Below are positions 1-64,000 of a stretch of DNA of 64,000 nucleotides, piece after piece. Both the position numbers and the translations under genes were made by a program. Location: the NCBI GenBank assembly GCA_964370905.1, contig CAYJKK010000003.1, forward strand, positions 43,118 through 107,117, read 5' to 3'. Below the pieces are notes generated by a model. That model searched no databases and was not told the origin of the DNA. It was given only the letters and a program-made list of their open reading frames with translations. Source of the stretch: an uncultured Clostridium sp. (GTDB lineage Bacteria > Bacillota > Clostridia > TANB77 > CAG-508). Position 1 is the first letter of the stretch. The number at the start of each line of letters is the position of its first letter.

Positions 1-212
1 ATAAATTCTTCGATCTGAGATTCATTTCGGATTTTCCCATTTTGAATTTCTACAGTACCTAAATTTTTTTCCTGAATATTTTCTATAAATTCAAATGTTT
101 CAATAGTGTCTGGATTTAATTGAATATATCTATTTACTAAAATCAATATCGATATAATTATTATAATAGCGCTCATCCCTAGAAAAATTTTTATATTAAC
201 ATTTTTATCCAT
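1..212 (-). CDS. hypothetical N-terminally membrane-anchored protein (partial; C-terminal part lies outside the window)
   Basis: Own translation of the minus strand. ATG at 212-210 follows an AAGGGG SD. MDKNVNIKIFLGMSAIIIIISILILVNRYIQLNPDTIETFEF... stays open to base 1. Not in the ORF track because there is no stop in the window. Confidence 0.45.
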   Translation of the reverse strand, partial: MDKNVNIKIFLGMSAIIIIISILILVNRYIQLNPDTIETFEFIENIQEKNLGTVEIQNGKIRNESQIEEF

Positions 213-354
213 TTTGTACCCCTTATATTCAAATTTTATATATTAATTATATCTACTTTTACGAAAAAAACAAGTAAATCCTTTATTTACTTGTTATGTA
301 TTACTAATTATATTTAACAAAACTAATTTATTGTATTGTTTTGAAAGTTATATG

Positions 355-1033
355 TTATATTTCTTCATCTATTCTATAATGTCCTGTTATCTCCTGAAAT
401 TTTATATATATTTCAAGTATATCTTGTTCTCTATCTGCTTGTCCGTGAATTATGTATTAAATATGGTATTCCTTTTGAATTTCTTCTATCTGAAATAATC
501 CCTATATGTTCTTCTCCAAATATTACAATATCTCCTGCTTGCCATTTCTCTATTTCATAAATGTCATTAGTAAGTATCGTTAAGTGTCTATCCATGTATA
601 CTTTTAAATTCTTTACTCTTCTAAAATCTATATTTGTATCAATAATTGGAGTTACTTCTGGATATAGTTCTAAATTATTTTTTATATCCTCATCTACTGC
701 ATCTTTCAAATTATATCCTGCTGCCATTAATGCTCTCCATATAACATCTGTACATACACCTATATCATCTGGTGGATATCCTCCAGCATAATAGCTACTC
801 CCATCATATGTTGGCATATTTTCTGCATCTTTTCTTGCTCCTAGTAATATATCAGTATAATCATCTATTCCATCATTATCAAAATCTGTTTCACTAATAT
901 GTAATTCCATATCAAAGTCTGAATTTGTATAATATTTAGGCTCTACTATTCCTTGATATATTAGTATATTATATATCAATACTATTAATACAGCAATTAA
1001 AATCACTGTAAATATACCTAATACTTTTTTCAA
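355..1033 (-). pseudogene. DUF1287-family protein, frame broken at in-frame CGG (445-443); ORF-track fragment is 431..1033
   Basis: Signal anchor plus DUF1287-like core (GYPPDDIGVCTDVIWRA, GDIVIFGEEHIGIISD, PYLIHNS). After TCA CGG the 0 frame gives RTSR*. The +1 frame gives GQADREQDILEIYIKFQEITGHYRIDEEI* (stop 357-355), a plausible family C-terminus. Confidence 0.65.
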
Positions 1034-1075
1034 ATCTATCAGCTCCCTTTATTTATTCTAACTTTTAAATGAAAC

Positions 1076-1585
1076 TTATTTATCTTTGCTAATTATCTCT
1101 TCTTTGTTATCTTTTTTAAATTTTACATATAGGCAAATTGAAGAATATATAAAAAATGTAGCTAATAATATTGCATTAAAATTATTTGTAAGCATTCCAT
1201 TTTCAAAATAGTATGTAATTCCAAAATCAATGTAGCCTAATATTGCTGGCAATAAATTCATCATCCCTGCTATTAAAAATATAATTATTGCAAATATAGG
1301 GCTTTTCTCTCTATAACTTAAATATGATCCTTTAAATGTTGTTACAGTCATAAAGTATATTGTTGGAATATATGCTAATACTAAAGCTTGTATTGAAGTT
1401 GGTGCCCAAATATAATACTCATTAATAAATCCATTTACTACTACCAATAACATTAATATAAAAAAACATCTAGTCATAACCTTATATCGTATACTCATTT
1501 GGTATTCATCAAAATCGTTGTTTTTTCTTTCAACTTCCACTTTTTTACTTTCTTTCATCTTCATCAACCTCCCAAAATAAATCAT
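1076..1585 (-). CDS. hypothetical integral membrane protein (about 4 TM helices)
   Basis: ORF track with several long hydrophobic stretches. The true start is probably an internal Met (MKMKESKK, near 1564/1558), overlapping the stop of the upstream HTH gene. Confidence 0.6.
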   Translation of the reverse strand: MIYFGRLMKMKESKKVEVERKNNDFDEYQMSIRYKVMTRCFFILMLLVVVNGFINEYYIWAPTSIQALVLAYIPTIYFMTVTTFKGSYLSYREKSPIFAIIIFLIAGMMNLLPAILGYIDFGITYYFENGMLTNNFNAILLATFFIYSSICLYVKFKKDNKEEIISKDK

Positions 1586-1769
1586 TTAATGTTTTGTCTA
1601 AAACTTTACAGATTTTTATACATAAATTGATAGATGGGTTATAGTCCCCTTTTTCAATAGCTGTTATCGTTTGCCTACTTACATTGATTGAATCTGCTAA
1701 ATCTGATTGTGTTAAATCTTTAGCTACTCTAGCTGATTTTACTCTTAAGTTTTTTGCCATCTTAATCAC
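1545..1769 (-). CDS. small XRE/Cro-CI family helix-turn-helix transcriptional regulator
   Basis: 74 aa. Typical HTH_3 core LTQSDLADSINVSRQTITAIEKGDYNPSINLCIKICKVL. Confidence 0.85.
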   Translation of the reverse strand: MIKMAKNLRVKSARVAKDLTQSDLADSINVSRQTITAIEKGDYNPSINLCIKICKVLDKTLNDLFWEVDEDERK

Positions 1770-1866
1770 CTCTTAAATATATTGTACGTTATCATTTACT
1801 TTTTGTCAAATATGTTTTACATTTTATCATAAATGTTTAGCAAAATTATATTTTCCTAATACTTTA

Positions 1867-2493
1867 TTAAATTATTTGCTCTAAATTTAGTAATTTATTT
1901 TCTTTAAATGTTAGTTTTAATAAACATGGTGATGTTATATCTAATACTTTATCTTTATATTCTAATTTAACATTTTCATTTACCGTACACCAATTTAAAA
2001 GTAAAAATTTAATTGAACCACCATGACTTATTACAGCTATTTTCTTCCCTGAATATTCTTTTAAAACTTTTTCCATAAAGTTTGTCATTCTTATATTTGT
2101 ATCTTCTGCACTTTCTCCATCAGATGTTTTAAAATTCCTATATACTAATTGTTCTTGTGATGGATCTCTTGTTTGTTTATCTTGCATAAATACACCTAGT
2201 TCTTCTAAATCACCTAACTTTCTTTCACTTAAATTGCTATCTAAATTTATTTCTAAATTATTCACATTAGCAATATATTTTGCTGTAGATTTTGCTCTAG
2301 TATATGGACTACTCCAAATAACATCAATATTGCTTAATTCTGAATTTTGACTTAATATTTTAGATTGTTCTTCACCATATACTGATAAAATTTCTTTTTC
2401 ATTTATTTCCTGTGAATTTTCATTAGTATTTCTAATTCCTTTTTCATCGTGTGTTTCACTATGTCTTATTAAATATATTATTGTGTTTTCCAT
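1867..2493 (-). CDS. histidine phosphatase (phosphoglycerate-mutase-like) family protein
   Basis: N-terminal IYLIRHSETH (RHG-type motif) and C-terminal VISHGGSIK. Confidence 0.8.
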   Translation of the reverse strand: MENTIIYLIRHSETHDEKGIRNTNENSQEINEKEILSVYGEEQSKILSQNSELSNIDVIWSSPYTRAKSTAKYIANVNNLEINLDSNLSERKLGDLEELGVFMQDKQTRDPSQEQLVYRNFKTSDGESAEDTNIRMTNFMEKVLKEYSGKKIAVISHGGSIKFLLLNWCTVNENVKLEYKDKVLDITSPCLLKLTFKENKLLNLEQII

Positions 2494-2525
2494 TTAAAGC
2501 AACTCCTTTACTTTATTCTACAATT

Positions 2526-3107
2526 CTATTTTATTTTTCTTGCTATAACATTATATATATGCCAATGCTTTATTTTTCCCATTCCTGTTTTTCCATCTTT
2601 TTCTAATTCTTCGAATTTAATAATTTCAAAACTATTAAATAATTCTCTAACTTCCTTTTCTTCTAAAAAAGTCATTTTTTCTTTTATACTTTTCCATGAA
2701 TCATTTATCCCAAAGAAATTCCCAACAAAATATCCATCAATTTCAATGCTTTCTACTATTCTATTCCATACCTTTTCAAACTTATATTTATTACAAAACG
2801 GCAAACTATAATTAGCTAATATTAATTTATTTTTGTATAATTCTAAATCTTCAAAAGTAGCAACTTTAAAATTAAATTTATCAATTTCACTAAAACTTAA
2901 TTTACTTTTAATTAAGTCTTCTGTATTTTCCTTATCTATACAGGTCATATCCCATCCATTTTTAATTAGATATATACTATCTCTCCCTGCTCCTGTTCCC
3001 AATTCTATTCCTTTTGATGGTTGTATTCCTAACGCTATAAATTCTTTTGTTAATTCATGTGGTAATGCATTTTCCGTATTTTTATAATATTCTTGTATAC
3101 TATCCAT
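2526..3107 (-). CDS. class I SAM-dependent methyltransferase
   Basis: Motif I ELGTGAGRDSIYL. 193 aa, a small-molecule MTase size. Confidence 0.75.
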   Translation of the reverse strand: MDSIQEYYKNTENALPHELTKEFIALGIQPSKGIELGTGAGRDSIYLIKNGWDMTCIDKENTEDLIKSKLSFSEIDKFNFKVATFEDLELYKNKLILANYSLPFCNKYKFEKVWNRIVESIEIDGYFVGNFFGINDSWKSIKEKMTFLEEKEVRELFNSFEIIKFEELEKDGKTGMGKIKHWHIYNVIARKIK

Positions 3108-3131
3108 TAATACCTCCTATTTAGATATATT

Positions 3132-3320
3132 TTAACATACTTTTTGTTCTTTTTCTAATTCAAAATCAATTCCAAATATGTTTTTATCTTTTAAATATTC
3201 TTCAACATTTCTGTTTTCTGATTTTTCAAATTCATTATCTACATCAATATAATATTTCATAGTTCGAGTTATATCTGAATATCCTAATATTAATCCTAGT
3301 ATAAACATTAAATTAATCAC
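3132..3320 (-). CDS. hypothetical small protein
   Basis: ORF track only, 62 aa. Same strand as and tightly spaced with its neighbours. Confidence 0.35.
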   Translation of the reverse strand: MINLMFILGLILGYSDITRTMKYYIDVDNEFEKSENRNVEEYLKDKNIFGIDFELEKEQKVC

Positions 3321-3347
3321 TCACTTACATCAAAAAAACTAACAAAT

Positions 3348-4187
3348 TTAATTGTTATTTTCCTTATTCTTTTTGATTTTATTTTTCAATTGTTGTACTG
3401 TTAATAGTTCTGATTTATTTCTATGTATCATTCTATGACAATTACTACATATACAGTCTAAATCCTCTTTAATATTTATATTTGTTTCTTTTTCATTCAT
3501 ATGTAATGGTTCATTATGATGAACTTCAATAAAATCTTTTCCTACTTCTCCATACACCTTTTCAAAATCAAATCCGCATGCCTGACATTCTATCTTTCCG
3601 GTAACATTTTTTAAATAAGCTATGGCTAATTGTCTATTCTTTGGATTTCTTTCATAAATAGTCGTATATTTCATAATTTTTTTACCTTCTTTTGCTGGAA
3701 CAATACTTTCCAGAACATTTTCATAATTTAAACTATTATAATTTATATTCTCATAATTAAATTCTGGAATTTCATTTATTGCCTCTATTAATTCTATTCT
3801 TAATTTCCACACAAAATTTTTACTCTCATTAAAATCAATATGCCAACCTTCAAAAGGTACACACCAAAAAGATTCTTTACCATCATCAGATTCAGATTCC
3901 ACCCAAAATCTATAATTCAAATGTTTATGTATTCTATGTACTAAACCTTTTACAATCCCATTATATGGACTTCCTTTTTGTTTTGGTTCATATTTGGTCA
4001 TAATTGTTCTTGAAGTCGCTTGATAATCTTCTTCATTATACCAATATAGTATCATGTCTTTAGCTTCTTTATAAAAAACATTACTATCTAATAGCATTTC
4101 TTTCCATTCTTCTTTTGTAATATCTATATCTACAAAATATATTCCATTTTCTTTTTTTAATCTTTTATGAATACCTTTATCTTTCAT
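3348..4187 (-). CDS. HNH endonuclease-domain protein with uncharacterised N-terminal domain
   Basis: C-terminal CQACGFDF...EVHHNEPL...CICSNCHRMIH (HNH with paired Cys). I do not recognise the first ~190 aa. Confidence 0.75.
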   Translation of the reverse strand: MKDKGIHKRLKKENGIYFVDIDITKEEWKEMLLDSNVFYKEAKDMILYWYNEEDYQATSRTIMTKYEPKQKGSPYNGIVKGLVHRIHKHLNYRFWVESESDDGKESFWCVPFEGWHIDFNESKNFVWKLRIELIEAINEIPEFNYENINYNSLNYENVLESIVPAKEGKKIMKYTTIYERNPKNRQLAIAYLKNVTGKIECQACGFDFEKVYGEVGKDFIEVHHNEPLHMNEKETNINIKEDLDCICSNCHRMIHRNKSELLTVQQLKNKIKKNKENNN

Positions 4188-4767
4188 ATTTTCACCTCTT
4201 TGTACAATATAATGATATTATATAATTATTTTCAAGTAAATACAATCTCTTTTTCAAAGTCTACAACTTCAAACATAATAGCTGTTATACTGTTATTTAA
4301 ACTCCTAATACATTCACCTGGCTAGAATATATTAGAAAATTCTTTATTCTTATTCCGTACCATTTCAAAGTCACCATATCTTAATTCAGATAACTGACTT
4401 ATCCATTTACTAATTATTTCCTTACTTATTTAAAATAATTTAGTACGATATTGATTTTAAGAATAACAAAAGTCCCTCTAATTAGAAATATCTGTTATTT
4501 CACTATATAATAGCTTTTCATTAGGTTTTATTAGTATCCAACCTGACATTTGCAAGTATAATCGCATAGCAATTTATTTCATTTTCATTCATAGCTATCC
4601 CCTTCAAAAACTGTATATAATTTTTTAGAGACATTTCACTACTTTTTTGAGGTTTCTGCGAATTTTTTTAAAATCCCATAGAAAAAAGAGTATCACTCAA
4701 TCACTTGATATGACACTCTTTCAGCTTTTTAGAATATTTTTTCAGTTTTCTAAAATTTCTTTAAATA

Positions 4768-4780
4768 TGGTCGAGGCGAC
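4768..4780. repeat. putative att core, left copy (TGGTCGAGGCGAC), remnant of the tRNA-Pro 3' end
   Basis: 12/13 identity with 16521-16533 (TGGTCGAGGAGAC), which is the 3' end (CCA plus acceptor stem) of tRNA-Pro read on the + strand. Lies about 90 bp outside the integrase gene. Confidence 0.5.
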
Positions 4781-4870
4781 CAGACACGCATTAGCTAGGA
4801 ATATTTATATATCAGCTTTTTTTAGCTGTTAATTTTTTTGCAGAAAACTTTTGTAGAAATTTTTCAAATT

Positions 4871-6175
4871 TTATTCCGATAAATAATCTATATATTTTTG
4901 TTTTTCACTTTGCTTATAATAGTTATATATGTTGCCATATGTATCTATTGTTGTTTGTATTTTATCATGTCCCATTAAGGCTTGTAAAACTGGAAGTGAA
5001 ACACCAGCTTCTATACATCTTGTTGCAAATGTATGTCTTAATGAATGTGTATTTACATCTTTATCTATTTTTAGTTTCTCACATATTCTCTTAAATGAAG
5101 AATTAATAGCAGTTGTTGTTAATAATTCGCCATCTTCATTAAAGAAAATTAATTTACTTTTATTTTTTTCATTTTCTCTTGCAACTCTCACGCTATTTGC
5201 TAGAAAATCTTTGAAAAAATTATTAATACCAACTTGTCTTGTTCCATTTTTAGTTTTAGAAATACTAGAATTATGAATAATAACTTCTCCATTAATTCCT
5301 TTAGATAATATTTTAGTTATTTTAATCTGATTACTCTCAAAATCCACATCATTTATATCTAGTGCTAAACATTCCCCTACTCTAATTCCAGTATGAAGTA
5401 ACACTAAAAATATATCTCTATATTTACACTCATTTTCTTTAATGTATTTTTCAAATTGTTTTTGTTCTAAAAATGTTAATGCTTCTACTTCTTTATCTGC
5501 TTTTTTGCTAATAGGTCTTTCTATACAACTAAAACCTTGAAAGAAATTAGTTTTTATAAAATGTTTATCTATAGCATAATCATAAATTCTTTTTAGCATA
5601 GAATAGTCTTTTTTTATTAATGAATTTGATTTGATTCTTTCTGATTCTAAAAAATCATCTATCTGTTTTTTAGTAACTTTCTCAATAGGCATAGTAGAAA
5701 ACTTATATTGTTTAATTCTATTTAAAGTTGCTATATTAGTTTGATAAGTATTACCACCTATCTTCCCTTTATTTAATTTATCTTTTTCTAATTCTAAACC
5801 TACTTGAAAAATTGTTTTTTCATATTTATTAATTCCCATAGGTACACCATTTAATCTAACAAATTCCCTAAAATCAATAATCTTTTTATATACATCTTCT
5901 TGACTCTTACCTGTAAATGTCTTGTATATTGGTTTTCCAGTTCGTTCATCAAAATCTATAATAACCCTTGCTCTTGATTGTTTAGTAAAATAATATTTAT
6001 CACAACTTGCTGTATTTTTACATTTTTCACATTTACTACAATTTGTTAAATCTTTTCTGTTATTACATATTGATCTGTCCTTACATTTTCCACAGGTATT
6101 GCACATTTGTGGATTATTATTCTTTTTAGGTTTTCTTAAATCATATGTTGAAACTTTTATTTCTTTTTCCTTCAA
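4871..6175 (-). CDS. tyrosine-type site-specific integrase with Cys-rich N-terminal segment
   Basis: C-terminal HSLRHTFATRCIEAG...LMGHDKIQTTIDTYGNIY (HxxR ... Y catalytic region). N-terminal CNTCGKCKDRSICNN..CSKCEKCKNTASC. TTG start 5 nt after GGAGGG. Confidence 0.9.
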   Translation of the reverse strand: MKEKEIKVSTYDLRKPKKNNNPQMCNTCGKCKDRSICNNRKDLTNCSKCEKCKNTASCDKYYFTKQSRARVIIDFDERTGKPIYKTFTGKSQEDVYKKIIDFREFVRLNGVPMGINKYEKTIFQVGLELEKDKLNKGKIGGNTYQTNIATLNRIKQYKFSTMPIEKVTKKQIDDFLESERIKSNSLIKKDYSMLKRIYDYAIDKHFIKTNFFQGFSCIERPISKKADKEVEALTFLEQKQFEKYIKENECKYRDIFLVLLHTGIRVGECLALDINDVDFESNQIKITKILSKGINGEVIIHNSSISKTKNGTRQVGINNFFKDFLANSVRVARENEKNKSKLIFFNEDGELLTTTAINSSFKRICEKLKIDKDVNTHSLRHTFATRCIEAGVSLPVLQALMGHDKIQTTIDTYGNIYNYYKQSEKQKYIDYLSE

Positions 6176-6283
6176 TTATTCCCTCCTTTTTCTGTAATTA
6201 AAGGAAATACCTTGATATTACACCTAAAATAGTGTAAAATTAATTTGCTTAAAGTTATATAAGGCATTTCCTTATATGATTTT

Positions 6284-6505
6284 CTATGAAGGTTTAATTT
6301 GCGAGATTAAATCTTCTTTTGTTTTTAATACATGTTTTTGACTTAAATATTTTATAAAGGCATCTTTTGCAACTAAAAATTTTCTTCCTAATTGCTGTGC
6401 TGGAAAGTCTTCCGAATGAAACAGCTTCAAGCACTTTGATTTCCCTATTTTCAGTATTCTACATACATCGTCAGTTGTATATAATTCGACATCAAAATCT
6501 TTCAT
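6284..6505 (-). CDS. excisionase-type helix-turn-helix DNA-binding protein
   Basis: 73 aa. YTTDDVCRILKIGKSKCLKLF...LGRKFLVAKDAFIKYL. Sits directly upstream of the integrase. Confidence 0.7.
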   Translation of the reverse strand: MKDFDVELYTTDDVCRILKIGKSKCLKLFHSEDFPAQQLGRKFLVAKDAFIKYLSQKHVLKTKEDLISQIKPS

Positions 6506-6670
6506 TTTTCACCACCTTTCTATTGACTTTCGTTTTAAATTAGAGTATTATGTTTGTGAGAGATTTACCGAAACTCAATACATTGCTATTATACATAGAC
6601 AATATTATATTGTCAAGTTAATTTGTAAAAAAAATATAAATTTCTCACTTTATAACAGGAGGTTATCTAA

Positions 6671-7762
6671 TTGATAGCAAACAATAATAATGTAAATTAC
6701 CCATTATATATATGGTTTGATGAAGATTCAAAAGAAGAATACTACACAGCCGAACTATTTTTACTTGGTACAAATAGAGTTGACCAAGAGCAAAATAGTA
6801 TGTCTTTAAAATTTGTAGCACCACTCGATAATGTTCAAGAAGATGGTACTATTCTTAAACACCCATCATACCGAAGTCATCCCTATGTAGATAGAATAGG
6901 AAATATGCTTGTAAGACTTTTAAATGCTGATTTTAGCACATTTGAAAATGGATACAACACTTTCTTCTATGCTTATGGATTTGACACTTTAAATACATAT
7001 ATGGGAATTAATGAAACAAAAACAAACTTTAAATCAATAAAAGATTTTAAAAAATATTATAGAGATTTCTTTAAACAAGCTAAAAAACATTTACTAAAAA
7101 TACAAAAAGACTTTAAAGAAGCTGTAGATATTTTATATAACTTATCAGAAGTAAATGAATACTCTGAATTTAGCCCTAAATCTAAAATAATTGCACTTTT
7201 AATAAAACATGAAACAGATTTATATACATATACTCACAATTTGAATTTGGAATATGAGAAATATTCTCATAAGAAAAATGATTACATAAATACACCATTA
7301 AATGATTTAATGGGAAAAATTGAACATAACGAAATACTTAAAACTAGAACTATTTATTCTAGTCAGTATTTAGGAGATATTTGTTATTGTATTTTAAATA
7401 CTTTAACTAATATGGATAATATACTTATCAAGAAATGTAAAAGATGTGGTAGATATTTTATACCTAATGTTAGAAACGATGAGATATATTGTGATATTCA
7501 AAATATCGATGGTAGCAGTACTTGTAGAGAATTAGGTGCAAAAGAAACTTACAAAAAGAATTTAGAAAATGTACCTGCTTTACTTGAATACAGAAGATCT
7601 TATCAAAAGAAACTTATGTATTGTAGTAGAAATAAGGATGATAAGAAACTAAAGAAAGATTTTGATAACTGGAGAAAAAGTGCTCAATTTAAAATTAAGG
7701 AATACAAGAATGGAAAACTTAATGAAGATGAGTTGTTAGAGTGGATGAATGAAAATAAATAG
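6671..7762 (+). CDS. hypothetical protein with C-terminal Cys cluster
   Basis: ORF track, 363 aa. TTG start after AGGAGG. CKRCGRYFIP..IYCD...STC motif. Family not recognised with confidence. Confidence 0.6.
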   Translation: MIANNNNVNYPLYIWFDEDSKEEYYTAELFLLGTNRVDQEQNSMSLKFVAPLDNVQEDGTILKHPSYRSHPYVDRIGNMLVRLLNADFSTFENGYNTFFYAYGFDTLNTYMGINETKTNFKSIKDFKKYYRDFFKQAKKHLLKIQKDFKEAVDILYNLSEVNEYSEFSPKSKIIALLIKHETDLYTYTHNLNLEYEKYSHKKNDYINTPLNDLMGKIEHNEILKTRTIYSSQYLGDICYCILNTLTNMDNILIKKCKRCGRYFIPNVRNDEIYCDIQNIDGSSTCRELGAKETYKKNLENVPALLEYRRSYQKKLMYCSRNKDDKKLKKDFDNWRKSAQFKIKEYKNGKLNEDELLEWMNENK

Positions 7763-7771
7763 GAGGAAGAA

Positions 7772-9499
7772 ATGGCTAATATAAATGATCATAAATATGT
7801 TAAATTACAAAGTAAAAATATATATAAATATATTCCCAATATGCCTAAAAGTTTAGAAAATGAAAAACAAGAAATTATAGGGTTTTATCATTATGTTTTA
7901 GAAAAGATAACAGGAGTACAAGATGCTAACGATATACAAGAATTAATTCAAGATCAAGAATATGTTGGATTATATAATGGAATTGTAGAAAATGATTTAG
8001 GAATAGATGCTGTTTATATAAATACAGAATCTAATCCCGAAAAGGAGATTATGATATTTAATTTTAAATATTGTAAAACTTTTAAACCTGAACAAACTCC
8101 AAGCGAAAATGACATTGCAACAAGCTTAAAATTTTTTCAGTATATAAAACCTACAAATATGATAAGTGCTAATATTAATAAAAATTCGAAAGTGTACAAT
8201 AATATCCAAAAAATAAGAGAATGCCTAAATAGTGATGATATATATAAAGTGACGTTATATATGATTACCAATAAACCTAATGGCTATGCACAGCAAGCTG
8301 ATGAAATGGTCCAAGCATTCATACAAAATTATGATATGTCTATAGTTGATATTAATTTAGATGATATAATTTCATATGCGGATATAAAAAAAGAAAAGAG
8401 CTCTTGTAAAATGATTTTTTCAGCAAATGATTTAATAAATTATAAAATTGATGAAAAATCAACAGAAGTTTCCTATATTACTAAAATACCTCTGTTAGAT
8501 TTAATAAGAATTACTTGTAATAATACGGAATTTAGAATGAAACAAAATTTAGAGGACAGTGATATGGTTAATTTTCAAGATGTAAATTTACAATATTCTT
8601 TATTATATGATAATGTTAGGGGTTATTTAGGTAACACTACATATAATAAAAACATATATAAAACTATTCATAATACACCAAAAGAATTTTTTATGTTTAA
8701 TAATGGAATAACTATTACTAGTGAAAATATAAAATGTGAAAAAATTAACTTTGCTGAAAAATATTTATTAGAACTCAATGATTTTCAAATAGTAAATGGA
8801 GGACAGACATTACGTTCAGCATATAATTATTTTATTAATAATACTTCTGAAAACAAATATGAAAAATTAAAACAAAGTCAAGTGCTAATTAGAGTATTTA
8901 AAATAAATACAAATCAAGATTTTTTAAAAAACAATATCGCTGAATATACCAATAGCCAAAATGCGATATCTTCTACAGACTTAAAATCAATTAATCCTAT
9001 ACAAATTGAAATAGAGAGGCACTTAGAAGTAGAAAATATATTGTATATTAGAAAAGCAGGAGATGTTGGAAATGAAGAAAAAAGATATGATTATCGAATT
9101 TCAATGGAAAAATTCACTCAAATATTATATTCTTCAAAAGGGTATCCCGAACGCGTTAGTAATGTTAAGAAAAGACTGTTTTCAACATATTATGAAGAAA
9201 TATATAGCGATTTTGATATTAACAAAGCTAAAGAATTGATAATATTATATAATGATGTAGAGGATTTTTACAAGGAAAATAAAATAAATAAGTATAGTCA
9301 AAAAATGTTTTATATTATCTTTATTGTCTTAAAGTATAATATAAATATATATACTTCAAATAAATATTTGAGTGAAGTACTAAAAAACGAACAACAAAAT
9401 ATTTCTCTAAGTGAATCTAGGATTTTATTAAAAAAGGATTTTAAAATTAAATTATGTGAATATATCAATGAAAAATTAAACATTAAGGATGTGAACTAA
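7772..9499 (+). CDS. AIPR-family abortive-infection (phage resistance) protein
   Basis: 575 aa. Characteristic C-terminal half with FMFNNGITITSE and QIVNGGQTLRS. Confidence 0.75.
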   Translation: MANINDHKYVKLQSKNIYKYIPNMPKSLENEKQEIIGFYHYVLEKITGVQDANDIQELIQDQEYVGLYNGIVENDLGIDAVYINTESNPEKEIMIFNFKYCKTFKPEQTPSENDIATSLKFFQYIKPTNMISANINKNSKVYNNIQKIRECLNSDDIYKVTLYMITNKPNGYAQQADEMVQAFIQNYDMSIVDINLDDIISYADIKKEKSSCKMIFSANDLINYKIDEKSTEVSYITKIPLLDLIRITCNNTEFRMKQNLEDSDMVNFQDVNLQYSLLYDNVRGYLGNTTYNKNIYKTIHNTPKEFFMFNNGITITSENIKCEKINFAEKYLLELNDFQIVNGGQTLRSAYNYFINNTSENKYEKLKQSQVLIRVFKINTNQDFLKNNIAEYTNSQNAISSTDLKSINPIQIEIERHLEVENILYIRKAGDVGNEEKRYDYRISMEKFTQILYSSKGYPERVSNVKKRLFSTYYEEIYSDFDINKAKELIILYNDVEDFYKENKINKYSQKMFYIIFIVLKYNINIYTSNKYLSEVLKNEQQNISLSESRILLKKDFKIKLCEYINEKLNIKDVN

Positions 9500-10400
9500 T
9501 TGTTAAATGTAATTAAACCCTTCGTAAAATGGGCTGGTGGTAAAGGAAGTTTACTATCACAAATAAATACATACTATCCATTTGAATTAGCAAATGGACA
9601 AATAAATACATATATAGAACCTTTTGTAGGTGGTCGGAGCTGTACTTATAGATATTTTACAAAAATATCAAATAAATAATGTATATGCTTTTGATATAAA
9701 TCAAGATTTAATAAACTCGTATAAAATTATTAAGTCTAATGTTGATGAACTTATTTCTAATCTAAAAGTTATTGAAAAAGAATTTTTAGAATTAGATACA
9801 GATAATAGAAAAGAATATTACTATAATATCCGTGAAAAATATAATAATTTAAAACTTAAAGAAAATGAATTATCTGTTGAAAAGGCAGTACAATTTATAT
9901 TTCTAAATAGAACTTGTTTTAATGGATTATATAGAGTAAATAAATCTGGTGGATTTAATGTACCTATGGGAAATTATAAAAATCCAACAATATGTGATGA
10001 AAGTAATCTGAAAGCTTTATCAGGCTTAATTCAAAATGTTACTTTTATTCATGGTAACTATAAAGATAGTGAACAATATGTGTGCAATAGTACATTTACA
10101 TATTTTGATCCACCATATAGACCTTTAAATATTACATCTGGATTCACTTCATATACAAAAGAAGATTTTAATGATGAAAATCAAAAAGAACTTGCAGAGT
10201 ATTTTAGTAACTTACATAACAGACAAGCTCTAGTAATGTTAAGTAACTCAAATCCTAAAAATACTAACAAAGAAGATACTTTTTTTGATGAACTATATGC
10301 TAATTTCAATATAAATGAAATTATGGCAAATCGAATGATAAATGCTAATAGTGCAGGTCGTGGTAAAATATCTGAAATATTAGTTACTAATTATAACTAG
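9500..10400 (+). pseudogene. dam: Dam/DpnM-like GATC N6-adenine DNA methyltransferase, frame broken at in-frame CGG (9635-9637)
   Basis: TTG 9500 gives MLNVIKPFVKWAGGKGSLL...YIEPFVGG, then CGG and out of frame (RSCTYRYFTKISNK*). The +1 frame continues GAVLIDILQKYQINNVYAFDIN...YFDPPY (motif IV), which is ORF-track 9630..10400. Skipping C9635 restores motif I EPFVGGGAVL. Confidence 0.85.
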
Positions 10401-10431
10401 TACTTATGCAAATTAGATGGAGGTATAAAGC

Positions 10432-11067
10432 ATGAATAAACATTTAATAAGTAATGATGAAAAAGCAATGGATGAAATTTTAAATTCTACAAAAGATTTA
10501 GGTACTAATATCTGGGAATCCAATATCGATGCATTTTTAGATCCTGGTTTATTAAAAGATATACCTATTATAAGCACACTGATAAGTTTTTATAAAACTG
10601 GAGTTTCAATACATGATGCAATATTTATGAGAAAATTAACAATTTTTATACATGAATTAAAAGATTTAGATGAAAGACAAAAATCAAAATTTTGGAAAAT
10701 CTACCAGAAAGATGATAAAGGATTTGCAGGAAGAATATTTGAAATATTAGATAAAATTGATGATTCTGAAAAATGTAGATTAGAAGCAAATATTTTCAAA
10801 CATTATTATAATGGAAATATAGATATAGAAACATTTAAAAAATATAGTTATTCTCTATTAAGAATAGATATGTATGATTTGAATAAAGGCTATACTATAT
10901 TACAAAAAAATTTAAATCTTGAGCAAAAAAACGAAATAATTTTAGAAAATGGTATTGGTCAAGCTTATTTAAGTGTAGGTATGGCTAATATAAGAACTTG
11001 TTGGGAAAGTTGTGGTTTTTCATTTAATGAGGATGGTAAAAAATTTCTACAATGTATTTTTAACTGA
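10432..11067 (+). CDS. hypothetical protein inserted between the two methyltransferase genes of the DpnII-like cassette
   Basis: ORF track, 211 aa. GGAGG SD upstream of the ATG. No family recognised. Confidence 0.6.
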   Translation: MNKHLISNDEKAMDEILNSTKDLGTNIWESNIDAFLDPGLLKDIPIISTLISFYKTGVSIHDAIFMRKLTIFIHELKDLDERQKSKFWKIYQKDDKGFAGRIFEILDKIDDSEKCRLEANIFKHYYNGNIDIETFKKYSYSLLRIDMYDLNKGYTILQKNLNLEQKNEIILENGIGQAYLSVGMANIRTCWESCGFSFNEDGKKFLQCIFN

Positions 11068-11080
11068 AATTTATAATTGA

Positions 11081-11848
11081 ATGAGGGTGATAAATATTAA
11101 GTACTATTTTAATTGTGAAAATTTTAAATTAATACATAATGATACATTTAAAGTATTAAAAAAGTTTGAAGATAAAAGTATAAATATGATATTTGCAGAC
11201 CCACCATACTTCTTGTCTAACAATGGAATCACTTGTAGTGGTGGTAAAATGGTTAGTGTAAATAAAGGTAACTGGGACAAGCAACATAGTTTAAAAGAAA
11301 AACATAAATTTAATAAAAAGTGGATTAAAGAATGTTATAGGATATTAGATGATAATGGAACTATTTGGATAAGTGGTACACTCCATAATATTTATTCTGT
11401 AGGTATGGCACTTGAAGAAGAAGGGTTTAAAATATTAAACAATATTACTTGGCAAAAAACTAATCCCCCACCTAATCTAGCTTGTAAGACATTTACGCAT
11501 TCAACTGAAACTGTATTATGGGCTAAAAAAGATTTAAAAAAAGTTAAATATACTTTTAATTATAATATTATGAAAGAACTAAACAATGGTAAACAAATGA
11601 AAGATGTTTGGACAACTTCTTTGACTAAACCGTCTGAAAAAAAGGAAGGAAAACATCCTACTCAAAAACCTTTAGAACTATTAGAAAAAATAATAATTGC
11701 AAGTACTAATGAAAATGATTTAATATTAGATCCATTTAATGGTAGTGGTACAACTGGTATTGCTGCAAATAAATTAAATAGACGATATATTGGAATTGAT
11801 AATGAAAAAGAATATTTGGATTTAACCATAAAGAGGTTAAAACAATAA
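11081..11848 (+). CDS. beta-class N6-adenine DNA methyltransferase (DpnA-like second methylase)
   Basis: N-terminal FADPPYF (motif IV) and C-terminal ILDPFNGSGTTG (motif I). 255 aa, at the DpnA position of a DpnII-type cassette. Confidence 0.85.
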   Translation: MRVINIKYYFNCENFKLIHNDTFKVLKKFEDKSINMIFADPPYFLSNNGITCSGGKMVSVNKGNWDKQHSLKEKHKFNKKWIKECYRILDDNGTIWISGTLHNIYSVGMALEEEGFKILNNITWQKTNPPPNLACKTFTHSTETVLWAKKDLKKVKYTFNYNIMKELNNGKQMKDVWTTSLTKPSEKKEGKHPTQKPLELLEKIIIASTNENDLILDPFNGSGTTGIAANKLNRRYIGIDNEKEYLDLTIKRLKQ

Positions 11849-11919
11849 ATAATTATACAAATTTTATTATAGATATAATTTAAAAATAAAATATCTGATA
11901 AGAAGGAAGGAGGCATTAA

Positions 11920-12321
11920 ATGAAAAATATTACAATAGCTGGAAAAGAATGTATTTTCTATGAGAATAACTTAAATAATGATAATCTAGTTTTGATTAAA
12001 TATGATAATAAGCAAGTTACAACAAAACAACTTAAATTAAATTTAGACAATATTATTGAGTTCATATCACATACGCTAACTATAGGCTCTATTATAGATA
12101 GTGAACTAGACAAATACAAAACTGCATTAACTGTACTTAAATCCTTAAGATTGATCTTTAATAAAGTCAACCACCCTATTAAACCGCCATCAAAAACAGA
12201 TGTCAAAACTACTATCGATGTTATAACTGAAATATCTTTAGCAAATGAAAAAGATGAAAAGATTAGAAACTCTATTAAAATAACAAGTATTTTCACCCAA
12301 TTCATGATAGGTAACGACTAA
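11920..12321 (+). CDS. hypothetical protein between methylase and endonuclease genes
   Basis: ORF track, 133 aa. GGAAGGAGG SD. No family recognised. Confidence 0.5.
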   Translation: MKNITIAGKECIFYENNLNNDNLVLIKYDNKQVTTKQLKLNLDNIIEFISHTLTIGSIIDSELDKYKTALTVLKSLRLIFNKVNHPIKPPSKTDVKTTIDVITEISLANEKDEKIRNSIKITSIFTQFMIGND

Positions 12322-12394
12322 TATAAATTTAATAATTTTTAAAAAATAAGAACTAAAATTAAAATATTAAAAGTAATAAGGAGATATACATATA

Positions 12395-13303
12395 ATGAAA
12401 TATATAGATAAATACAGATCAATGGAAATATTTTCAGAAAATGATGCATTTGAACATTTAACATCAACTTTAAAGGACACAATTAGAACTTACGATTTCT
12501 TTGTAGCTTGGAGCAAAGTACTTGGAAATGTAACAAAAATTGAAATAGCTCTAAATATCTTAAACACTCTTATCGGAAAAGAGAATATTGAATCCAACTT
12601 AAAATCTTTAATTAAAGATTATCCTGAAATAGTACCAGTAATTCCAATTTTAATCGCTGTACGTGGGAAAAGCATTAAAATTGCTGATATAGGCGGCGAT
12701 ATTGAATATTCTTTTTCAAACAAAAAAGAATATTCTGATGAAGAGATTGACAAAATAGTTTACTTTTCAAAAAAATGTGGTTTACTCAAAATATTATCTG
12801 ATAAAAATATTAAAAATCTTGTAGACTATGCTATCGGCGTTGAAGTTGGGCTTGATACTAATGCTCGTAAAAATCGTAGTGGTGATTCTATGGAAAACTT
12901 AATAGAAGTTTACATTAAAGCAATATGCACTAAACATAATTATAAATATATTGCACAAGCTAGTGCAAATAAAATTAAAGAAATTTTTGGAAAAGATGTA
13001 GTAACAGATAAATCAGACAGAATTTTTGATTTTGCTATTGATACTGGTAATATGTTATATCTTACTGAAGTTAACTACTATGCTGGAGGTGGTTCTAAAT
13101 TAAAATCCGTTTCTGGTGAATTTACCAACCTTTACACACTAGCTAAAAATAATACAACAGGATTTATTTGGGTAACAGATGGTGAAGGTTGGCTAACAGC
13201 AAAACGCCCCTTAAGAGAAACTTTTGACCATACAGACTACGTTATGAATATTAATATGATTGAACAAGGATTGCTTGAGGACATTTTGTCTAAAGGATTA
13301 TAG
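12395..13303 (+). CDS. DpnII/MboI-family type II restriction endonuclease (GATC)
   Basis: Collinear with my recollection of S. pneumoniae DpnII: KIEIALNILNTLIGKENI, YPEIVPVIPILIA, LVDYAIGVEVGLDTNARKNRSGDSMENL, FDFAI...LYLTEVNYYAGGGSKL, WVTDGEGWLTAKRPLRETFD. Confidence 0.85.
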   Translation: MKYIDKYRSMEIFSENDAFEHLTSTLKDTIRTYDFFVAWSKVLGNVTKIEIALNILNTLIGKENIESNLKSLIKDYPEIVPVIPILIAVRGKSIKIADIGGDIEYSFSNKKEYSDEEIDKIVYFSKKCGLLKILSDKNIKNLVDYAIGVEVGLDTNARKNRSGDSMENLIEVYIKAICTKHNYKYIAQASANKIKEIFGKDVVTDKSDRIFDFAIDTGNMLYLTEVNYYAGGGSKLKSVSGEFTNLYTLAKNNTTGFIWVTDGEGWLTAKRPLRETFDHTDYVMNINMIEQGLLEDILSKGL

Positions 13304-13453
13304 TATATCGATAATTAATTACTATGTATTTAATGAATAGTAAAAACGAATTTTTATACCAAAATAACATTTTTTTGCGTTAGAACTCTGAAAATTATTG
13401 TTATACAAAATTTACTTAAGTAATATTTTTCGACAACTTTTTCATAAATACTT

Positions 13454-13462
13454 TGATATAAT
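13454..13462 (+). promoter_or_regulatory. possible extended -10 element (TGATATAAT) for the orphan methyltransferase
   Basis: TG-N-TATAAT about 28 nt upstream of the TTG start at 13490. No clear -35. Confidence 0.3.
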
Positions 13463-13489
13463 ACCTCTTTATAGAAAGGAGGTATTATT

Positions 13490-14215
13490 TTGATCTTTGA
13501 ACCTCAAAATTTCAAATTAGAAACAAATACTATTTGGTCTTTTAAAGACAGAGGCACTTGGGCAACACACAGTGGAAATTATCGTGGTAACTGCTCTCCA
13601 TATATTCCTAGAAATTTAATTTTAAAATATACCAATGAAAATGATATTATTTTAGACCCATTTTGTGGTAGTGGTACAACACTAATCGAATCTAAATTAT
13701 TAAAAAGACATAGTGTAGGAATTGATATAAATGAAAATACTCTTAAATTGACAAATGACAGAATTAACTTTAATTATAATAATTATTATTGTCCTAAATT
13801 AATAAAGGCTAATTCTTGCAATTTAACGCAAATTATAACTAATAATAGAGTAGACTTTATATTTGCTCATCCCCCCTATGCTGATATTATAAAATATAGT
13901 GATAATCTTGAAGATGATATATCTTTATTATCTGTAAATGATTTTTTAATTCAAATGGAATTTTTTTCAAAAGAATGCTTTAGAATCTTAAAACCTAATA
14001 AATATTGTGCTGTTTTAATCGGAGATATTAGAAAAAATACTAATATCATTCCACTTGGCTCACTTATTATGAATATATTTATGAAATCTGGTTTTACCCT
14101 TAAAGAAATTATTATAAAAGAACAACATAATTGCAAAATGACACCATATTGGCAAAAGAAAAGAACAAGCTTTTATTTGCTTGCTCATGAGTATATTTAT
14201 ATTTTTAAAAATTAA
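13490..14215 (+). CDS. putative DNA (N6-adenine/N4-cytosine) methyltransferase, no cognate endonuclease seen
   Basis: ILDPFCGSGTT (motif I) followed by FAHPPYADII (motif IV-like). 241 aa. Confidence 0.65.
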   Translation: MIFEPQNFKLETNTIWSFKDRGTWATHSGNYRGNCSPYIPRNLILKYTNENDIILDPFCGSGTTLIESKLLKRHSVGIDINENTLKLTNDRINFNYNNYYCPKLIKANSCNLTQIITNNRVDFIFAHPPYADIIKYSDNLEDDISLLSVNDFLIQMEFFSKECFRILKPNKYCAVLIGDIRKNTNIIPLGSLIMNIFMKSGFTLKEIIIKEQHNCKMTPYWQKKRTSFYLLAHEYIYIFKN

Positions 14216-14307
14216 TTTATCAAACTGTATATCTGGTCAATTTTCATTTATCTATTTTTAAATTTTCCATTTATCCATACTCTACTCTTTCTAAATATAA
14301 ATATCGA

Positions 14308-14391
14308 TTATACCTTTTCTATGCACATTAAAAAACTTTCAAATCTTTCTACTTCATATAGTAAAGGTATAATCTTTTTATTATTTACCAT
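14308..14391 (-). CDS. possible 27-aa small ORF
   Basis: AGGAGGTGA SD 6 nt before ATG 14391-14389, giving MVNNKKIIPLLYEVERFESFLMCIEKV*. The longer ORF-track version (14308..14577) has no SD. Confidence 0.3.
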   Translation of the reverse strand: MVNNKKIIPLLYEVERFESFLMCIEKV

Positions 14392-14600
14392 TATATCACC
14401 TCCTTGATTAACTGGTAACTTCTTAATTAAAGTTAGGATTCCAATTTTTACAATTATTGGTATTGTTATTTCTGGACAAATAATTAAAAGTAGCATAAGA
14501 ATTAAACTTATACAAAGTTTTTTTAATGTATCGCTGGTACAAAGGCCATATTCCCTTGCATTAATATTATAACACAAATTTTATTATTTACAATATTTTT

Positions 14601-14927
14601 TTACAACATCCCCAACGCTTTCAAATGATTAATAGCTTCATTACCACCTTTAAAAAACATTTCTCTATTAATAATAGCTTCTAACTCTCCCCTTAAAATA
14701 TTAATCTTAATTAAAGTTTGGATTTCTTCTTCATCCAAAGGTTGTTGCATATTATCTTCTAAAACTTCCCTAACTTTGGGATAATCTTTCTTTAATAATT
14801 CCATCTCACTAGATACTTTAAGATATCCTGGATTTCTCTCTTTCATTTCATAAATAAACCTATTTATATATTCTTCAAATTCATCTGCATATTCTGTATA
14901 AAATGTTTTTTCTATATTTTTACTCAT
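14601..14927 (-). CDS. hypothetical protein of the element backbone
   Basis: ORF track. I prefer the start MSKNIEK (14927), 7 nt after GAGGAGGAG. Adjacent to tnpV. Confidence 0.6.
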   Translation of the reverse strand: MSKNIEKTFYTEYADEFEEYINRFIYEMKERNPGYLKVSSEMELLKKDYPKVREVLEDNMQQPLDEEEIQTLIKINILRGELEAIINREMFFKGGNEAINHLKALGML

Positions 14928-14944
14928 TTTCTTTCTCCTCCTCA

Positions 14945-15295
14945 TTATTCATAGATACATTCACTAATTGCTAGTTCTTCTGCTCTATTTTTTATATTAT
15001 TCATTCTTCTAACCCATTCCATTTGATCTTTTTGTTTTAATTCTTCTGTTAAATTCTCTTGTAACTTCAAGTGATTTATATAATAATTCATTCTTTCTAT
15101 GCACCTATTATTTAAATCATATAAATACGAATTAAGTGTTCCACTCATTAATAATTCTTGATACAAGATATTATCATTTTGTCTAATATAATTTAATCTC
15201 ACTAATCCATATTTTCCAATATTCTTTTGTTTTCTATCTTTTAACTTTAACAATGGTTTTAAATAATCTGATATTTTTTCATAATTTATTTTCAT
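14945..15295 (-). CDS. tnpV: TnpV-family transposon-encoded protein
   Basis: GKYGLVRLNYIRQN..LYQELLMSGTLNSYL...KDQMEWVRRMNNIKNRAEE, as in TnpV of Tn4451-type elements. The start may be 15313 (GTG) or 15295 (ATG after AAAGGAAAG). Confidence 0.75.
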   Translation of the reverse strand: MKINYEKISDYLKPLLKLKDRKQKNIGKYGLVRLNYIRQNDNILYQELLMSGTLNSYLYDLNNRCIERMNYYINHLKLQENLTEELKQKDQMEWVRRMNNIKNRAEELAISECIYE

Positions 15296-15446
15296 TTCAA
15301 TCTTTCCTTTCACATTAACGGGGATTGGGGTGTCCCCACATTAGAATTTGGTGGCAGGTGTACAAATTCAATGCTTGTTATTACAAATAATTTATTAATA
15401 TTCCCCTTATCTATGTTAGTAATTTCTTCATAATTTAAATCGTTTG

Positions 15447-16298
15447 CTAACATTCCACATTACAATATAACTTGTTTAAAACACTTTCATCATAACTTCT
15501 GCTATCAAAACTAGATTCTTTTTTATTTACTTTGTTATAGCTATTTCCTAAATTGTTATACAATGTGCTAACTAAATAACTATTAAGATTTTTAATATTA
15601 CTATTTGATTTAATTACATCAACTAGATGTATTAAATTATCCTTTGTTATTAATTTTAATTTATCTTTTATTTCAGTTTGTGAAACTGTTAATCCATTTA
15701 TTTTTAAAATAGCTGAATTATATAACTTGTTTATTACATCATTTAATATACATTTCTCTTTATTTTCAAAATCATTTAAATTACATTTTAACCTAACTTC
15801 TTCTATCGTGATATTTTCACGATGAGGATTTATATTATCAGTATTTATAATATTAGTATTATTTGTGTGTAAATTTGACATATCTAAAACTCCATCTTCT
15901 TCATATAAAGAACTAACATCTTTACATATTTGTTTAATACGTCTCATTTTACCTATATAAATCAAATTAGGTTTACCTTGACCTTGTTTCTTCTCCATAA
16001 TTAATTTTGCTTTAATTAGCTCTTTAAATGCTTTTATTATTGTCTTATATGATACCCTTAACATCTTTGCTGCTTTTTCTCTTGTGTATATTAAATATAT
16101 TCTGTTATTACTATCAGTCCAATTGTTTTTTAATGATAAATTAAATCTGTTTGTTAAAAATGCATATAACATTTTTGCTTCTAGTGATAATTCATCCATA
16201 TATAATGGATTTATAAATAACTCTTGTGGTACTGGATAATATGAATATGATATTACATCACTTATTTTATAAAATTCTATTTCTTCTATATCTTTCAT
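15447..16298 (-). CDS. replication initiator A (RepA_N) family protein
   Basis: N-terminal YYPVPQELFINPLY..LSLEAKMLYAFLTNRFNLS..NWTD..NRIYLIYTREKAAKML, typical of RepA_N in Firmicutes plasmids and ICEs. Confidence 0.8.
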   Translation of the reverse strand: MKDIEEIEFYKISDVISYSYYPVPQELFINPLYMDELSLEAKMLYAFLTNRFNLSLKNNWTDSNNRIYLIYTREKAAKMLRVSYKTIIKAFKELIKAKLIMEKKQGQGKPNLIYIGKMRRIKQICKDVSSLYEEDGVLDMSNLHTNNTNIINTDNINPHRENITIEEVRLKCNLNDFENKEKCILNDVINKLYNSAILKINGLTVSQTEIKDKLKLITKDNLIHLVDVIKSNSNIKNLNSYLVSTLYNNLGNSYNKVNKKESSFDSRSYDESVLNKLYCNVEC

Positions 16299-16520
16299 TT
16301 CTTACTCCCATCTAATTTTATGGAATAAAAATTCTATAAATTTTCTATACAATTTTTTAAGCTTGTATTTTTTTCTATACAAACAATTCTATACAAAAAC
16401 TGCTAATTTGAGTAAAACTTATTAAAACTGAAACCATAAAAAAGCACTAGCTAATTCCTTAGCTAATGCTCTTTTTACGTTTTCTCATTTTTCTACAATT
16501 CTGTAAGAATTGCTTCAAAG

Positions 16521-16533
16521 TGGTCGAGGAGAC
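16521..16533. repeat. putative att core, right copy (TGGTCGAGGAGAC), within the tRNA-Pro 3' end
   Basis: See 4768-4780. Confidence 0.5.
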
Positions 16534-16597
16534 AGGGATCGAACCTGCGACCTCATGGTCCCAAACCACGCGCGCTACCAACTGCGCTACTCCTCGA
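16521..16597 (-). tRNA. tRNA-Pro (anticodon UGG)
   Basis: Hand-folded cloverleaf of the reverse complement: TCGAGGA/TCCTCGA acceptor, anticodon stem CGTGG/CCATG, loop TTTGGGA, TTCGATC T-loop, encoded CCA. Confidence 0.9.
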
Positions 16598-16707
16598 TAT
16601 CTTCTATTTAAACGCTTATATATAATAACATAAAATTTATGATATTGCAATAAATTTTCTAAAAAAACTTGAATTTTTTTTATTTTCAAGTTATAATGTA
16701 TTAATCT

Positions 16708-16784
<77 letters not shown>

Positions 16785-16785
16785 A

Positions 16786-16815
16786 ACTCAACCATTTAGG
16801 TTGAGTTTTTGTTTT
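16786..16815 (+). terminator. rho-independent terminator after tRNA-Arg
   Basis: ACTCAACC-attta-GGTTGAGT followed by TTTTTGTTTT. Confidence 0.7.
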
Positions 16816-16915
16816 ATTTCTTTATTTCTTTATTTATTTTCTTTTTTGCTTTATTTTAGTTTTTTCTTATTTATTTTATTCTATTCTATCTTTCCAAAAA
16901 AATGACATATAAATC

Positions 16916-16944
16916 TTGAAATTTAATTTAACTTATGATATATT
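16916..16944 (+). promoter_or_regulatory. candidate sigma-A promoter for the nuclease gene
   Basis: TTGAAA, a 17-nt spacer, then TATATT. About 24 nt upstream of the SD-preceded ATG at 16968. Confidence 0.4.
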
Positions 16945-16967
16945 CATTTTATACTAAGGGGGAAATC

Positions 16968-17699
16968 ATGTCTAGAAAAAAACAAAAGAATACAAATATA
17001 AATAAAATCATATCAATTATAGTGTTAGTGCTTTCAGCATTTGCCACTTTATATATTAACAATATACAACCAAGTCAAATAGTAAATGCTTTATATACAC
17101 AACCAAATTCATATAGTTCACTTAAAGATATACCTGAATATTCTGGATCTCCATATGTAGTTTTAAATGGAAATATACCAGAATTTGAAGAAAAAAGTTA
17201 TCAAGTATTTGAATCATATAGTGATTTAGACTACTTAGGAAGATGTGGAGTTGCATTTGCTAATCTTGGAATAGAAACTATGCCTACAGAAGATAGAGAA
17301 TCAATTAGTCATATAAAACCTACTGGATGGCAATCAGTACAATATGATGTAGTGGATGGAAAATATCTATATAATAGATGTCATTTGATAGGTTTTCAAC
17401 TATCAAGTGAAAATGCAAATGATAAAAACTTAATTACAGGAACTAGATATTTTAATGTTGATGGAATGTTACCTTTTGAAAATCAGGTAGCAGAATATAT
17501 TGAAGAAACTAATAATCATGTTCTATATCGTGTAACACCTATATATGAAGGTAATGACTTAGTGGCTCAAGGTGTTCAAATAGAAGCTAAATCTCTAGAA
17601 GATAATGGTAGTGGAGTATTATTTAATGTATATGTATATAACATTCAACCAGATATTATTATAAATTATTCAGATGGTTCTTCATCTTTAAATATTTAA
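16968..17699 (+). CDS. secreted or membrane-anchored DNA/RNA non-specific endonuclease (EndA/DNA-entry-nuclease-like)
   Basis: N-terminal signal anchor, then LGRCGVAFANLG...YNRCHLIGFQLSSENANDKNLITGTRYFNV. Start chosen at the ATG after AAGGGGG (the ORF track begins at 16935). Confidence 0.8.
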   Translation: MSRKKQKNTNINKIISIIVLVLSAFATLYINNIQPSQIVNALYTQPNSYSSLKDIPEYSGSPYVVLNGNIPEFEEKSYQVFESYSDLDYLGRCGVAFANLGIETMPTEDRESISHIKPTGWQSVQYDVVDGKYLYNRCHLIGFQLSSENANDKNLITGTRYFNVDGMLPFENQVAEYIEETNNHVLYRVTPIYEGNDLVAQGVQIEAKSLEDNGSGVLFNVYVYNIQPDIIINYSDGSSSLNI

Positions 17700-17701
17700 A
17701 A

Positions 17702-17728
17702 AGCAGGAATTCCCTGCTTTTTTTATTT
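17702..17728 (+). terminator. rho-independent terminator after the nuclease gene
   Basis: AGCAGG-aattc-CCTGCT followed by a T-run. Confidence 0.6.
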
Positions 17729-18385
17729 TTGTTCTTCAATTAAACCTTTTTTCATTTTATATACTGTATCTGCATATTTAGAAACATTTTTAGAATGTGT
17801 AACTATTATAACTATTTTGCCGCTTTGCGCCATTTCTTTAAATAGATTCATAACCTTTTTTTCTGTATCTTCATCTAAATTTCCTGTTGGCTCATCTGCT
17901 ACAATTATAGGTACTTCACTTGCTAAACTTCTTGCTATAGCTGTTCTTTGTTGCTCTCCACCTGATAATTTCAATACTAGTCTATCTGCTTTTTCTTTAT
18001 CTATTCCAACTTTTTCTAATACTTTATATGTATAATCTTTTTCTTTTTTAACTTTTGAAAAGTCAACTGCAACATCTACATTTTCTTTTGCTGTCATATA
18101 TGTTATTAAATTATATGCTTGAAAAACAATATTAACATATTTTAGTCTAAATTCATTATACCCTATATTTTTAATACTTTTTCCATTATATATTATATCA
18201 CCCTCTTGTAATTTTTCTAATGCTGATAATATAGATATTAATGTAGTTTTTCCACTTCCTGACTCTCCAATAATAGAGTACATTTTTCCACTTTCAAATT
18301 CTATATTTATACCTTTTAAAACAGTATTTTTTTTGCTACCATCTTGATATACGTATTTTAAATCTTTTACTTCTAATTTATTCAT
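17723..18385 (-). CDS. ABC transporter ATP-binding protein (MacB/FtsE-like)
   Basis: Walker A GESGSGKTT, signature LSGGEQQR, Walker B IIVADEPT. Confidence 0.9.
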   Translation of the reverse strand: MNKLEVKDLKYVYQDGSKKNTVLKGINIEFESGKMYSIIGESGSGKTTLISILSALEKLQEGDIIYNGKSIKNIGYNEFRLKYVNIVFQAYNLITYMTAKENVDVAVDFSKVKKEKDYTYKVLEKVGIDKEKADRLVLKLSGGEQQRTAIARSLASEVPIIVADEPTGNLDEDTEKKVMNLFKEMAQSGKIVIIVTHSKNVSKYADTVYKMKKGLIEEQK

Positions 18386-18387
18386 AA

Positions 18388-19836
18388 TTATTCCCTCCCT
18401 GTTAATATTGTTTTAGGTTCATATTTCATAATATTAACAGTTGGAATTATCATAGCAATAAATGAAATTAAATAACCTATAACAAATAAAATTAGATACT
18501 CTTGAACACTTATGCTAACATCAATTTCATCTATAGCTTCTGTTTCTTCTGTTTCTTGAGATTGCATCCCAGGTCTCATATTTCCCGATTGCATTCCTGA
18601 TGTAGGTCTTCCAAAGTTTTCTTCTGATTGTTCCTCACTCATTTCTATTTGGTCATTTAATAATCCTTCTGATAAAGAATTAGCTAAAAATTGGCTAGTT
18701 CCTATTGATAATACAAAACCTATTGTTGCTACAATAATTAATTCTAAACAAATTTGTCCTATTATATTACTTTTTGGTGCTCCTAATGACATTAATACAC
18801 CCATTTCATATTTTCTACTTTTTATACTATTATTTATAATTAACGCTATAATTAGTACTGCTGCTATAATAACTGCCCACAATATAATTCCTGCAAAACT
18901 TCCAACTTGCTCTATTGGCCCTATCATCTGATCATATGCAGAAGAATCAATATCTAAAATTAATCCTAATTCTTCAAAATCATATTTTTTATTCACTTCT
19001 TCTATAAATATTTCACTATTTTCATGATTATTTAATGTAAATACTACATCACTTACACTATAATCCCCATCATTATATGTTTCTTCATCTAATAATATAG
19101 CTGCTGATTCTACATTCATATATATATTGTTTTCATATCCACTTGAGTTTGCTGTAAAAATACCTCTTACTGTATACTCTACAATATCTTCTGAATCACT
19201 TTTTTGTAACTGTATTGTATCTCCTACATTTATTCCATTTAACTCTGATAATTCATATGAAATTAAAATTTCATTATCGGTAGTTTCGTCAAAATATTCT
19301 CCATCTGATATTTCAAATGTATTACTTTCTACTTCTGGTATGAATGCATATGAGTTAATTCCCATTATATTAAGTCTATTAGTAGCGCCCATTCCTCCTG
19401 ACATCATTCCTCCTGTTGGCCTATTAGATGTCACTTCACTTTCATATAACTCAAATTCAATAGGCTCTGCGAAAGCTGTTAAACTATATGTAAAATCCTT
19501 TACATATTCAGAACTTCCTATATCCATAACCATATTCATTGTACTTTCTGGTCTTAACATTGACTCTATTTTGGAACTCATATCTTGCATATCCATAGAG
19601 CTATCTATTTGCTCCCTATTCATTGAACCTTTTACTTGTTCCATGTCTGTATTTAAAAATACTTCACTTCCCAAAGATTCTTTTGCATACTCCATACTCT
19701 CTTCAACTGAGTTTGAAATAGCAAGTGATGCTATTACTAAATTAGCCATAATAAACATTATAATTAGTAATACTATTGATTTACTTGGTTTTCTTATTAT
19801 ATTTAGCCAAGTTCTTTTGCACATATTTTTTAACAT
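18388..19836 (-). CDS. ABC transporter permease, FtsX-like (MacB-type, large extracytoplasmic domain)
   Basis: N-terminal TM, about 280-aa extracellular region and a C-terminal 3-TM FtsX block. 2-nt gap to the ATPase gene. Confidence 0.8.
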   Translation of the reverse strand: MLKNMCKRTWLNIIRKPSKSIVLLIIMFIMANLVIASLAISNSVEESMEYAKESLGSEVFLNTDMEQVKGSMNREQIDSSMDMQDMSSKIESMLRPESTMNMVMDIGSSEYVKDFTYSLTAFAEPIEFELYESEVTSNRPTGGMMSGGMGATNRLNIMGINSYAFIPEVESNTFEISDGEYFDETTDNEILISYELSELNGINVGDTIQLQKSDSEDIVEYTVRGIFTANSSGYENNIYMNVESAAILLDEETYNDGDYSVSDVVFTLNNHENSEIFIEEVNKKYDFEELGLILDIDSSAYDQMIGPIEQVGSFAGIILWAVIIAAVLIIALIINNSIKSRKYEMGVLMSLGAPKSNIIGQICLELIIVATIGFVLSIGTSQFLANSLSEGLLNDQIEMSEEQSEENFGRPTSGMQSGNMRPGMQSQETEETEAIDEIDVSISVQEYLILFVIGYLISFIAMIIPTVNIMKYEPKTILTGRE

Positions 19837-19951
19837 AATATGCCTCCTTTCAAAATGTATTTTAATTATACTTAATTTATCTTTAATGAATCTTAAATTA
19901 TTTTAGTATTTTTATAAAAAAGCAAGAGTCATTAAAACTCTTGCTTTCCTT

Positions 19952-21220
19952 CTATAATTTAATTATGAATTCTGTTATTTCTTTTGGAATGCTTATTGCC
20001 GTAATCTTACCTCCTAATTTTGTAACTATTGTTTTTGCTATAAATAATCCTAATCCATAACTATTATTTTCTGTTCTTGACTTATCACACTTATAAAATC
20101 TATCAAATATGTGTGGTAAATCTTCTTTTGATATACCTTCGCCTGTATTTGTTATACTTAATTCTATCTGTTTTTTGCTTTTTCTTAAACTAACATTTAT
20201 TTCTCCTGAATTATTTGTATATTTAATTGCATTATCTATTAAAATAATTATAACTTGTCTTAGTTTTTCTGGTTCTGTGTTTACAGTTATTTCTTCAGCT
20301 ATATCTACCTTTAATTTAATATCTTTTTCAAATACAATTGCTTCTACTGATGTAATTATTTCTTTGAGTGTTTGACCTAAATTTATATTTACTAATTTAT
20401 ATTTTTCTTCTTCATTTTTAGCACTCATTAAGAGCTCATTTATAAGTTTATTCATACCTTTAGTTTCTGCTTTAATATGTTTTAACCATTTTTCCTGTTC
20501 TTTTACTTTTGCATTTTTGTTTACCTCTATTGCATCAATATTAGCATTAATTATTGTAAGTGGTGTTTTTAGTTCATGAGTTGCATCTGCTACAAATTGT
20601 TTTTGCTTATTCCATACTTCTTCTAATGGCTTTATTGATCTATTTGCAAAATATATACTAATTATATATATTATTATAAGTACTGCAATACCTACACTTA
20701 CTAGTGCTATTAATAATGTTTGCATTGTTTCTTGAGTATTTGTAATATCCAAAAATGATATTTCATAATATGTTTTATTTTCAGTCTCAATCTCAAAATC
20801 TGACATAATATGGCCTATACTAGACTTTCTATATAACCATTCTCTATCATCTATAATAATTGTACCTAGCTCTTCACTACTATTAAAAACTTGCTCTGCT
20901 ATACTTATATATTCTTCTTCTACTAAATCGATATATGAAGAAACTCTTGTTACATTACCGTCTTTATCTAGAAATATATTAAAAGATGTATCTACTTCTG
21001 ATATTTGCTTTTTTATTTTTGGATTTTCAATATCTTCTAAATTCTTAATAAAATTTGTATTTGCAATAGGAATTCTATTTAACCTCTCCATGTTTTCACT
21101 TGTTAAATTTGCATTTATAATTATATAAATAGCAGTAAATGATGTCAGCATAATAATTGATATAACAACTAAGTTTATTAATAACAATCTATTCCTTAAA
21201 TTTTTAAACATCTTTTTCAC
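19952..21220 (-). CDS. sensor histidine kinase (2 TM, HisKA, HATPase_c)
   Basis: H-box ADATHELKTPLT, N box LIDNAIKYT, G box GLGLFIAK. Confidence 0.9.
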   Translation of the reverse strand: MKKMFKNLRNRLLLINLVVISIIMLTSFTAIYIIINANLTSENMERLNRIPIANTNFIKNLEDIENPKIKKQISEVDTSFNIFLDKDGNVTRVSSYIDLVEEEYISIAEQVFNSSEELGTIIIDDREWLYRKSSIGHIMSDFEIETENKTYYEISFLDITNTQETMQTLLIALVSVGIAVLIIIYIISIYFANRSIKPLEEVWNKQKQFVADATHELKTPLTIINANIDAIEVNKNAKVKEQEKWLKHIKAETKGMNKLINELLMSAKNEEEKYKLVNINLGQTLKEIITSVEAIVFEKDIKLKVDIAEEITVNTEPEKLRQVIIILIDNAIKYTNNSGEINVSLRKSKKQIELSITNTGEGISKEDLPHIFDRFYKCDKSRTENNSYGLGLFIAKTIVTKLGGKITAISIPKEITEFIIKL

Positions 21221-21887
21221 CTACTAACATATATCCAATTCCTCTTACTGTTTTTATTTTAACTTTAGTATTAAATGTCTCAAATTTTTTTCTTAAAAAT
21301 GATATATATACTTCCACATTATTATCTATTACTACTTTTTCAAATGTCCACAATTTACTAATAATAAATTCTTTTGTTACAATTTTTTCTGATTGCTCTA
21401 TTAATATTTCAACTAACTTTCCTTCTTTAGCAGTTAATTCATACTTTTTATTTCCACATTCAATTACTAAATTCTCTTTATTGTATTTTATATTTTCATA
21501 TATAACAATATCTTTTTTAATTATACCATCTTTTCTTCTACCTAATGCTCTTACTCTTGCTAATAGCTCTGCCATTTCAAATGGTTTTGATAAATAATCA
21601 TCTGCTCCTATATCTAATCCTAATACTTTGTCTTCAATCTCTCCTTTAGCTGTTAACATTATTATTGGTGTATTAATATTTTTAGCTCTTAAATTCTTAG
21701 CTATGTCTAAACCATTGATCTTTGGCAACATTATATCTAAGATTATAACATCATATGCTTCTGATAACGCATATTCTAATCCTGTTTCTCCATCATATGA
21801 TACATCAATAGTATATTTATTTTTTTTAAACACGTATTCAATTGCATCTGCCATATATTTTTGATCTTCTACTAATAATATTCTCAT
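21204..21887 (-). CDS. OmpR-family response regulator
   Basis: MRILLVEDQ..., DVIILDIMLP, C-terminal winged helix TVRGIGYML. Overlaps the kinase gene. Confidence 0.9.
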   Translation of the reverse strand: MRILLVEDQKYMADAIEYVFKKNKYTIDVSYDGETGLEYALSEAYDVIILDIMLPKINGLDIAKNLRAKNINTPIIMLTAKGEIEDKVLGLDIGADDYLSKPFEMAELLARVRALGRRKDGIIKKDIVIYENIKYNKENLVIECGNKKYELTAKEGKLVEILIEQSEKIVTKEFIISKLWTFEKVVIDNNVEVYISFLRKKFETFNTKVKIKTVRGIGYMLVGEKDV

Positions 21888-22053
21888 TAATTACACCTCT
21901 TTTAATATATTATTTATTTTTATTATATATATTATTTCTTAAACCAAGCTTAACTTAAATCTTTTACTTTTATTTATTCTAAATGTATTCTATCTATATT
22001 TAAAGGAAGTCTAGTAACTTACCAAACTTCCCTTATTATATTACTATTTACTT

Positions 22054-24582
22054 CTAAAATTCTATCTTTTTATATAAATTATTTTCTTTTTTATGTAATA
22101 ATTCTGGATTTTCTTCTATTATTTTATCAACAATGCTTTCACCTAATGTAAATGGTACTACGTACCCACCTAATGTATTTATTTTTTCTTTTAATACTGG
22201 TGATTCTTCATTTATATATATCTTTGAATCTCCTTTTCCATTTTTAGCTTCTTGCACTAAATTTGATACTGGTGAGTTTCCATCAAAAGCCATAACTAGT
22301 GAATCTCTTCTTTCAAAAATTTCATAATTAAAACTTTTATATATTCCCATTTCATCACTTTCTATTGAAACTCTTACTCCATCTATGTTATTTTCTTTTA
22401 ATTTATTACTTTCTGTTTCAGATATCATTTTGGGAATAATAGCATTAATTTCAAACTTTTTATTCATCTTTTTACTTATTTCTATTAATTCTTTTTCATA
22501 TCCTTCTACTTTATGACCAATTACAAAATATACTTTTTGTTCATCTAATTGTTCTATAAGTTTTTCTAACATAGCTTTTCCTTTTATTGTTATATCTGTT
22601 GTTCTCCCTTTTTTATTAAAACTTCCACCTGCTATAATTATCGGTTTTTTATTAATAGGAAATTGCTTAATCTTATCTTTAAATATGACTTCTGATTCTA
22701 ACTCATTTGTTATTCTCATTGGCTTATTATTAAGTTTTCCTATATTTACATTATGCTCTTCTAATTTTGTTAACACTTCTTTTATAGTTTTGTCACCTAT
22801 GTATTTATTGAATTTTTCAGATTTATTTTCAAAGTATTTATTTGAATGCTCTATTTTTTGCACTTCTATTTCTCTCATTTTTTCAAAATCTTTATCTGTT
22901 AAATTTAATAAATTTTTAAGTGCTAATTGTTCATCTATTGTGTCTACCCCATAAAATCCACATCCATCTGTTCCTTGTACACATTTTATTCCATACTCTA
23001 AATATCTTTTTAATGGGTGAACTTCTAAATCACTTAAATTATTTAATCTCACATTAGATGTAAGCTGAAATTCTAATATTGTATTTGTTTCTTTTAATTC
23101 CTTAATAAGGTCTTTTCCTTCTTTGCTCTCTAAATCTGCTGTATATAATCCATGACCTAACCTCACATTTGGAAATTTTTGATTTTTACTTAATGATTTT
23201 CTTACACATTCTATTGATTTTGCAACATTATCTTTTAAACTATCATTTTCGCCTGCATGAATTCTTATTGTAAATTCTTCATCTTCATCTCTTACAAATT
23301 CAACTAATTCTTTTATTGCTGGCAGTAAATCTGTTATATCATTTATTTCTTCACCTATAAAATCACTACCTACAACATAAGGGCTTTTAGCAACAGTTTT
23401 TAATGTATCTATATTTTCTCTTAAATAATTTCCTTCTGCTATTTGATCTTTTAATATAGTAAGTGGTATTCTTCTTAATCCTACTAAAAAACGAAGCTTA
23501 ACTCCTGTTTCTTTTTCTATGTATGGCATTATTTCATGAATGTCTGATATATAGTTTATAGCTGCTCCACCTGTTTTTGCTAATTCTGTATCAGTTATTT
23601 CTGCATATTCAATACCTTGTTTAGAATATTCTCTAGCTATCCATAATAGTTTATCTTTTCTTAAATCATTTTCTTTTATTTGAATATTTTTCATATCTTC
23701 TAACATTATTAACAGTTTTTCTTTTATCTCATTTTCTGGTATTAACTCTATACTACTTTTAGTTAATTCAACTTTATGTTCTGAAGTTTTCCCTTTACAA
23801 AAAACATATCTATATATATATACTTTTTCTAAATTTGTAAATACTGCTTGCCCATCTTTTAAAATAGCTAAACTTTTTCTTATTTTAGCTATATTATATT
23901 CTGCATCTTCAATATTTTCTAATATTAACTCAGTAAAATTTACATATGTATTATCATCTATCTTTCTAGTTGCTTCTTTCTCAGTATATCCTGATAACTC
24001 CATTGTTTCTTCAACTAATTTTCTCTTTTCCAATATTTCTATATTTTGATTCTCTGTTAATTTTAATTTTAGCTTTTTTATATAATATAACGGATATTTT
24101 ATTTGATGTTTTATTCCTAATGCAATTAATACATCTGGTGATAAATTTGCATTCATGTGTGTGTGTAAATCTGTTCTGAATTTAGATTTTTTTAATATAT
24201 ATGACTTAACTATAGTCTTTTCTATTGGTAAATTATATTGTTTAGTTTGTGACATTAAAGTTTTTGTTATTGCAGGTATCTTAGCTTTTATTGAAATTTC
24301 TCCATCTTCGTATATGTTAGCTATTTTAATTCCACCTAATCTTAATATATATACAACTCTATTAGCACCATCAATATTAGCTTCTAAAATACCTGATATT
24401 ATTTTCATATCTTTTTTATCTTTTACAGTTTCTAAATTAAATATTTTTGATAAATTTGTTATTAAGTTACCAGTGTTATGATTTGGAGTTTCAATAATAT
24501 ACTTAATTTCATCTTCCTTTTCTTTATATAAATTTACTATTATATCTTTTTCTTTATCTAAATAAAATTTACTAAACAACAT
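22054..24582 (-). CDS. 842-aa fusion: unknown N-domain, adenosine-deaminase-fold (amidohydrolase) domain and C-terminal LOG/SLOG-like Rossmann domain
   Basis: ADA-type metal and catalytic motifs in order: TDLHTHMNANL, IRIHAGEND, VRLGHGLY, QLTSNVRLN, QGTDGCG. C-terminal PIIIAGGS...VYFVIGH...LVMAFDGNSPVSNLVQEA resembles LOG/SLOG PGGxGTxxE-type folds. Stands alone with intergenic DNA on both sides. Confidence 0.6.
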   Translation of the reverse strand: MLFSKFYLDKEKDIIVNLYKEKEDEIKYIIETPNHNTGNLITNLSKIFNLETVKDKKDMKIISGILEANIDGANRVVYILRLGGIKIANIYEDGEISIKAKIPAITKTLMSQTKQYNLPIEKTIVKSYILKKSKFRTDLHTHMNANLSPDVLIALGIKHQIKYPLYYIKKLKLKLTENQNIEILEKRKLVEETMELSGYTEKEATRKIDDNTYVNFTELILENIEDAEYNIAKIRKSLAILKDGQAVFTNLEKVYIYRYVFCKGKTSEHKVELTKSSIELIPENEIKEKLLIMLEDMKNIQIKENDLRKDKLLWIAREYSKQGIEYAEITDTELAKTGGAAINYISDIHEIMPYIEKETGVKLRFLVGLRRIPLTILKDQIAEGNYLRENIDTLKTVAKSPYVVGSDFIGEEINDITDLLPAIKELVEFVRDEDEEFTIRIHAGENDSLKDNVAKSIECVRKSLSKNQKFPNVRLGHGLYTADLESKEGKDLIKELKETNTILEFQLTSNVRLNNLSDLEVHPLKRYLEYGIKCVQGTDGCGFYGVDTIDEQLALKNLLNLTDKDFEKMREIEVQKIEHSNKYFENKSEKFNKYIGDKTIKEVLTKLEEHNVNIGKLNNKPMRITNELESEVIFKDKIKQFPINKKPIIIAGGSFNKKGRTTDITIKGKAMLEKLIEQLDEQKVYFVIGHKVEGYEKELIEISKKMNKKFEINAIIPKMISETESNKLKENNIDGVRVSIESDEMGIYKSFNYEIFERRDSLVMAFDGNSPVSNLVQEAKNGKGDSKIYINEESPVLKEKINTLGGYVVPFTLGESIVDKIIEENPELLHKKENNLYKKIEF

Positions 24583-24774
24583 ATTACCTCCCTTTAAAAA
24601 TATTAAGTTATATTATATCATAATTTTAAGATTATGTAAATTATTTTCGATGTTTTGTCCTAGATTTTCCTTTATTATATAATCCTATTTTTTGATTTGA
24701 TTTTTATGACTTAAAATTTATTTACTTTTTTCATATATAATACTTTTTTTCATATAATATTATTAGGTGAAAAT

Positions 24775-25791
24775 ATGTTTATAAAAACTTTTAAATTTAA
24801 ACGAAAATTAATATTTATCATTTTTATTATACTTCTTATATTTTTTTTAACAACTCACTATATAACGTCAGCATATAATGACGATTATATTAAATGGGTT
24901 GATTTTAATGTTACTTCTGAAGTCCTTACTTTAACTTCTAAGCTAGATATTGAATCACACAACAATGACCATACTATCAAGTATAACTGGATAGAACTTA
25001 TATCATATCTAGGTGCTAAATATGGTGGTAATTTTGATAACTTTAGTTCAAAAGATTTAGATGATTTAATTTGTAGCCTTGACTCTGGATCTACTATTAC
25101 TGAGCTAACCTCTAATTTTAAAAACTACAACTACTATTATGAAGCATATTCTGCTGTTTTATCTGAATTTATTGGAACTTATTGGATACAAACTACTATT
25201 GATGGGGAAACTATCTTTAAAGAAAAATATGGCTTAAAAAACTTCTCACCAATTGCAAAAGGTTATTACTTTCATCACTATGATGATTTTGGTAACTCTA
25301 GATCTTATGGGTTTTCTAGGACACATTTAGGAAATGATTTAATGGGGAGCATTGGTACTCCAATAATTGCTACAGAATCTGGAATAGTTGAAAATATAGG
25401 TTGGAATCAATATGGTGGTTGGAGAATCGGAATTAAAAGTTTTGATGATAAAAGATATTACTATTATGCTCATCTTCAAAAAGATACTCCTTATTCTAAA
25501 GATTTGCAAAAAGGCTCAATTGTTAAAGCTGGTGATGTTATTGGATATTTAGGAATGACAGGTTATAGTATTAAAGAAAATGTAAATAATGTAAATATTC
25601 CTCATCTTCATTTTGGAATTCAACTAATTTTTGATGAATCTCAGATAGACTCTCCTAATGAAATTTGGATAGATGTATATGAAATTATTAAGTTTTTAAA
25701 CACAAATACATCAGAAGTGTATAAAAGCGATTCTTCTACAAATGAATTTATTAGAAAATATGATATATTCGAATTATTTACACAAGATTAA
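24775..25791 (+). CDS. M23-family peptidoglycan metalloendopeptidase
   Basis: N-terminal TM. HLGNDL ... PHLHFGIQ zinc-site motifs. Confidence 0.85.
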   Translation: MFIKTFKFKRKLIFIIFIILLIFFLTTHYITSAYNDDYIKWVDFNVTSEVLTLTSKLDIESHNNDHTIKYNWIELISYLGAKYGGNFDNFSSKDLDDLICSLDSGSTITELTSNFKNYNYYYEAYSAVLSEFIGTYWIQTTIDGETIFKEKYGLKNFSPIAKGYYFHHYDDFGNSRSYGFSRTHLGNDLMGSIGTPIIATESGIVENIGWNQYGGWRIGIKSFDDKRYYYYAHLQKDTPYSKDLQKGSIVKAGDVIGYLGMTGYSIKENVNNVNIPHLHFGIQLIFDESQIDSPNEIWIDVYEIIKFLNTNTSEVYKSDSSTNEFIRKYDIFELFTQD

Positions 25792-25822
25792 AGGAAGTCT
25801 TTTAACTTCCTTTTTATTTTTG
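25791..25822 (+). terminator. rho-independent terminator
   Basis: AAGGAAGT-ctttta-ACTTCCTT followed by TTTATTTTT. Confidence 0.65.
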
Positions 25823-25831
25823 TCTAATTTC

Positions 25832-26959
25832 TCAATATTTCGCTCCTAAAGTTATATCTATTTCTAATTTTATTTTCCCTCTACTTATATTTAATGTAAC
25901 TACCTCTTCAGGTTTTTTAGTATAAATATATTCTCTTAACTGATTAATTGTTTCTAATTTTATATTATCAATACTATTTATTATATCTCCAACCTTTAAA
26001 TCCGTATTATCAACAGGCCCATTTTCTGTTATTTGAGCCACATATATTCCACTTTCTAAACTAGAATTAAAACTATTGTCTATATATGGAATTATCTCTC
26101 TGTCATATGCATAGATCCCTATAGTTGCTTCTTCAAAATCTTGATTTTTTTGGAAACTTTCTATTATTGGCTTTACTATATTTATTGGAACGGCAAAACC
26201 TATTCCTTCTGCAGATGTTATTTTAACCGTATTTATTCCAATTACACTTCCATCTTCTAAGATTAATGGTCCTCCACTATTTCCTGGATTTATAGTTGCA
26301 TCTGTTTGAATTAAATCTGTCATAAATATATCTTCTATTTTTATAGTCCTATTTTTTGCACTAATTATCCCTGATGTTACTGTTCTTCTAAATTCATATC
26401 CTATCGGGTTTCCTATTGCATACACATTTTGCCCTATTCCAATTTGATCTGAGTCTCCAAGTTTAGCAACTGGTAAATTTTTTCCTTCGATTTTTAATAT
26501 CGCTAAATCTAAATTACCATCACTCCAGACCACTGTTGCTTCATATGTATCTCCATTTTCTATAGTTACATAACATATACTATATTTTGTGCCTGTTACA
26601 TGTTCATTACTAAGTATATATCCATTCTCAGAAACAATTATACCAGTACCAAGACCTAGTTCACTTTCTGAATTATTATTGAAAATGCTTTCTCCTGCAT
26701 TTTTTAATTTAGATATTCCCACAACACTTGTCATTGTTTCTTCTAGTATTGATGTTATATCTTCAGTTTTTTCATTTAAGTTTTCCACATTTTGTGCATT
26801 TACTGTGGATTGTAGTTGACTCGTACTATATTTTCCCTCTATTTCTATACTTTGATATATTGTATATAAATAGTATCCTATTATCCATAACATTAATATT
26901 ACTATTAAACTTATGCAAATTTTTTTAAGTGGGCTTTTTCTCCTTTTTCCTCTTCTCAT
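25832..26959 (-). CDS. htrA: HtrA/DegP-family serine protease (trypsin-like domain plus PDZ)
   Basis: N-terminal TM. GYILSNEHV, DLAILKI, TINPGNSGGPL catalytic-triad contexts. C-terminal PDZ-like GIYVAQI...GDIINSIDN. Confidence 0.85.
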   Translation of the reverse strand: MRRGKRRKSPLKKICISLIVILMLWIIGYYLYTIYQSIEIEGKYSTSQLQSTVNAQNVENLNEKTEDITSILEETMTSVVGISKLKNAGESIFNNNSESELGLGTGIIVSENGYILSNEHVTGTKYSICYVTIENGDTYEATVVWSDGNLDLAILKIEGKNLPVAKLGDSDQIGIGQNVYAIGNPIGYEFRRTVTSGIISAKNRTIKIEDIFMTDLIQTDATINPGNSGGPLILEDGSVIGINTVKITSAEGIGFAVPINIVKPIIESFQKNQDFEEATIGIYAYDREIIPYIDNSFNSSLESGIYVAQITENGPVDNTDLKVGDIINSIDNIKLETINQLREYIYTKKPEEVVTLNISRGKIKLEIDITLGAKY

Positions 26960-27177
26960 ATGTATTACACCTCTAAATTATTTTACACTTAATATTTTTT
27001 TTTAATCATTTTATACTTTCATTTCCATTGTTTGTATTATTCATATAATTTTTTTTAATTATTATGTATAATTTTAGCAAAATTTATATTTTTTTAGGAG
27101 CTAAAGTATTGATTTTTAGGAATTATATTTATATAATTTAATTAAATAAAAATTTATATTACAAAGGATTTAAAATT

Positions 27178-30100
27178 ATGAAAACACATGAATTATTAAA
27201 TTTATCAAATACACAAAAAAATATTTGGTTATCAGAATTAATGTACCCAAACACATCTTTAAATAGTATTTCAGGAACGCTTTTTTTTCAAGAACCCATA
27301 AATATTGAAATACTAGAAAAATCAATTAAAATGTTTGTACAACACAATTCTTTTTTATTAACTCAAATTAAATTAGAAAATGGATTGCCTTTTCAATTTA
27401 TAGATGAACATTTAAAAATACCAGTTAATGTCCATACATTAACTTCAATAAATGATTTAAAAACTTTGGAAAAAAATGTGGCTAAACATTCTTTTACTTT
27501 AATAGAATCACCACTTTTTACTTTTGATGCATTCACCCTTCCTGATGGGACTGGTGGACTTGTTTCTTGTCTACATCATATAGTATCTGATGCTTGGAGT
27601 TTTGGTTTAATGGCTGTAGGAATCAAGGATATTTATGTTTCTTTATCTCAAAATTCTGAACTTCCAGAAAAAAAGCCATCCTATATAGAATATCTAGATT
27701 TAGAGCATGAATATTTAAATAGTTCAAAATTTGAGAAATCAAAATTATTTTGGGAATCTACTTATGAAAACTTCCCAGATTTATCAACACTAAAGCTATA
27801 TACTGACAACTCTGTAGATGTAACTGCAGATAGGATGTCATTTACTTTAGATAATGATATTTCTAAAAAAATAGATATATATTCTAAAACTAATAATATT
27901 TCTAAATATAGTTTATTTATGGCTATATTTTCTATGTATTTATCTAGAGTTTCAAGAAACGATGACGTGATAATTGGTACACCTTTTTTAAATAGATCCA
28001 CTTTCAGAGAAAAAAATTCAATGGGTATTTTTATTAATACTATGCCAAATAGAATATCTGTTGATCATAACTTACCTTTTATTGAATTTGTAAAAAATGT
28101 AGGTAAAACTCAAATGTCAGTTATGAGACATCAAAAATATCCATATACTGAAATTTTAGAGTATACACATAAAAAGCATAATCTGTCTAGAAATATTTAC
28201 GATTTTATCATTTCTTATCAAAATGCAAGAGATGATTCTAAAGATTCTAGTATTCAATATACAACAAACTGGAATTTTCAATATGCCATATTAAATAGCT
28301 TACAAATTCATATGTTCGATATGGATGATACTGGTAATTTAACACTTTATTATGATTATCAATTAAATAAATATACTTCTGAGGAAATATCTGAAATTCA
28401 TTCTAGGATTTTATTTATTTTAGAACAAGTGACATCTAATAATATTAACTTAAATGAAATAGAAATTGTTACACCTAATGAAAAACAACTATTATTATTT
28501 GATTTAAATAAAACAGATGTACCTTATGATGAAACAGAAACTGTTCATCAATTATTTGAGGAACAAGTAAACAGAACACCTGATAAAGTAGCATTAGTTT
28601 TTAAAAATACTGAAATGACTTATGATGAAGTTAATAAAAAAGCTAATTCACTTGCTAACTACCTAAGAAAATCAAATGTTAAACCTAATGATATAATAGG
28701 TGTTTGCACACAAAGGTCTTTTGAAATGATTATAGGGATTCTAGGTATATTAAAAGCTGGCGCTGCTTATTTACCAATTGACCCGGAATATCCTATTGAT
28801 AGAATATCATACATGTTAGAAGATAGTAATTGCAAGCATGTTTTGACAACAAATAAAACAGATTTATTATTTACATCTAATACATCAAATATAATCAACC
28901 TCAATATAGAATTACATGATTCTAACAATATATTTTCAAGTTATAATACTGATAATCTAAATTCAGTATCTTCTCCTGAAGATTTAATATATTTAATATA
29001 TACTTCTGGTTCAACTGGAAAACCTAAGGGCGTAATGTTAACACATAAAAATCTTCGTAATTGTGTATTAGCCTTATACCGATTAGTAGATTTTAATGAA
29101 GATAAAACAATGATATCTTTAACAACAATATGTTTCGATATCTTTGTTGCAGAAATTTTTGGAAGTCTTCTTTCGGGGTTAAAACTAGTAATAGCTAGTG
29201 AGGAAGAACAAACAAATCCAAAATTACTTAATGATTTATGCTTAAAACATAATGTACATATTATACAAACTACACCATCTAGATATTCAATACTTTTTAC
29301 TAGTAATCAACTGGAATTATTTAAAAACACTACTGATGTACTTTTAGCAGGAGAACCTATTCCTCCTCATCTATTAAAAGGTATTCAAAAAAATTCAACT
29401 GCAAATATTTATAATATGTATGGACCAACTGAGACTACTGTTTGGGCTACAACTAAAGATGTTACTAGAAGTACTGAAATTTCTATTGGACCTCCAATTA
29501 CTAATACTAAAACATATATATTAGATAAATTTGGACATCTCTTGCCACCTAATATTCCAGGAGAATTATATATTGGTGGAGATGGTGTTTCAAATGGCTA
29601 TTTAAATAGACCAGATTTAACTAAAGAAAAATTCATTAAAAGTTTATATTTTGATAATATGACTATTTATAACTCTGGTGATTTAGCATACATAAAAAAA
29701 GACGGAGATATTATGCACCTTGGAAGAACAGATTTCCAAGTTAAAATAAATGGATATAGAGTAGAAATTGGTGAAATTGAATCAAAAATATTATCATATG
29801 ATAATATTTCAAATGTTATAGTTTTATATAAAAATAATGGTTTAGTTTGTTATTACACTGCTACTAATAAATTAGATAATCATGAATTAATTACATATTT
29901 ATTAGAATATTTACCACACTACATGATACCATCACATTTCGAATATTTAGAGACTATGCCTCTTACTCCTAATGGAAAAATTGATCGTTCTAAATTACCG
30001 GAAATAACAAAAACTGAAATAGATGATAATTTCTTAGAGGCTTCATCTGAGACAGATAAAAAATTAGAAACTATTATTAAAGAAGTTTTAAAAATTGATA

Positions 30101-33100
30101 TTGTTAATTTCAATTCTTCTTTCTTAGCCTTAGGAGGAGACTCTTTAAATGCAATTAATTTAAATATTAAAATTGATAATATATTTAATGTATCACTAAG
30201 TGTTAAAGATATTTTAGCTTGTCAATATATCAAGGATATTTCTACTAAAATTAATGCTTTGTCATCTTCTAGTATTAATACTATAAAACTTTCTAAAGTT
30301 TCTGAAAAAGAATATTACAATGTTTCTTCTTCACAAAAATCTATTTATTATGCTAGTAAAATTGATTCTTCTAATATTGCATATAATACACCTGGAAAAT
30401 TAATGCTTGAAGGTGAACTTGATGTTGAAAAATTAGAAAATGCAATCAATTCTTTAATTGAATTACAAGAATCTTTTAGAACATATTTTATTACTTTAGA
30501 AAATGGAGATATAGTACAAAAAATATTACCTACAGCAGAAATTTCAATTGATATAATAGAATGTGATGATTTGACTCTTGATAAATTAATATTAGATTCA
30601 ATTAAACCGTTTAATTTAGAAATAGCTCCAATACTTAGAGTTAAACTTTTCAAAATTTGTTCAACTAAACATATTTTAGTATTTGACACTCATCACATTA
30701 TTATTGATGGCATGTCTTTACAAATTTTCTTAAAGCAAATTGAATTGTTTTACAATGATACTGCTGATTTAAACTTAAGTATTACATATAAAGATTATTC
30801 TGAATGGGAAAATAAAATATTAAAGAATAATATTCTAGAAAATGAAGAAAACTACTGGGTATCAAAATTTGGTAACTATGATATACCCATTTTAAACTTA
30901 CCAACAGATTATAATAGAAAATTAATTTCTACTTTTAGAGGTGACAAAATTATGTCTATTATTGCAGATTCTCTTCATGATAAAATAAACGTTATTTGCA
31001 GAACTTATAATATTACACCAAATGCATTTTTATTTACTGCATACTATATTCTTTTATCGAAATACTCAAGTCAAAATGATATTGTTATTGGTACGCCAAC
31101 AATAAATCGTTCTAAACCTGAATTATTTGATATTATAGGTGTATTTATTAATACATTGCCTATACGAATACAACACAATGATAACACTTCATGCAAAGAT
31201 TTAATTTTAAATATACAAGAATTACTACTTGATGGTATTTCAAATGGTAATTTCCCTTTAAATAAAATTTTGGATACTTTAAAAATCAAAAGAGATGCAA
31301 GTAGAAATCCTTTATTTGATACAATGTTTACATTTCAAAGTAATGGTGATTTAAACCTTAATTTAAATAATCTATCAACTAACATAGAATATATAAATAC
31401 TAATATTTCTAAATTAGATTTATCTTTAGAAATTATTCCTACAACTGATTCATATGAAATTACATTAGAATACTCTATTGATTTATTTGAAAAGGCGACA
31501 ATAACACGAATGTTAAATAACTATCTATATATTGTTGATAATTTATGTACAACATTGTCATCTAATCAAGATATATCATTGTCTAGTTTTGAAATAATAT
31601 CTAACAATGAAAAAAATACTTTACTATACGATTTCAATAATACGCAAAATACTTTTAACGAATCATTAACAATACATCAACTTTTTGAAGAACAAGTAAA
31701 ATATAATCCAGATAAAATTGCTGTTGTTTCTAATAATCAAAGTTTGACATATAGAGAATTAAATGAAAAAGCTAATCAAATAGCATCATATATCAAGAAT
31801 AATTATAGTGTATCAACTAATGATATAATAGGTCTATTAACAACTAGAACTCGTGAACTAACTCTTGGACAAATTGCAATATTAAAAACTGGTTGTGCCT
31901 ATCTTCCTATTGATCCAACTTACCCAGAAGATAGAGTAAATTACATGCTAGAAAATAGCAAAACAAAATTAGTTCTAACTAACTTGTCTGAAAATTCATA
32001 TAATAATAAGTTATGTGACTTTATAAATATCAAAATTGAAACTGATAATATAATTTATTCATCTAATAATATCCAAAATTTAAATTATGGTGATAGCAAA
32101 AGTTTATGCTATGTGATATATACTTCTGGTTCAACTGGAAAGCCTAAGGGTGTTGCATTAACTCATATTAATGTACATAATTTTATTAATGGAGCCACAC
32201 AAGAAATAGATTTTTTTAATAAAAATATGTTATCTGTTACAACTATGTCTTTTGATATATTCTTAGTTGAAAGTTTATTACCATTAACAAAAGGTTTAAA
32301 AATAATATTAGCAAATGAAGATGAGCAAAACATTCCAAAATTACTTAGTGATCTTGTATATGATCATGATGCTCATATAATTCAAACAACGCCTTCAAGA
32401 TATAATTTATTACTAAATGATACAGATAACATATCATTTTTTAGTAATTTTGCGGATATTATAACTGGTGGTGAACCAATAACAAAAAAATTATTGACAA
32501 ATTTACAAAATATATCTAGTGCAAATATTTATAATATTTATGGTCCTACAGAAACAACAGTATGGTCTACAATGGCTGATTTAACTGGTGAAAAAGATAT
32601 TACTATAGGTAAACCTATTCATAATACTAATATATATATATTAGATAGAAATAAACAATTATTGCCTATTGGCGCAATTGGTGAAATACATATAGGAGGA
32701 AAAGGAGTTGGAAAAGGTTATTTATTTAATAATGATTTAACATCCAAAAGTTTTATACATAATCCTTACAATTCCAATGAAATTATTTATAATACTGGAG
32801 ATATCGGAAAATGGCTTCCTGATGGAAATATTCTATGTTTAGGAAGATCTGATAATCAAATTAAAATTTCTGGAAATAGAGTGGAGTTATCTGAAATTGA
32901 AAAAGTAATTTTACAAAAAAATAATATTACTAATGCTATTGTACTATTAAAAACTGATTCATCAAATAGACAATTTTTATGTGCATATGTTGTATCAAAA
33001 GATCGAATTAGTCAATCTGATTTGAGAAAACATATTTCTAAATTTTTACCACCATATATGATTCCTTCAGCTATGGTTCAAATGGATAAAATACCGTATA

Positions 33101-34644
33101 CACCAAATGGTAAAATAAACAAATTAGCATTACCTGAACCTGATAAAACTCTCGATACAGCAAATTATGTACCACCTCAAACGCAATTACAAACATCTCT
33201 TGTTACAATGTGGGAAAGCTTATTACCTATTAGACCAATAGGTATCACAGATAACTTCTTTGAGATAGGTGGAGATTCAATACTAGCAATGCAATTACAG
33301 ATAAAACTGCTAAATAATGGATATAAACTTACATATGCAGATTTATATTCAAATCCAACTATAGCTAACTTAGAACAAACTTTAAATAATTCTAACTTAA
33401 TTGATACTATAATTGATTCTAATATGGCTGAAAAATTAGACTTTTCTAATACATTACATAATAATTTAGATTTACCAGATATTATTTCTAAACATGAAAT
33501 TGGAAATTTATTATTAACTGGTGCTACTGGATATTTAGGTGCACATATATTAGATTATTTTCTCTCTAATACAACTGGAAATGTTTATTGTATTTTAAGA
33601 AAAGATCCTGGTTTAAGTGTTGAAGAAAAATTAACAAAAAAATTAAAATATTATTTTAATGATAAATATTTAGGATATATCAATAATCGTATATTTGCTA
33701 TAGAAACTGATTTTTCTCAAGATAATATTGGGCTTTCAATTGAATCCTATAATGATTTATCTACTAAAGTAGATTTTGTTATTAATTCTGCAGCTAAAGT
33801 TTCACATTTTGGAAATTATGACGACTTCAAAAAAATAAATGTAACAGGAACTCAAAGACTTTTAGATTTTTGTATGAACTTCAACAAAAAATTCATACAA
33901 ATATCAACGATGAGTGTATCCGGAAATGCTTTTGCTGATACATTTACTAAAACTGATGATTTTAAAACTGAATACACTTTTACTGAAAAAGATTTTTATA
34001 TAAAGCAACCTTTAGAAAATGTATATATTAGAACTAAATTTGAAGCAGAAGCTTTAATTCTACAGAAAATCTCTGAGGGACTTAATGGATATATACATAG
34101 AGTTGGAAATTTAACTAACAGATATTCTGATGGACATTTTCAACCAAATGTAAATGATAATGCCTTTATGAATAGACTTAAAACTTTTTCTGAAATAGGT
34201 TACATACCTGAAGCTATGAAATCTGGATATATGGAGTTTACCCCTATAGATAAAACTGCAGAAGCTATTATAAAATTAATTCAACATTCTACAACTCAAA
34301 ACAGAATTTTTCATTTATATAATAATAATCATATAGATATTCCTGTTTTTACAGAGGTATTATATAAATTATATAATAAGAAAATTTCAATTGTAAAAGA
34401 TGATGATTTTTATAAACAAATTAACGAATTATTTACAAATACTAATAGCTTAGACATTTTACAAAAAATAATTTCAGATTTTGACGAAAATAAAAAATTA
34501 AATTATGAATCTAATATAAAATTAAACTGTGACTTTACTGTTAAATATTTAAGTAAGTTAGGATTTTCTTGGAATAATACTGACTCTGACTATTTACAAA
34601 AAGTGTTTAACTATTTAATTTATATTAATTTCTTAGAAATATAG
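27178..34644 (+). CDS. bimodular non-ribosomal peptide synthetase, C-A-T-C-A-T-R (terminal thioester reductase)
   Basis: - C1: HHIVSDAWS.
- A1: LIYTSGSTGKPKGV, NMYGPTETT, GELYIGGDGVSNGY, GRTDFQVKINGYRVE, PNGKIDR.
- T1: LGGDSLNAI.
- C2: HHIIIDGMS.
- A2: VIYTSGSTGKPKGV, NIYGPTETT, GEIHIGGKGVGKGY, PNGKINK.
- T2: IGGDSILAM.
- R: LLTGATGYLGAHIL and YIRTK. Confidence 0.95.
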   Translation: MKTHELLNLSNTQKNIWLSELMYPNTSLNSISGTLFFQEPINIEILEKSIKMFVQHNSFLLTQIKLENGLPFQFIDEHLKIPVNVHTLTSINDLKTLEKNVAKHSFTLIESPLFTFDAFTLPDGTGGLVSCLHHIVSDAWSFGLMAVGIKDIYVSLSQNSELPEKKPSYIEYLDLEHEYLNSSKFEKSKLFWESTYENFPDLSTLKLYTDNSVDVTADRMSFTLDNDISKKIDIYSKTNNISKYSLFMAIFSMYLSRVSRNDDVIIGTPFLNRSTFREKNSMGIFINTMPNRISVDHNLPFIEFVKNVGKTQMSVMRHQKYPYTEILEYTHKKHNLSRNIYDFIISYQNARDDSKDSSIQYTTNWNFQYAILNSLQIHMFDMDDTGNLTLYYDYQLNKYTSEEISEIHSRILFILEQVTSNNINLNEIEIVTPNEKQLLLFDLNKTDVPYDETETVHQLFEEQVNRTPDKVALVFKNTEMTYDEVNKKANSLANYLRKSNVKPNDIIGVCTQRSFEMIIGILGILKAGAAYLPIDPEYPIDRISYMLEDSNCKHVLTTNKTDLLFTSNTSNIINLNIELHDSNNIFSSYNTDNLNSVSSPEDLIYLIYTSGSTGKPKGVMLTHKNLRNCVLALYRLVDFNEDKTMISLTTICFDIFVAEIFGSLLSGLKLVIASEEEQTNPKLLNDLCLKHNVHIIQTTPSRYSILFTSNQLELFKNTTDVLLAGEPIPPHLLKGIQKNSTANIYNMYGPTETTVWATTKDVTRSTEISIGPPITNTKTYILDKFGHLLPPNIPGELYIGGDGVSNGYLNRPDLTKEKFIKSLYFDNMTIYNSGDLAYIKKDGDIMHLGRTDFQVKINGYRVEIGEIESKILSYDNISNVIVLYKNNGLVCYYTATNKLDNHELITYLLEYLPHYMIPSHFEYLETMPLTPNGKIDRSKLPEITKTEIDDNFLEASSETDKKLETIIKEVLKIDIVNFNSSFLALGGDSLNAINLNIKIDNIFNVSLSVKDILACQYIKDISTKINALSSSSINTIKLSKVSEKEYYNVSSSQKSIYYASKIDSSNIAYNTPGKLMLEGELDVEKLENAINSLIELQESFRTYFITLENGDIVQKILPTAEISIDIIECDDLTLDKLILDSIKPFNLEIAPILRVKLFKICSTKHILVFDTHHIIIDGMSLQIFLKQIELFYNDTADLNLSITYKDYSEWENKILKNNILENEENYWVSKFGNYDIPILNLPTDYNRKLISTFRGDKIMSIIADSLHDKINVICRTYNITPNAFLFTAYYILLSKYSSQNDIVIGTPTINRSKPELFDIIGVFINTLPIRIQHNDNTSCKDLILNIQELLLDGISNGNFPLNKILDTLKIKRDASRNPLFDTMFTFQSNGDLNLNLNNLSTNIEYINTNISKLDLSLEIIPTTDSYEITLEYSIDLFEKATITRMLNNYLYIVDNLCTTLSSNQDISLSSFEIISNNEKNTLLYDFNNTQNTFNESLTIHQLFEEQVKYNPDKIAVVSNNQSLTYRELNEKANQIASYIKNNYSVSTNDIIGLLTTRTRELTLGQIAILKTGCAYLPIDPTYPEDRVNYMLENSKTKLVLTNLSENSYNNKLCDFINIKIETDNIIYSSNNIQNLNYGDSKSLCYVIYTSGSTGKPKGVALTHINVHNFINGATQEIDFFNKNMLSVTTMSFDIFLVESLLPLTKGLKIILANEDEQNIPKLLSDLVYDHDAHIIQTTPSRYNLLLNDTDNISFFSNFADIITGGEPITKKLLTNLQNISSANIYNIYGPTETTVWSTMADLTGEKDITIGKPIHNTNIYILDRNKQLLPIGAIGEIHIGGKGVGKGYLFNNDLTSKSFIHNPYNSNEIIYNTGDIGKWLPDGNILCLGRSDNQIKISGNRVELSEIEKVILQKNNITNAIVLLKTDSSNRQFLCAYVVSKDRISQSDLRKHISKFLPPYMIPSAMVQMDKIPYTPNGKINKLALPEPDKTLDTANYVPPQTQLQTSLVTMWESLLPIRPIGITDNFFEIGGDSILAMQLQIKLLNNGYKLTYADLYSNPTIANLEQTLNNSNLIDTIIDSNMAEKLDFSNTLHNNLDLPDIISKHEIGNLLLTGATGYLGAHILDYFLSNTTGNVYCILRKDPGLSVEEKLTKKLKYYFNDKYLGYINNRIFAIETDFSQDNIGLSIESYNDLSTKVDFVINSAAKVSHFGNYDDFKKINVTGTQRLLDFCMNFNKKFIQISTMSVSGNAFADTFTKTDDFKTEYTFTEKDFYIKQPLENVYIRTKFEAEALILQKISEGLNGYIHRVGNLTNRYSDGHFQPNVNDNAFMNRLKTFSEIGYIPEAMKSGYMEFTPIDKTAEAIIKLIQHSTTQNRIFHLYNNNHIDIPVFTEVLYKLYNKKISIVKDDDFYKQINELFTNTNSLDILQKIISDFDENKKLNYESNIKLNCDFTVKYLSKLGFSWNNTDSDYLQKVFNYLIYINFLEI

Positions 34645-34654
34645 GAGGAATACA

Positions 34655-36472
34655 ATGCTTACTAATACAATTACTTTTGGTATACTTGCTCTAGTAATAG
34701 TTATAATGCTGATTTTATCATTTTTCATTTATAAGATTAAAAATAAAACTCAACTTCGTAGTGCATTTTTAATAATATTATTCGAATTAATTGCTTGGTG
34801 TGGTCTATTGATGGGGCAAATTGCCCTATCAACGCCACTTAATATAAATCCTTTTGAGTTTGATAAATTTGTGTATATTTTTTCATCAACTATTCCTATA
34901 ATGATTTTTATTTTAGGAAAATTGTTTAATGATACAAAAATAAAATTTACACTAATATATTTAACATTGTTTATTATACCAATTATTTCATTAGGAATTC
35001 TTTGGACAAATGACTTACATCATTTATTTTATATTGAATATTCTATTAATAATGATGAAGTTATATTTGGAAACTATTTTATAATACATACTATTTACTC
35101 ATATGCGTTATTATTAATTGGAATGTTCTCATTTGTGTCATATTCTGTTAAAAATTCTGGATTCTTTTCAAAACAATCCATTTTAATTATTGCTGGAACA
35201 GTAATTCCTGTATTATTTAATTTATTACATACCTTTAATATTATTGAAAGCTCAATTTATTTAACTCCAATTACATTTATATTAGGAATATCATTCTATG
35301 CATTAGCTGTCTTTAAATTTGAATTTATAAATGTAGCACCAATTGCTTTACAAAAAGTAGTAGATAGGATATCAGATGGTTTTATAGTAATAAATGAAAA
35401 TGGAGAAATTGTAGATTATAATAATTCCTTATTACAATTATTTAATATAAAATCAAGACAAGCATTAAGAAATCAGCCAATTAAAAAATTTTTAATGGAT
35501 TTATCTGCTCAAGATACAAAACTTACTACTAATCTTTTAAAAGCTATTAATGTTACTAAACAAAAAAATAATACAATTGTTTTAGAACATTATTTTAACG
35601 ACATTGATAAATACTTTAATATTGAAATAAATTGTATATATAGTAAAAAAACTTATTTAAGTACTATGATATTATTTAAGGATATAACTCAACACACTAG
35701 AGATTTAGAAACAATTAAAAATAATCAAGATATGCTAATGGAAAAAGAACGTTTAGCATCACTTGGACAACTAATAGGTGGAATTGCACATAATTTAAAA
35801 ACTCCAATTATGTCAATATCTGGTGCTTCTGAAGGTTTACATGATTTAGTAAAAGAATATGATTCTTCTATAGAAGATCCAGATGTTACACCTAAAGATC
35901 ATCACGAAATTGCTAGCGAAATGACCGAATGGATAAATAAAATACATAACTATACTCAATATATGTCTGACATAATAACAGCCGTTAAAGGGCAAGCTGT
36001 GAACTTTAACAATGATGATAATTTTACTTTTACTATTGAAGAACTTTTACAAAGAATTGATATCTTAATGAAACATGAACTTAAATCTGCAAGAATTAAT
36101 TTAAATGTATCTGTAGAAGTATCTTCAAGTTCAACAATAACTGGAGATATAAATAGCTTAGTACAAGTTATTAATAATATGATTTCAAATTCTATACAAG
36201 CTTATTCTGGTAAAGAAAATGAAAATATTGATTTAAATATCTCTGAAAATAAATCTCATATTATTATACAATTAAAAGATTATGCTTCAGGCTTACCTGC
36301 AAAAGTTAAAGATAAACTATTTAAAGAGATGATAACTACAAAAGGTAAAAACGGAACAGGTTTAGGATTATATATGTCGTATTCTACTATTAGAGGACAT
36401 TTTCATGGTGATATTACAGTAGAATCTAAAGAAAATTTAGGTACAACTTTTAATATAATTTTACCAAAATAA
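34655..36472 (+). CDS. multi-pass (about 7 TM) sensor histidine kinase with PAS-like linker
   Basis: Starts 10 nt after the NRPS stop, behind a GGAGG SD. N-terminal ~230 aa are all TM helices. H-box LASLGQLIGGIAHNLKTP, G box GTGLGLYMS. Confidence 0.9.
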   Translation: MLTNTITFGILALVIVIMLILSFFIYKIKNKTQLRSAFLIILFELIAWCGLLMGQIALSTPLNINPFEFDKFVYIFSSTIPIMIFILGKLFNDTKIKFTLIYLTLFIIPIISLGILWTNDLHHLFYIEYSINNDEVIFGNYFIIHTIYSYALLLIGMFSFVSYSVKNSGFFSKQSILIIAGTVIPVLFNLLHTFNIIESSIYLTPITFILGISFYALAVFKFEFINVAPIALQKVVDRISDGFIVINENGEIVDYNNSLLQLFNIKSRQALRNQPIKKFLMDLSAQDTKLTTNLLKAINVTKQKNNTIVLEHYFNDIDKYFNIEINCIYSKKTYLSTMILFKDITQHTRDLETIKNNQDMLMEKERLASLGQLIGGIAHNLKTPIMSISGASEGLHDLVKEYDSSIEDPDVTPKDHHEIASEMTEWINKIHNYTQYMSDIITAVKGQAVNFNNDDNFTFTIEELLQRIDILMKHELKSARINLNVSVEVSSSSTITGDINSLVQVINNMISNSIQAYSGKENENIDLNISENKSHIIIQLKDYASGLPAKVKDKLFKEMITTKGKNGTGLGLYMSYSTIRGHFHGDITVESKENLGTTFNIILPK

Positions 36473-36484
36473 TTTCAATATCTA

Positions 36485-36531
36485 AAAGTGATAATAACTT
36501 ATATCATCCATAAGTTAATATCACTTTTTTC
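36485..36531 (+). terminator. strong rho-independent terminator after the kinase gene
   Basis: 18-bp stem with one mismatch (AAAGTGATAATAACTTAT / ATAAGTTAATATCACTTT) followed by a T-run. Confidence 0.7.
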
Positions 36532-36615
36532 ATATTATTTTTTTCTAAAAAACTTGCTTTTTGTTGTTTTTATTAATATAATTATCCTATACATAGAATA
36601 AAGAGGGTTAGATAT

Positions 36616-37708
36616 ATGAGAAAAGGTATAAACAATTTATCAAATGAAAGCAATAGTTCTTATAGAATAATAGGTGTTGATGATGAAGTAGGTATATTAG
36701 ATTCATTATCAATTTATTTAAAAAGATCTGGTTACGAATTTGTAGGTGTAACGGATCCTAGAGAAGCTATTGAAAAAGTAAAAAATGAAAAGTTCGATTT
36801 AATGGTATTAGATTTTATAATGTCTCCATTCCATGGAGATCAAGTAGTTGAAGAAATTAGAAAATTCAATACAGAACTATATATATTATTGTTAACAGGA
36901 CATAAAGATTTAGCACCACCTTTAGAAACAATTAAAAAGTTAGATATTCAACGGCTATTGTGAAAAAAGTAATAGATTTGATCAACTTCTTTTACTTATA
37001 GAATCTGGAATAAAATCCATATCACAGATGCGTGAAATCAAAAAAATAAATGAACAATTACAGACAACTTATGAAAAATTAGAAACATCTTATCTAGAAA
37101 GTATTCAAACTTTACGTTATACTGTAGAGGTTAAAGATACCTATACACGTGGTCATTCTGATCGAGTTTCTGAATTTTCTATTTTAATCGGCAAATATTT
37201 AAATTTATCTGAAAATGATTTAAATACATTAAAAATAGGTGGATTGTTCCATGATGTTGGTAAAATTGGAGTTCCAGATACAATCTTACAAAAAGATTCT
37301 AGACTAACAGATGAGGAATATTCAGAAATTAAAAATCATCCATCTATTGGAGCACATATTTTATCTACTGCTAGTATATTCAAAGATATTATTCCTATTG
37401 TAAAACATCATCATGAAAAATATGACGGTACAGGGTATCCAAGTATGTTAAAAGGTGAAAATATTCCATATTTAGCTAGAATAGCAGCAATAGCAGATGG
37501 ATTTGATGCTATGATGTCTAAGCGTACTTATAGAAATCCACTAGATTTAGAATATGTAATAAGTGAATTTAAAAGATGCAAAGGAACTCAATTTGATCCT
37601 AATATTGCTGATACTTTTCTTGATATTTTAGAAAATCATTTTGATGAAATTTTAGCTATTCAAGAAAAATATAATACTGTCGATCCAACAAGTATGTTAA
37701 ATGTATAG
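36616..37708 (+). pseudogene. REC / HD-GYP response regulator (RpfG-type c-di-GMP phosphodiesterase), frame broken at in-frame CGG (36952-36954)
   Basis: REC fragment 36616..36963 ends ...KKLDIQ-CGG-LL*. The +1 frame reads GYCEKSNRFDQLLLLIESGIKSISQMREIKK... straight into ORF 37028..37708 (HDVGKIGVPD, HHHEKYDGTGYP). Confidence 0.85.
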
Positions 37709-37711
37709 ATT

Positions 37712-37756
37712 AAAGCAAAATAAAAAACCATATAATATGGTTTTTTATTTTGCTTT
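37712..37756. terminator. 45-nt perfect palindrome (22-bp arms), bidirectional terminator between the regulator and tex
   Basis: AAAGCAAAATAAAAAACCATAT-A-ATATGGTTTTTTATTTTGCTTT. Confidence 0.7.
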
Positions 37757-37780
37757 TTAACTTTTTTAGTAATTTATTTT

Positions 37781-37810
37781 TAGTTTAATTTAGCTTAATT
37801 TAGTTTAATT
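37781..37810. repeat. 3 x 10-bp tandem repeat (TAGYTTAATT)
   Basis: tagtttaatt tagcttaatt tagtttaatt, directly downstream of the tex stop. Confidence 0.6.
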
Positions 37811-37816
37811 TTAAAA

Positions 37817-40000
37817 TTATTTTCTCATTGATAATCCTACTTTTTGTCTCTCTTTATCAATTTTTATCACTTTAACTTTTACAACATCTCCAACAGAAAC
37901 AATATCTGATGGGTTTTTAATAAATTTTTCACTCATTTCAGATATATGTACAAGTCCATCATTTTTAACTCCAATATCCACAAATGCACCAAAATCAATT
38001 ACATTTCTAACTGTTCCTGTTAATTCCATACCTTCTTTTAAATCTTCTAATTTAAGTACATCACTTCTTAATATTGGTTTTGGCATATCTTCTCTTGGAT
38101 CTCTTCCTGGTTTAATTAATTCTGCAATAATGTCTTTTAATGTTATCTCTCCTATACCTAATTCTTCTGAAACTTTTACAATATCTAAACTACTTAATTT
38201 TTCTATTATTTTTACTAACTTATCTTTATCTAATAAATCTTCTTTTTTCATCTCTATAGTATTTAATAACTTTTCTACAATTTCATATGTCTCTGGATGA
38301 ACAGATGTTATTTCTAACGGGTTATCTCCATCAAAAATTCTTAAAAATCCTGCACATTGTTCAAAAGCAACTTTTCCTAATTTAGGAACTTTCAATAATT
38401 GTTTTCTATTTTTTAATTTACCATTTTCTTCTCTATATTTTACTATATTTTTAGCAATTGTACTATTAATACCAGATACATATGATAAAAGTGATGGTGT
38501 TGCAGTATTTACATCTACTCCAACTTTATTAACACTATCTTCAACAACTCCAGTTAAACTTTCTGCTAATCTTTTTTGATTTACATCATGTTGATATTGT
38601 CCTACTCCTATTGCTTTAGGATCTATCTTTACTAATTCAGCTAGCGGATCTTGTAATCTTCTAGCAATAGAAATTGCTCCTCTTATAGAAACATTTATAT
38701 CTGGATATTCTTCACTTGCTAATTTAGATGCTGAATACACCGATGCACCTGCTTCACTTACTATTACATAATGTATATCTTTTTCTATTTCTTTTAACAT
38801 TTCTGACACAAACATTTCTGACTCTCTAGATGCTGTTCCATTTCCAATTGCTATCATATCTATATCATATTTTTCTATTAATTTTTTTAATTCGTTTTTA
38901 GATTCTTCCACTTTTTTTTGTGGCTCTGTTGGATATACTGTTGTATAATCTTCTACTTTTCCTGTTTCATCTATTACTGCTATCTTGCAACCTGTTCTAT
39001 ATGCTGGGTCAAATCCCATTACACTTTTTCCCTTAATTGGAGCACCTAATAATAGCTGTTTAGAATTTTGTCCAAATACCTTTATTGCTTTTTCTTCTGC
39101 TTTTTCTGTTAAATCTGATCTTATTTCCCTATCTATCGATGGCTCTATTAATCTAGAAAAACTATCTTCTATTGTTTCTTTTAACATTTTTGTATATTGC
39201 GTATCACCTTTAATTATATCTTTTTCTATATAACTTAATATTTTTTCCAGATTTTTTTCTAACTTAACTTTTAAAAAGTCTTCTTTTTCTCCTCTATTTA
39301 TTGCTAAAATTCTATGGCTTGGAATAAATTTAATTAATTCTTGGTAATTGTAGTACATTTCATAATTTGACTTTGATTCCTCATTTGATGCCTTTGTTAC
39401 TACTAATCCTTCTACAAAATATATTCTTTTTATTTCTTTTCTATACTTAGGTTCATCTGATATTATTTCAGCTATAATATCTAGCGCTCCTGAAATAGCA
39501 TCTTCTTCAGTTGCTACTACTTTATCTTTATTTTCTTTATCGTCATCTGATAATGTATCAATATTAATATATTGTTTTGCTATTTCTAATATATCTTCTT
39601 TCTTTTCTTGTGCTAATATTATTTCTGCAAGTGATTCTAAACCTTTTGCTTTTGCAACAGTTGCTCTTGTTTTTTTCTTTTGCTTATACGGTCTATATAT
39701 ATCTTCTACTTCAGCTAGTGTCTTAGCTATTTCAACATTAGCTGATATTTCTTCTGTTAGTTTTCCTAATTCACTAATTGTATTTATTACTTCTTCTTTT
39801 CTTTGTTCTAAATTTCTTAAATAATTTAATCTATCTCCTAATTCTCTTAGTATTTCATCACTTAATCCACCTGTAACTTCTTTTCTATAACGTGCAATAA
39901 ATGGTATTGTGTTTCCCTCATCAATTAATTTAACAGTATTTTCTACTTGTTCATTCTTTATTTTCAATTCACTTGCTATAGTATTTATAATCTTATTCAT
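37817..40000 (-). CDS. tex: Tex-like RNA-binding transcription accessory protein
   Basis: 727 aa. N-terminal IPFIARYRKE, central YqgF/RuvC-like and HhH regions, C-terminal S1 domain GTVRNVIDFGAFVDIG...GDVVKVKVIKID. Confidence 0.9.
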   Translation of the reverse strand: MNKIINTIASELKIKNEQVENTVKLIDEGNTIPFIARYRKEVTGGLSDEILRELGDRLNYLRNLEQRKEEVINTISELGKLTEEISANVEIAKTLAEVEDIYRPYKQKKKTRATVAKAKGLESLAEIILAQEKKEDILEIAKQYINIDTLSDDDKENKDKVVATEEDAISGALDIIAEIISDEPKYRKEIKRIYFVEGLVVTKASNEESKSNYEMYYNYQELIKFIPSHRILAINRGEKEDFLKVKLEKNLEKILSYIEKDIIKGDTQYTKMLKETIEDSFSRLIEPSIDREIRSDLTEKAEEKAIKVFGQNSKQLLLGAPIKGKSVMGFDPAYRTGCKIAVIDETGKVEDYTTVYPTEPQKKVEESKNELKKLIEKYDIDMIAIGNGTASRESEMFVSEMLKEIEKDIHYVIVSEAGASVYSASKLASEEYPDINVSIRGAISIARRLQDPLAELVKIDPKAIGVGQYQHDVNQKRLAESLTGVVEDSVNKVGVDVNTATPSLLSYVSGINSTIAKNIVKYREENGKLKNRKQLLKVPKLGKVAFEQCAGFLRIFDGDNPLEITSVHPETYEIVEKLLNTIEMKKEDLLDKDKLVKIIEKLSSLDIVKVSEELGIGEITLKDIIAELIKPGRDPREDMPKPILRSDVLKLEDLKEGMELTGTVRNVIDFGAFVDIGVKNDGLVHISEMSEKFIKNPSDIVSVGDVVKVKVIKIDKERQKVGLSMRK

Positions 40001-40091
40001 CTGTAATTTTCTCCTATTCTATTTTAGGAGCGACTTCTCGCTCCTAATTTTTATATGCAATATTTAACTTTATTTTTTATATAGTGTCTAT

Positions 40092-41675
40092 CTATTCTAT
40101 CCCTAAGTATTCGTTATATGTTGATTCTTTATCTAATATACTCCCATCTAGTTTTATGTCAATTACTCTATTTGCTACAGTTTGACATAATTCATGATCA
40201 TGAGATGTAAATAAAATGTTTCCTTTGAATTTTTTCATACCTTCATTTACAGAAGTAATACTTTCCATATCTAAATGATTTGTTGGTTCTTCTAATATTA
40301 AAAAGTTTGCTCCTGATAACATCATTTTAGATAATACACATCTAACTTTCTCTCCTCCTGATAGGATATTAGCTTGTTTTAATGCCTCATCTCCTGAAAA
40401 TAGCATTCTTCCTAAAAAACTTCTTACATATGTTTCATCCGGTTCTTTTGAATATTTTCTTAGCCATTCAGTTACATTTTCATCTGTTTGGAATAAATAG
40501 TTATTATCTTTTGGAAAATATGTATTTGCAATAGTCGATCCCCAAACCAATTCACCATCATCTGGCTCTAACTCTCCTGCTATTATTTGAAATAATACTG
40601 TTCTTGCATTTTCATTATCTGCTAAAAATACTATTTTATTATCTGTTTTAACAGTAAAACTTACTTTATCTAAAACTTTGACCCCATCAACTATTTTAGA
40701 TATATTTTTTACTTGTAATATTTCTTTTCCTGGTTCTCTATCGGCTTTAAAATCTACATATGGATATTTTCTATTTGATGGTCTTATTTCTTCTAACTCT
40801 ATTTTTTCTAAAGTTTTCTTTCTAGACGTTGCTTGCTTTGATTTAGAAGCATTTGCACTAAATCTAGCAATAAAGTCTTGTAATTCCTTGATTTTTTCTT
40901 CTTTTTTCTTGTTTTGATCTTTTGCTTGTTTTAAAGCTAACTGACTTGATTCATACCAAAAATCATAGTTTCCTGGATAAACTGTAATTTTTCCAAAGTC
41001 TACATCTGCAATATGTGTACAAACTTTATTTAAGAAATATCTATCATGTGAAACTACTATTACTGTATTTTCAAAATTTATTAAAAATTCTTGTAACCAA
41101 CTTATACTTTTCATATCTAAGTTATTCGTAGGTTCGTCTAATAAAAGAACATCTGGGTTACCAAATAAAGCTTGAGCAAGTAATATTTTAACTTTTTCTT
41201 TAGCTTCTAACTCTTTCATAAATTTATAATGTTTTTCTGGAATTATTCCTAAATCATTTAATAAAATTGATGCATCTGATTCTGCATTCCATCCATCTAA
41301 TTCTGCAAATTTTTCTTCTAATTTAGCTGCTTTCATTCCATCTTCTTCAGAAAAATCTGGTTTTGCATAAATTTCGTCTTTTTTCTTCATAATTTCATAT
41401 AGTTCTTTATTTCCCATTATAACAGTATCCATTACTGTTAATTCTTCATATGCAAAGTGATCTTGTTTTAATACTGATAATCTTTCTCCTCTTTCAATAC
41501 TAACCTCACCTTTACTTGGTTCTAACTCTCCTGATAATACTTTTAGAAAAGTCGATTTTCCAGCTCCATTTGCACCAATAATTCCATAGCAATTTCCTTT
41601 TCCAAATCTTATATTTACATCTTCAAATAATACTCTTTTTCCGAATCTAACTGTAACGCCATTTGTATTTAGCAT
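40092..41675 (-). CDS. ABC-F family ATPase (two ABC cassettes, no TM domain)
   Basis: GANGAGKST ... LLLDEPTN, charged linker, second cassette with LSGGEKVR and LILEEPTNHLD. Confidence 0.9.
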   Translation of the reverse strand: MLNTNGVTVRFGKRVLFEDVNIRFGKGNCYGIIGANGAGKSTFLKVLSGELEPSKGEVSIERGERLSVLKQDHFAYEELTVMDTVIMGNKELYEIMKKKDEIYAKPDFSEEDGMKAAKLEEKFAELDGWNAESDASILLNDLGIIPEKHYKFMKELEAKEKVKILLAQALFGNPDVLLLDEPTNNLDMKSISWLQEFLINFENTVIVVSHDRYFLNKVCTHIADVDFGKITVYPGNYDFWYESSQLALKQAKDQNKKKEEKIKELQDFIARFSANASKSKQATSRKKTLEKIELEEIRPSNRKYPYVDFKADREPGKEILQVKNISKIVDGVKVLDKVSFTVKTDNKIVFLADNENARTVLFQIIAGELEPDDGELVWGSTIANTYFPKDNNYLFQTDENVTEWLRKYSKEPDETYVRSFLGRMLFSGDEALKQANILSGGEKVRCVLSKMMLSGANFLILEEPTNHLDMESITSVNEGMKKFKGNILFTSHDHELCQTVANRVIDIKLDGSILDKESTYNEYLGIE

Positions 41676-41859
41676 TCTTATTCCTCCTATCTTTTTATCT
41701 TAAACATTATACATTAATATCTTTATAATTTCAAGTATTTTCCTACGGGTTTAACGAATTACAGGATTTTATTTAAAATATAAAAAAGATTAAAGCTTAA
41801 TCTCTAATCTTCTTTCTAATTTTAGTTTTTCATATATGTTTTTGTTTAATTATCTTTAT

Positions 41860-42054
41860 CTAATCTTCTTTTGAAAAAAGTAATTTGAATCCCCATAAAC
41901 CTGAAAGACCTACTAAGCCATATACAATTCTAGAAGCTACTGTCATTGTACCAAATAATGTCTCCACTAAATCAAATTCAAAAAAACCAATTAATCCCCA
42001 ATTTATTGCACCAATTATAATTAATAATAAAGCTATTTTATCTATTATTTTCAT
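41860..42054 (-). CDS. DUF378-family small membrane protein
   Basis: IGAINWGLIGFFEFDLV motif, 64 aa. Confidence 0.75.
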   Translation of the reverse strand: MKIIDKIALLLIIIGAINWGLIGFFEFDLVETLFGTMTVASRIVYGLVGLSGLWGFKLLFSKED

Positions 42055-42179
42055 AATATCCTCCTATTTAACAATATTTACTATTATTATATTTAATAAT
42101 TATAAAAATATTCTTAAAATATATAAAAAGAAATAATTACCAAAATATTTTTTCATATTTTTAATAATTATTTCTTTAA

Positions 42180-43130
42180 TTAATTTAACATATTCTTTTT
42201 CTTTAACCATAATGTTACTAAAAATGTTAATACTACTGCAATTAATATCATAACAATAAAACCTATAGGACTATTTTGAAATGGTAGCAATACGTTCATT
42301 CCCCAAAAGCTTGATATCATTGTTGGAACAGCTAATACTATTGTTATAGATGTTAAAAATTTCATAACACCATTTAAGTTATTTGATATTATTGAAGCAT
42401 ATGCATCCATTGTTCCGTTTAGTATATCACTATATATCTGTGCCATTTCTATAGCTTGTCGATTTTCTGTTATTGCATCTTCTAATATCTCTTCATCTTC
42501 TTCATATAATTTAATTATTTTACCTCTCATAGTCTTTTCCATTACTATCTCATTTGATTTTAAAGATGTTCTAAAATATACTAATCCTTTATCAATACTT
42601 AAAAGCTTTAATAACTCTTTGTTTTTCATAGAGTTTTTTAATACATATTCTGCTATTTCTGTCTCTTTATTAAGTTGCTTTAAATAGTGCAGATAATATA
42701 CTGCATTTAAATATAATATTTGGAAAATAAATCTACTTTTTCGATATGTTGCAAAACTTTTAACTTTAGAATTTTCAAAATCACTTATTACTTTATTCTT
42801 TTTTAAAGAAACTGTTATAAAATATTCATCTCTAACAACTATTAAACCAAGTGGCATTGTTGTATAAATCTCTGTATCATCTTTTTTCTCTATTATAGGT
42901 ACATCTATTATAAATAAAGTTGTTCCATCTTCTTCTTCTTGATCTATCCTTGCTCTTTCTTCATAATCAAGTGCGTCTCGTATGAACTGTTCTCCTATAT
43001 TTATATTTTCACAAACTTTTACTATCTCTGCCTCTGTTGGATTTACTAAATTTATCCAACACCCTTTTGAAAATTCTTTAACTTCTTCAAATTGATTAGT
43101 TTCTATATTTGTATTATATACTTTAAACAT
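42180..43130 (-). CDS. corA: CorA-family magnesium/cobalt transporter
   Basis: 316 aa. C-terminal two TM helices with FWGMNV (GMN motif). Confidence 0.85.
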   Translation of the reverse strand: MFKVYNTNIETNQFEEVKEFSKGCWINLVNPTEAEIVKVCENINIGEQFIRDALDYEERARIDQEEEDGTTLFIIDVPIIEKKDDTEIYTTMPLGLIVVRDEYFITVSLKKNKVISDFENSKVKSFATYRKSRFIFQILYLNAVYYLHYLKQLNKETEIAEYVLKNSMKNKELLKLLSIDKGLVYFRTSLKSNEIVMEKTMRGKIIKLYEEDEEILEDAITENRQAIEMAQIYSDILNGTMDAYASIISNNLNGVMKFLTSITIVLAVPTMISSFWGMNVLLPFQNSPIGFIVMILIAVVLTFLVTLWLKKKNMLN

Positions 43131-43245
43131 ATTTCCCCCTCCTTATTTTACAACTATTTTTATTATATTCGTATTTAGTGTTAATGTCAAATAATGCATC
43201 TAGCTTTACTCTAGATGCATTATTATATATTTATTTTAATTTAAA

Positions 43246-45177
43246 TTAATCTATTATATTTTCATCTTCTGCTCCTATTATACTATCTTGATTATCTGGT
43301 ATAGATTCTGATACTGGTTGCTCTTCTACTTTTGGAACTTCTTGCTGCTCCACTGCTGCTGTTCCTTTTACAACTATTCTTGTCATAGGTGTATATGTAT
43401 CCTTAGATAAAAATTTAGTTTCTACCACTTTACCATCTAAACTTTTAGTCATATATGTTTCTGTAATTAATCCATTTGCACCTGCTTGTTTAACTTTTTC
43501 AGTTCCTACAGGCATAGTTGAATCTTCTTCATATATCGTTGTATATGGCAATACTGATATAGTTTTTGTAGAAAAACTATATGTATATAACTCTTCATTA
43601 ATTCCCATTATTTCTACTTTTGAAACTCCACTAATAGTACTTGATATTATTTTTATTGGATATTCTCTTGTATTTTTAAATTGAAAATCAATTGCCCCAT
43701 ATACTACAGTTGCATCTCTTCCAGCTGATGCATATGATGTTACAAATTGATGATTTTTCCTTTCTATTATTTCTAAATCTGCCATCAATACTGCATTATA
43801 TAATGTAGTAGAAATTTGACATATTCCTCCACCTAATCCATCAATAACTTCTCCTGCTGAATATATTTTAGCACTCTTATATCCTGCTGCAACTGTTCTT
43901 TGCCCTAATGCTTGGTTATATGAAAAAGTTTCACCTGGTAATAATACTATTCCATTTATTGAATTTGATGCTAACTCTAAGTTTGTTGTTCTATTATAAT
44001 CACTTGGGTCATATCTTGTTGTAAATACTGATATTTGTTCTGGAAATGCTTCTGCACCGAGCTCCGCTATTGTTATCTCTGGCTCTGTTATTATTAATGG
44101 AATTTTATATGGTGATGTACTTGTATTTACTATATTTTTAGCTAATTCTACATCGAAATCAACTCCACTTACTTCTGTATATATTGCAAAAGGTTCTTCA
44201 ACAAAATATGCATCTTTTACTTCTTTATATATCTCTCCATGAATTTTATCTATATCTATTTCGTCTGGTTGTTTTACAATAGTTGGTATATCTATTTGTT
44301 TTTCTTTTATGTTTAAGTCATTAAATATTCCTTTAATTGTTTCTAAAAAAGTATCTATATCCACATAGATTCCTTCTGTTCCTTCTGTTATAACTAATTC
44401 TTGTGCTTCTATAACATAACTTGCCTCTACAACTATTCCTGGCAAATTTGAACCAATATCTTTGATTAAATTAGTTGCAACTTCTTCATTTAATGTCATA
44501 TCTACAGTAATATCTTTTCCAAATATCATTAAACTTAAAATTTCAAAATTACTCATAAATATATTTTCATTTTTTCCTATTAAATACGCCTCATCTACAG
44601 CTTCTTCTATTTTGTAATCTACTTCTATAATTGTTGGATTGATATTACTTATATATTCTCCATATTTTAATATTATTTCATTTTGTTTTTTTTCATTATA
44701 TATATCTTCTAACGCAAGTATTGCCTCTTCTTTTGATAATCCAGATACATCTAATCCTGAAATTGTTATATTTTCATCAATTTTATAATTGTTTACATTT
44801 AATAATGCAAAAATTGTTGAAAATATTAAAGCAAGAAGGATAAATATACAAAGAAAAACAACTATTATCTTTTTTCTTTTCCTTTTTTTAGCAATATTAA
44901 AAGCATCTTTGTATTTTTGTTCTTCTCTCATCTCAACTTTTTTATATTTCTCTTCTTCCGCTTTTTTCATTAACGCTTCTTCTTTTGCCATTTCTTCTTC
45001 TAAGAAATTATTTGAACCTTCTGTTTTTTCATTTTCTTCTTCTTTTTCTTTTTCTTTTTTTTCAATCTTTTCTTTGATATTACTTTCGTTTTGTTCTTTA
45101 TTATCTTCTAACTTTTTACTCTTTTCTTCTTTATTTTCTTGTTCTACTTCTACTACATCTTCTTCTTTATTTTCCAT
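43246..45177 (-). CDS. VanW-family protein with Lys/Glu-rich N-terminus and C-terminal G5-like domain
   Basis: TM anchor. VanW core FSYNQALGQRT..GY..A...GGGICQISTTLYNA. C-terminal ...VGTEKVKQAGANGLITETY... Confidence 0.8.
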   Translation of the reverse strand: MENKEEDVVEVEQENKEEKSKKLEDNKEQNESNIKEKIEKKEKEKEEENEKTEGSNNFLEEEMAKEEALMKKAEEEKYKKVEMREEQKYKDAFNIAKKRKRKKIIVVFLCIFILLALIFSTIFALLNVNNYKIDENITISGLDVSGLSKEEAILALEDIYNEKKQNEIILKYGEYISNINPTIIEVDYKIEEAVDEAYLIGKNENIFMSNFEILSLMIFGKDITVDMTLNEEVATNLIKDIGSNLPGIVVEASYVIEAQELVITEGTEGIYVDIDTFLETIKGIFNDLNIKEKQIDIPTIVKQPDEIDIDKIHGEIYKEVKDAYFVEEPFAIYTEVSGVDFDVELAKNIVNTSTSPYKIPLIITEPEITIAELGAEAFPEQISVFTTRYDPSDYNRTTNLELASNSINGIVLLPGETFSYNQALGQRTVAAGYKSAKIYSAGEVIDGLGGGICQISTTLYNAVLMADLEIIERKNHQFVTSYASAGRDATVVYGAIDFQFKNTREYPIKIISSTISGVSKVEIMGINEELYTYSFSTKTISVLPYTTIYEEDSTMPVGTEKVKQAGANGLITETYMTKSLDGKVVETKFLSKDTYTPMTRIVVKGTAAVEQQEVPKVEEQPVSESIPDNQDSIIGAEDENIID

Positions 45178-45444
45178 TTATATCCCCTCTTTTTTAACTT
45201 TTAATAATAATATCATAATATCTTTTTTCTTTCAAGAATATTTTGTATAGTTTTGCATGCTTGATATATAATTTTGTATATTTTCTACATTTTATTTTAA
45301 ATATTTATTTTTTATTTATTCATTTTTTTGTAAAAAATAAATTTTTTTTAGTTTTTTTATATTTTTTTGAAAAAACTACTTGAACAATGTAAAATTTAAT
45401 ATTATAATATGAATAGCAAAAGATAAATAAGGAGATAAATTCTA

Positions 45445-45915
45445 ATGGAATTAACAAAAAATATATTTTTTAATACGGATAAATTAATTGAAAATAATAA
45501 AGTGAAAATTTCTTATACAGGAAAACTTTTCCAAGACAATGAAAGAAATGTTTCTATTCATTATGGTTTTGGTGAAAATTGGGATAATTTAAATAATATT
45601 CCTATGGAAAGAACAGAATTAGGATATCAAGCTGAAGTACTTTTAATTAGTGCTGATACTTTTAATTTTTGTTTTAACACAAACCAAAATGTATGGGATA
45701 ATAATGAAGGAAAAAATTATGTTTTTCCTATAGAAAAACTTGAAACAAGTCTTATGGTTATTGATGATGAACCAATTTCTTTAGCTGTTTCTAAAAACTT
45801 AAAGAAATCTTATATCTGGAGTAAAAAAATCAAGTTAGCAGTGTATAAAATTATTTCATATATACCTAAATTAATTTCTGGAAATTATAAGAAAAAAGCA
45901 ACAGATATAGTATAA
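45445..45915 (+). CDS. hypothetical protein with CBM25/53-like (starch-binding-type) beta-sandwich signature
   Basis: VSIHYGFGENWDN...FCFNTNQNVWDNNEGKNYVFPI resembles CBM53-type repeats. Assignment is tentative. Confidence 0.5.
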   Translation: MELTKNIFFNTDKLIENNKVKISYTGKLFQDNERNVSIHYGFGENWDNLNNIPMERTELGYQAEVLLISADTFNFCFNTNQNVWDNNEGKNYVFPIEKLETSLMVIDDEPISLAVSKNLKKSYIWSKKIKLAVYKIISYIPKLISGNYKKKATDIV

Positions 45916-46002
45916 TTTGCTACAAAATTCAATATAAACAATATAAAACAAAAATAAAAATGATATGATGTATTTTAATACAATTTCATATCATTTTTAT
46001 TT

Positions 46003-46734
46003 TTATGTTATACTCCAACCACCGTTAATAGATATAATTTGACCTGTTGTATATGTATCTTCTACTAACCAATTAACACATTTAGCAATTTCCTCTACAT
46101 CTCCTATTTTTCCTAATGGTATTTCTTCTAATATCATTTCTTTTTCATTTTCTTTTATATTTTCATTCATTTTCGTATTTATAATTCCTGGCGCTATCGC
46201 ATTAACACGTATATTTGACGGACCTAACTCTTTTGCTAATGCTTTCGTCATACCGTTCATTCCAGCTTTTGAAATTGAATATATAACTTCCATACTACTT
46301 CCTACATTTCCCCATATAGATGAAATATTTATTATAGTTCCTTCTTTTTGATTTACCATAATTTTAGAAACTTCTTGTGATATTACAAATGCAGAATATA
46401 AATTAGTATTAATTATTCTATCCCAATCTTCTCTTGTTTCATTACAAAACATTTTATATTCAGAAATTCCAGCATTATTAACTAATACATCTATTCTCCC
46501 ATATTTTTCATATATATTTTGTATCACTTTTTTAACATTTTCACTCTTGGTTACATCTAATTCAATAATATCTAAATATATATCTTTCTTTTTCAAATCA
46601 TTTTTTAGCTTTTCTGCTTCTATTTTTGATTTATTGTATGTTGCTATAACTTTATATTTATTTTTAGCTAATTTTTCTGATATTGCTCTTCCAATACCAA
46701 CAGAGCCACCTGTTATAACTGCTATTTTTTGCAT
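46003..46734 (-). CDS. SDR-family oxidoreductase (FabG-like)
   Basis: TGGSVGIGRA, NNAG, YSISKAG (YxxxK). Confidence 0.85.
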   Translation of the reverse strand: MQKIAVITGGSVGIGRAISEKLAKNKYKVIATYNKSKIEAEKLKNDLKKKDIYLDIIELDVTKSENVKKVIQNIYEKYGRIDVLVNNAGISEYKMFCNETREDWDRIINTNLYSAFVISQEVSKIMVNQKEGTIINISSIWGNVGSSMEVIYSISKAGMNGMTKALAKELGPSNIRVNAIAPGIINTKMNENIKENEKEMILEEIPLGKIGDVEEIAKCVNWLVEDTYTTGQIISINGGWSIT

Positions 46735-46814
46735 TTTATCACACTCCTAATAAGTATTATATACCATAAAAAAAGCCATTAATCAAGAGATTCCTCAAAA
46801 CTAATAACCTTAAA

Positions 46815-46891
46815 TGGAGCCACTTATCCGATTCGAACGGATGACCCTCGCATTACAAGTGCGATGCTCTGGCCAACTGAGCTAAAGTGGC
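46815..46891 (-). tRNA. tRNA-Thr (anticodon UGU)
   Basis: Hand fold: GCCACTT/AAGTGGC acceptor, loop CTTGTAA, TTCGAAT T-loop, CCA. Confidence 0.9.
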
Positions 46892-46903
46892 AAAATATAA
46901 AAT

Positions 46904-46978
46904 TGGTGACCCGTACGGGAATCGAACCCATGACTCCGCCGTGAAAGGGCGGTGTCTTAACCGCTTGACCAACGGGCC
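46904..46978 (-). tRNA. tRNA-Glu (anticodon UUC)
   Basis: GGCCCGT/ACGGGTC acceptor, loop CTTTCAC, 4-nt variable loop, CCA. Close to the Bacillus-type tRNA-Glu sequence. Confidence 0.9.
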
Positions 46979-47016
46979 GTATATAAAGAATTAAATAGAC
47001 AAATATTTAATTCTTA

Positions 47017-47092
47017 TGGTGAGCTATCCGCGATTCGAACGCGGGACAACTTGATTAAAAGTCAAGTGCTCTACCAACTGAGCTAATAGCCC
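47017..47092 (-). tRNA. tRNA-Lys (anticodon UUU)
   Basis: GGGCTAT/ATAGCTC acceptor, loop CTTTTAA, TTCGAAT T-loop, CCA. Confidence 0.9.
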
Positions 47093-47188
47093 TCATGTGC
47101 GTCTCACATAACGCTTTTATATATTACAACATTTTTTTACTATTGTCAATACTTTTTTTGATTTTTTTTGATTTTTTTAATTTTTTTA

Positions 47189-47374
47189 TTATGCATTAAG
47201 TTTTTCTAATAATTCTTCTACATTTACACCATGAACTTCACATGCTTCTTCTATCGTTTCCATTTGTGAAGCTGGGCATCCTAGACAATGCATCCCTATA
47301 CTTAAAAGTATCTCTGCTTTTTCTGGAGCATTCGTTAATATCATCCCTATTGTAGTATCTTTTTTAAATTCCAT
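47189..47374 (-). CDS. DUF1858-family small redox/disulfide protein
   Basis: 61 aa. TIGMIL...GMHCLGCPASQMETIEEAC..HG. Confidence 0.7.
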   Translation of the reverse strand: MEFKKDTTIGMILTNAPEKAEILLSIGMHCLGCPASQMETIEEACEVHGVNVEELLEKLNA

Positions 47375-47487
47375 TGTTTTTCTCCTTTCCTATAGATTGT
47401 TTTAAATTTTATCACATTTTTTTATAAAAGTATAGACAAATAAAAAAAAATATTGTAATATGGAAAAATCTGGAAGGTGGTGATTAC

Positions 47488-47634
47488 ATTATAAATACAT
47501 TAGATTATTTTTTTATATCATATTTTATTTTTTCTCTTATAACTTTTTATACTCTTTATACATATTTCGAATTATTTCTATTTCATTCTAAACAAGGTTC
47601 AAAATTGCAGTTAAAAAAACAAAACACTACTTAA
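47488..47634 (+). CDS. possible 48-aa membrane peptide with non-AUG (ATT/ATA) start
   Basis: AAGGTGGTGA SD, a 4-nt spacer, then ATT ATA AAT... The frame is open to TAA 47632-47634, which sits immediately before the SD of the coupling-protein gene. Confidence 0.3.
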   Translation: MINTLDYFFISYFIFSLITFYTLYTYFELFLFHSKQGSKLQLKKQNTT

Positions 47635-47650
47635 TTTAGAAAGGAGTCTT

Positions 47651-49375
47651 ATTATTTTAAAATATAAAATTATATTTGTTTTATCATTTCTTATACTTTT
47701 ATCTATCATTAACATTAATTATTTTATACCTATTTATACTTCTAGTGAGGTTATTATTAAATATGGTATACATCCATTTAACATTTGTCAAACGCATCCT
47801 GATTTATGGAATTTCATTAAATATTCATATATTTTCACTTTTTTATTTGCTTCTGTAATTATTTCCAATTTTATTTTTTCTAAAATTTTAAATCCATTAT
47901 ACAATAATCTTATTAATATTTTTTCTATTTTTAAATCTAAATATATTTCAAAAAAAACAAATCAATTATTTACTTCTACTGATAAATTAAAATTACTAAT
48001 AGGATTTGATCCTTTATTAAAAGAGAACGTATACCTTCCTGAGTCTGGATTATATCAAAACATATTAATTACAGGTACAATTGGAACAGGAAAAACTTCT
48101 AGTGCGATGTATCCTTTTACTAAACAGTTTTTAGAACACAATTCTTTAAACCCTGATCACAAAATACCTTTATTAATACTAGATGTGAAAGGCAACTATT
48201 ATTCACAAGTTCTCGACTATTGTAAAGATTTTAATCTTGAAGATGATTTAATTGTAATTGATGTAAATTTTAGTACTTTTTATAATCCGTTAAATAAACC
48301 TGATCTCAAACCTCAAGTATTGGCAAATAGGTTGAAAACTGTTTTATTACTTTTTTCTGAAAATAATAGTGAATCTTTTTGGTTAGATAAAGTAGAAGAA
48401 ATACTTTCTGAATCTATAAAAATTTGTAGATTGTACAATAAAAATTATGTAACTTTTTTAGAACTTCATAAATTAATAACAATTCCAACTTATCTAGATG
48501 AGAAAATATTAGTTCTTAAAGATCTTTATTTGAAATCAAAGTTTTCAAAAGAACAATTATATGATTTAAACAGTAGTATTGACTTTTTCAAAAAAGAATT
48601 TATTAATCTAGATTCTAGAACTAAAAATATATTAATTTCTGAAGTTACTCGTATTACTAATTTATTTGTATCTGATTATTCAATCTCTAATATTTTTTCA
48701 TCTCCCAAAGAAAAACTAACTTTCCATGGTTTTGAAGATGTTATTGCAAACGGTAAAATTGTTGTTTTAAATATGAATATTTCTGAATATACTTCACTTG
48801 CTAAAATAATTGCAACCTATTTAAAATTAGACTTTCAATCTGAAATTTTAAAAACATTATCAAAAAATAATATTAAAACTAGTGCTTTTATTTGTGATGA
48901 ATATGATAAATTCGCAAGCAAAACTGATTCAGAATTTTTTTCATTAAGTAGAGAAGCAAAATGTATTAATATTATTAGCACACAGAGTTATTCTTCTTTA
49001 AAAACAACAATTAAAGATGATGCTAATGTAAAAGTAATTTTGCAAAATTTAGTTAATAAAATTTGGTATAGGACAGATGATATCTATACAATAGAAGAAG
49101 CTCAAAAACAATTAGGAAAAACTGATAAAGAAAAAATCTCCAATACAATTTCGGAAAGTGCTAAAGAAACACATTATAGTTATATTTCTAATACTTTAAA
49201 CTCTGATAACTCTAGCATTTCTGAAACATATAGTACATATACTCAAAATGATTATATATATGATACAAACTTTTTTACTCAAGAATTAGAAACCTTTTAT
49301 GCTCTTACCTTTTTATCTACAGGTAAAAAAATTTTATCCCCTAAAAAACTTAAACTCTTTCCATATTTTGAATAA
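47651..49375 (+). CDS. type IV coupling protein (TcpA/VirD4/TraG-like ATPase); start codon non-canonical or lost
   Basis: The frame is open from 47615. It encodes two TM helices and Walker A LITGTIGTGKTSSAM upstream of the ORF-track Met (48107), and Walker B FICDEYDKF. The only SD-linked start is ATT 47651/47654, 4 nt after AAAGGAG. No in-frame ATG/GTG/TTG before 48107. Confidence 0.7.
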   Translation: MILKYKIIFVLSFLILLSIININYFIPIYTSSEVIIKYGIHPFNICQTHPDLWNFIKYSYIFTFLFASVIISNFIFSKILNPLYNNLINIFSIFKSKYISKKTNQLFTSTDKLKLLIGFDPLLKENVYLPESGLYQNILITGTIGTGKTSSAMYPFTKQFLEHNSLNPDHKIPLLILDVKGNYYSQVLDYCKDFNLEDDLIVIDVNFSTFYNPLNKPDLKPQVLANRLKTVLLLFSENNSESFWLDKVEEILSESIKICRLYNKNYVTFLELHKLITIPTYLDEKILVLKDLYLKSKFSKEQLYDLNSSIDFFKKEFINLDSRTKNILISEVTRITNLFVSDYSISNIFSSPKEKLTFHGFEDVIANGKIVVLNMNISEYTSLAKIIATYLKLDFQSEILKTLSKNNIKTSAFICDEYDKFASKTDSEFFSLSREAKCINIISTQSYSSLKTTIKDDANVKVILQNLVNKIWYRTDDIYTIEEAQKQLGKTDKEKISNTISESAKETHYSYISNTLNSDNSSISETYSTYTQNDYIYDTNFFTQELETFYALTFLSTGKKILSPKKLKLFPYFE

Positions 49376-49422
49376 TCCCTAAAACTTTTAACTTATATAC
49401 TTTTAGAAAGGATGATTTATAT

Positions 49423-49752
49423 ATGAAAATAAAAAAAATACTTAGATTATTTATATTCTTCACTTTATTTACTTTACTTCTTAGAACTACAAGTCTATGT
49501 GCTTGGGGCGATCCTGAAATCATAAACAAAATCAATTCAGCTTTTAAAGATATTCAAGGCTGGATATTAACTATTGCAACTCCAGCAGCTGCCGTTGCTG
49601 TTGGGACTGGTGTTTTTATGAGAAAGTTTAGTTTTGGCGATGAAGAAAAAATTCGAACAGGTAAAAAATTAATTAATGGCTCCCTTTTTTCTTATGCATT
49701 TATTTTAGCCATTGATTTAATTTTATCTGCAATTAATTCTTTAATCAGTTAG
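49423..49752 (+). CDS. VirB2/TrbC-like small membrane protein (signal peptide plus two hydrophobic helices)
   Basis: 109 aa. The topology and its position after the coupling protein are typical of Firmicutes conjugation modules. Confidence 0.55.
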   Translation: MKIKKILRLFIFFTLFTLLLRTTSLCAWGDPEIINKINSAFKDIQGWILTIATPAAAVAVGTGVFMRKFSFGDEEKIRTGKKLINGSLFSYAFILAIDLILSAINSLIS

Positions 49753-49760
49753 GAGGTATC

Positions 49761-50639
49761 TTGGAAACGTCAAATGACATGGTTCAAACAATTATAACAA
49801 CAATTAATTCTATATTACAAAATTTATTTAGTTCTATAGATAACAACTTGTACTCTATTTTAGATACAATTACTTTCATAGATACTTCTATATTAAATGA
49901 CTCTTTTATTTCTAAATTAATTGGAGGTTCAGCTTCTGAAGGACTTCTTTTAATCTCAAATTCTCTTTTACTTGGTTTTTTACTATATTTTGCTATTCGA
50001 CTATTACTTTCTCATATAATTTACTCAGAGTTAGAAAAACCTACTCATTTCATTTTTAAATTAGTCTTGTGTGGTTTATTTATGAATTTTTCATTTTTTA
50101 TATTGGAATTTGTAGTTAATATTTTTGATTATTTGACAGAATCAATATTCTATATTGGAAAGTATTTTTTATCTACAGAAATATCTTTTTCGAATTTAAT
50201 TCTTGAAATAAATTCAAACATTAATGTTGATAATAGTACTCTTAATGTGTTTTCTCTTGATGGTATTTTAAAAAGTACTATTTCTGTTTCATTAATAAAT
50301 TTGATTTTTTCTAATTCAGTCAGATATATTTTAATTAAAGTTTTTATACTTCTTTCTCCATTTGCTTTTTTGTCTTTAACTTTAACTAGTAGTAATTGGT
50401 TTTTTAAATCTTGGGCTAAAAACTTATTTTCACTTCTATTTACTCAAATTCTTTTTGCTCTTATCCTATTAATTATTTTTTCTATAACATATGATTCCAC
50501 AAATTTATTTTCGCAAATCATTTATATTGGTGGAATATACTCTCTAATTAAAATAAATTCTGTAATTAGAGACTTTATAGGTGGATTATCCACAGATATT
50601 TCACAATCTGTTAATAGATTCCAAAATTCAAAACTTTAA
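49761..50639 (+). CDS. VirB6/TrbL-like polytopic membrane protein
   Basis: 292 aa with at least 6 TM helices. TTG start after AGGAGG. Confidence 0.6.
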   Translation: METSNDMVQTIITTINSILQNLFSSIDNNLYSILDTITFIDTSILNDSFISKLIGGSASEGLLLISNSLLLGFLLYFAIRLLLSHIIYSELEKPTHFIFKLVLCGLFMNFSFFILEFVVNIFDYLTESIFYIGKYFLSTEISFSNLILEINSNINVDNSTLNVFSLDGILKSTISVSLINLIFSNSVRYILIKVFILLSPFAFLSLTLTSSNWFFKSWAKNLFSLLFTQILFALILLIIFSITYDSTNLFSQIIYIGGIYSLIKINSVIRDFIGGLSTDISQSVNRFQNSKL

Positions 50640-50648
50640 GGAGGTTTT

Positions 50649-50936
50649 ATGTTTTTTATATTTCCTAAAAACTATTTCTTTAAACAAAAACTTTTTGGTA
50701 TATTTGATTATTCTACAATAATATTAAACATTACTATATATGCACTTTGTTTAGTTGTATTATATTTAATACCTTTTACTGTCTCTATTAAAATTTTTAT
50801 TTTTATCATTATCTGTTTTCCTATTACTCTAATTAGTATTTTTGGAATTAATGGTGAAAATTTACTCTATATATTTAAATATATTTTTTCTTTCTTATTA
50901 AAACCCAAAGTATATCTATATAGAAAAATATTATAA
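50649..50936 (+). CDS. PrgI/VirB3-like small membrane protein
   Basis: 95 aa, two TM helices. In Gram-positive T4SS loci this gene normally sits immediately upstream of the VirB4 ATPase. Confidence 0.55.
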   Translation: MFFIFPKNYFFKQKLFGIFDYSTIILNITIYALCLVVLYLIPFTVSIKIFIFIIICFPITLISIFGINGENLLYIFKYIFSFLLKPKVYLYRKIL

Positions 50937-51014
50937 AATTCTTTTTAGTTATTGAATTTTTTGTCTAAAGAAGTTATAATCTATTTTATCAAATACGAAG
51001 TAGGGAGAGTTATA

Positions 51015-52013
51015 ATGAAACTAGAACAAAACAGCAAATCAATTTTATTTTCTGAAACAGTTATACCAGATATATTCTTCTCAGAATATTTATCTTTATT
51101 ATCTGGTGATTATTTAAAAATATATATGTATATCGTCTTTTTATCAAAGTATAGTAAAGAAATTAAAATACATGATTTATCTAAAAAATTAAATATACCA
51201 TTAAAATCTGTTCAAGAAGGATTTAAATTCTTAGAAGATAATAAATTGATTACCAAAAAAACAACTGGATACATCTTAACAGATCTTCAAGAATTAACAC
51301 TACATAACTTATATACTCCAAATCTAACTCTTTCTAAAGAAAAAATAGAAAAAACTTCCAAAAGTAAATCTAGAGCTAAAGCTATTGAACATATTAATAA
51401 TACATATTTTCAAGGGATTATGGGACCATCTTGGTATAATGATATAGATTTATGGTTTACTAAATATAATTTTGAAGAACAAGTAATGATTGCACTTTTT
51501 GATTATTGCTACAATAAGTCAGCAATGCACAAAAACTATATTCAAACAGTTGCTGAAGCTTGGTCTTTAAATAAGATCATAACTTGGAATGATCTAGATT
51601 CTTACTATAATAAACAAGAAAGAATAAATACATTCAAGAAAAGTATTGCTAAAAAATTAGGAAAATATAGTGGTCTTACACAATATGAAGAAGCATATAT
51701 TGAAAATTGGGTTTTCAATTATGGATATGATATGCCTATTATTGAAATGGCTTTAAAGAAAACCACTTTAAAACAAAATCCTACTTTTGAATATGTAAAT
51801 ACAATTATATCTGACTGGAACGAAAGAAATTTAAAAACACCTGATGAAATAAATGCTTATCTTGAAGTTAGAAAAAAGCAAGATAAAAGTGTACAAACAT
51901 TAAAAAAAGAAGTTACAAAAGCTAATTCTTCTTTTGAGCAAAGAAACTATGATAACTTAGATTTCTTATATGCAAATAATACAAATGAAGCAATTAATGA
52001 TATTAAAATTTAA
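51015..52013 (+). CDS. DnaD-domain replication protein (DnaB_2/DnaD C-terminal domain)
   Basis: ...YIENWVFNYGYDMPIIEMALKKT...FEYVNTIISDWNERNLKTPDEI. Start chosen at the ATG after GGGAGAG (the ORF track starts at 50952). Confidence 0.75.
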   Translation: MKLEQNSKSILFSETVIPDIFFSEYLSLLSGDYLKIYMYIVFLSKYSKEIKIHDLSKKLNIPLKSVQEGFKFLEDNKLITKKTTGYILTDLQELTLHNLYTPNLTLSKEKIEKTSKSKSRAKAIEHINNTYFQGIMGPSWYNDIDLWFTKYNFEEQVMIALFDYCYNKSAMHKNYIQTVAEAWSLNKIITWNDLDSYYNKQERINTFKKSIAKKLGKYSGLTQYEEAYIENWVFNYGYDMPIIEMALKKTTLKQNPTFEYVNTIISDWNERNLKTPDEINAYLEVRKKQDKSVQTLKKEVTKANSSFEQRNYDNLDFLYANNTNEAINDIKI

Positions 52014-52036
52014 ACTATAGGAGGTAATTTTAAAGT

Positions 52037-53042
52037 ATGTCTAACGATTATTTAAGACCAATTTTAAAAACATATTCACACAAAAAACTGCAAGCAGAGA
52101 TAGATGCTGATAATAGAAAAGAACAGCTATATTCTCAAATACCTATTTTAAAGAACATAGATAATGATTTAAATACTATCGGAATTACCTTATCAAAAAA
52201 TATTTTGTTTAATCAAACATCAAGTCAGGAATGTCTAAAAAATAAGATAGATTTATTAAAATTAAAAAAAGAACAATTATTAGCAGAACATAATATAAAT
52301 TATAGTTATCTACAACCTAATTATGAGTGTGCAATTTGCAATGATACGGGCTATATAAAGGATAATAACTTACTATCCCAAATGTGTAGTTGCTTAAAGC
52401 AAAAATTGTTAGATATTTCCTTTGATAAGTCAAACTTATCACAATTAAATAATCAAAATTTTTCAAAGTTTAATCCTAATCTTTTTTCTGATGAAGTAGA
52501 TTTATCAAAATATAAATTTAACAAATCACCTAGAAATAATATACTTGATATAAAAGAACAGTGTGTTCATTTCATAAATAATTTTGAAGATCCTAATACG
52601 AAAGACTTATTATTTTCTGGGAACACTGGTTTACGGTAAAAGTTTTATGTCTAACTGTATTGCATCTGAATTAATAGCTAAAGGAAAAACTGTTTTATAC
52701 CAAACAGCTCCCGTTTTATTAGAATCTATTATCGATTATAAGATGTCAAAAAATAAATATGAAAAAGATAATATATTAAATACTATCTTAAATGTTGATT
52801 TACTTATTATTGATGACTTAGGTACAGAATCTCTAAATAGTATGAAATTAAGTGAATTATTTACAATAATTAATACTCGTATTTTAAACCTTAATGGAGA
52901 AACTAAAAAAACAATAATTTCTACAAATTTGAATATTAAAGAATTTTTCAATATCTATCAAGAAAGAATTGGATCGCGAATAGTTGGTCACTATAATTTA
53001 TTTTACTTTTATGGTGATGATCTTAGATTTAAATTAAAATAA
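52037..53042 (+). pseudogene. DnaC/DnaI-like helicase-loader ATPase, frame broken at in-frame CGG (52634-52636) inside Walker A
   Basis: Zn-ribbon CAICNDTGY..CSC, then LLFSGNTGL-CGG-TAA stop. The +1 frame gives GKSFMSNCIASEL...LLIIDDLGTE (Walker B), which is ORF 52584..53042. Skipping C52634 gives Walker A GNTGLGKS. Confidence 0.85.
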
Positions 53043-53046
53043 TAAA

Positions 53047-53084
53047 AAAATCACCAGTATAACATATGCTATACTGGTGATTTT
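53047..53084. terminator. bidirectional terminator between the dnaC-like gene and gyrA
   Basis: AAAATCACCAGTATA-acatatgc-TATACTGGTGATTTT. Confidence 0.7.
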
Positions 53085-53089
53085 ATATA

Positions 53090-55543
53090 TTATTCTATTT
53101 CGCTTTCTTCTTGAGTTAATGTTTCTATACTTACAACTCTTCCACCATCATTAGTTCTCATTAAAGTAACTCCTTGTGTAGATCTTCCTAACACACTAAT
53201 TTCTTTTACATTTAATCTAATAATTGTTCCAGTATCTGTAATTAACATTACATCTTCATCTTCATTTGCAATTCTCACACCTACTAATTTTCCTGTTTTA
53301 GGTGTTATTTTATATGTTATAACGCCTTTTCCACCTCTAATTTGTACTCTATATTCATCTAGTTCAGTTCTTTTTCCAAATCCATTTTCAGTTATTGCTA
53401 ATAACGTAGCTTTTCCTCCTGCTATTATAGATTCCATTCCTATTACAACATCATCTGGATCAATTCTAATACCAATTACACCTTGAGAAACTCTACCAAT
53501 TGGTCTTACATCTTTTTCGTCAAATGTTATACACATTCCTTTTTCAGTTACTAATACAACATTATCTTGTCCATCTGTTAATCTAACAGTTATTAATTCA
53601 TCTTCTTCTTTTAATGTTATACCTTGTAATCCTGTTTTTCTAGTCGAATCATATTCAACTAAAGATGTTTTCTTTATTAAACCATTTTTAGTAGCCATTA
53701 ATAAATATTTTCCATCACTAAAGTTTTGAATTGGAATAACTGCAGATACTTTTTCTCCAGAATCTAAACTAAGTAGATTAACAATTGCTGTTCCTTTGGC
53801 AGTTCTACCTGCTTCTGGGATTTCATATCCTCTTAATCTATATAGTTTACCTTTATTCGTAAAGAATAATATTGTATCATGTGTAGATGCTGTAAAAATT
53901 TGTTTAACAAAATCTTCTTCACGTGTTGCAATTCCTGTTATACCTTTTCCACCTCTTCTTTGACTTCTATATGTATCTATAGGCATTCTTTTAATATATC
54001 CAAAATGTGTTAATGCAACAACACTTTGTTCTTCCTTGATTAAATCATCAATATCTATTTCACCTTCAGCAGCTACTATTTTAGTTTTTCTTTCATCTCC
54101 AAATTTTTCTCTAATTTCAAGTAATTCTTCTTTGATAAGATCAAATACTAGTTTTTCGCTATTTAAAATATCTCTTAAATGTGCTATTAACTTCATTAAT
54201 TGATTATATTCTTCGTCTATTTTTTCTCTTTGTAATCCTGATAATGTTTTTAATCTCATATCTAATATAGCTTGTGCTTGTATATCAGATAATCCAAATC
54301 TTTCCATTAATCTTTCTTTTGGATCATCATAAGAAGATCTTATGATACTTATAACTTCATCAATATTATCTAATGCTATTTTTAATCCTTCTAAAATATG
54401 AGCTCTTGCTAATGCTTTATCTAATTCAAATTGTGTTCTTCTTAATATTACATCTTTTCTATGATCTATATAACAATCTATAGTTTGTCTTAAAGTTAAT
54501 ACTTTTGGTTCGCCATTTACTAATGCTAACATTATAATTCCAAAAGTTGTTTGCATTTGAGTATGTTTAAATAATTGATTTAAAACTACTTGTGCATTTG
54601 CATCTCTTTTTAATTCTATTACAACTCTTACTCTATCTTTTCTATCTGACTCGTCTCTACATTCTGATATACCTTCGATTTTTTTTTCTTTAGATAAATC
54701 TGAAATAGCTTTTATTAAATTTGCTTTATTTACTTGATATGGTAACGATGAAACAATAATTCTTTGTCTATTTCCACTCATTTCTTCTATTTCTGCTTCT
54801 GCTCTTAATGTTATTTTTCCTCTACCTGTTTTATATGCTTGCTTAATTCCTTCTAAACCTAAAATTATTCCTTCTGTTGGAAAATCTGGTCCTTTTATTA
54901 CTTCTAATAATTGTTCATCTTGAACATCATCTTCATCTATTATTTTAATAATTCCATCAATAACTTCTTTTAAGTTATGTGGTGGTATATTTGTTGCCAT
55001 ACCAACTGCAATTCCTGAAGATCCATTTACAAGTAATGCTGGTACCCTTGCTGGTAATACTGTAGGTTCTTGTAATCTATCATCATAGTTTGGCATAAAA
55101 TTAACTGTATTTTTTTCTATATCTGTTAACATGTGTTCTGAAATTTTAGACATTCTTGCTTCAGTATACCTCATTGCAGCTGCTCCATCACCATCTACTG
55201 AACCAAAATTTCCATGTCCATCTACCATCATATATCTCATAGAAAAGTCTTGTGCCATTCTTACCATTGCATCATAAACAGAACTATCACCGTGTGGATG
55301 ATATCTCCCTAATACTGATCCAACAGTGTTAGCACATTTTCTATATGCCTTATCTGACGTAATACCATCTTCATGCATAGAGTATAATATTCTTCTATGC
55401 ACTGGTTTTAAACCATCTCTTACATCAGGAAGTGCACGAGAAACTATAACACTCATTGCATAATCTATATATGCTTTTCGCATTTCTTTTTCAATGTCTC
55501 TTTCTACTATTTTTCCGTCCATTCTTTCTTGTCTTTCTTCCAT
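53090..55543 (-). CDS. gyrA: DNA gyrase subunit A
   Basis: [36 protein letters not shown], GyrA box QRRGGKG. Start chosen at MEERQER (55543) after a GAGGGA SD. The ORF-track extension to 55609 is unlikely. Confidence 0.95.
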
Positions 55544-55683
55544 TGTTTTTCCCTCATTTCTTACTATTTTATACCTTTGTATTATACTAAAACACCTTAT
55601 ATATTGCAAGTAAAATAGTTAATTTTTATGCTTTTTAAAATAAAATAAGTTATAGCTAAAGCGCTATAACTTATTTTACTAAT

Positions 55684-55860
55684 TTATCTAGGTAGAAATA
55701 ATTTACATTTGCAAATACCTTCTGATATAAATTCATCACAAGGACATAATGTGGTATCATCTACATTTACTCTACATGGACAATGTCCATCTTTTCTATA
55801 TATTCCTTCTATTATTTTACTTACATAATCTTTATCTTTATTTAATTCATATCCTTTCAT
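55684..55860 (-). CDS. 58-aa ferredoxin-thioredoxin-reductase catalytic-subunit-like protein
   Basis: Own translation: MKGYELNKDKDYVSKIIEGIYRKDGHCPCRVNVDDTTLCPCDEFISEGICKCKLFLPR* (CPC..CPC..CKC pattern). GGAGGT SD. Below the ORF-track size cutoff. Confidence 0.65.
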   Translation of the reverse strand: MKGYELNKDKDYVSKIIEGIYRKDGHCPCRVNVDDTTLCPCDEFISEGICKCKLFLPR

Positions 55861-55871
55861 AACAATACCTC

Positions 55872-56183
55872 CTAAATATATTTAGACATTTTTTGAACAA
55901 TTTCTTCTTCTTCACAATATCCTACTATTTTTTCTTTAGGCTCTCCATTTTTGAATACTATCATTGTTGGTACTACTTCAACTCCATATTTTATAGCTAA
56001 TTCCTGATTTTCATCAATGTTTACTTTTGCAATCTCATATCCAGATCTACTCTCAGATATTTTTTCTAAAATTGGTGACAACATTTTGCATGGTGGACAC
56101 CATGTTGCAAAAAAATCTATAAGAATTACATTTTTATTTTGAATTACATCAATTTCAAAGCTTTCTTTATTTAAAATTTTCAT
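55872..56183 (-). CDS. trxA: thioredoxin
   Basis: 103 aa with the WCPPCK active site. Confidence 0.9.
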   Translation of the reverse strand: MKILNKESFEIDVIQNKNVILIDFFATWCPPCKMLSPILEKISESRSGYEIAKVNIDENQELAIKYGVEVVPTMIVFKNGEPKEKIVGYCEEEEIVQKMSKYI

Positions 56184-56250
56184 AATATACCTCCATTTTT
56201 ATTTATAATATTCTTATTTTTTAATATTGTCAATATAAATTAGATTTAAA

Positions 56251-56958
56251 TTATAATTTAGATGCTAAAACTAATTGTTCCTCAGTCAAATTAAAATTAT
56301 GCCCATTATTTTTTATAATATTATGTATATTTTCTACTTCTCTTGCTTTTAAAATTAAATTTTCTAATGGCAATAATTTTTCTAATTGACTCATAATAGC
56401 TTTATAGTTCTTATCCATTTGGTTAAAATCTTTTTTAGCATATGAATTATGCCATTCTTCTATATTTGTAGCAGTTTTTGAATATATATTACTTTGATCT
56501 TGTATTGTTTCTTGTATATTATTTTGTGTGTTCTCTAATATTAGATTTTTACCACCTTGTAATATACTAGCTATAGTTGAGTTAAGAACACCAGAATTTT
56601 GTGCTTTATTTATTGCCACATCAAGAACATTTGAAACTCCATTAACCATTTCTCCTGCATCTATAATTCGACCTAAATCATTTATATCTGTTATCTCACC
56701 TTTAAATATTCCAACTATATCTTTTCCCACAGTTACTACGTCATTTATTGTTTTAGAAATTCCTTCTTTCAATCCATGATTTAATAAGTTATCTTTTAAA
56801 TCGATAACTTGTTCATCTATTAAATCTGGTAATAAAGCTCTTATTCCTATATCAATACCTGTATTTACAATTTTACCTAATGTTGAATCTAAAAATTTAT
56901 TTTGTTCATTTTCTATATTTACATTTAAACTTTCTGTCATAGCTTGTTGTATTTCCAT
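56251..56958 (-). CDS. hypothetical protein downstream of virB4
   Basis: ORF track, 235 aa. GGAGGAAAC SD. No family recognised. Confidence 0.55.
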   Translation of the reverse strand: MEIQQAMTESLNVNIENEQNKFLDSTLGKIVNTGIDIGIRALLPDLIDEQVIDLKDNLLNHGLKEGISKTINDVVTVGKDIVGIFKGEITDINDLGRIIDAGEMVNGVSNVLDVAINKAQNSGVLNSTIASILQGGKNLILENTQNNIQETIQDQSNIYSKTATNIEEWHNSYAKKDFNQMDKNYKAIMSQLEKLLPLENLILKAREVENIHNIIKNNGHNFNLTEEQLVLASKL

Positions 56959-57915
56959 GTTTCCTCCTTTGTTTTCTAATTTTTTTCTTTATTTGTTATA
57001 ATATTTTTTTCATATTGGCTAGACTCTATTTTTACTAAAGTATGGTCTGCTCCTACAAACATCAAACATTCTCCTCTTTTTAAAGATTTAATTTCTATCT
57101 TTTCTTGTTCACTAATATTAGAATATTCTGATAATGTTTTTATATTTTCTTCTTCTAATGCAAAAAATATTTTTATACTAGAGTTATTTATTATGCTCTT
57201 TCCATATGTTCCACCTTCTAAACTAAATATATCTGAAATATCTTGTGTAATAGCAACGCCACTACCACTATATTTCCTTATAGTTTTGAATATTTTATAT
57301 ATGAAACTAGCAACTTCAATATTTGAAGTAACACCTATTAATCTCCATATTTCGTCTAAATATATTACTTTCTTTTCGTCTCTATCTTCCTTTACTTTGT
57401 CCCAAAATATATCTGCAAATAAATACATACCGTACTTTATATTTTCTTCGCCTAAATCATATAAATCGGCAACTACTAAATCATTATTTAATTCAACATT
57501 TGTATAATTATTGAAAAATTTCATTGAGCCTTTTACAAATGGAATTAGTTTTGTTTGAAACTTAAGTGTTCGTATATCTTCTCCTAAAATGGTATATAAA
57601 TCTGATAATATTGGCATACTTGTAGTCGTTTTAAATTTACTTTTAGAATCATATAATGTTTCATCTTCAAATGTAATTCCTTTTAATGCATATAAGTTTA
57701 TTAATTTTTCTTCAAGTATCGCTTTTTCATCTTCATCCATCTTTCCAAATATTAAATTTAAAAAACCTATTAATTTGGTTATTTTTGTTACTAAATAACC
57801 ATTATTTCCGTTCTTCTAAACTTTCTTTTCTTATATCAAAAATATTTATATATGTTTTTGAATTTGGACCTATCTTTATTACAGTTCCTGATAAAACATT
57901 TGCTATATTATTGTA

Positions 57916-59298
57916 GTCAGCTAAGTCAAAAGATTACTCTTTTTTTCTCGCATAAGAACTGTACGTGAAAGTTTCCCTTCATACAGCTCAAATATTTTAT
58001 TTTATCACTTCCTCGATTTTTAATAATTTTAAATTTTTTGTTGCAAATAAATATTTTGTTATTTGGTTTGATTTCCAATATTTTTCTATAATCCATTTTT
58101 TTGATTTTTGTTGATGTTTTCTTTTAGCCCATTTATACGTTAATATAAATAATCTACTATTAATTTTATTCTTCACTTTTTTTGTTAATAAATTTTTTTT
58201 ATTTTCAAACCAACTTTTCATTTTACTATTAATTTTTATAATTAATTGTTCTTGAGAATATTTTTTTCCACTTCCTAATATTAAATTAGACATTTCTCTT
58301 AAAAATATGTTTATTTCTTCATTTGAATATTTTATATATACTTTATTATAACTACGTATATATCTATAATTTATAAATTCTATTTGTTTTTCATATGACA
58401 AATCTTTAACTATTACATCATATTCATTCAATTTAGTACTATATAAGGCTTTTCCGATCATTTCTCTTAATTCGATTTTTGAATATTTTTTCCCATAAAA
58501 AATAATACATTTGTTATTGTATTTATATATTGACATTTTATACTTCGAATCTTTCATATATTTTTTAAATCTATTCAATTTTTCTTCTAAAACATCATTT
58601 CTTATCTCATCTACCATTTTCTTCTTATATAACCTTTTATAATATTTATATATTTTATTTATTCCTTCTATTTTTATGTCTATAGTTATAATATGACTGT
58701 TTTTATCTATTAATCTTTTTATTATTTTATCTTTAATATTGTCCAATTCAAATTGGTGCTTTTCTCTTTTACTAATATATATTTCATCTAATTTAAATTT
58801 ATCTTTAATCACCTCTAATAAAATATTTAAAATAAGTCAGCACTTTTTCAAGCTAGGTATTAAACCTTATATATTTCATTACAAAATATCATTCGCTTTT
58901 TATTTTTTCCTTTACCCTCTACATCATCTCTTGCCTTTACAGACGCAATACCTATTTAGGAATATATAGGGCTTACCAAGTTCTGCATAATAAACACAAT
59001 ATACCTTAGAAATATTCTTTAAGCCGAGGATTTTATCCATTTTATTAAGAGTTAAGAAACCTCTTAATCTTATCCTTAACATTTTGTTAAAGTGTATCAA
59101 CCTATTTCACTTCTTCCCGTAACGACTTTTACAAATATTTCATAGTATATATTCTAAATAAATCATAATTAGGTTATTAAGATTTATTTTCATTATAAGC
59201 TTCTAACTAAAAAATTACTTTTTTAGCTAGTTATATTAGAATTATCTAAAATGGATTAGATAGCTAAATGCAATTTATTATGCAACTTCTTGTCGCAC
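57916..59298 (-). mobile_element. group II intron (1,383 nt) inside virB4
   Basis: 5' end GTGCGAC at 59298. Domain V GAGCTGTATGAAGGGAAACTTTCACGTACAGTTC at 57989-57956, followed by a short domain VI. Removing it fuses ...IIDPERE to YNNIANVLSG... in frame. Confidence 0.8.
57997..58812 (-). CDS. truncated group II intron-encoded protein (maturase/X-domain region only, 271 aa)
   Basis: C-terminal maturase-like LIIKINSKMKSWFENKK...YKWAKRKHQQKSKKWIIEKYW. No YADD-type RT active site seen. The stop lies 7 nt before domain V. Confidence 0.65.
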   Translation of the reverse strand: MIKDKFKLDEIYISKREKHQFELDNIKDKIIKRLIDKNSHIITIDIKIEGINKIYKYYKRLYKKKMVDEIRNDVLEEKLNRFKKYMKDSKYKMSIYKYNNKCIIFYGKKYSKIELREMIGKALYSTKLNEYDVIVKDLSYEKQIEFINYRYIRSYNKVYIKYSNEEINIFLREMSNLILGSGKKYSQEQLIIKINSKMKSWFENKKNLLTKKVKNKINSRLFILTYKWAKRKHQQKSKKWIIEKYWKSNQITKYLFATKNLKLLKIEEVIK

Positions 59299-61017
59299 TT
59301 CTCTTTCGGGATCTATTATATATTGTTTTATTCCGTAACAAACTACTTCTCATTACCAATAATTTGGTATAGTATGATTTTCCTGATCCACTTGTTCCAA
59401 AAATACACATATTTGAATTTTTATATTTTAAATCATTATATCGATCTATAAATATTAATGAACTATCATAAACGTTTTGCCCCATAAATACTCCATTTTC
59501 ATCAAAAATATCTGTTGCAAAAAATGGATATGTACCCAATATACCAGAGGTAAGTACATTTCTCCTTGATGCTTCTTTTATAATATTTGAATTTATATCT
59601 AATGGCATACATGACAAAAAAACTTCTTCTTCCCTAAAAACTGATCTTTTTGTTTGAATACCTTTACTTTGCAATATTCCTTCTAATCTTTCTATATCTT
59701 TTTTTAAGCTTTCTAAATCATTAGCAGAAATATTTATATATGTATAAAGAAAATACATATTTTCATTATTAATTTGCATTTCTTTTCTTATATATTTTGC
59801 GTCATTATATGTAAAAGCAGCTATTTCTAAATCTTCTCTGTTTTCATTTGAATATTTTAATTCAGATTTAACATTTCCTATATGATATGTTAAATCTTTT
59901 ATAGTTTTATATGTATCTTGTAACTCATAAAACATGGAAATATTTATGTTTATATTGCTCTCTATTAAAGCTTTTAAAATTAACTCTGTATTTTCTCTAC
60001 TATAATCTGTTACAATCAACCCTGCATAATAAATATTATCTATTTCTAGGAATTTATAGCTAATATTTATATATGCTGGTGATATCTTATCATATAAATC
60101 TCTAGAACCTAATATGAATTTTTTAATCTTCGAATTCTTAATATAAATCTTCCTTTCTTCTTATGTTGATAAATGAATTTATAATTTCTAATGATTCTTC
60201 TTTGGTGTCAACTTCTAAAACACTATTTCCACACCTCAAAAGAGATTCTTTAATCTTGAAAAATTTATCTTTTAAATCTTTGAATACTATCTCTTCCTCA
60301 TATTTAATTTCTTTACTTTCATATGTTTTTGATATGATAATAAAGAAATTTTTAGCTGAAGACTTTTGTAACTTATTTAGTTGATCTAAGTACTCTATAT
60401 ATGAGGTACCTAGATCTTTTAATCTTGTGTTTTCACTTTTTTCAATATGCTTTTGTATATTACTTTTATTTCCTTCTAAATTTTTTATTGAACTTTGAAC
60501 TAAAATTTGGACATTAAAATTACATGATTTTAAAAATATTTTATATGAATTTAAAATTGCTTTTTTCTCTAGGTCTGACTTCAAATTGAAATTTATGGAA
60601 CTAACTTTTAGAATTTTAATAAATCTTTTGTTTCTCAACTTAATTATCCCATTATCATAAATTTTTATAATGGGTATCCAATTTTGAATCGCATTGTTTA
60701 TGTTTTCACCTCCTGGAAAAATCTTACAATTTTTTTATATAAAAGTCAAGGAAATCTCACCGCAAAATTCGACATTTTTTATGTAGACCTCTTCTATTTT
60801 TTCAGTTATTCTAATATTGTTAATTCTCATTTTCTTTACAGTTCTTAGCTTACAAGAATTTTATCATTTTTGCATTTTTTGTCGAATTTTGTAATGTTTT
60901 GTAGTATACTTGTTATATTTTTATGTCAACTTTTTGTTTTGTTAACATAATTTATTTTTAGTTATACAAAAAATAAATGTATAAATTTTAACATTCTATA
61001 CATTTATTTTTAAATTT

Positions 61018-64000
<2,983 letters not shown>

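What the first reader, a model, noticed from the sequence alone, without database searches (positions are those of the whole stretch)
22054..24582. Stand-alone 842-aa adenosine-deaminase-fold protein fused to a LOG/SLOG-like nucleotide-binding domain and an unknown N-domain
The central ~430 aa carry the ordered ADA/amidohydrolase motifs: HxH (DLHTHM), HAGE, GHG, TSN and TDG. The last ~200 aa look like a Rossmann LOG/SLOG-type module (IIIAGGS, VIGH, AFDGNSPVSNLVQEA). Comparative-genomic work has proposed such domains as nucleotide-signal sensors in conflict systems. The first ~130 aa are unassigned.

Large ADA-fold enzymes are effectors in known defence systems, for example RdrB of RADAR and the CARF-fused Cad1 ATP deaminase. 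Here there is no RdrA-like ATPase, CARF domain or CRISPR context. The gene is monocistronic, with 166 bp of intergenic DNA on one side and 192 bp on the other.

It could be a single-gene, ligand-gated (d)ATP/adenosine deaminase, with a role in defence or signalling. It could also be an unusual purine-salvage enzyme.
Basis: partly seen in the sequence, partly recalled or inferred. Interest (0 to 1): 0.7.

Follow-up and report, generated by a model that had tools for sequence, protein, structure and literature searches.

The report
Core-genome adenosine-deaminase-fold enzyme with SLOG sensor domain
This is a real 842-residue protein that joins an adenosine-deaminase-type enzyme to a nucleotide-sensing SLOG domain; it is a conserved chromosomal gene of hundreds of gut Clostridia species, so it is more likely a regulated purine-nucleotide enzyme than a phage-defence gene, but no member has ever been studied.

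Summary
Window 22054-24582 (-) is an intact 842-aa ORF. It appears to have its own promoter, ribosome-binding site and terminator hairpin.

- **Central part:** an adenosine-deaminase (ADA) fold with every metal ligand and both catalytic residues invariant. The two Asp residues that hold N7 and the ribose 5'-OH in classical adenosine deaminase are replaced.
- **C-terminal ~200 aa:** no sequence-profile match, but the predicted structure matches SLOG-superfamily proteins. The LOG catalytic motif is not kept.
- **N-terminal ~130 aa:** still unassigned.

The defence reading is not supported for this gene. It is a full-length, 60-73 % identical gene in at least 546 species-level genomes of low-GC gut Clostridia MAGs. 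It sits in a conserved NRPS-HtrA-M23 chromosomal block. Its commonest immediate neighbour is a guanine deaminase. Nothing matches PADLOC, phages, plasmids or viral contigs.

A second clade (about 25-38 % identical) has the same architecture. It occurs in other gut MAGs, sometimes next to mobile or defence-type genes and a PGDYG protein.

Best reading (about 0.5): a housekeeping adenine-nucleotide deaminase whose activity is gated allosterically by the SLOG domain. It works like the sensor-plus-ADA logic of Cad1, but it is not a member of Cad1 or RADAR. The family is uncharacterised: a new variant of a known kind.

The parts
22054..24582 (-). Complete 842-aa ORF (N-domain + ADA fold + SLOG domain)
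   Evidence: ORF list and translation. Full-length homologues at 60-73 % identity.
24193..24582 (-). N-terminal domain, aa 1-130: beta-rich, ending in the conserved helix IPAITKTLMSQTK. Fold unassigned.
   Evidence: AF2 secondary structure. No Pfam or PDB match. Conserved in both clades.
22798..24183 (-). ADA-fold (beta/alpha)8 metal-dependent deaminase domain, aa ~134-595, with a helical insertion (aa ~145-300) after strand 1
   Evidence: Pfam PF00962, 70.4 bits. PDB sequence hits to Plasmodium and bacterial ADA. Foldseek hits to ADA, ADAL, AMPD and Cad1. The insertion is partly specific to this clade.
24157..24165 (-). HxH metal ligands H140 and H142. N144 follows where classical ADA has the ribose-binding Asp.
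   Evidence: Aligned to ELHCHLD of Plasmodium ADA. Invariant in 30 homologues.
23248..23259 (-). HAGE: metal ligand H442 and catalytic E445
   Evidence: Aligned to HAGE of Plasmodium ADA. Invariant in both clades.
23149..23157 (-). GHG: catalytic H477
   Evidence: Aligned to GHG of Plasmodium ADA. Invariant.
22963..22971 (-). TDG: metal ligand D539, followed by G540 in place of the second Asp of classical ADA
   Evidence: Aligned to SDD of Plasmodium ADA. DG is invariant in both clades.
22093..22665 (-). C-terminal SLOG-superfamily Rossmannoid domain, aa ~640-830
   Evidence: AF2 model of aa 612-842. Foldseek hits to TRPM SLOG domains, MCP, ShosA, DprA, LOG and YgdH. Sub-threshold LSDAT_prok/LSDAT_euk Pfam hits in distant relatives.
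22621..22632 (-). First glycine-rich loop of the SLOG domain (AGGS, aa 651-654), after strand 1
   Evidence: Invariant in 30 homologues. The second Gly (G652) and S654 are invariant across both clades.
22231..22290 (-). Second SLOG loop and helix, AFDGNSPVSNLVQEAKNGKG (aa 765-784). It is the counterpart of the LOG PGGxGTxxE motif but does not keep it.
   Evidence: Nearly invariant in this clade. It aligns to GGGGVVxDMIQ in the second clade.
24612..24640 (-). Promoter-like site TTTACA-17-TATAAT with TG extension, about 30 bp upstream of the ATG
   Evidence: 11 of 12 positions match. The total number of such sites in the region is no more than in shuffles, so this is only suggestive.
24587..24595 (-). 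Ribosome-binding site AAAGGGAGG
   Evidence: Read directly from the sequence.
22001..22035 (-). Terminator-like 16-bp hairpin followed by UUUAAAUAUA
   Evidence: MFE -18.7 kcal/mol, z -5.4, 0 of 200 shuffles fold as well.

Best explanation
The gene encodes a chromosomal, vertically inherited, three-domain enzyme of a lineage of low-GC gut Clostridia.

**Proposed mechanism.**
- The central ADA-fold domain is a catalytically competent metal-dependent aminohydrolase. It deaminates the adenine moiety of a purine compound, most likely a nucleotide (AMP, ATP or dATP type) rather than free adenosine, to the inosine form.
- The C-terminal SLOG domain is not a second enzyme. It is a nucleotide or nucleotide-derivative binding module that switches the deaminase allosterically. 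Candidate ligand classes are guanine nucleotides or alarmones, or ADP-ribose-type compounds.
- The N-terminal domain probably serves assembly or a further regulatory contact.
- The physiological role is control of the adenine/guanine nucleotide balance and purine salvage in organisms with small genomes: a bacterial counterpart, in logic, of allosterically regulated AMP deaminase. It is not a mobile anti-phage system.

**Shown:** the ORF, the domain folds, the intact catalytic residues, the conservation, and the chromosomal context.

**Inferred:** the substrate class, the non-catalytic sensor role of the SLOG domain, the ligand, and the physiological role.
For: **The enzyme looks competent.**
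- H140, H142, H442, D539, E445 and H477 align to the metal ligands and catalytic residues of solved ADAs.
- They are invariant in 30 close homologues and in the second clade.
- The fold matches ADA, ADAL and AMP deaminase better than Cad1: TM-score per target 0.6-0.7 against 0.32-0.51.

**It is not a plain adenosine deaminase.**
- Scores are 21-55 bits against NCBIfam Add equivalog cut-offs of 216-549.
- The classical D296 and D19 positions are G540 and N144. From memory, Asn at the D19 position is shared with the nucleotide-specific ADAL/MAPDA enzymes.

**The SLOG domain looks like a binder.**
- Its fold matches the TRPM SLOG domains, a cofactor carrier (MCP) and DprA. I know these as ligand-binding rather than catalytic members: TRPM2's N-terminal SLOG domain binds ADP-ribose. 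No tool here tested that.
- The LOG PGGxGTxxE motif is degenerate here (DGNSPVSN), and the Glu-equivalent varies between clades (N, D, E).

**The gene behaves like a core gene.**
- At least 546 of 600 sampled species-level genome hits carry it, all gut Clostridia MAGs, at 60-73 % identity over the full length.
- Its divergence is similar to that of the neighbouring HtrA and M23 genes.
- Its GC content equals that of the surrounding DNA.
- The synteny NRPS-HtrA-M23-(GuaD)-ADA is kept in relatives and in strains that differ in adjacent mobile elements.

**Purine-related neighbours.**
- A guanine deaminase is the commonest upstream neighbour: 10 of 68, same strand, 80 bp away in a prevalent human-gut species.
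- A YjbM/RelQ-type alarmone synthetase lies upstream in 6 loci.
- Adenylosuccinate synthase lies upstream in the closest genome-collection relative.

**No defence signal.**
Against: - No biochemical data exist for any member. Substrate and ligand are inferred.
- The neighbour associations are weak: 15 % or less of species for any one neighbour. They may reflect shared ancestry of sub-clades rather than independent events. The tree test was lost with the script machine.
- I could not inspect whole genomes, so it is not shown that these organisms lack a canonical add, ade or amn gene, or de novo purine synthesis.
- Near-universality in the lineage is inferred from the number of species hit, without a denominator.
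- The second clade sometimes lies beside recombinases, GmrSD, Fic, methyltransferases and NUDIX genes. This would fit a conflict-system origin.
- The models are of moderate confidence (pLDDT 71-73).
Confidence: 0.5

Rival explanations
1. A single-gene immune or stress effector with Cad1-like logic. The SLOG domain senses an infection-derived nucleotide signal, for example an ADP-ribose or cADPR-type molecule. It then switches on ATP/dATP to ITP/dITP conversion, which arrests growth. The gene has become fixed in the chromosome of this lineage.
For: - The sensor-plus-ADA architecture parallels CARF-ADA Cad1, which converts ATP to ITP on cA4/cA6 binding (PMC11645235). Cad1 structures are among the fold matches.
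- The SLOG fold matches include ShosA of a defence system.
- The second clade lies in places near recombinases, GmrSD_N, Fic, DNA methyltransferases and a Nudt16-like NUDIX.
- An integrase/AIPR/RepA_N island lies 6-17 kb from the gene in the window.
Against: - There is no PADLOC hit for the protein, and no recurring defence partner among 138 immediate neighbours.
- Conservation is uniform (60-73 %, full length) in 546 or more species, without the diversification or patchiness usual for defence genes.
- The gene stays in place while the adjacent mobile elements differ between strains.
- In the window, tRNA genes, an ABC transporter and a two-component system separate it from the island.
- No signal-producing enzyme (TIR, cyclase, CRISPR) is nearby.
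- There are no phage, plasmid or viral relatives.
Confidence: 0.2
2. A bifunctional purine-catabolic enzyme. The SLOG domain is itself catalytic: a LOG/PpnN-like nucleotide N-glycosidase or a deoxyribosyltransferase-like activity. It hands its product, or takes its substrate, from the deaminase domain. One example would be AMP to adenine plus ribose-5-phosphate, then adenine to hypoxanthine.
For: - LOG and YgdH/PpnN structures are among the fold matches.
- One distant relative carries an extra nucleoside-2-deoxyribosyltransferase-like domain. A stand-alone one lies near another relative.
- Sequence conservation in the SLOG domain is very high.
- The purine-related neighbours fit this reading too.
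Against: - The LOG signature PGGxGTxxE is not kept, and the Glu-equivalent varies (N, D, E) between clades.
- No Pfam LOG hit at E up to 10.
- The better fold matches are the TRPM SLOG domains and MCP, which I take, from memory, to be non-catalytic.
Confidence: 0.12
3. A signal quencher. The ADA domain deaminates an adenine-containing signalling nucleotide (cAMP, c-di-AMP or (p)ppApp type) and so ends a signal. The SLOG domain helps to recognise that nucleotide.
For: - The ADA family includes enzymes with non-adenosine substrates. A cAMP deaminase of this family has been described (from memory; not checked here).
- The N7- and 5'-OH-binding Asp residues are replaced.
- A small alarmone synthetase is adjacent in 6-9 loci of this clade and lies 3 kb away in one locus of the second clade.
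Against: The association with the alarmone synthetase is seen in a minority of species and may be inherited synteny. No direct evidence for any such substrate.
Confidence: 0.1

Closest known systems
Cad1 (CARF-fused adenosine deaminase of type III CRISPR systems)
   Same: One polypeptide joins a Rossmann-type nucleotide-sensor domain to an ADA-fold deaminase. Cad1 is switched on by ligand binding and converts ATP to ITP (PMC11645235). Its ADA domain is a significant fold match (E 5e-6 to 2e-4).
   Different: - The sensor here is SLOG, not CARF, and it is C-terminal rather than N-terminal.
- There is an extra N-terminal domain.
- There is no CRISPR context.
- The gene is core-genome, and classical ADA and ADAL structures match better than Cad1.
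RdrB of RADAR
   Same: A large ADA-fold protein that acts on adenine nucleotides in defence (PMC9994260, listed).
   Different: - No RdrA ATPase partner.
- No PADLOC RdrB match.
- RdrB is not among the top 50 fold matches.
- The domain architecture is different.
Classical adenosine deaminase (Add/ADA1, COG1816) and ADAL/MAPDA and AMP deaminases
   Same: (beta/alpha)8 fold; the HxH, HAGE, GHG and D metal and catalytic residues; best sequence and fold matches. Like eukaryotic AMP deaminase, it is a large protein with extra, presumably regulatory, parts.
   Different: - 842 aa against about 330-370.
- Far below the Add equivalog cut-offs.
- D296 is replaced by Gly and D19 by Asn.
- A large insertion follows strand 1.
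- It has added N-terminal and SLOG domains.
SLOG superfamily (TRPM N-terminal LSDAT domain, MCP, DprA, ShosA, LOG, PpnN/YgdH)
   Same: The predicted C-terminal fold matches these proteins. It has a glycine-rich loop after strand 1. Distant relatives give sub-threshold LSDAT_prok and LSDAT_euk Pfam hits.
   Different: No Pfam SLOG-family model is reached by the window protein. The LOG catalytic motif is absent. I found no paper describing fusion of a SLOG domain to an ADA domain in four searches, three of which bore on it.

Membership tests
Adenosine/AMP deaminase family (Pfam PF00962, COG1816) | Profile score above the curated threshold | tested here: met
   70.4 bits against a cut-off of 27, aa 299-580.
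Adenosine/AMP deaminase family (Pfam PF00962, COG1816) | Four metal ligands (HxH, His of HAGE, Asp) and the catalytic Glu and His | tested here: met
   H140, H142, H442, D539, E445 and H477 align to Plasmodium ADA. They are invariant.
Adenosine/AMP deaminase family (Pfam PF00962, COG1816) | (beta/alpha)8 amidohydrolase fold | tested here: met
   Foldseek E 2e-9 to 1e-4 to ADA, ADAL, AMPD and Cad1. Model pLDDT 72.7.
Canonical bacterial adenosine deaminase Add (NCBIfam equivalogs) | Score above the equivalog cut-off | tested here: not met
   Best score is 55.4 bits against 216.55. The other eight models give 21-55 bits against cut-offs of 412-549.
Canonical bacterial adenosine deaminase Add (NCBIfam equivalogs) | Substrate-contact Asp residues (mouse D19 for the ribose 5'-OH, D296 for purine N7) | tested here: not met
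   N144 and G540 occupy these positions. Gly is invariant in both clades. The residue roles are from memory of mouse ADA structures.
SLOG superfamily | Rossmannoid fold similar to known SLOG members | tested here: met
   Top PDB matches are TRPM8/2/3 SLOG domains, MCP, ShosA, DprA, LOG and YgdH. Probability 0.97-1.00, E 1e-4 to 3e-2. Model pLDDT 70.9.
SLOG superfamily | Match to a curated SLOG family profile (LSDAT, LOG, DprA and others) | tested here: inconclusive
   None for the window protein at E up to 10. Sub-threshold LSDAT_prok and LSDAT_euk hits (15.6-17.8 bits against cut-offs of about 25) appear in two distant relatives.
LOG / PpnN nucleotide phosphoribohydrolases | Catalytic motif PGGxGTxxE | tested here: not met
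   The counterpart is FDGNSPVSN here and GGGGVVxD in the second clade. The motif itself is from memory.
Cad1 | CARF sensor domain and a type III CRISPR neighbourhood | tested here: not met
   No CARF hit. No CRISPR genes within 10 kb. Among 138 immediate neighbours, the only Cas-model hits are weak ones (Cas3 and Cas10a at E 3e-8 to 4e-6, which I read as HD-domain cross-matches) and one Cas1-type hit in a single locus.
RADAR (RdrA/RdrB) | RdrB profile match and an adjacent RdrA AAA+ ATPase | tested here: not met
   No PADLOC family at E up to 1. The neighbours are a response regulator and an M23 peptidase.
Defence-island genes in general | Recurrent location next to known defence genes or on mobile elements | tested here: not met
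   For this clade the neighbours are housekeeping or purine genes, and the chromosomal block is stable. There are no phage, plasmid or viral relatives. For the second clade the picture is mixed. No formal enrichment statistic was computed.
Any deaminase family | Measured deaminase activity and substrate | not testable with these tools
   Needs purified protein.

The most novel reading that the evidence does not exclude
The family is a previously unrecognised class of bacterial SLOG-gated adenine-nucleotide deaminases. It is a chromosomally fixed switch that converts AMP or ATP to IMP or ITP when the SLOG domain binds an alarmone- or ADP-ribose-type ligand. It would act either as the missing bacterial counterpart of allosteric AMP deaminase or as a built-in growth-arrest and immunity effector related in logic to Cad1. 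The second clade, with its PGDYG partner, would represent the mobile conflict-system form.
Probability: 0.25. Interest if true: 0.7.

Novelty: new variant of a known kind. Interest (0 to 1): 0.5.

Why it matters
**Why it would matter.**
- Sensor-fused ADA enzymes (Cad1, RdrB) have so far been studied as mobile anti-phage effectors.
- This family has the same logic, with a SLOG sensor in place of CARF. Yet it is a strongly conserved chromosomal gene in hundreds of uncultured, small-genome gut Clostridia, some of them very prevalent in humans. One variant is indexed in 636 blocks of the contig collection.
- If it is a ligand-gated nucleotide deaminase, it would show that this effector type also serves housekeeping control of purine pools, or that an immune effector has become core.
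- It would also give a prokaryotic SLOG domain of the TRPM type an assayable output for finding its ligand.

**If it turns out ordinary.** If it is merely an adenosine deaminase with extra domains, the result is only a better annotation for a large family now labelled 'adenosine deaminase' or 'hypothetical protein'.

Tried and rejected
- **Sequence-only identification of the C-domain and N-domain failed.** Pfam at E up to 10 gave nothing useful. PDB profile searches also gave nothing. Only the structure model resolved the C-domain.
- **Defence databases and mobile collections gave nothing.** This covers PADLOC, INPHARED phages and PLSDB plasmids searched with a second-clade member, IMG/VR with both clades, and BFVD fold search.
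- **A conserved operon partner in this clade: rejected.** The most frequent neighbour at any position occurs in only 14 of 81 loci.
- **A paralogue in the window: rejected.** The 839-aa ORF at 53090-55609 is gyrA.
- **Membership of the integrase/AIPR island at 4.8-16.3 kb: rejected.** tRNA genes and a conserved two-component/ABC block lie between it and the gene. The same ADA-side arrangement is kept in a relative.
- **A LOG-like catalytic reading of the SLOG domain: downgraded** because the motif is not kept.
- **Literature.** Four searches for an ADA-SLOG fusion or a similar defence system, and one for PGDYG, found nothing relevant. The 2015 SLOG paper could not be opened under the PMC id I recalled.
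- **An unfinished analysis.** I planned a tree of the 81 proteins against neighbour types, to test whether the guanine-deaminase and alarmone-synthetase adjacencies arose independently. The script machine was lost, so this was not done.
- **Unused search.** The third large protein search was not used. Thousands of family members would have filled its list of 120 hits.
Full report
**1. The observation**

- Window 22054-24582 (-) is an uninterrupted 842-codon ORF with an ATG start. The DNA is 25 % G+C throughout.
The first gap runs to the response regulator at 21204-21887, on the same strand. The second runs to the divergent M23 peptidase at 24775-25791.
- Upstream of the ATG there is a promoter-like site, TTTACA-17-TATAAT with a TG extension (24612-24640, 11 of 12 positions). 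The number of such sites in the region is no higher than in shuffles, so this is only suggestive.
- A strong ribosome-binding site, AAAGGGAGG, lies just before the ATG.
- Fifteen bases after the stop codon, a 16-bp hairpin is followed by UUUAAAUAUA (-18.7 kcal/mol, z -5.4).
- The gene therefore looks monocistronic.

**2. The domains**

*ADA fold.*
- Pfam finds only A_deaminase (aa 299-580, 70.4 bits against 27).
- Alignment to solved Plasmodium ADA places H140/H142 on the HxH motif, H442/E445 on HAGE, H477 on GHG and D539 on the metal-binding Asp. All are invariant in 30 close homologues and in a second, distant clade.
- The full-length AlphaFold model (pLDDT 72.7) matches ADA, ADAL, snail AMP deaminase, adenine deaminase and, less well, Cad1.

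*It is not a canonical Add.*
- NCBIfam equivalog scores are 21-55 bits against cut-offs of 216-549.
- The residue after the metal-binding Asp is Gly in the whole family (TDG, not TDD).
- The residue two after the HxH is Asn, or Ala/Thr in the second clade, not Asp.
- In mouse ADA these two Asp residues bind purine N7 and the ribose 5'-OH (from memory). Their loss, and the Asn shared with the nucleotide-specific ADAL/MAPDA enzymes (from memory), suggest a substrate other than plain adenosine.
- A helical insertion follows strand 1 (aa ~145-300). Part of it is specific to this clade.

*SLOG domain.*
- The last ~230 aa have no Pfam hit at E up to 10 and no PDB profile hit.
- A separate model (pLDDT 70.9, seven beta-alpha units) matches the N-terminal SLOG domains of TRPM8, TRPM2 and TRPM3, the molybdenum-cofactor carrier protein, ShosA, DprA, LOG types I and II, and YgdH/PpnN (probability 0.97-1.00).
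- Two distant full-length relatives give sub-threshold Pfam hits to LSDAT_prok and LSDAT_euk in the same region.
- The counterpart of the LOG catalytic motif PGGxGTxxE is AFDGNSPVSN here and GGGGVVxD in the second clade. The Glu-equivalent is N, D or E. This argues for a binding role rather than a LOG-type catalytic role.

*N-terminal domain.* The first ~130 aa are beta-rich with a conserved helix. They are shared by both clades but have no detectable relatives.

**3. Distribution**

- The large protein search returned 5658 significant hits. The best 120 are all 825-862 aa and 65-73 % identical over 98-100 % of the query. The few that carry a name are called 'adenosine deaminase' from Clostridia MAGs.
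- In a collection with one genome per species, 546 of 600 sampled pattern matches encode a relative. The best 80 are all gut MAGs labelled Clostridia, Clostridium sp. or Candidatus Scatovivens, at 60-71 % identity.
- An exhaustive search of 1.84 billion cluster representatives found only 800 proteins at E 0.001 or better. They include three full-length clusters at 54-64 % identity and a set of 700-1100-aa proteins at 27-38 % identity with the same ADA + SLOG layout.
- The second clade has over 1000 members. It occurs in MAGs labelled Clostridia, Candidatus Saccharibacteria, 'Azospirillum sp.' and Ignavibacteriales.
- No relative was found in phage genomes, plasmids or IMG/VR viral contigs. No BFVD viral-protein model matched the fold at E 0.001 or better.

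**4. Context**

*In the window.*
- The gene lies between an M23 peptidase, HtrA and a 2488-aa NRPS on one side. On the other side are a response regulator, a histidine kinase, two ABC-transporter genes, an Endonuclease_NS_2 gene and tRNA-Pro/Arg.
- Beyond the tRNAs lies a mobile island: RepA_N, an AIPR protein and an integrase.
- gyrA and gyrB are also in the window, so this is chromosome.

*In close relatives.*
- The nearest relative keeps NRPS-HtrA-ADA-RR-HK-ABC-EndoNS, followed by a RepA_N/relaxase element.
- A prevalent human-gut species keeps NRPS-HtrA-M23-guanine deaminase-ADA. Different mobile elements follow in different strains.
- The gene therefore sits on the stable side of an integration hot spot.

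*Across 81 loci.*
- No neighbour is conserved.
- The commonest immediate upstream gene is a guanine deaminase: 10 of 68, and its best PDB match is B. subtilis GuaD at E 1e-36.
- Next come M23 (7) and a YjbM/RelQ-type alarmone synthetase (6).
- The commonest downstream gene is an unknown 185-aa protein (14 of 74).
- Adenylosuccinate synthase is upstream in the closest genome-collection relative.
- PADLOC hits among the 138 neighbours are scattered, and I read them as domain-level cross-matches. The protein itself has none.

*Second clade.*
- The context is more mixed.
- A PGDYG-domain protein (PF14083) is adjacent in four loci from two phyla.
- An unknown 152-aa protein follows the gene in the Clostridia members.
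- Recombinases, GmrSD_N, Fic, methyltransferases and NUDIX genes, one of them Nudt16-like, occur nearby.

**5. Interpretation**

- The enzyme part is almost certainly active.
- The SLOG part most likely binds a nucleotide-type ligand and controls the enzyme. This is the same sensor-plus-effector logic as Cad1, which turns ATP into ITP on cyclic-oligoadenylate binding (PMC11645235).
- Five observations point to a housekeeping, vertically inherited function: wide and uniform conservation, native composition, stable chromosomal position, purine-related neighbours, and the absence of any defence or mobile signal.
- The most likely role is regulated conversion of adenine nucleotides to inosine nucleotides for purine balance and salvage (confidence about 0.5).
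- Rivals are a chromosomally fixed immune or stress effector (0.2), a bifunctional enzyme with a catalytic SLOG domain (0.12) and a quencher of an adenine-containing signal (0.1).
- It works like Cad1 in architecture but is not a member of Cad1 or RADAR. It is a member of the ADA family and, at fold level, of the SLOG superfamily.

**6. Novelty and verdict**

- No paper describing an ADA-SLOG fusion or this family was found.
- I rate it a new variant of a known kind, of moderate interest (0.5).
Its defence hypothesis is not supported for this gene. Its purine-metabolism alternative is favoured.
- Limits: no biochemistry, moderate model confidence, no whole-genome or pangenome analysis, and the loss of the script machine.

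Noticed in passing
window 27178-34644 (+): A 2488-aa two-module NRPS ending in a reductase domain: two Condensation, two AMP-binding and two PP-binding matches, then NAD_binding_4. It is syntenic with HtrA, M23 and the ADA gene in related species. From memory, this resembles the gut-Clostridia NRPS clusters reported to make dipeptide aldehydes or pyrazinones.
   Followed up: partly
window 4871-16784: A probable integrated mobile element with defence cargo. It has a tyrosine integrase (4871-6175), an AIPR abortive-infection-type protein (7772-9499), a weak N6_N4 methyltransferase-like match (~11654-11842) and RepA_N (15447-16298). It ends at tRNA-Pro/tRNA-Arg (16521-16784).
   Followed up: partly
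L091 versus L092/L093, about 11000-18000 in locus coordinates: In strains of one prevalent gut species, the DNA just downstream of the identical ADA-SLOG gene carries different mobile elements. One has conjugation-type genes; the other has RepA_N + Mob_Pre. The position is an integration hot spot.
   Followed up: partly
L083 7414-7929, L084 7414-7929, L089 6418-6930, L085 7082-7750: A ~170-220-aa PGDYG-domain protein (PF14083, function unknown; 43-69 % identical to each other where compared) lies next to the second-clade ADA-SLOG gene. The MAGs are labelled Azospirillum sp. and Ignavibacteriales, plus an unnamed metagenome contig. It may be a conserved partner. No paper mentions PGDYG.
   Followed up: partly
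L085 11213-11737; L088 11230-11688: NUDIX hydrolase genes lie close to second-clade members. The one in L085 is Nudt16-like, a family that (from memory) includes (deoxy)inosine diphosphatases. This would fit clean-up of deaminated nucleotides.
   Followed up: no
L087 9501-9959, L088 9465-9926, L086 10900-11367: An unknown ~152-aa protein (34-60 % identical to each other) lies directly after, or shortly after, the gene in Clostridia members of the second clade. Paralogues lie 5-10 genes away in some loci of the window's clade.
   Followed up: partly
L032 2827-3384 and 13 other loci: An unknown 185-aa protein with no Pfam or NCBIfam match is the commonest gene immediately downstream of the ADA-SLOG gene (14 of 74 loci). 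It is absent from the window.
   Followed up: no
window 17723-21887 (-): A response regulator, a histidine kinase, an FtsX-type permease and an ABC ATPase lie directly downstream of the gene. The layout is Bce-type (from memory). The block is conserved in the nearest relative (L090).
   Followed up: no
window 34655-37708 (+): A 7TM-PAS histidine kinase (34655-36472) is followed by a small ORF and an HD_5 domain protein (37028-37708). This looks like a signalling module next to the NRPS, and it is also next to the NRPS in L090.
   Followed up: no
window 53090-55609 and 61018-62946 (-): gyrA and gyrB lie here. GC skew is negative over most of the window on the + strand. The window is ordinary chromosome.
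   Followed up: no
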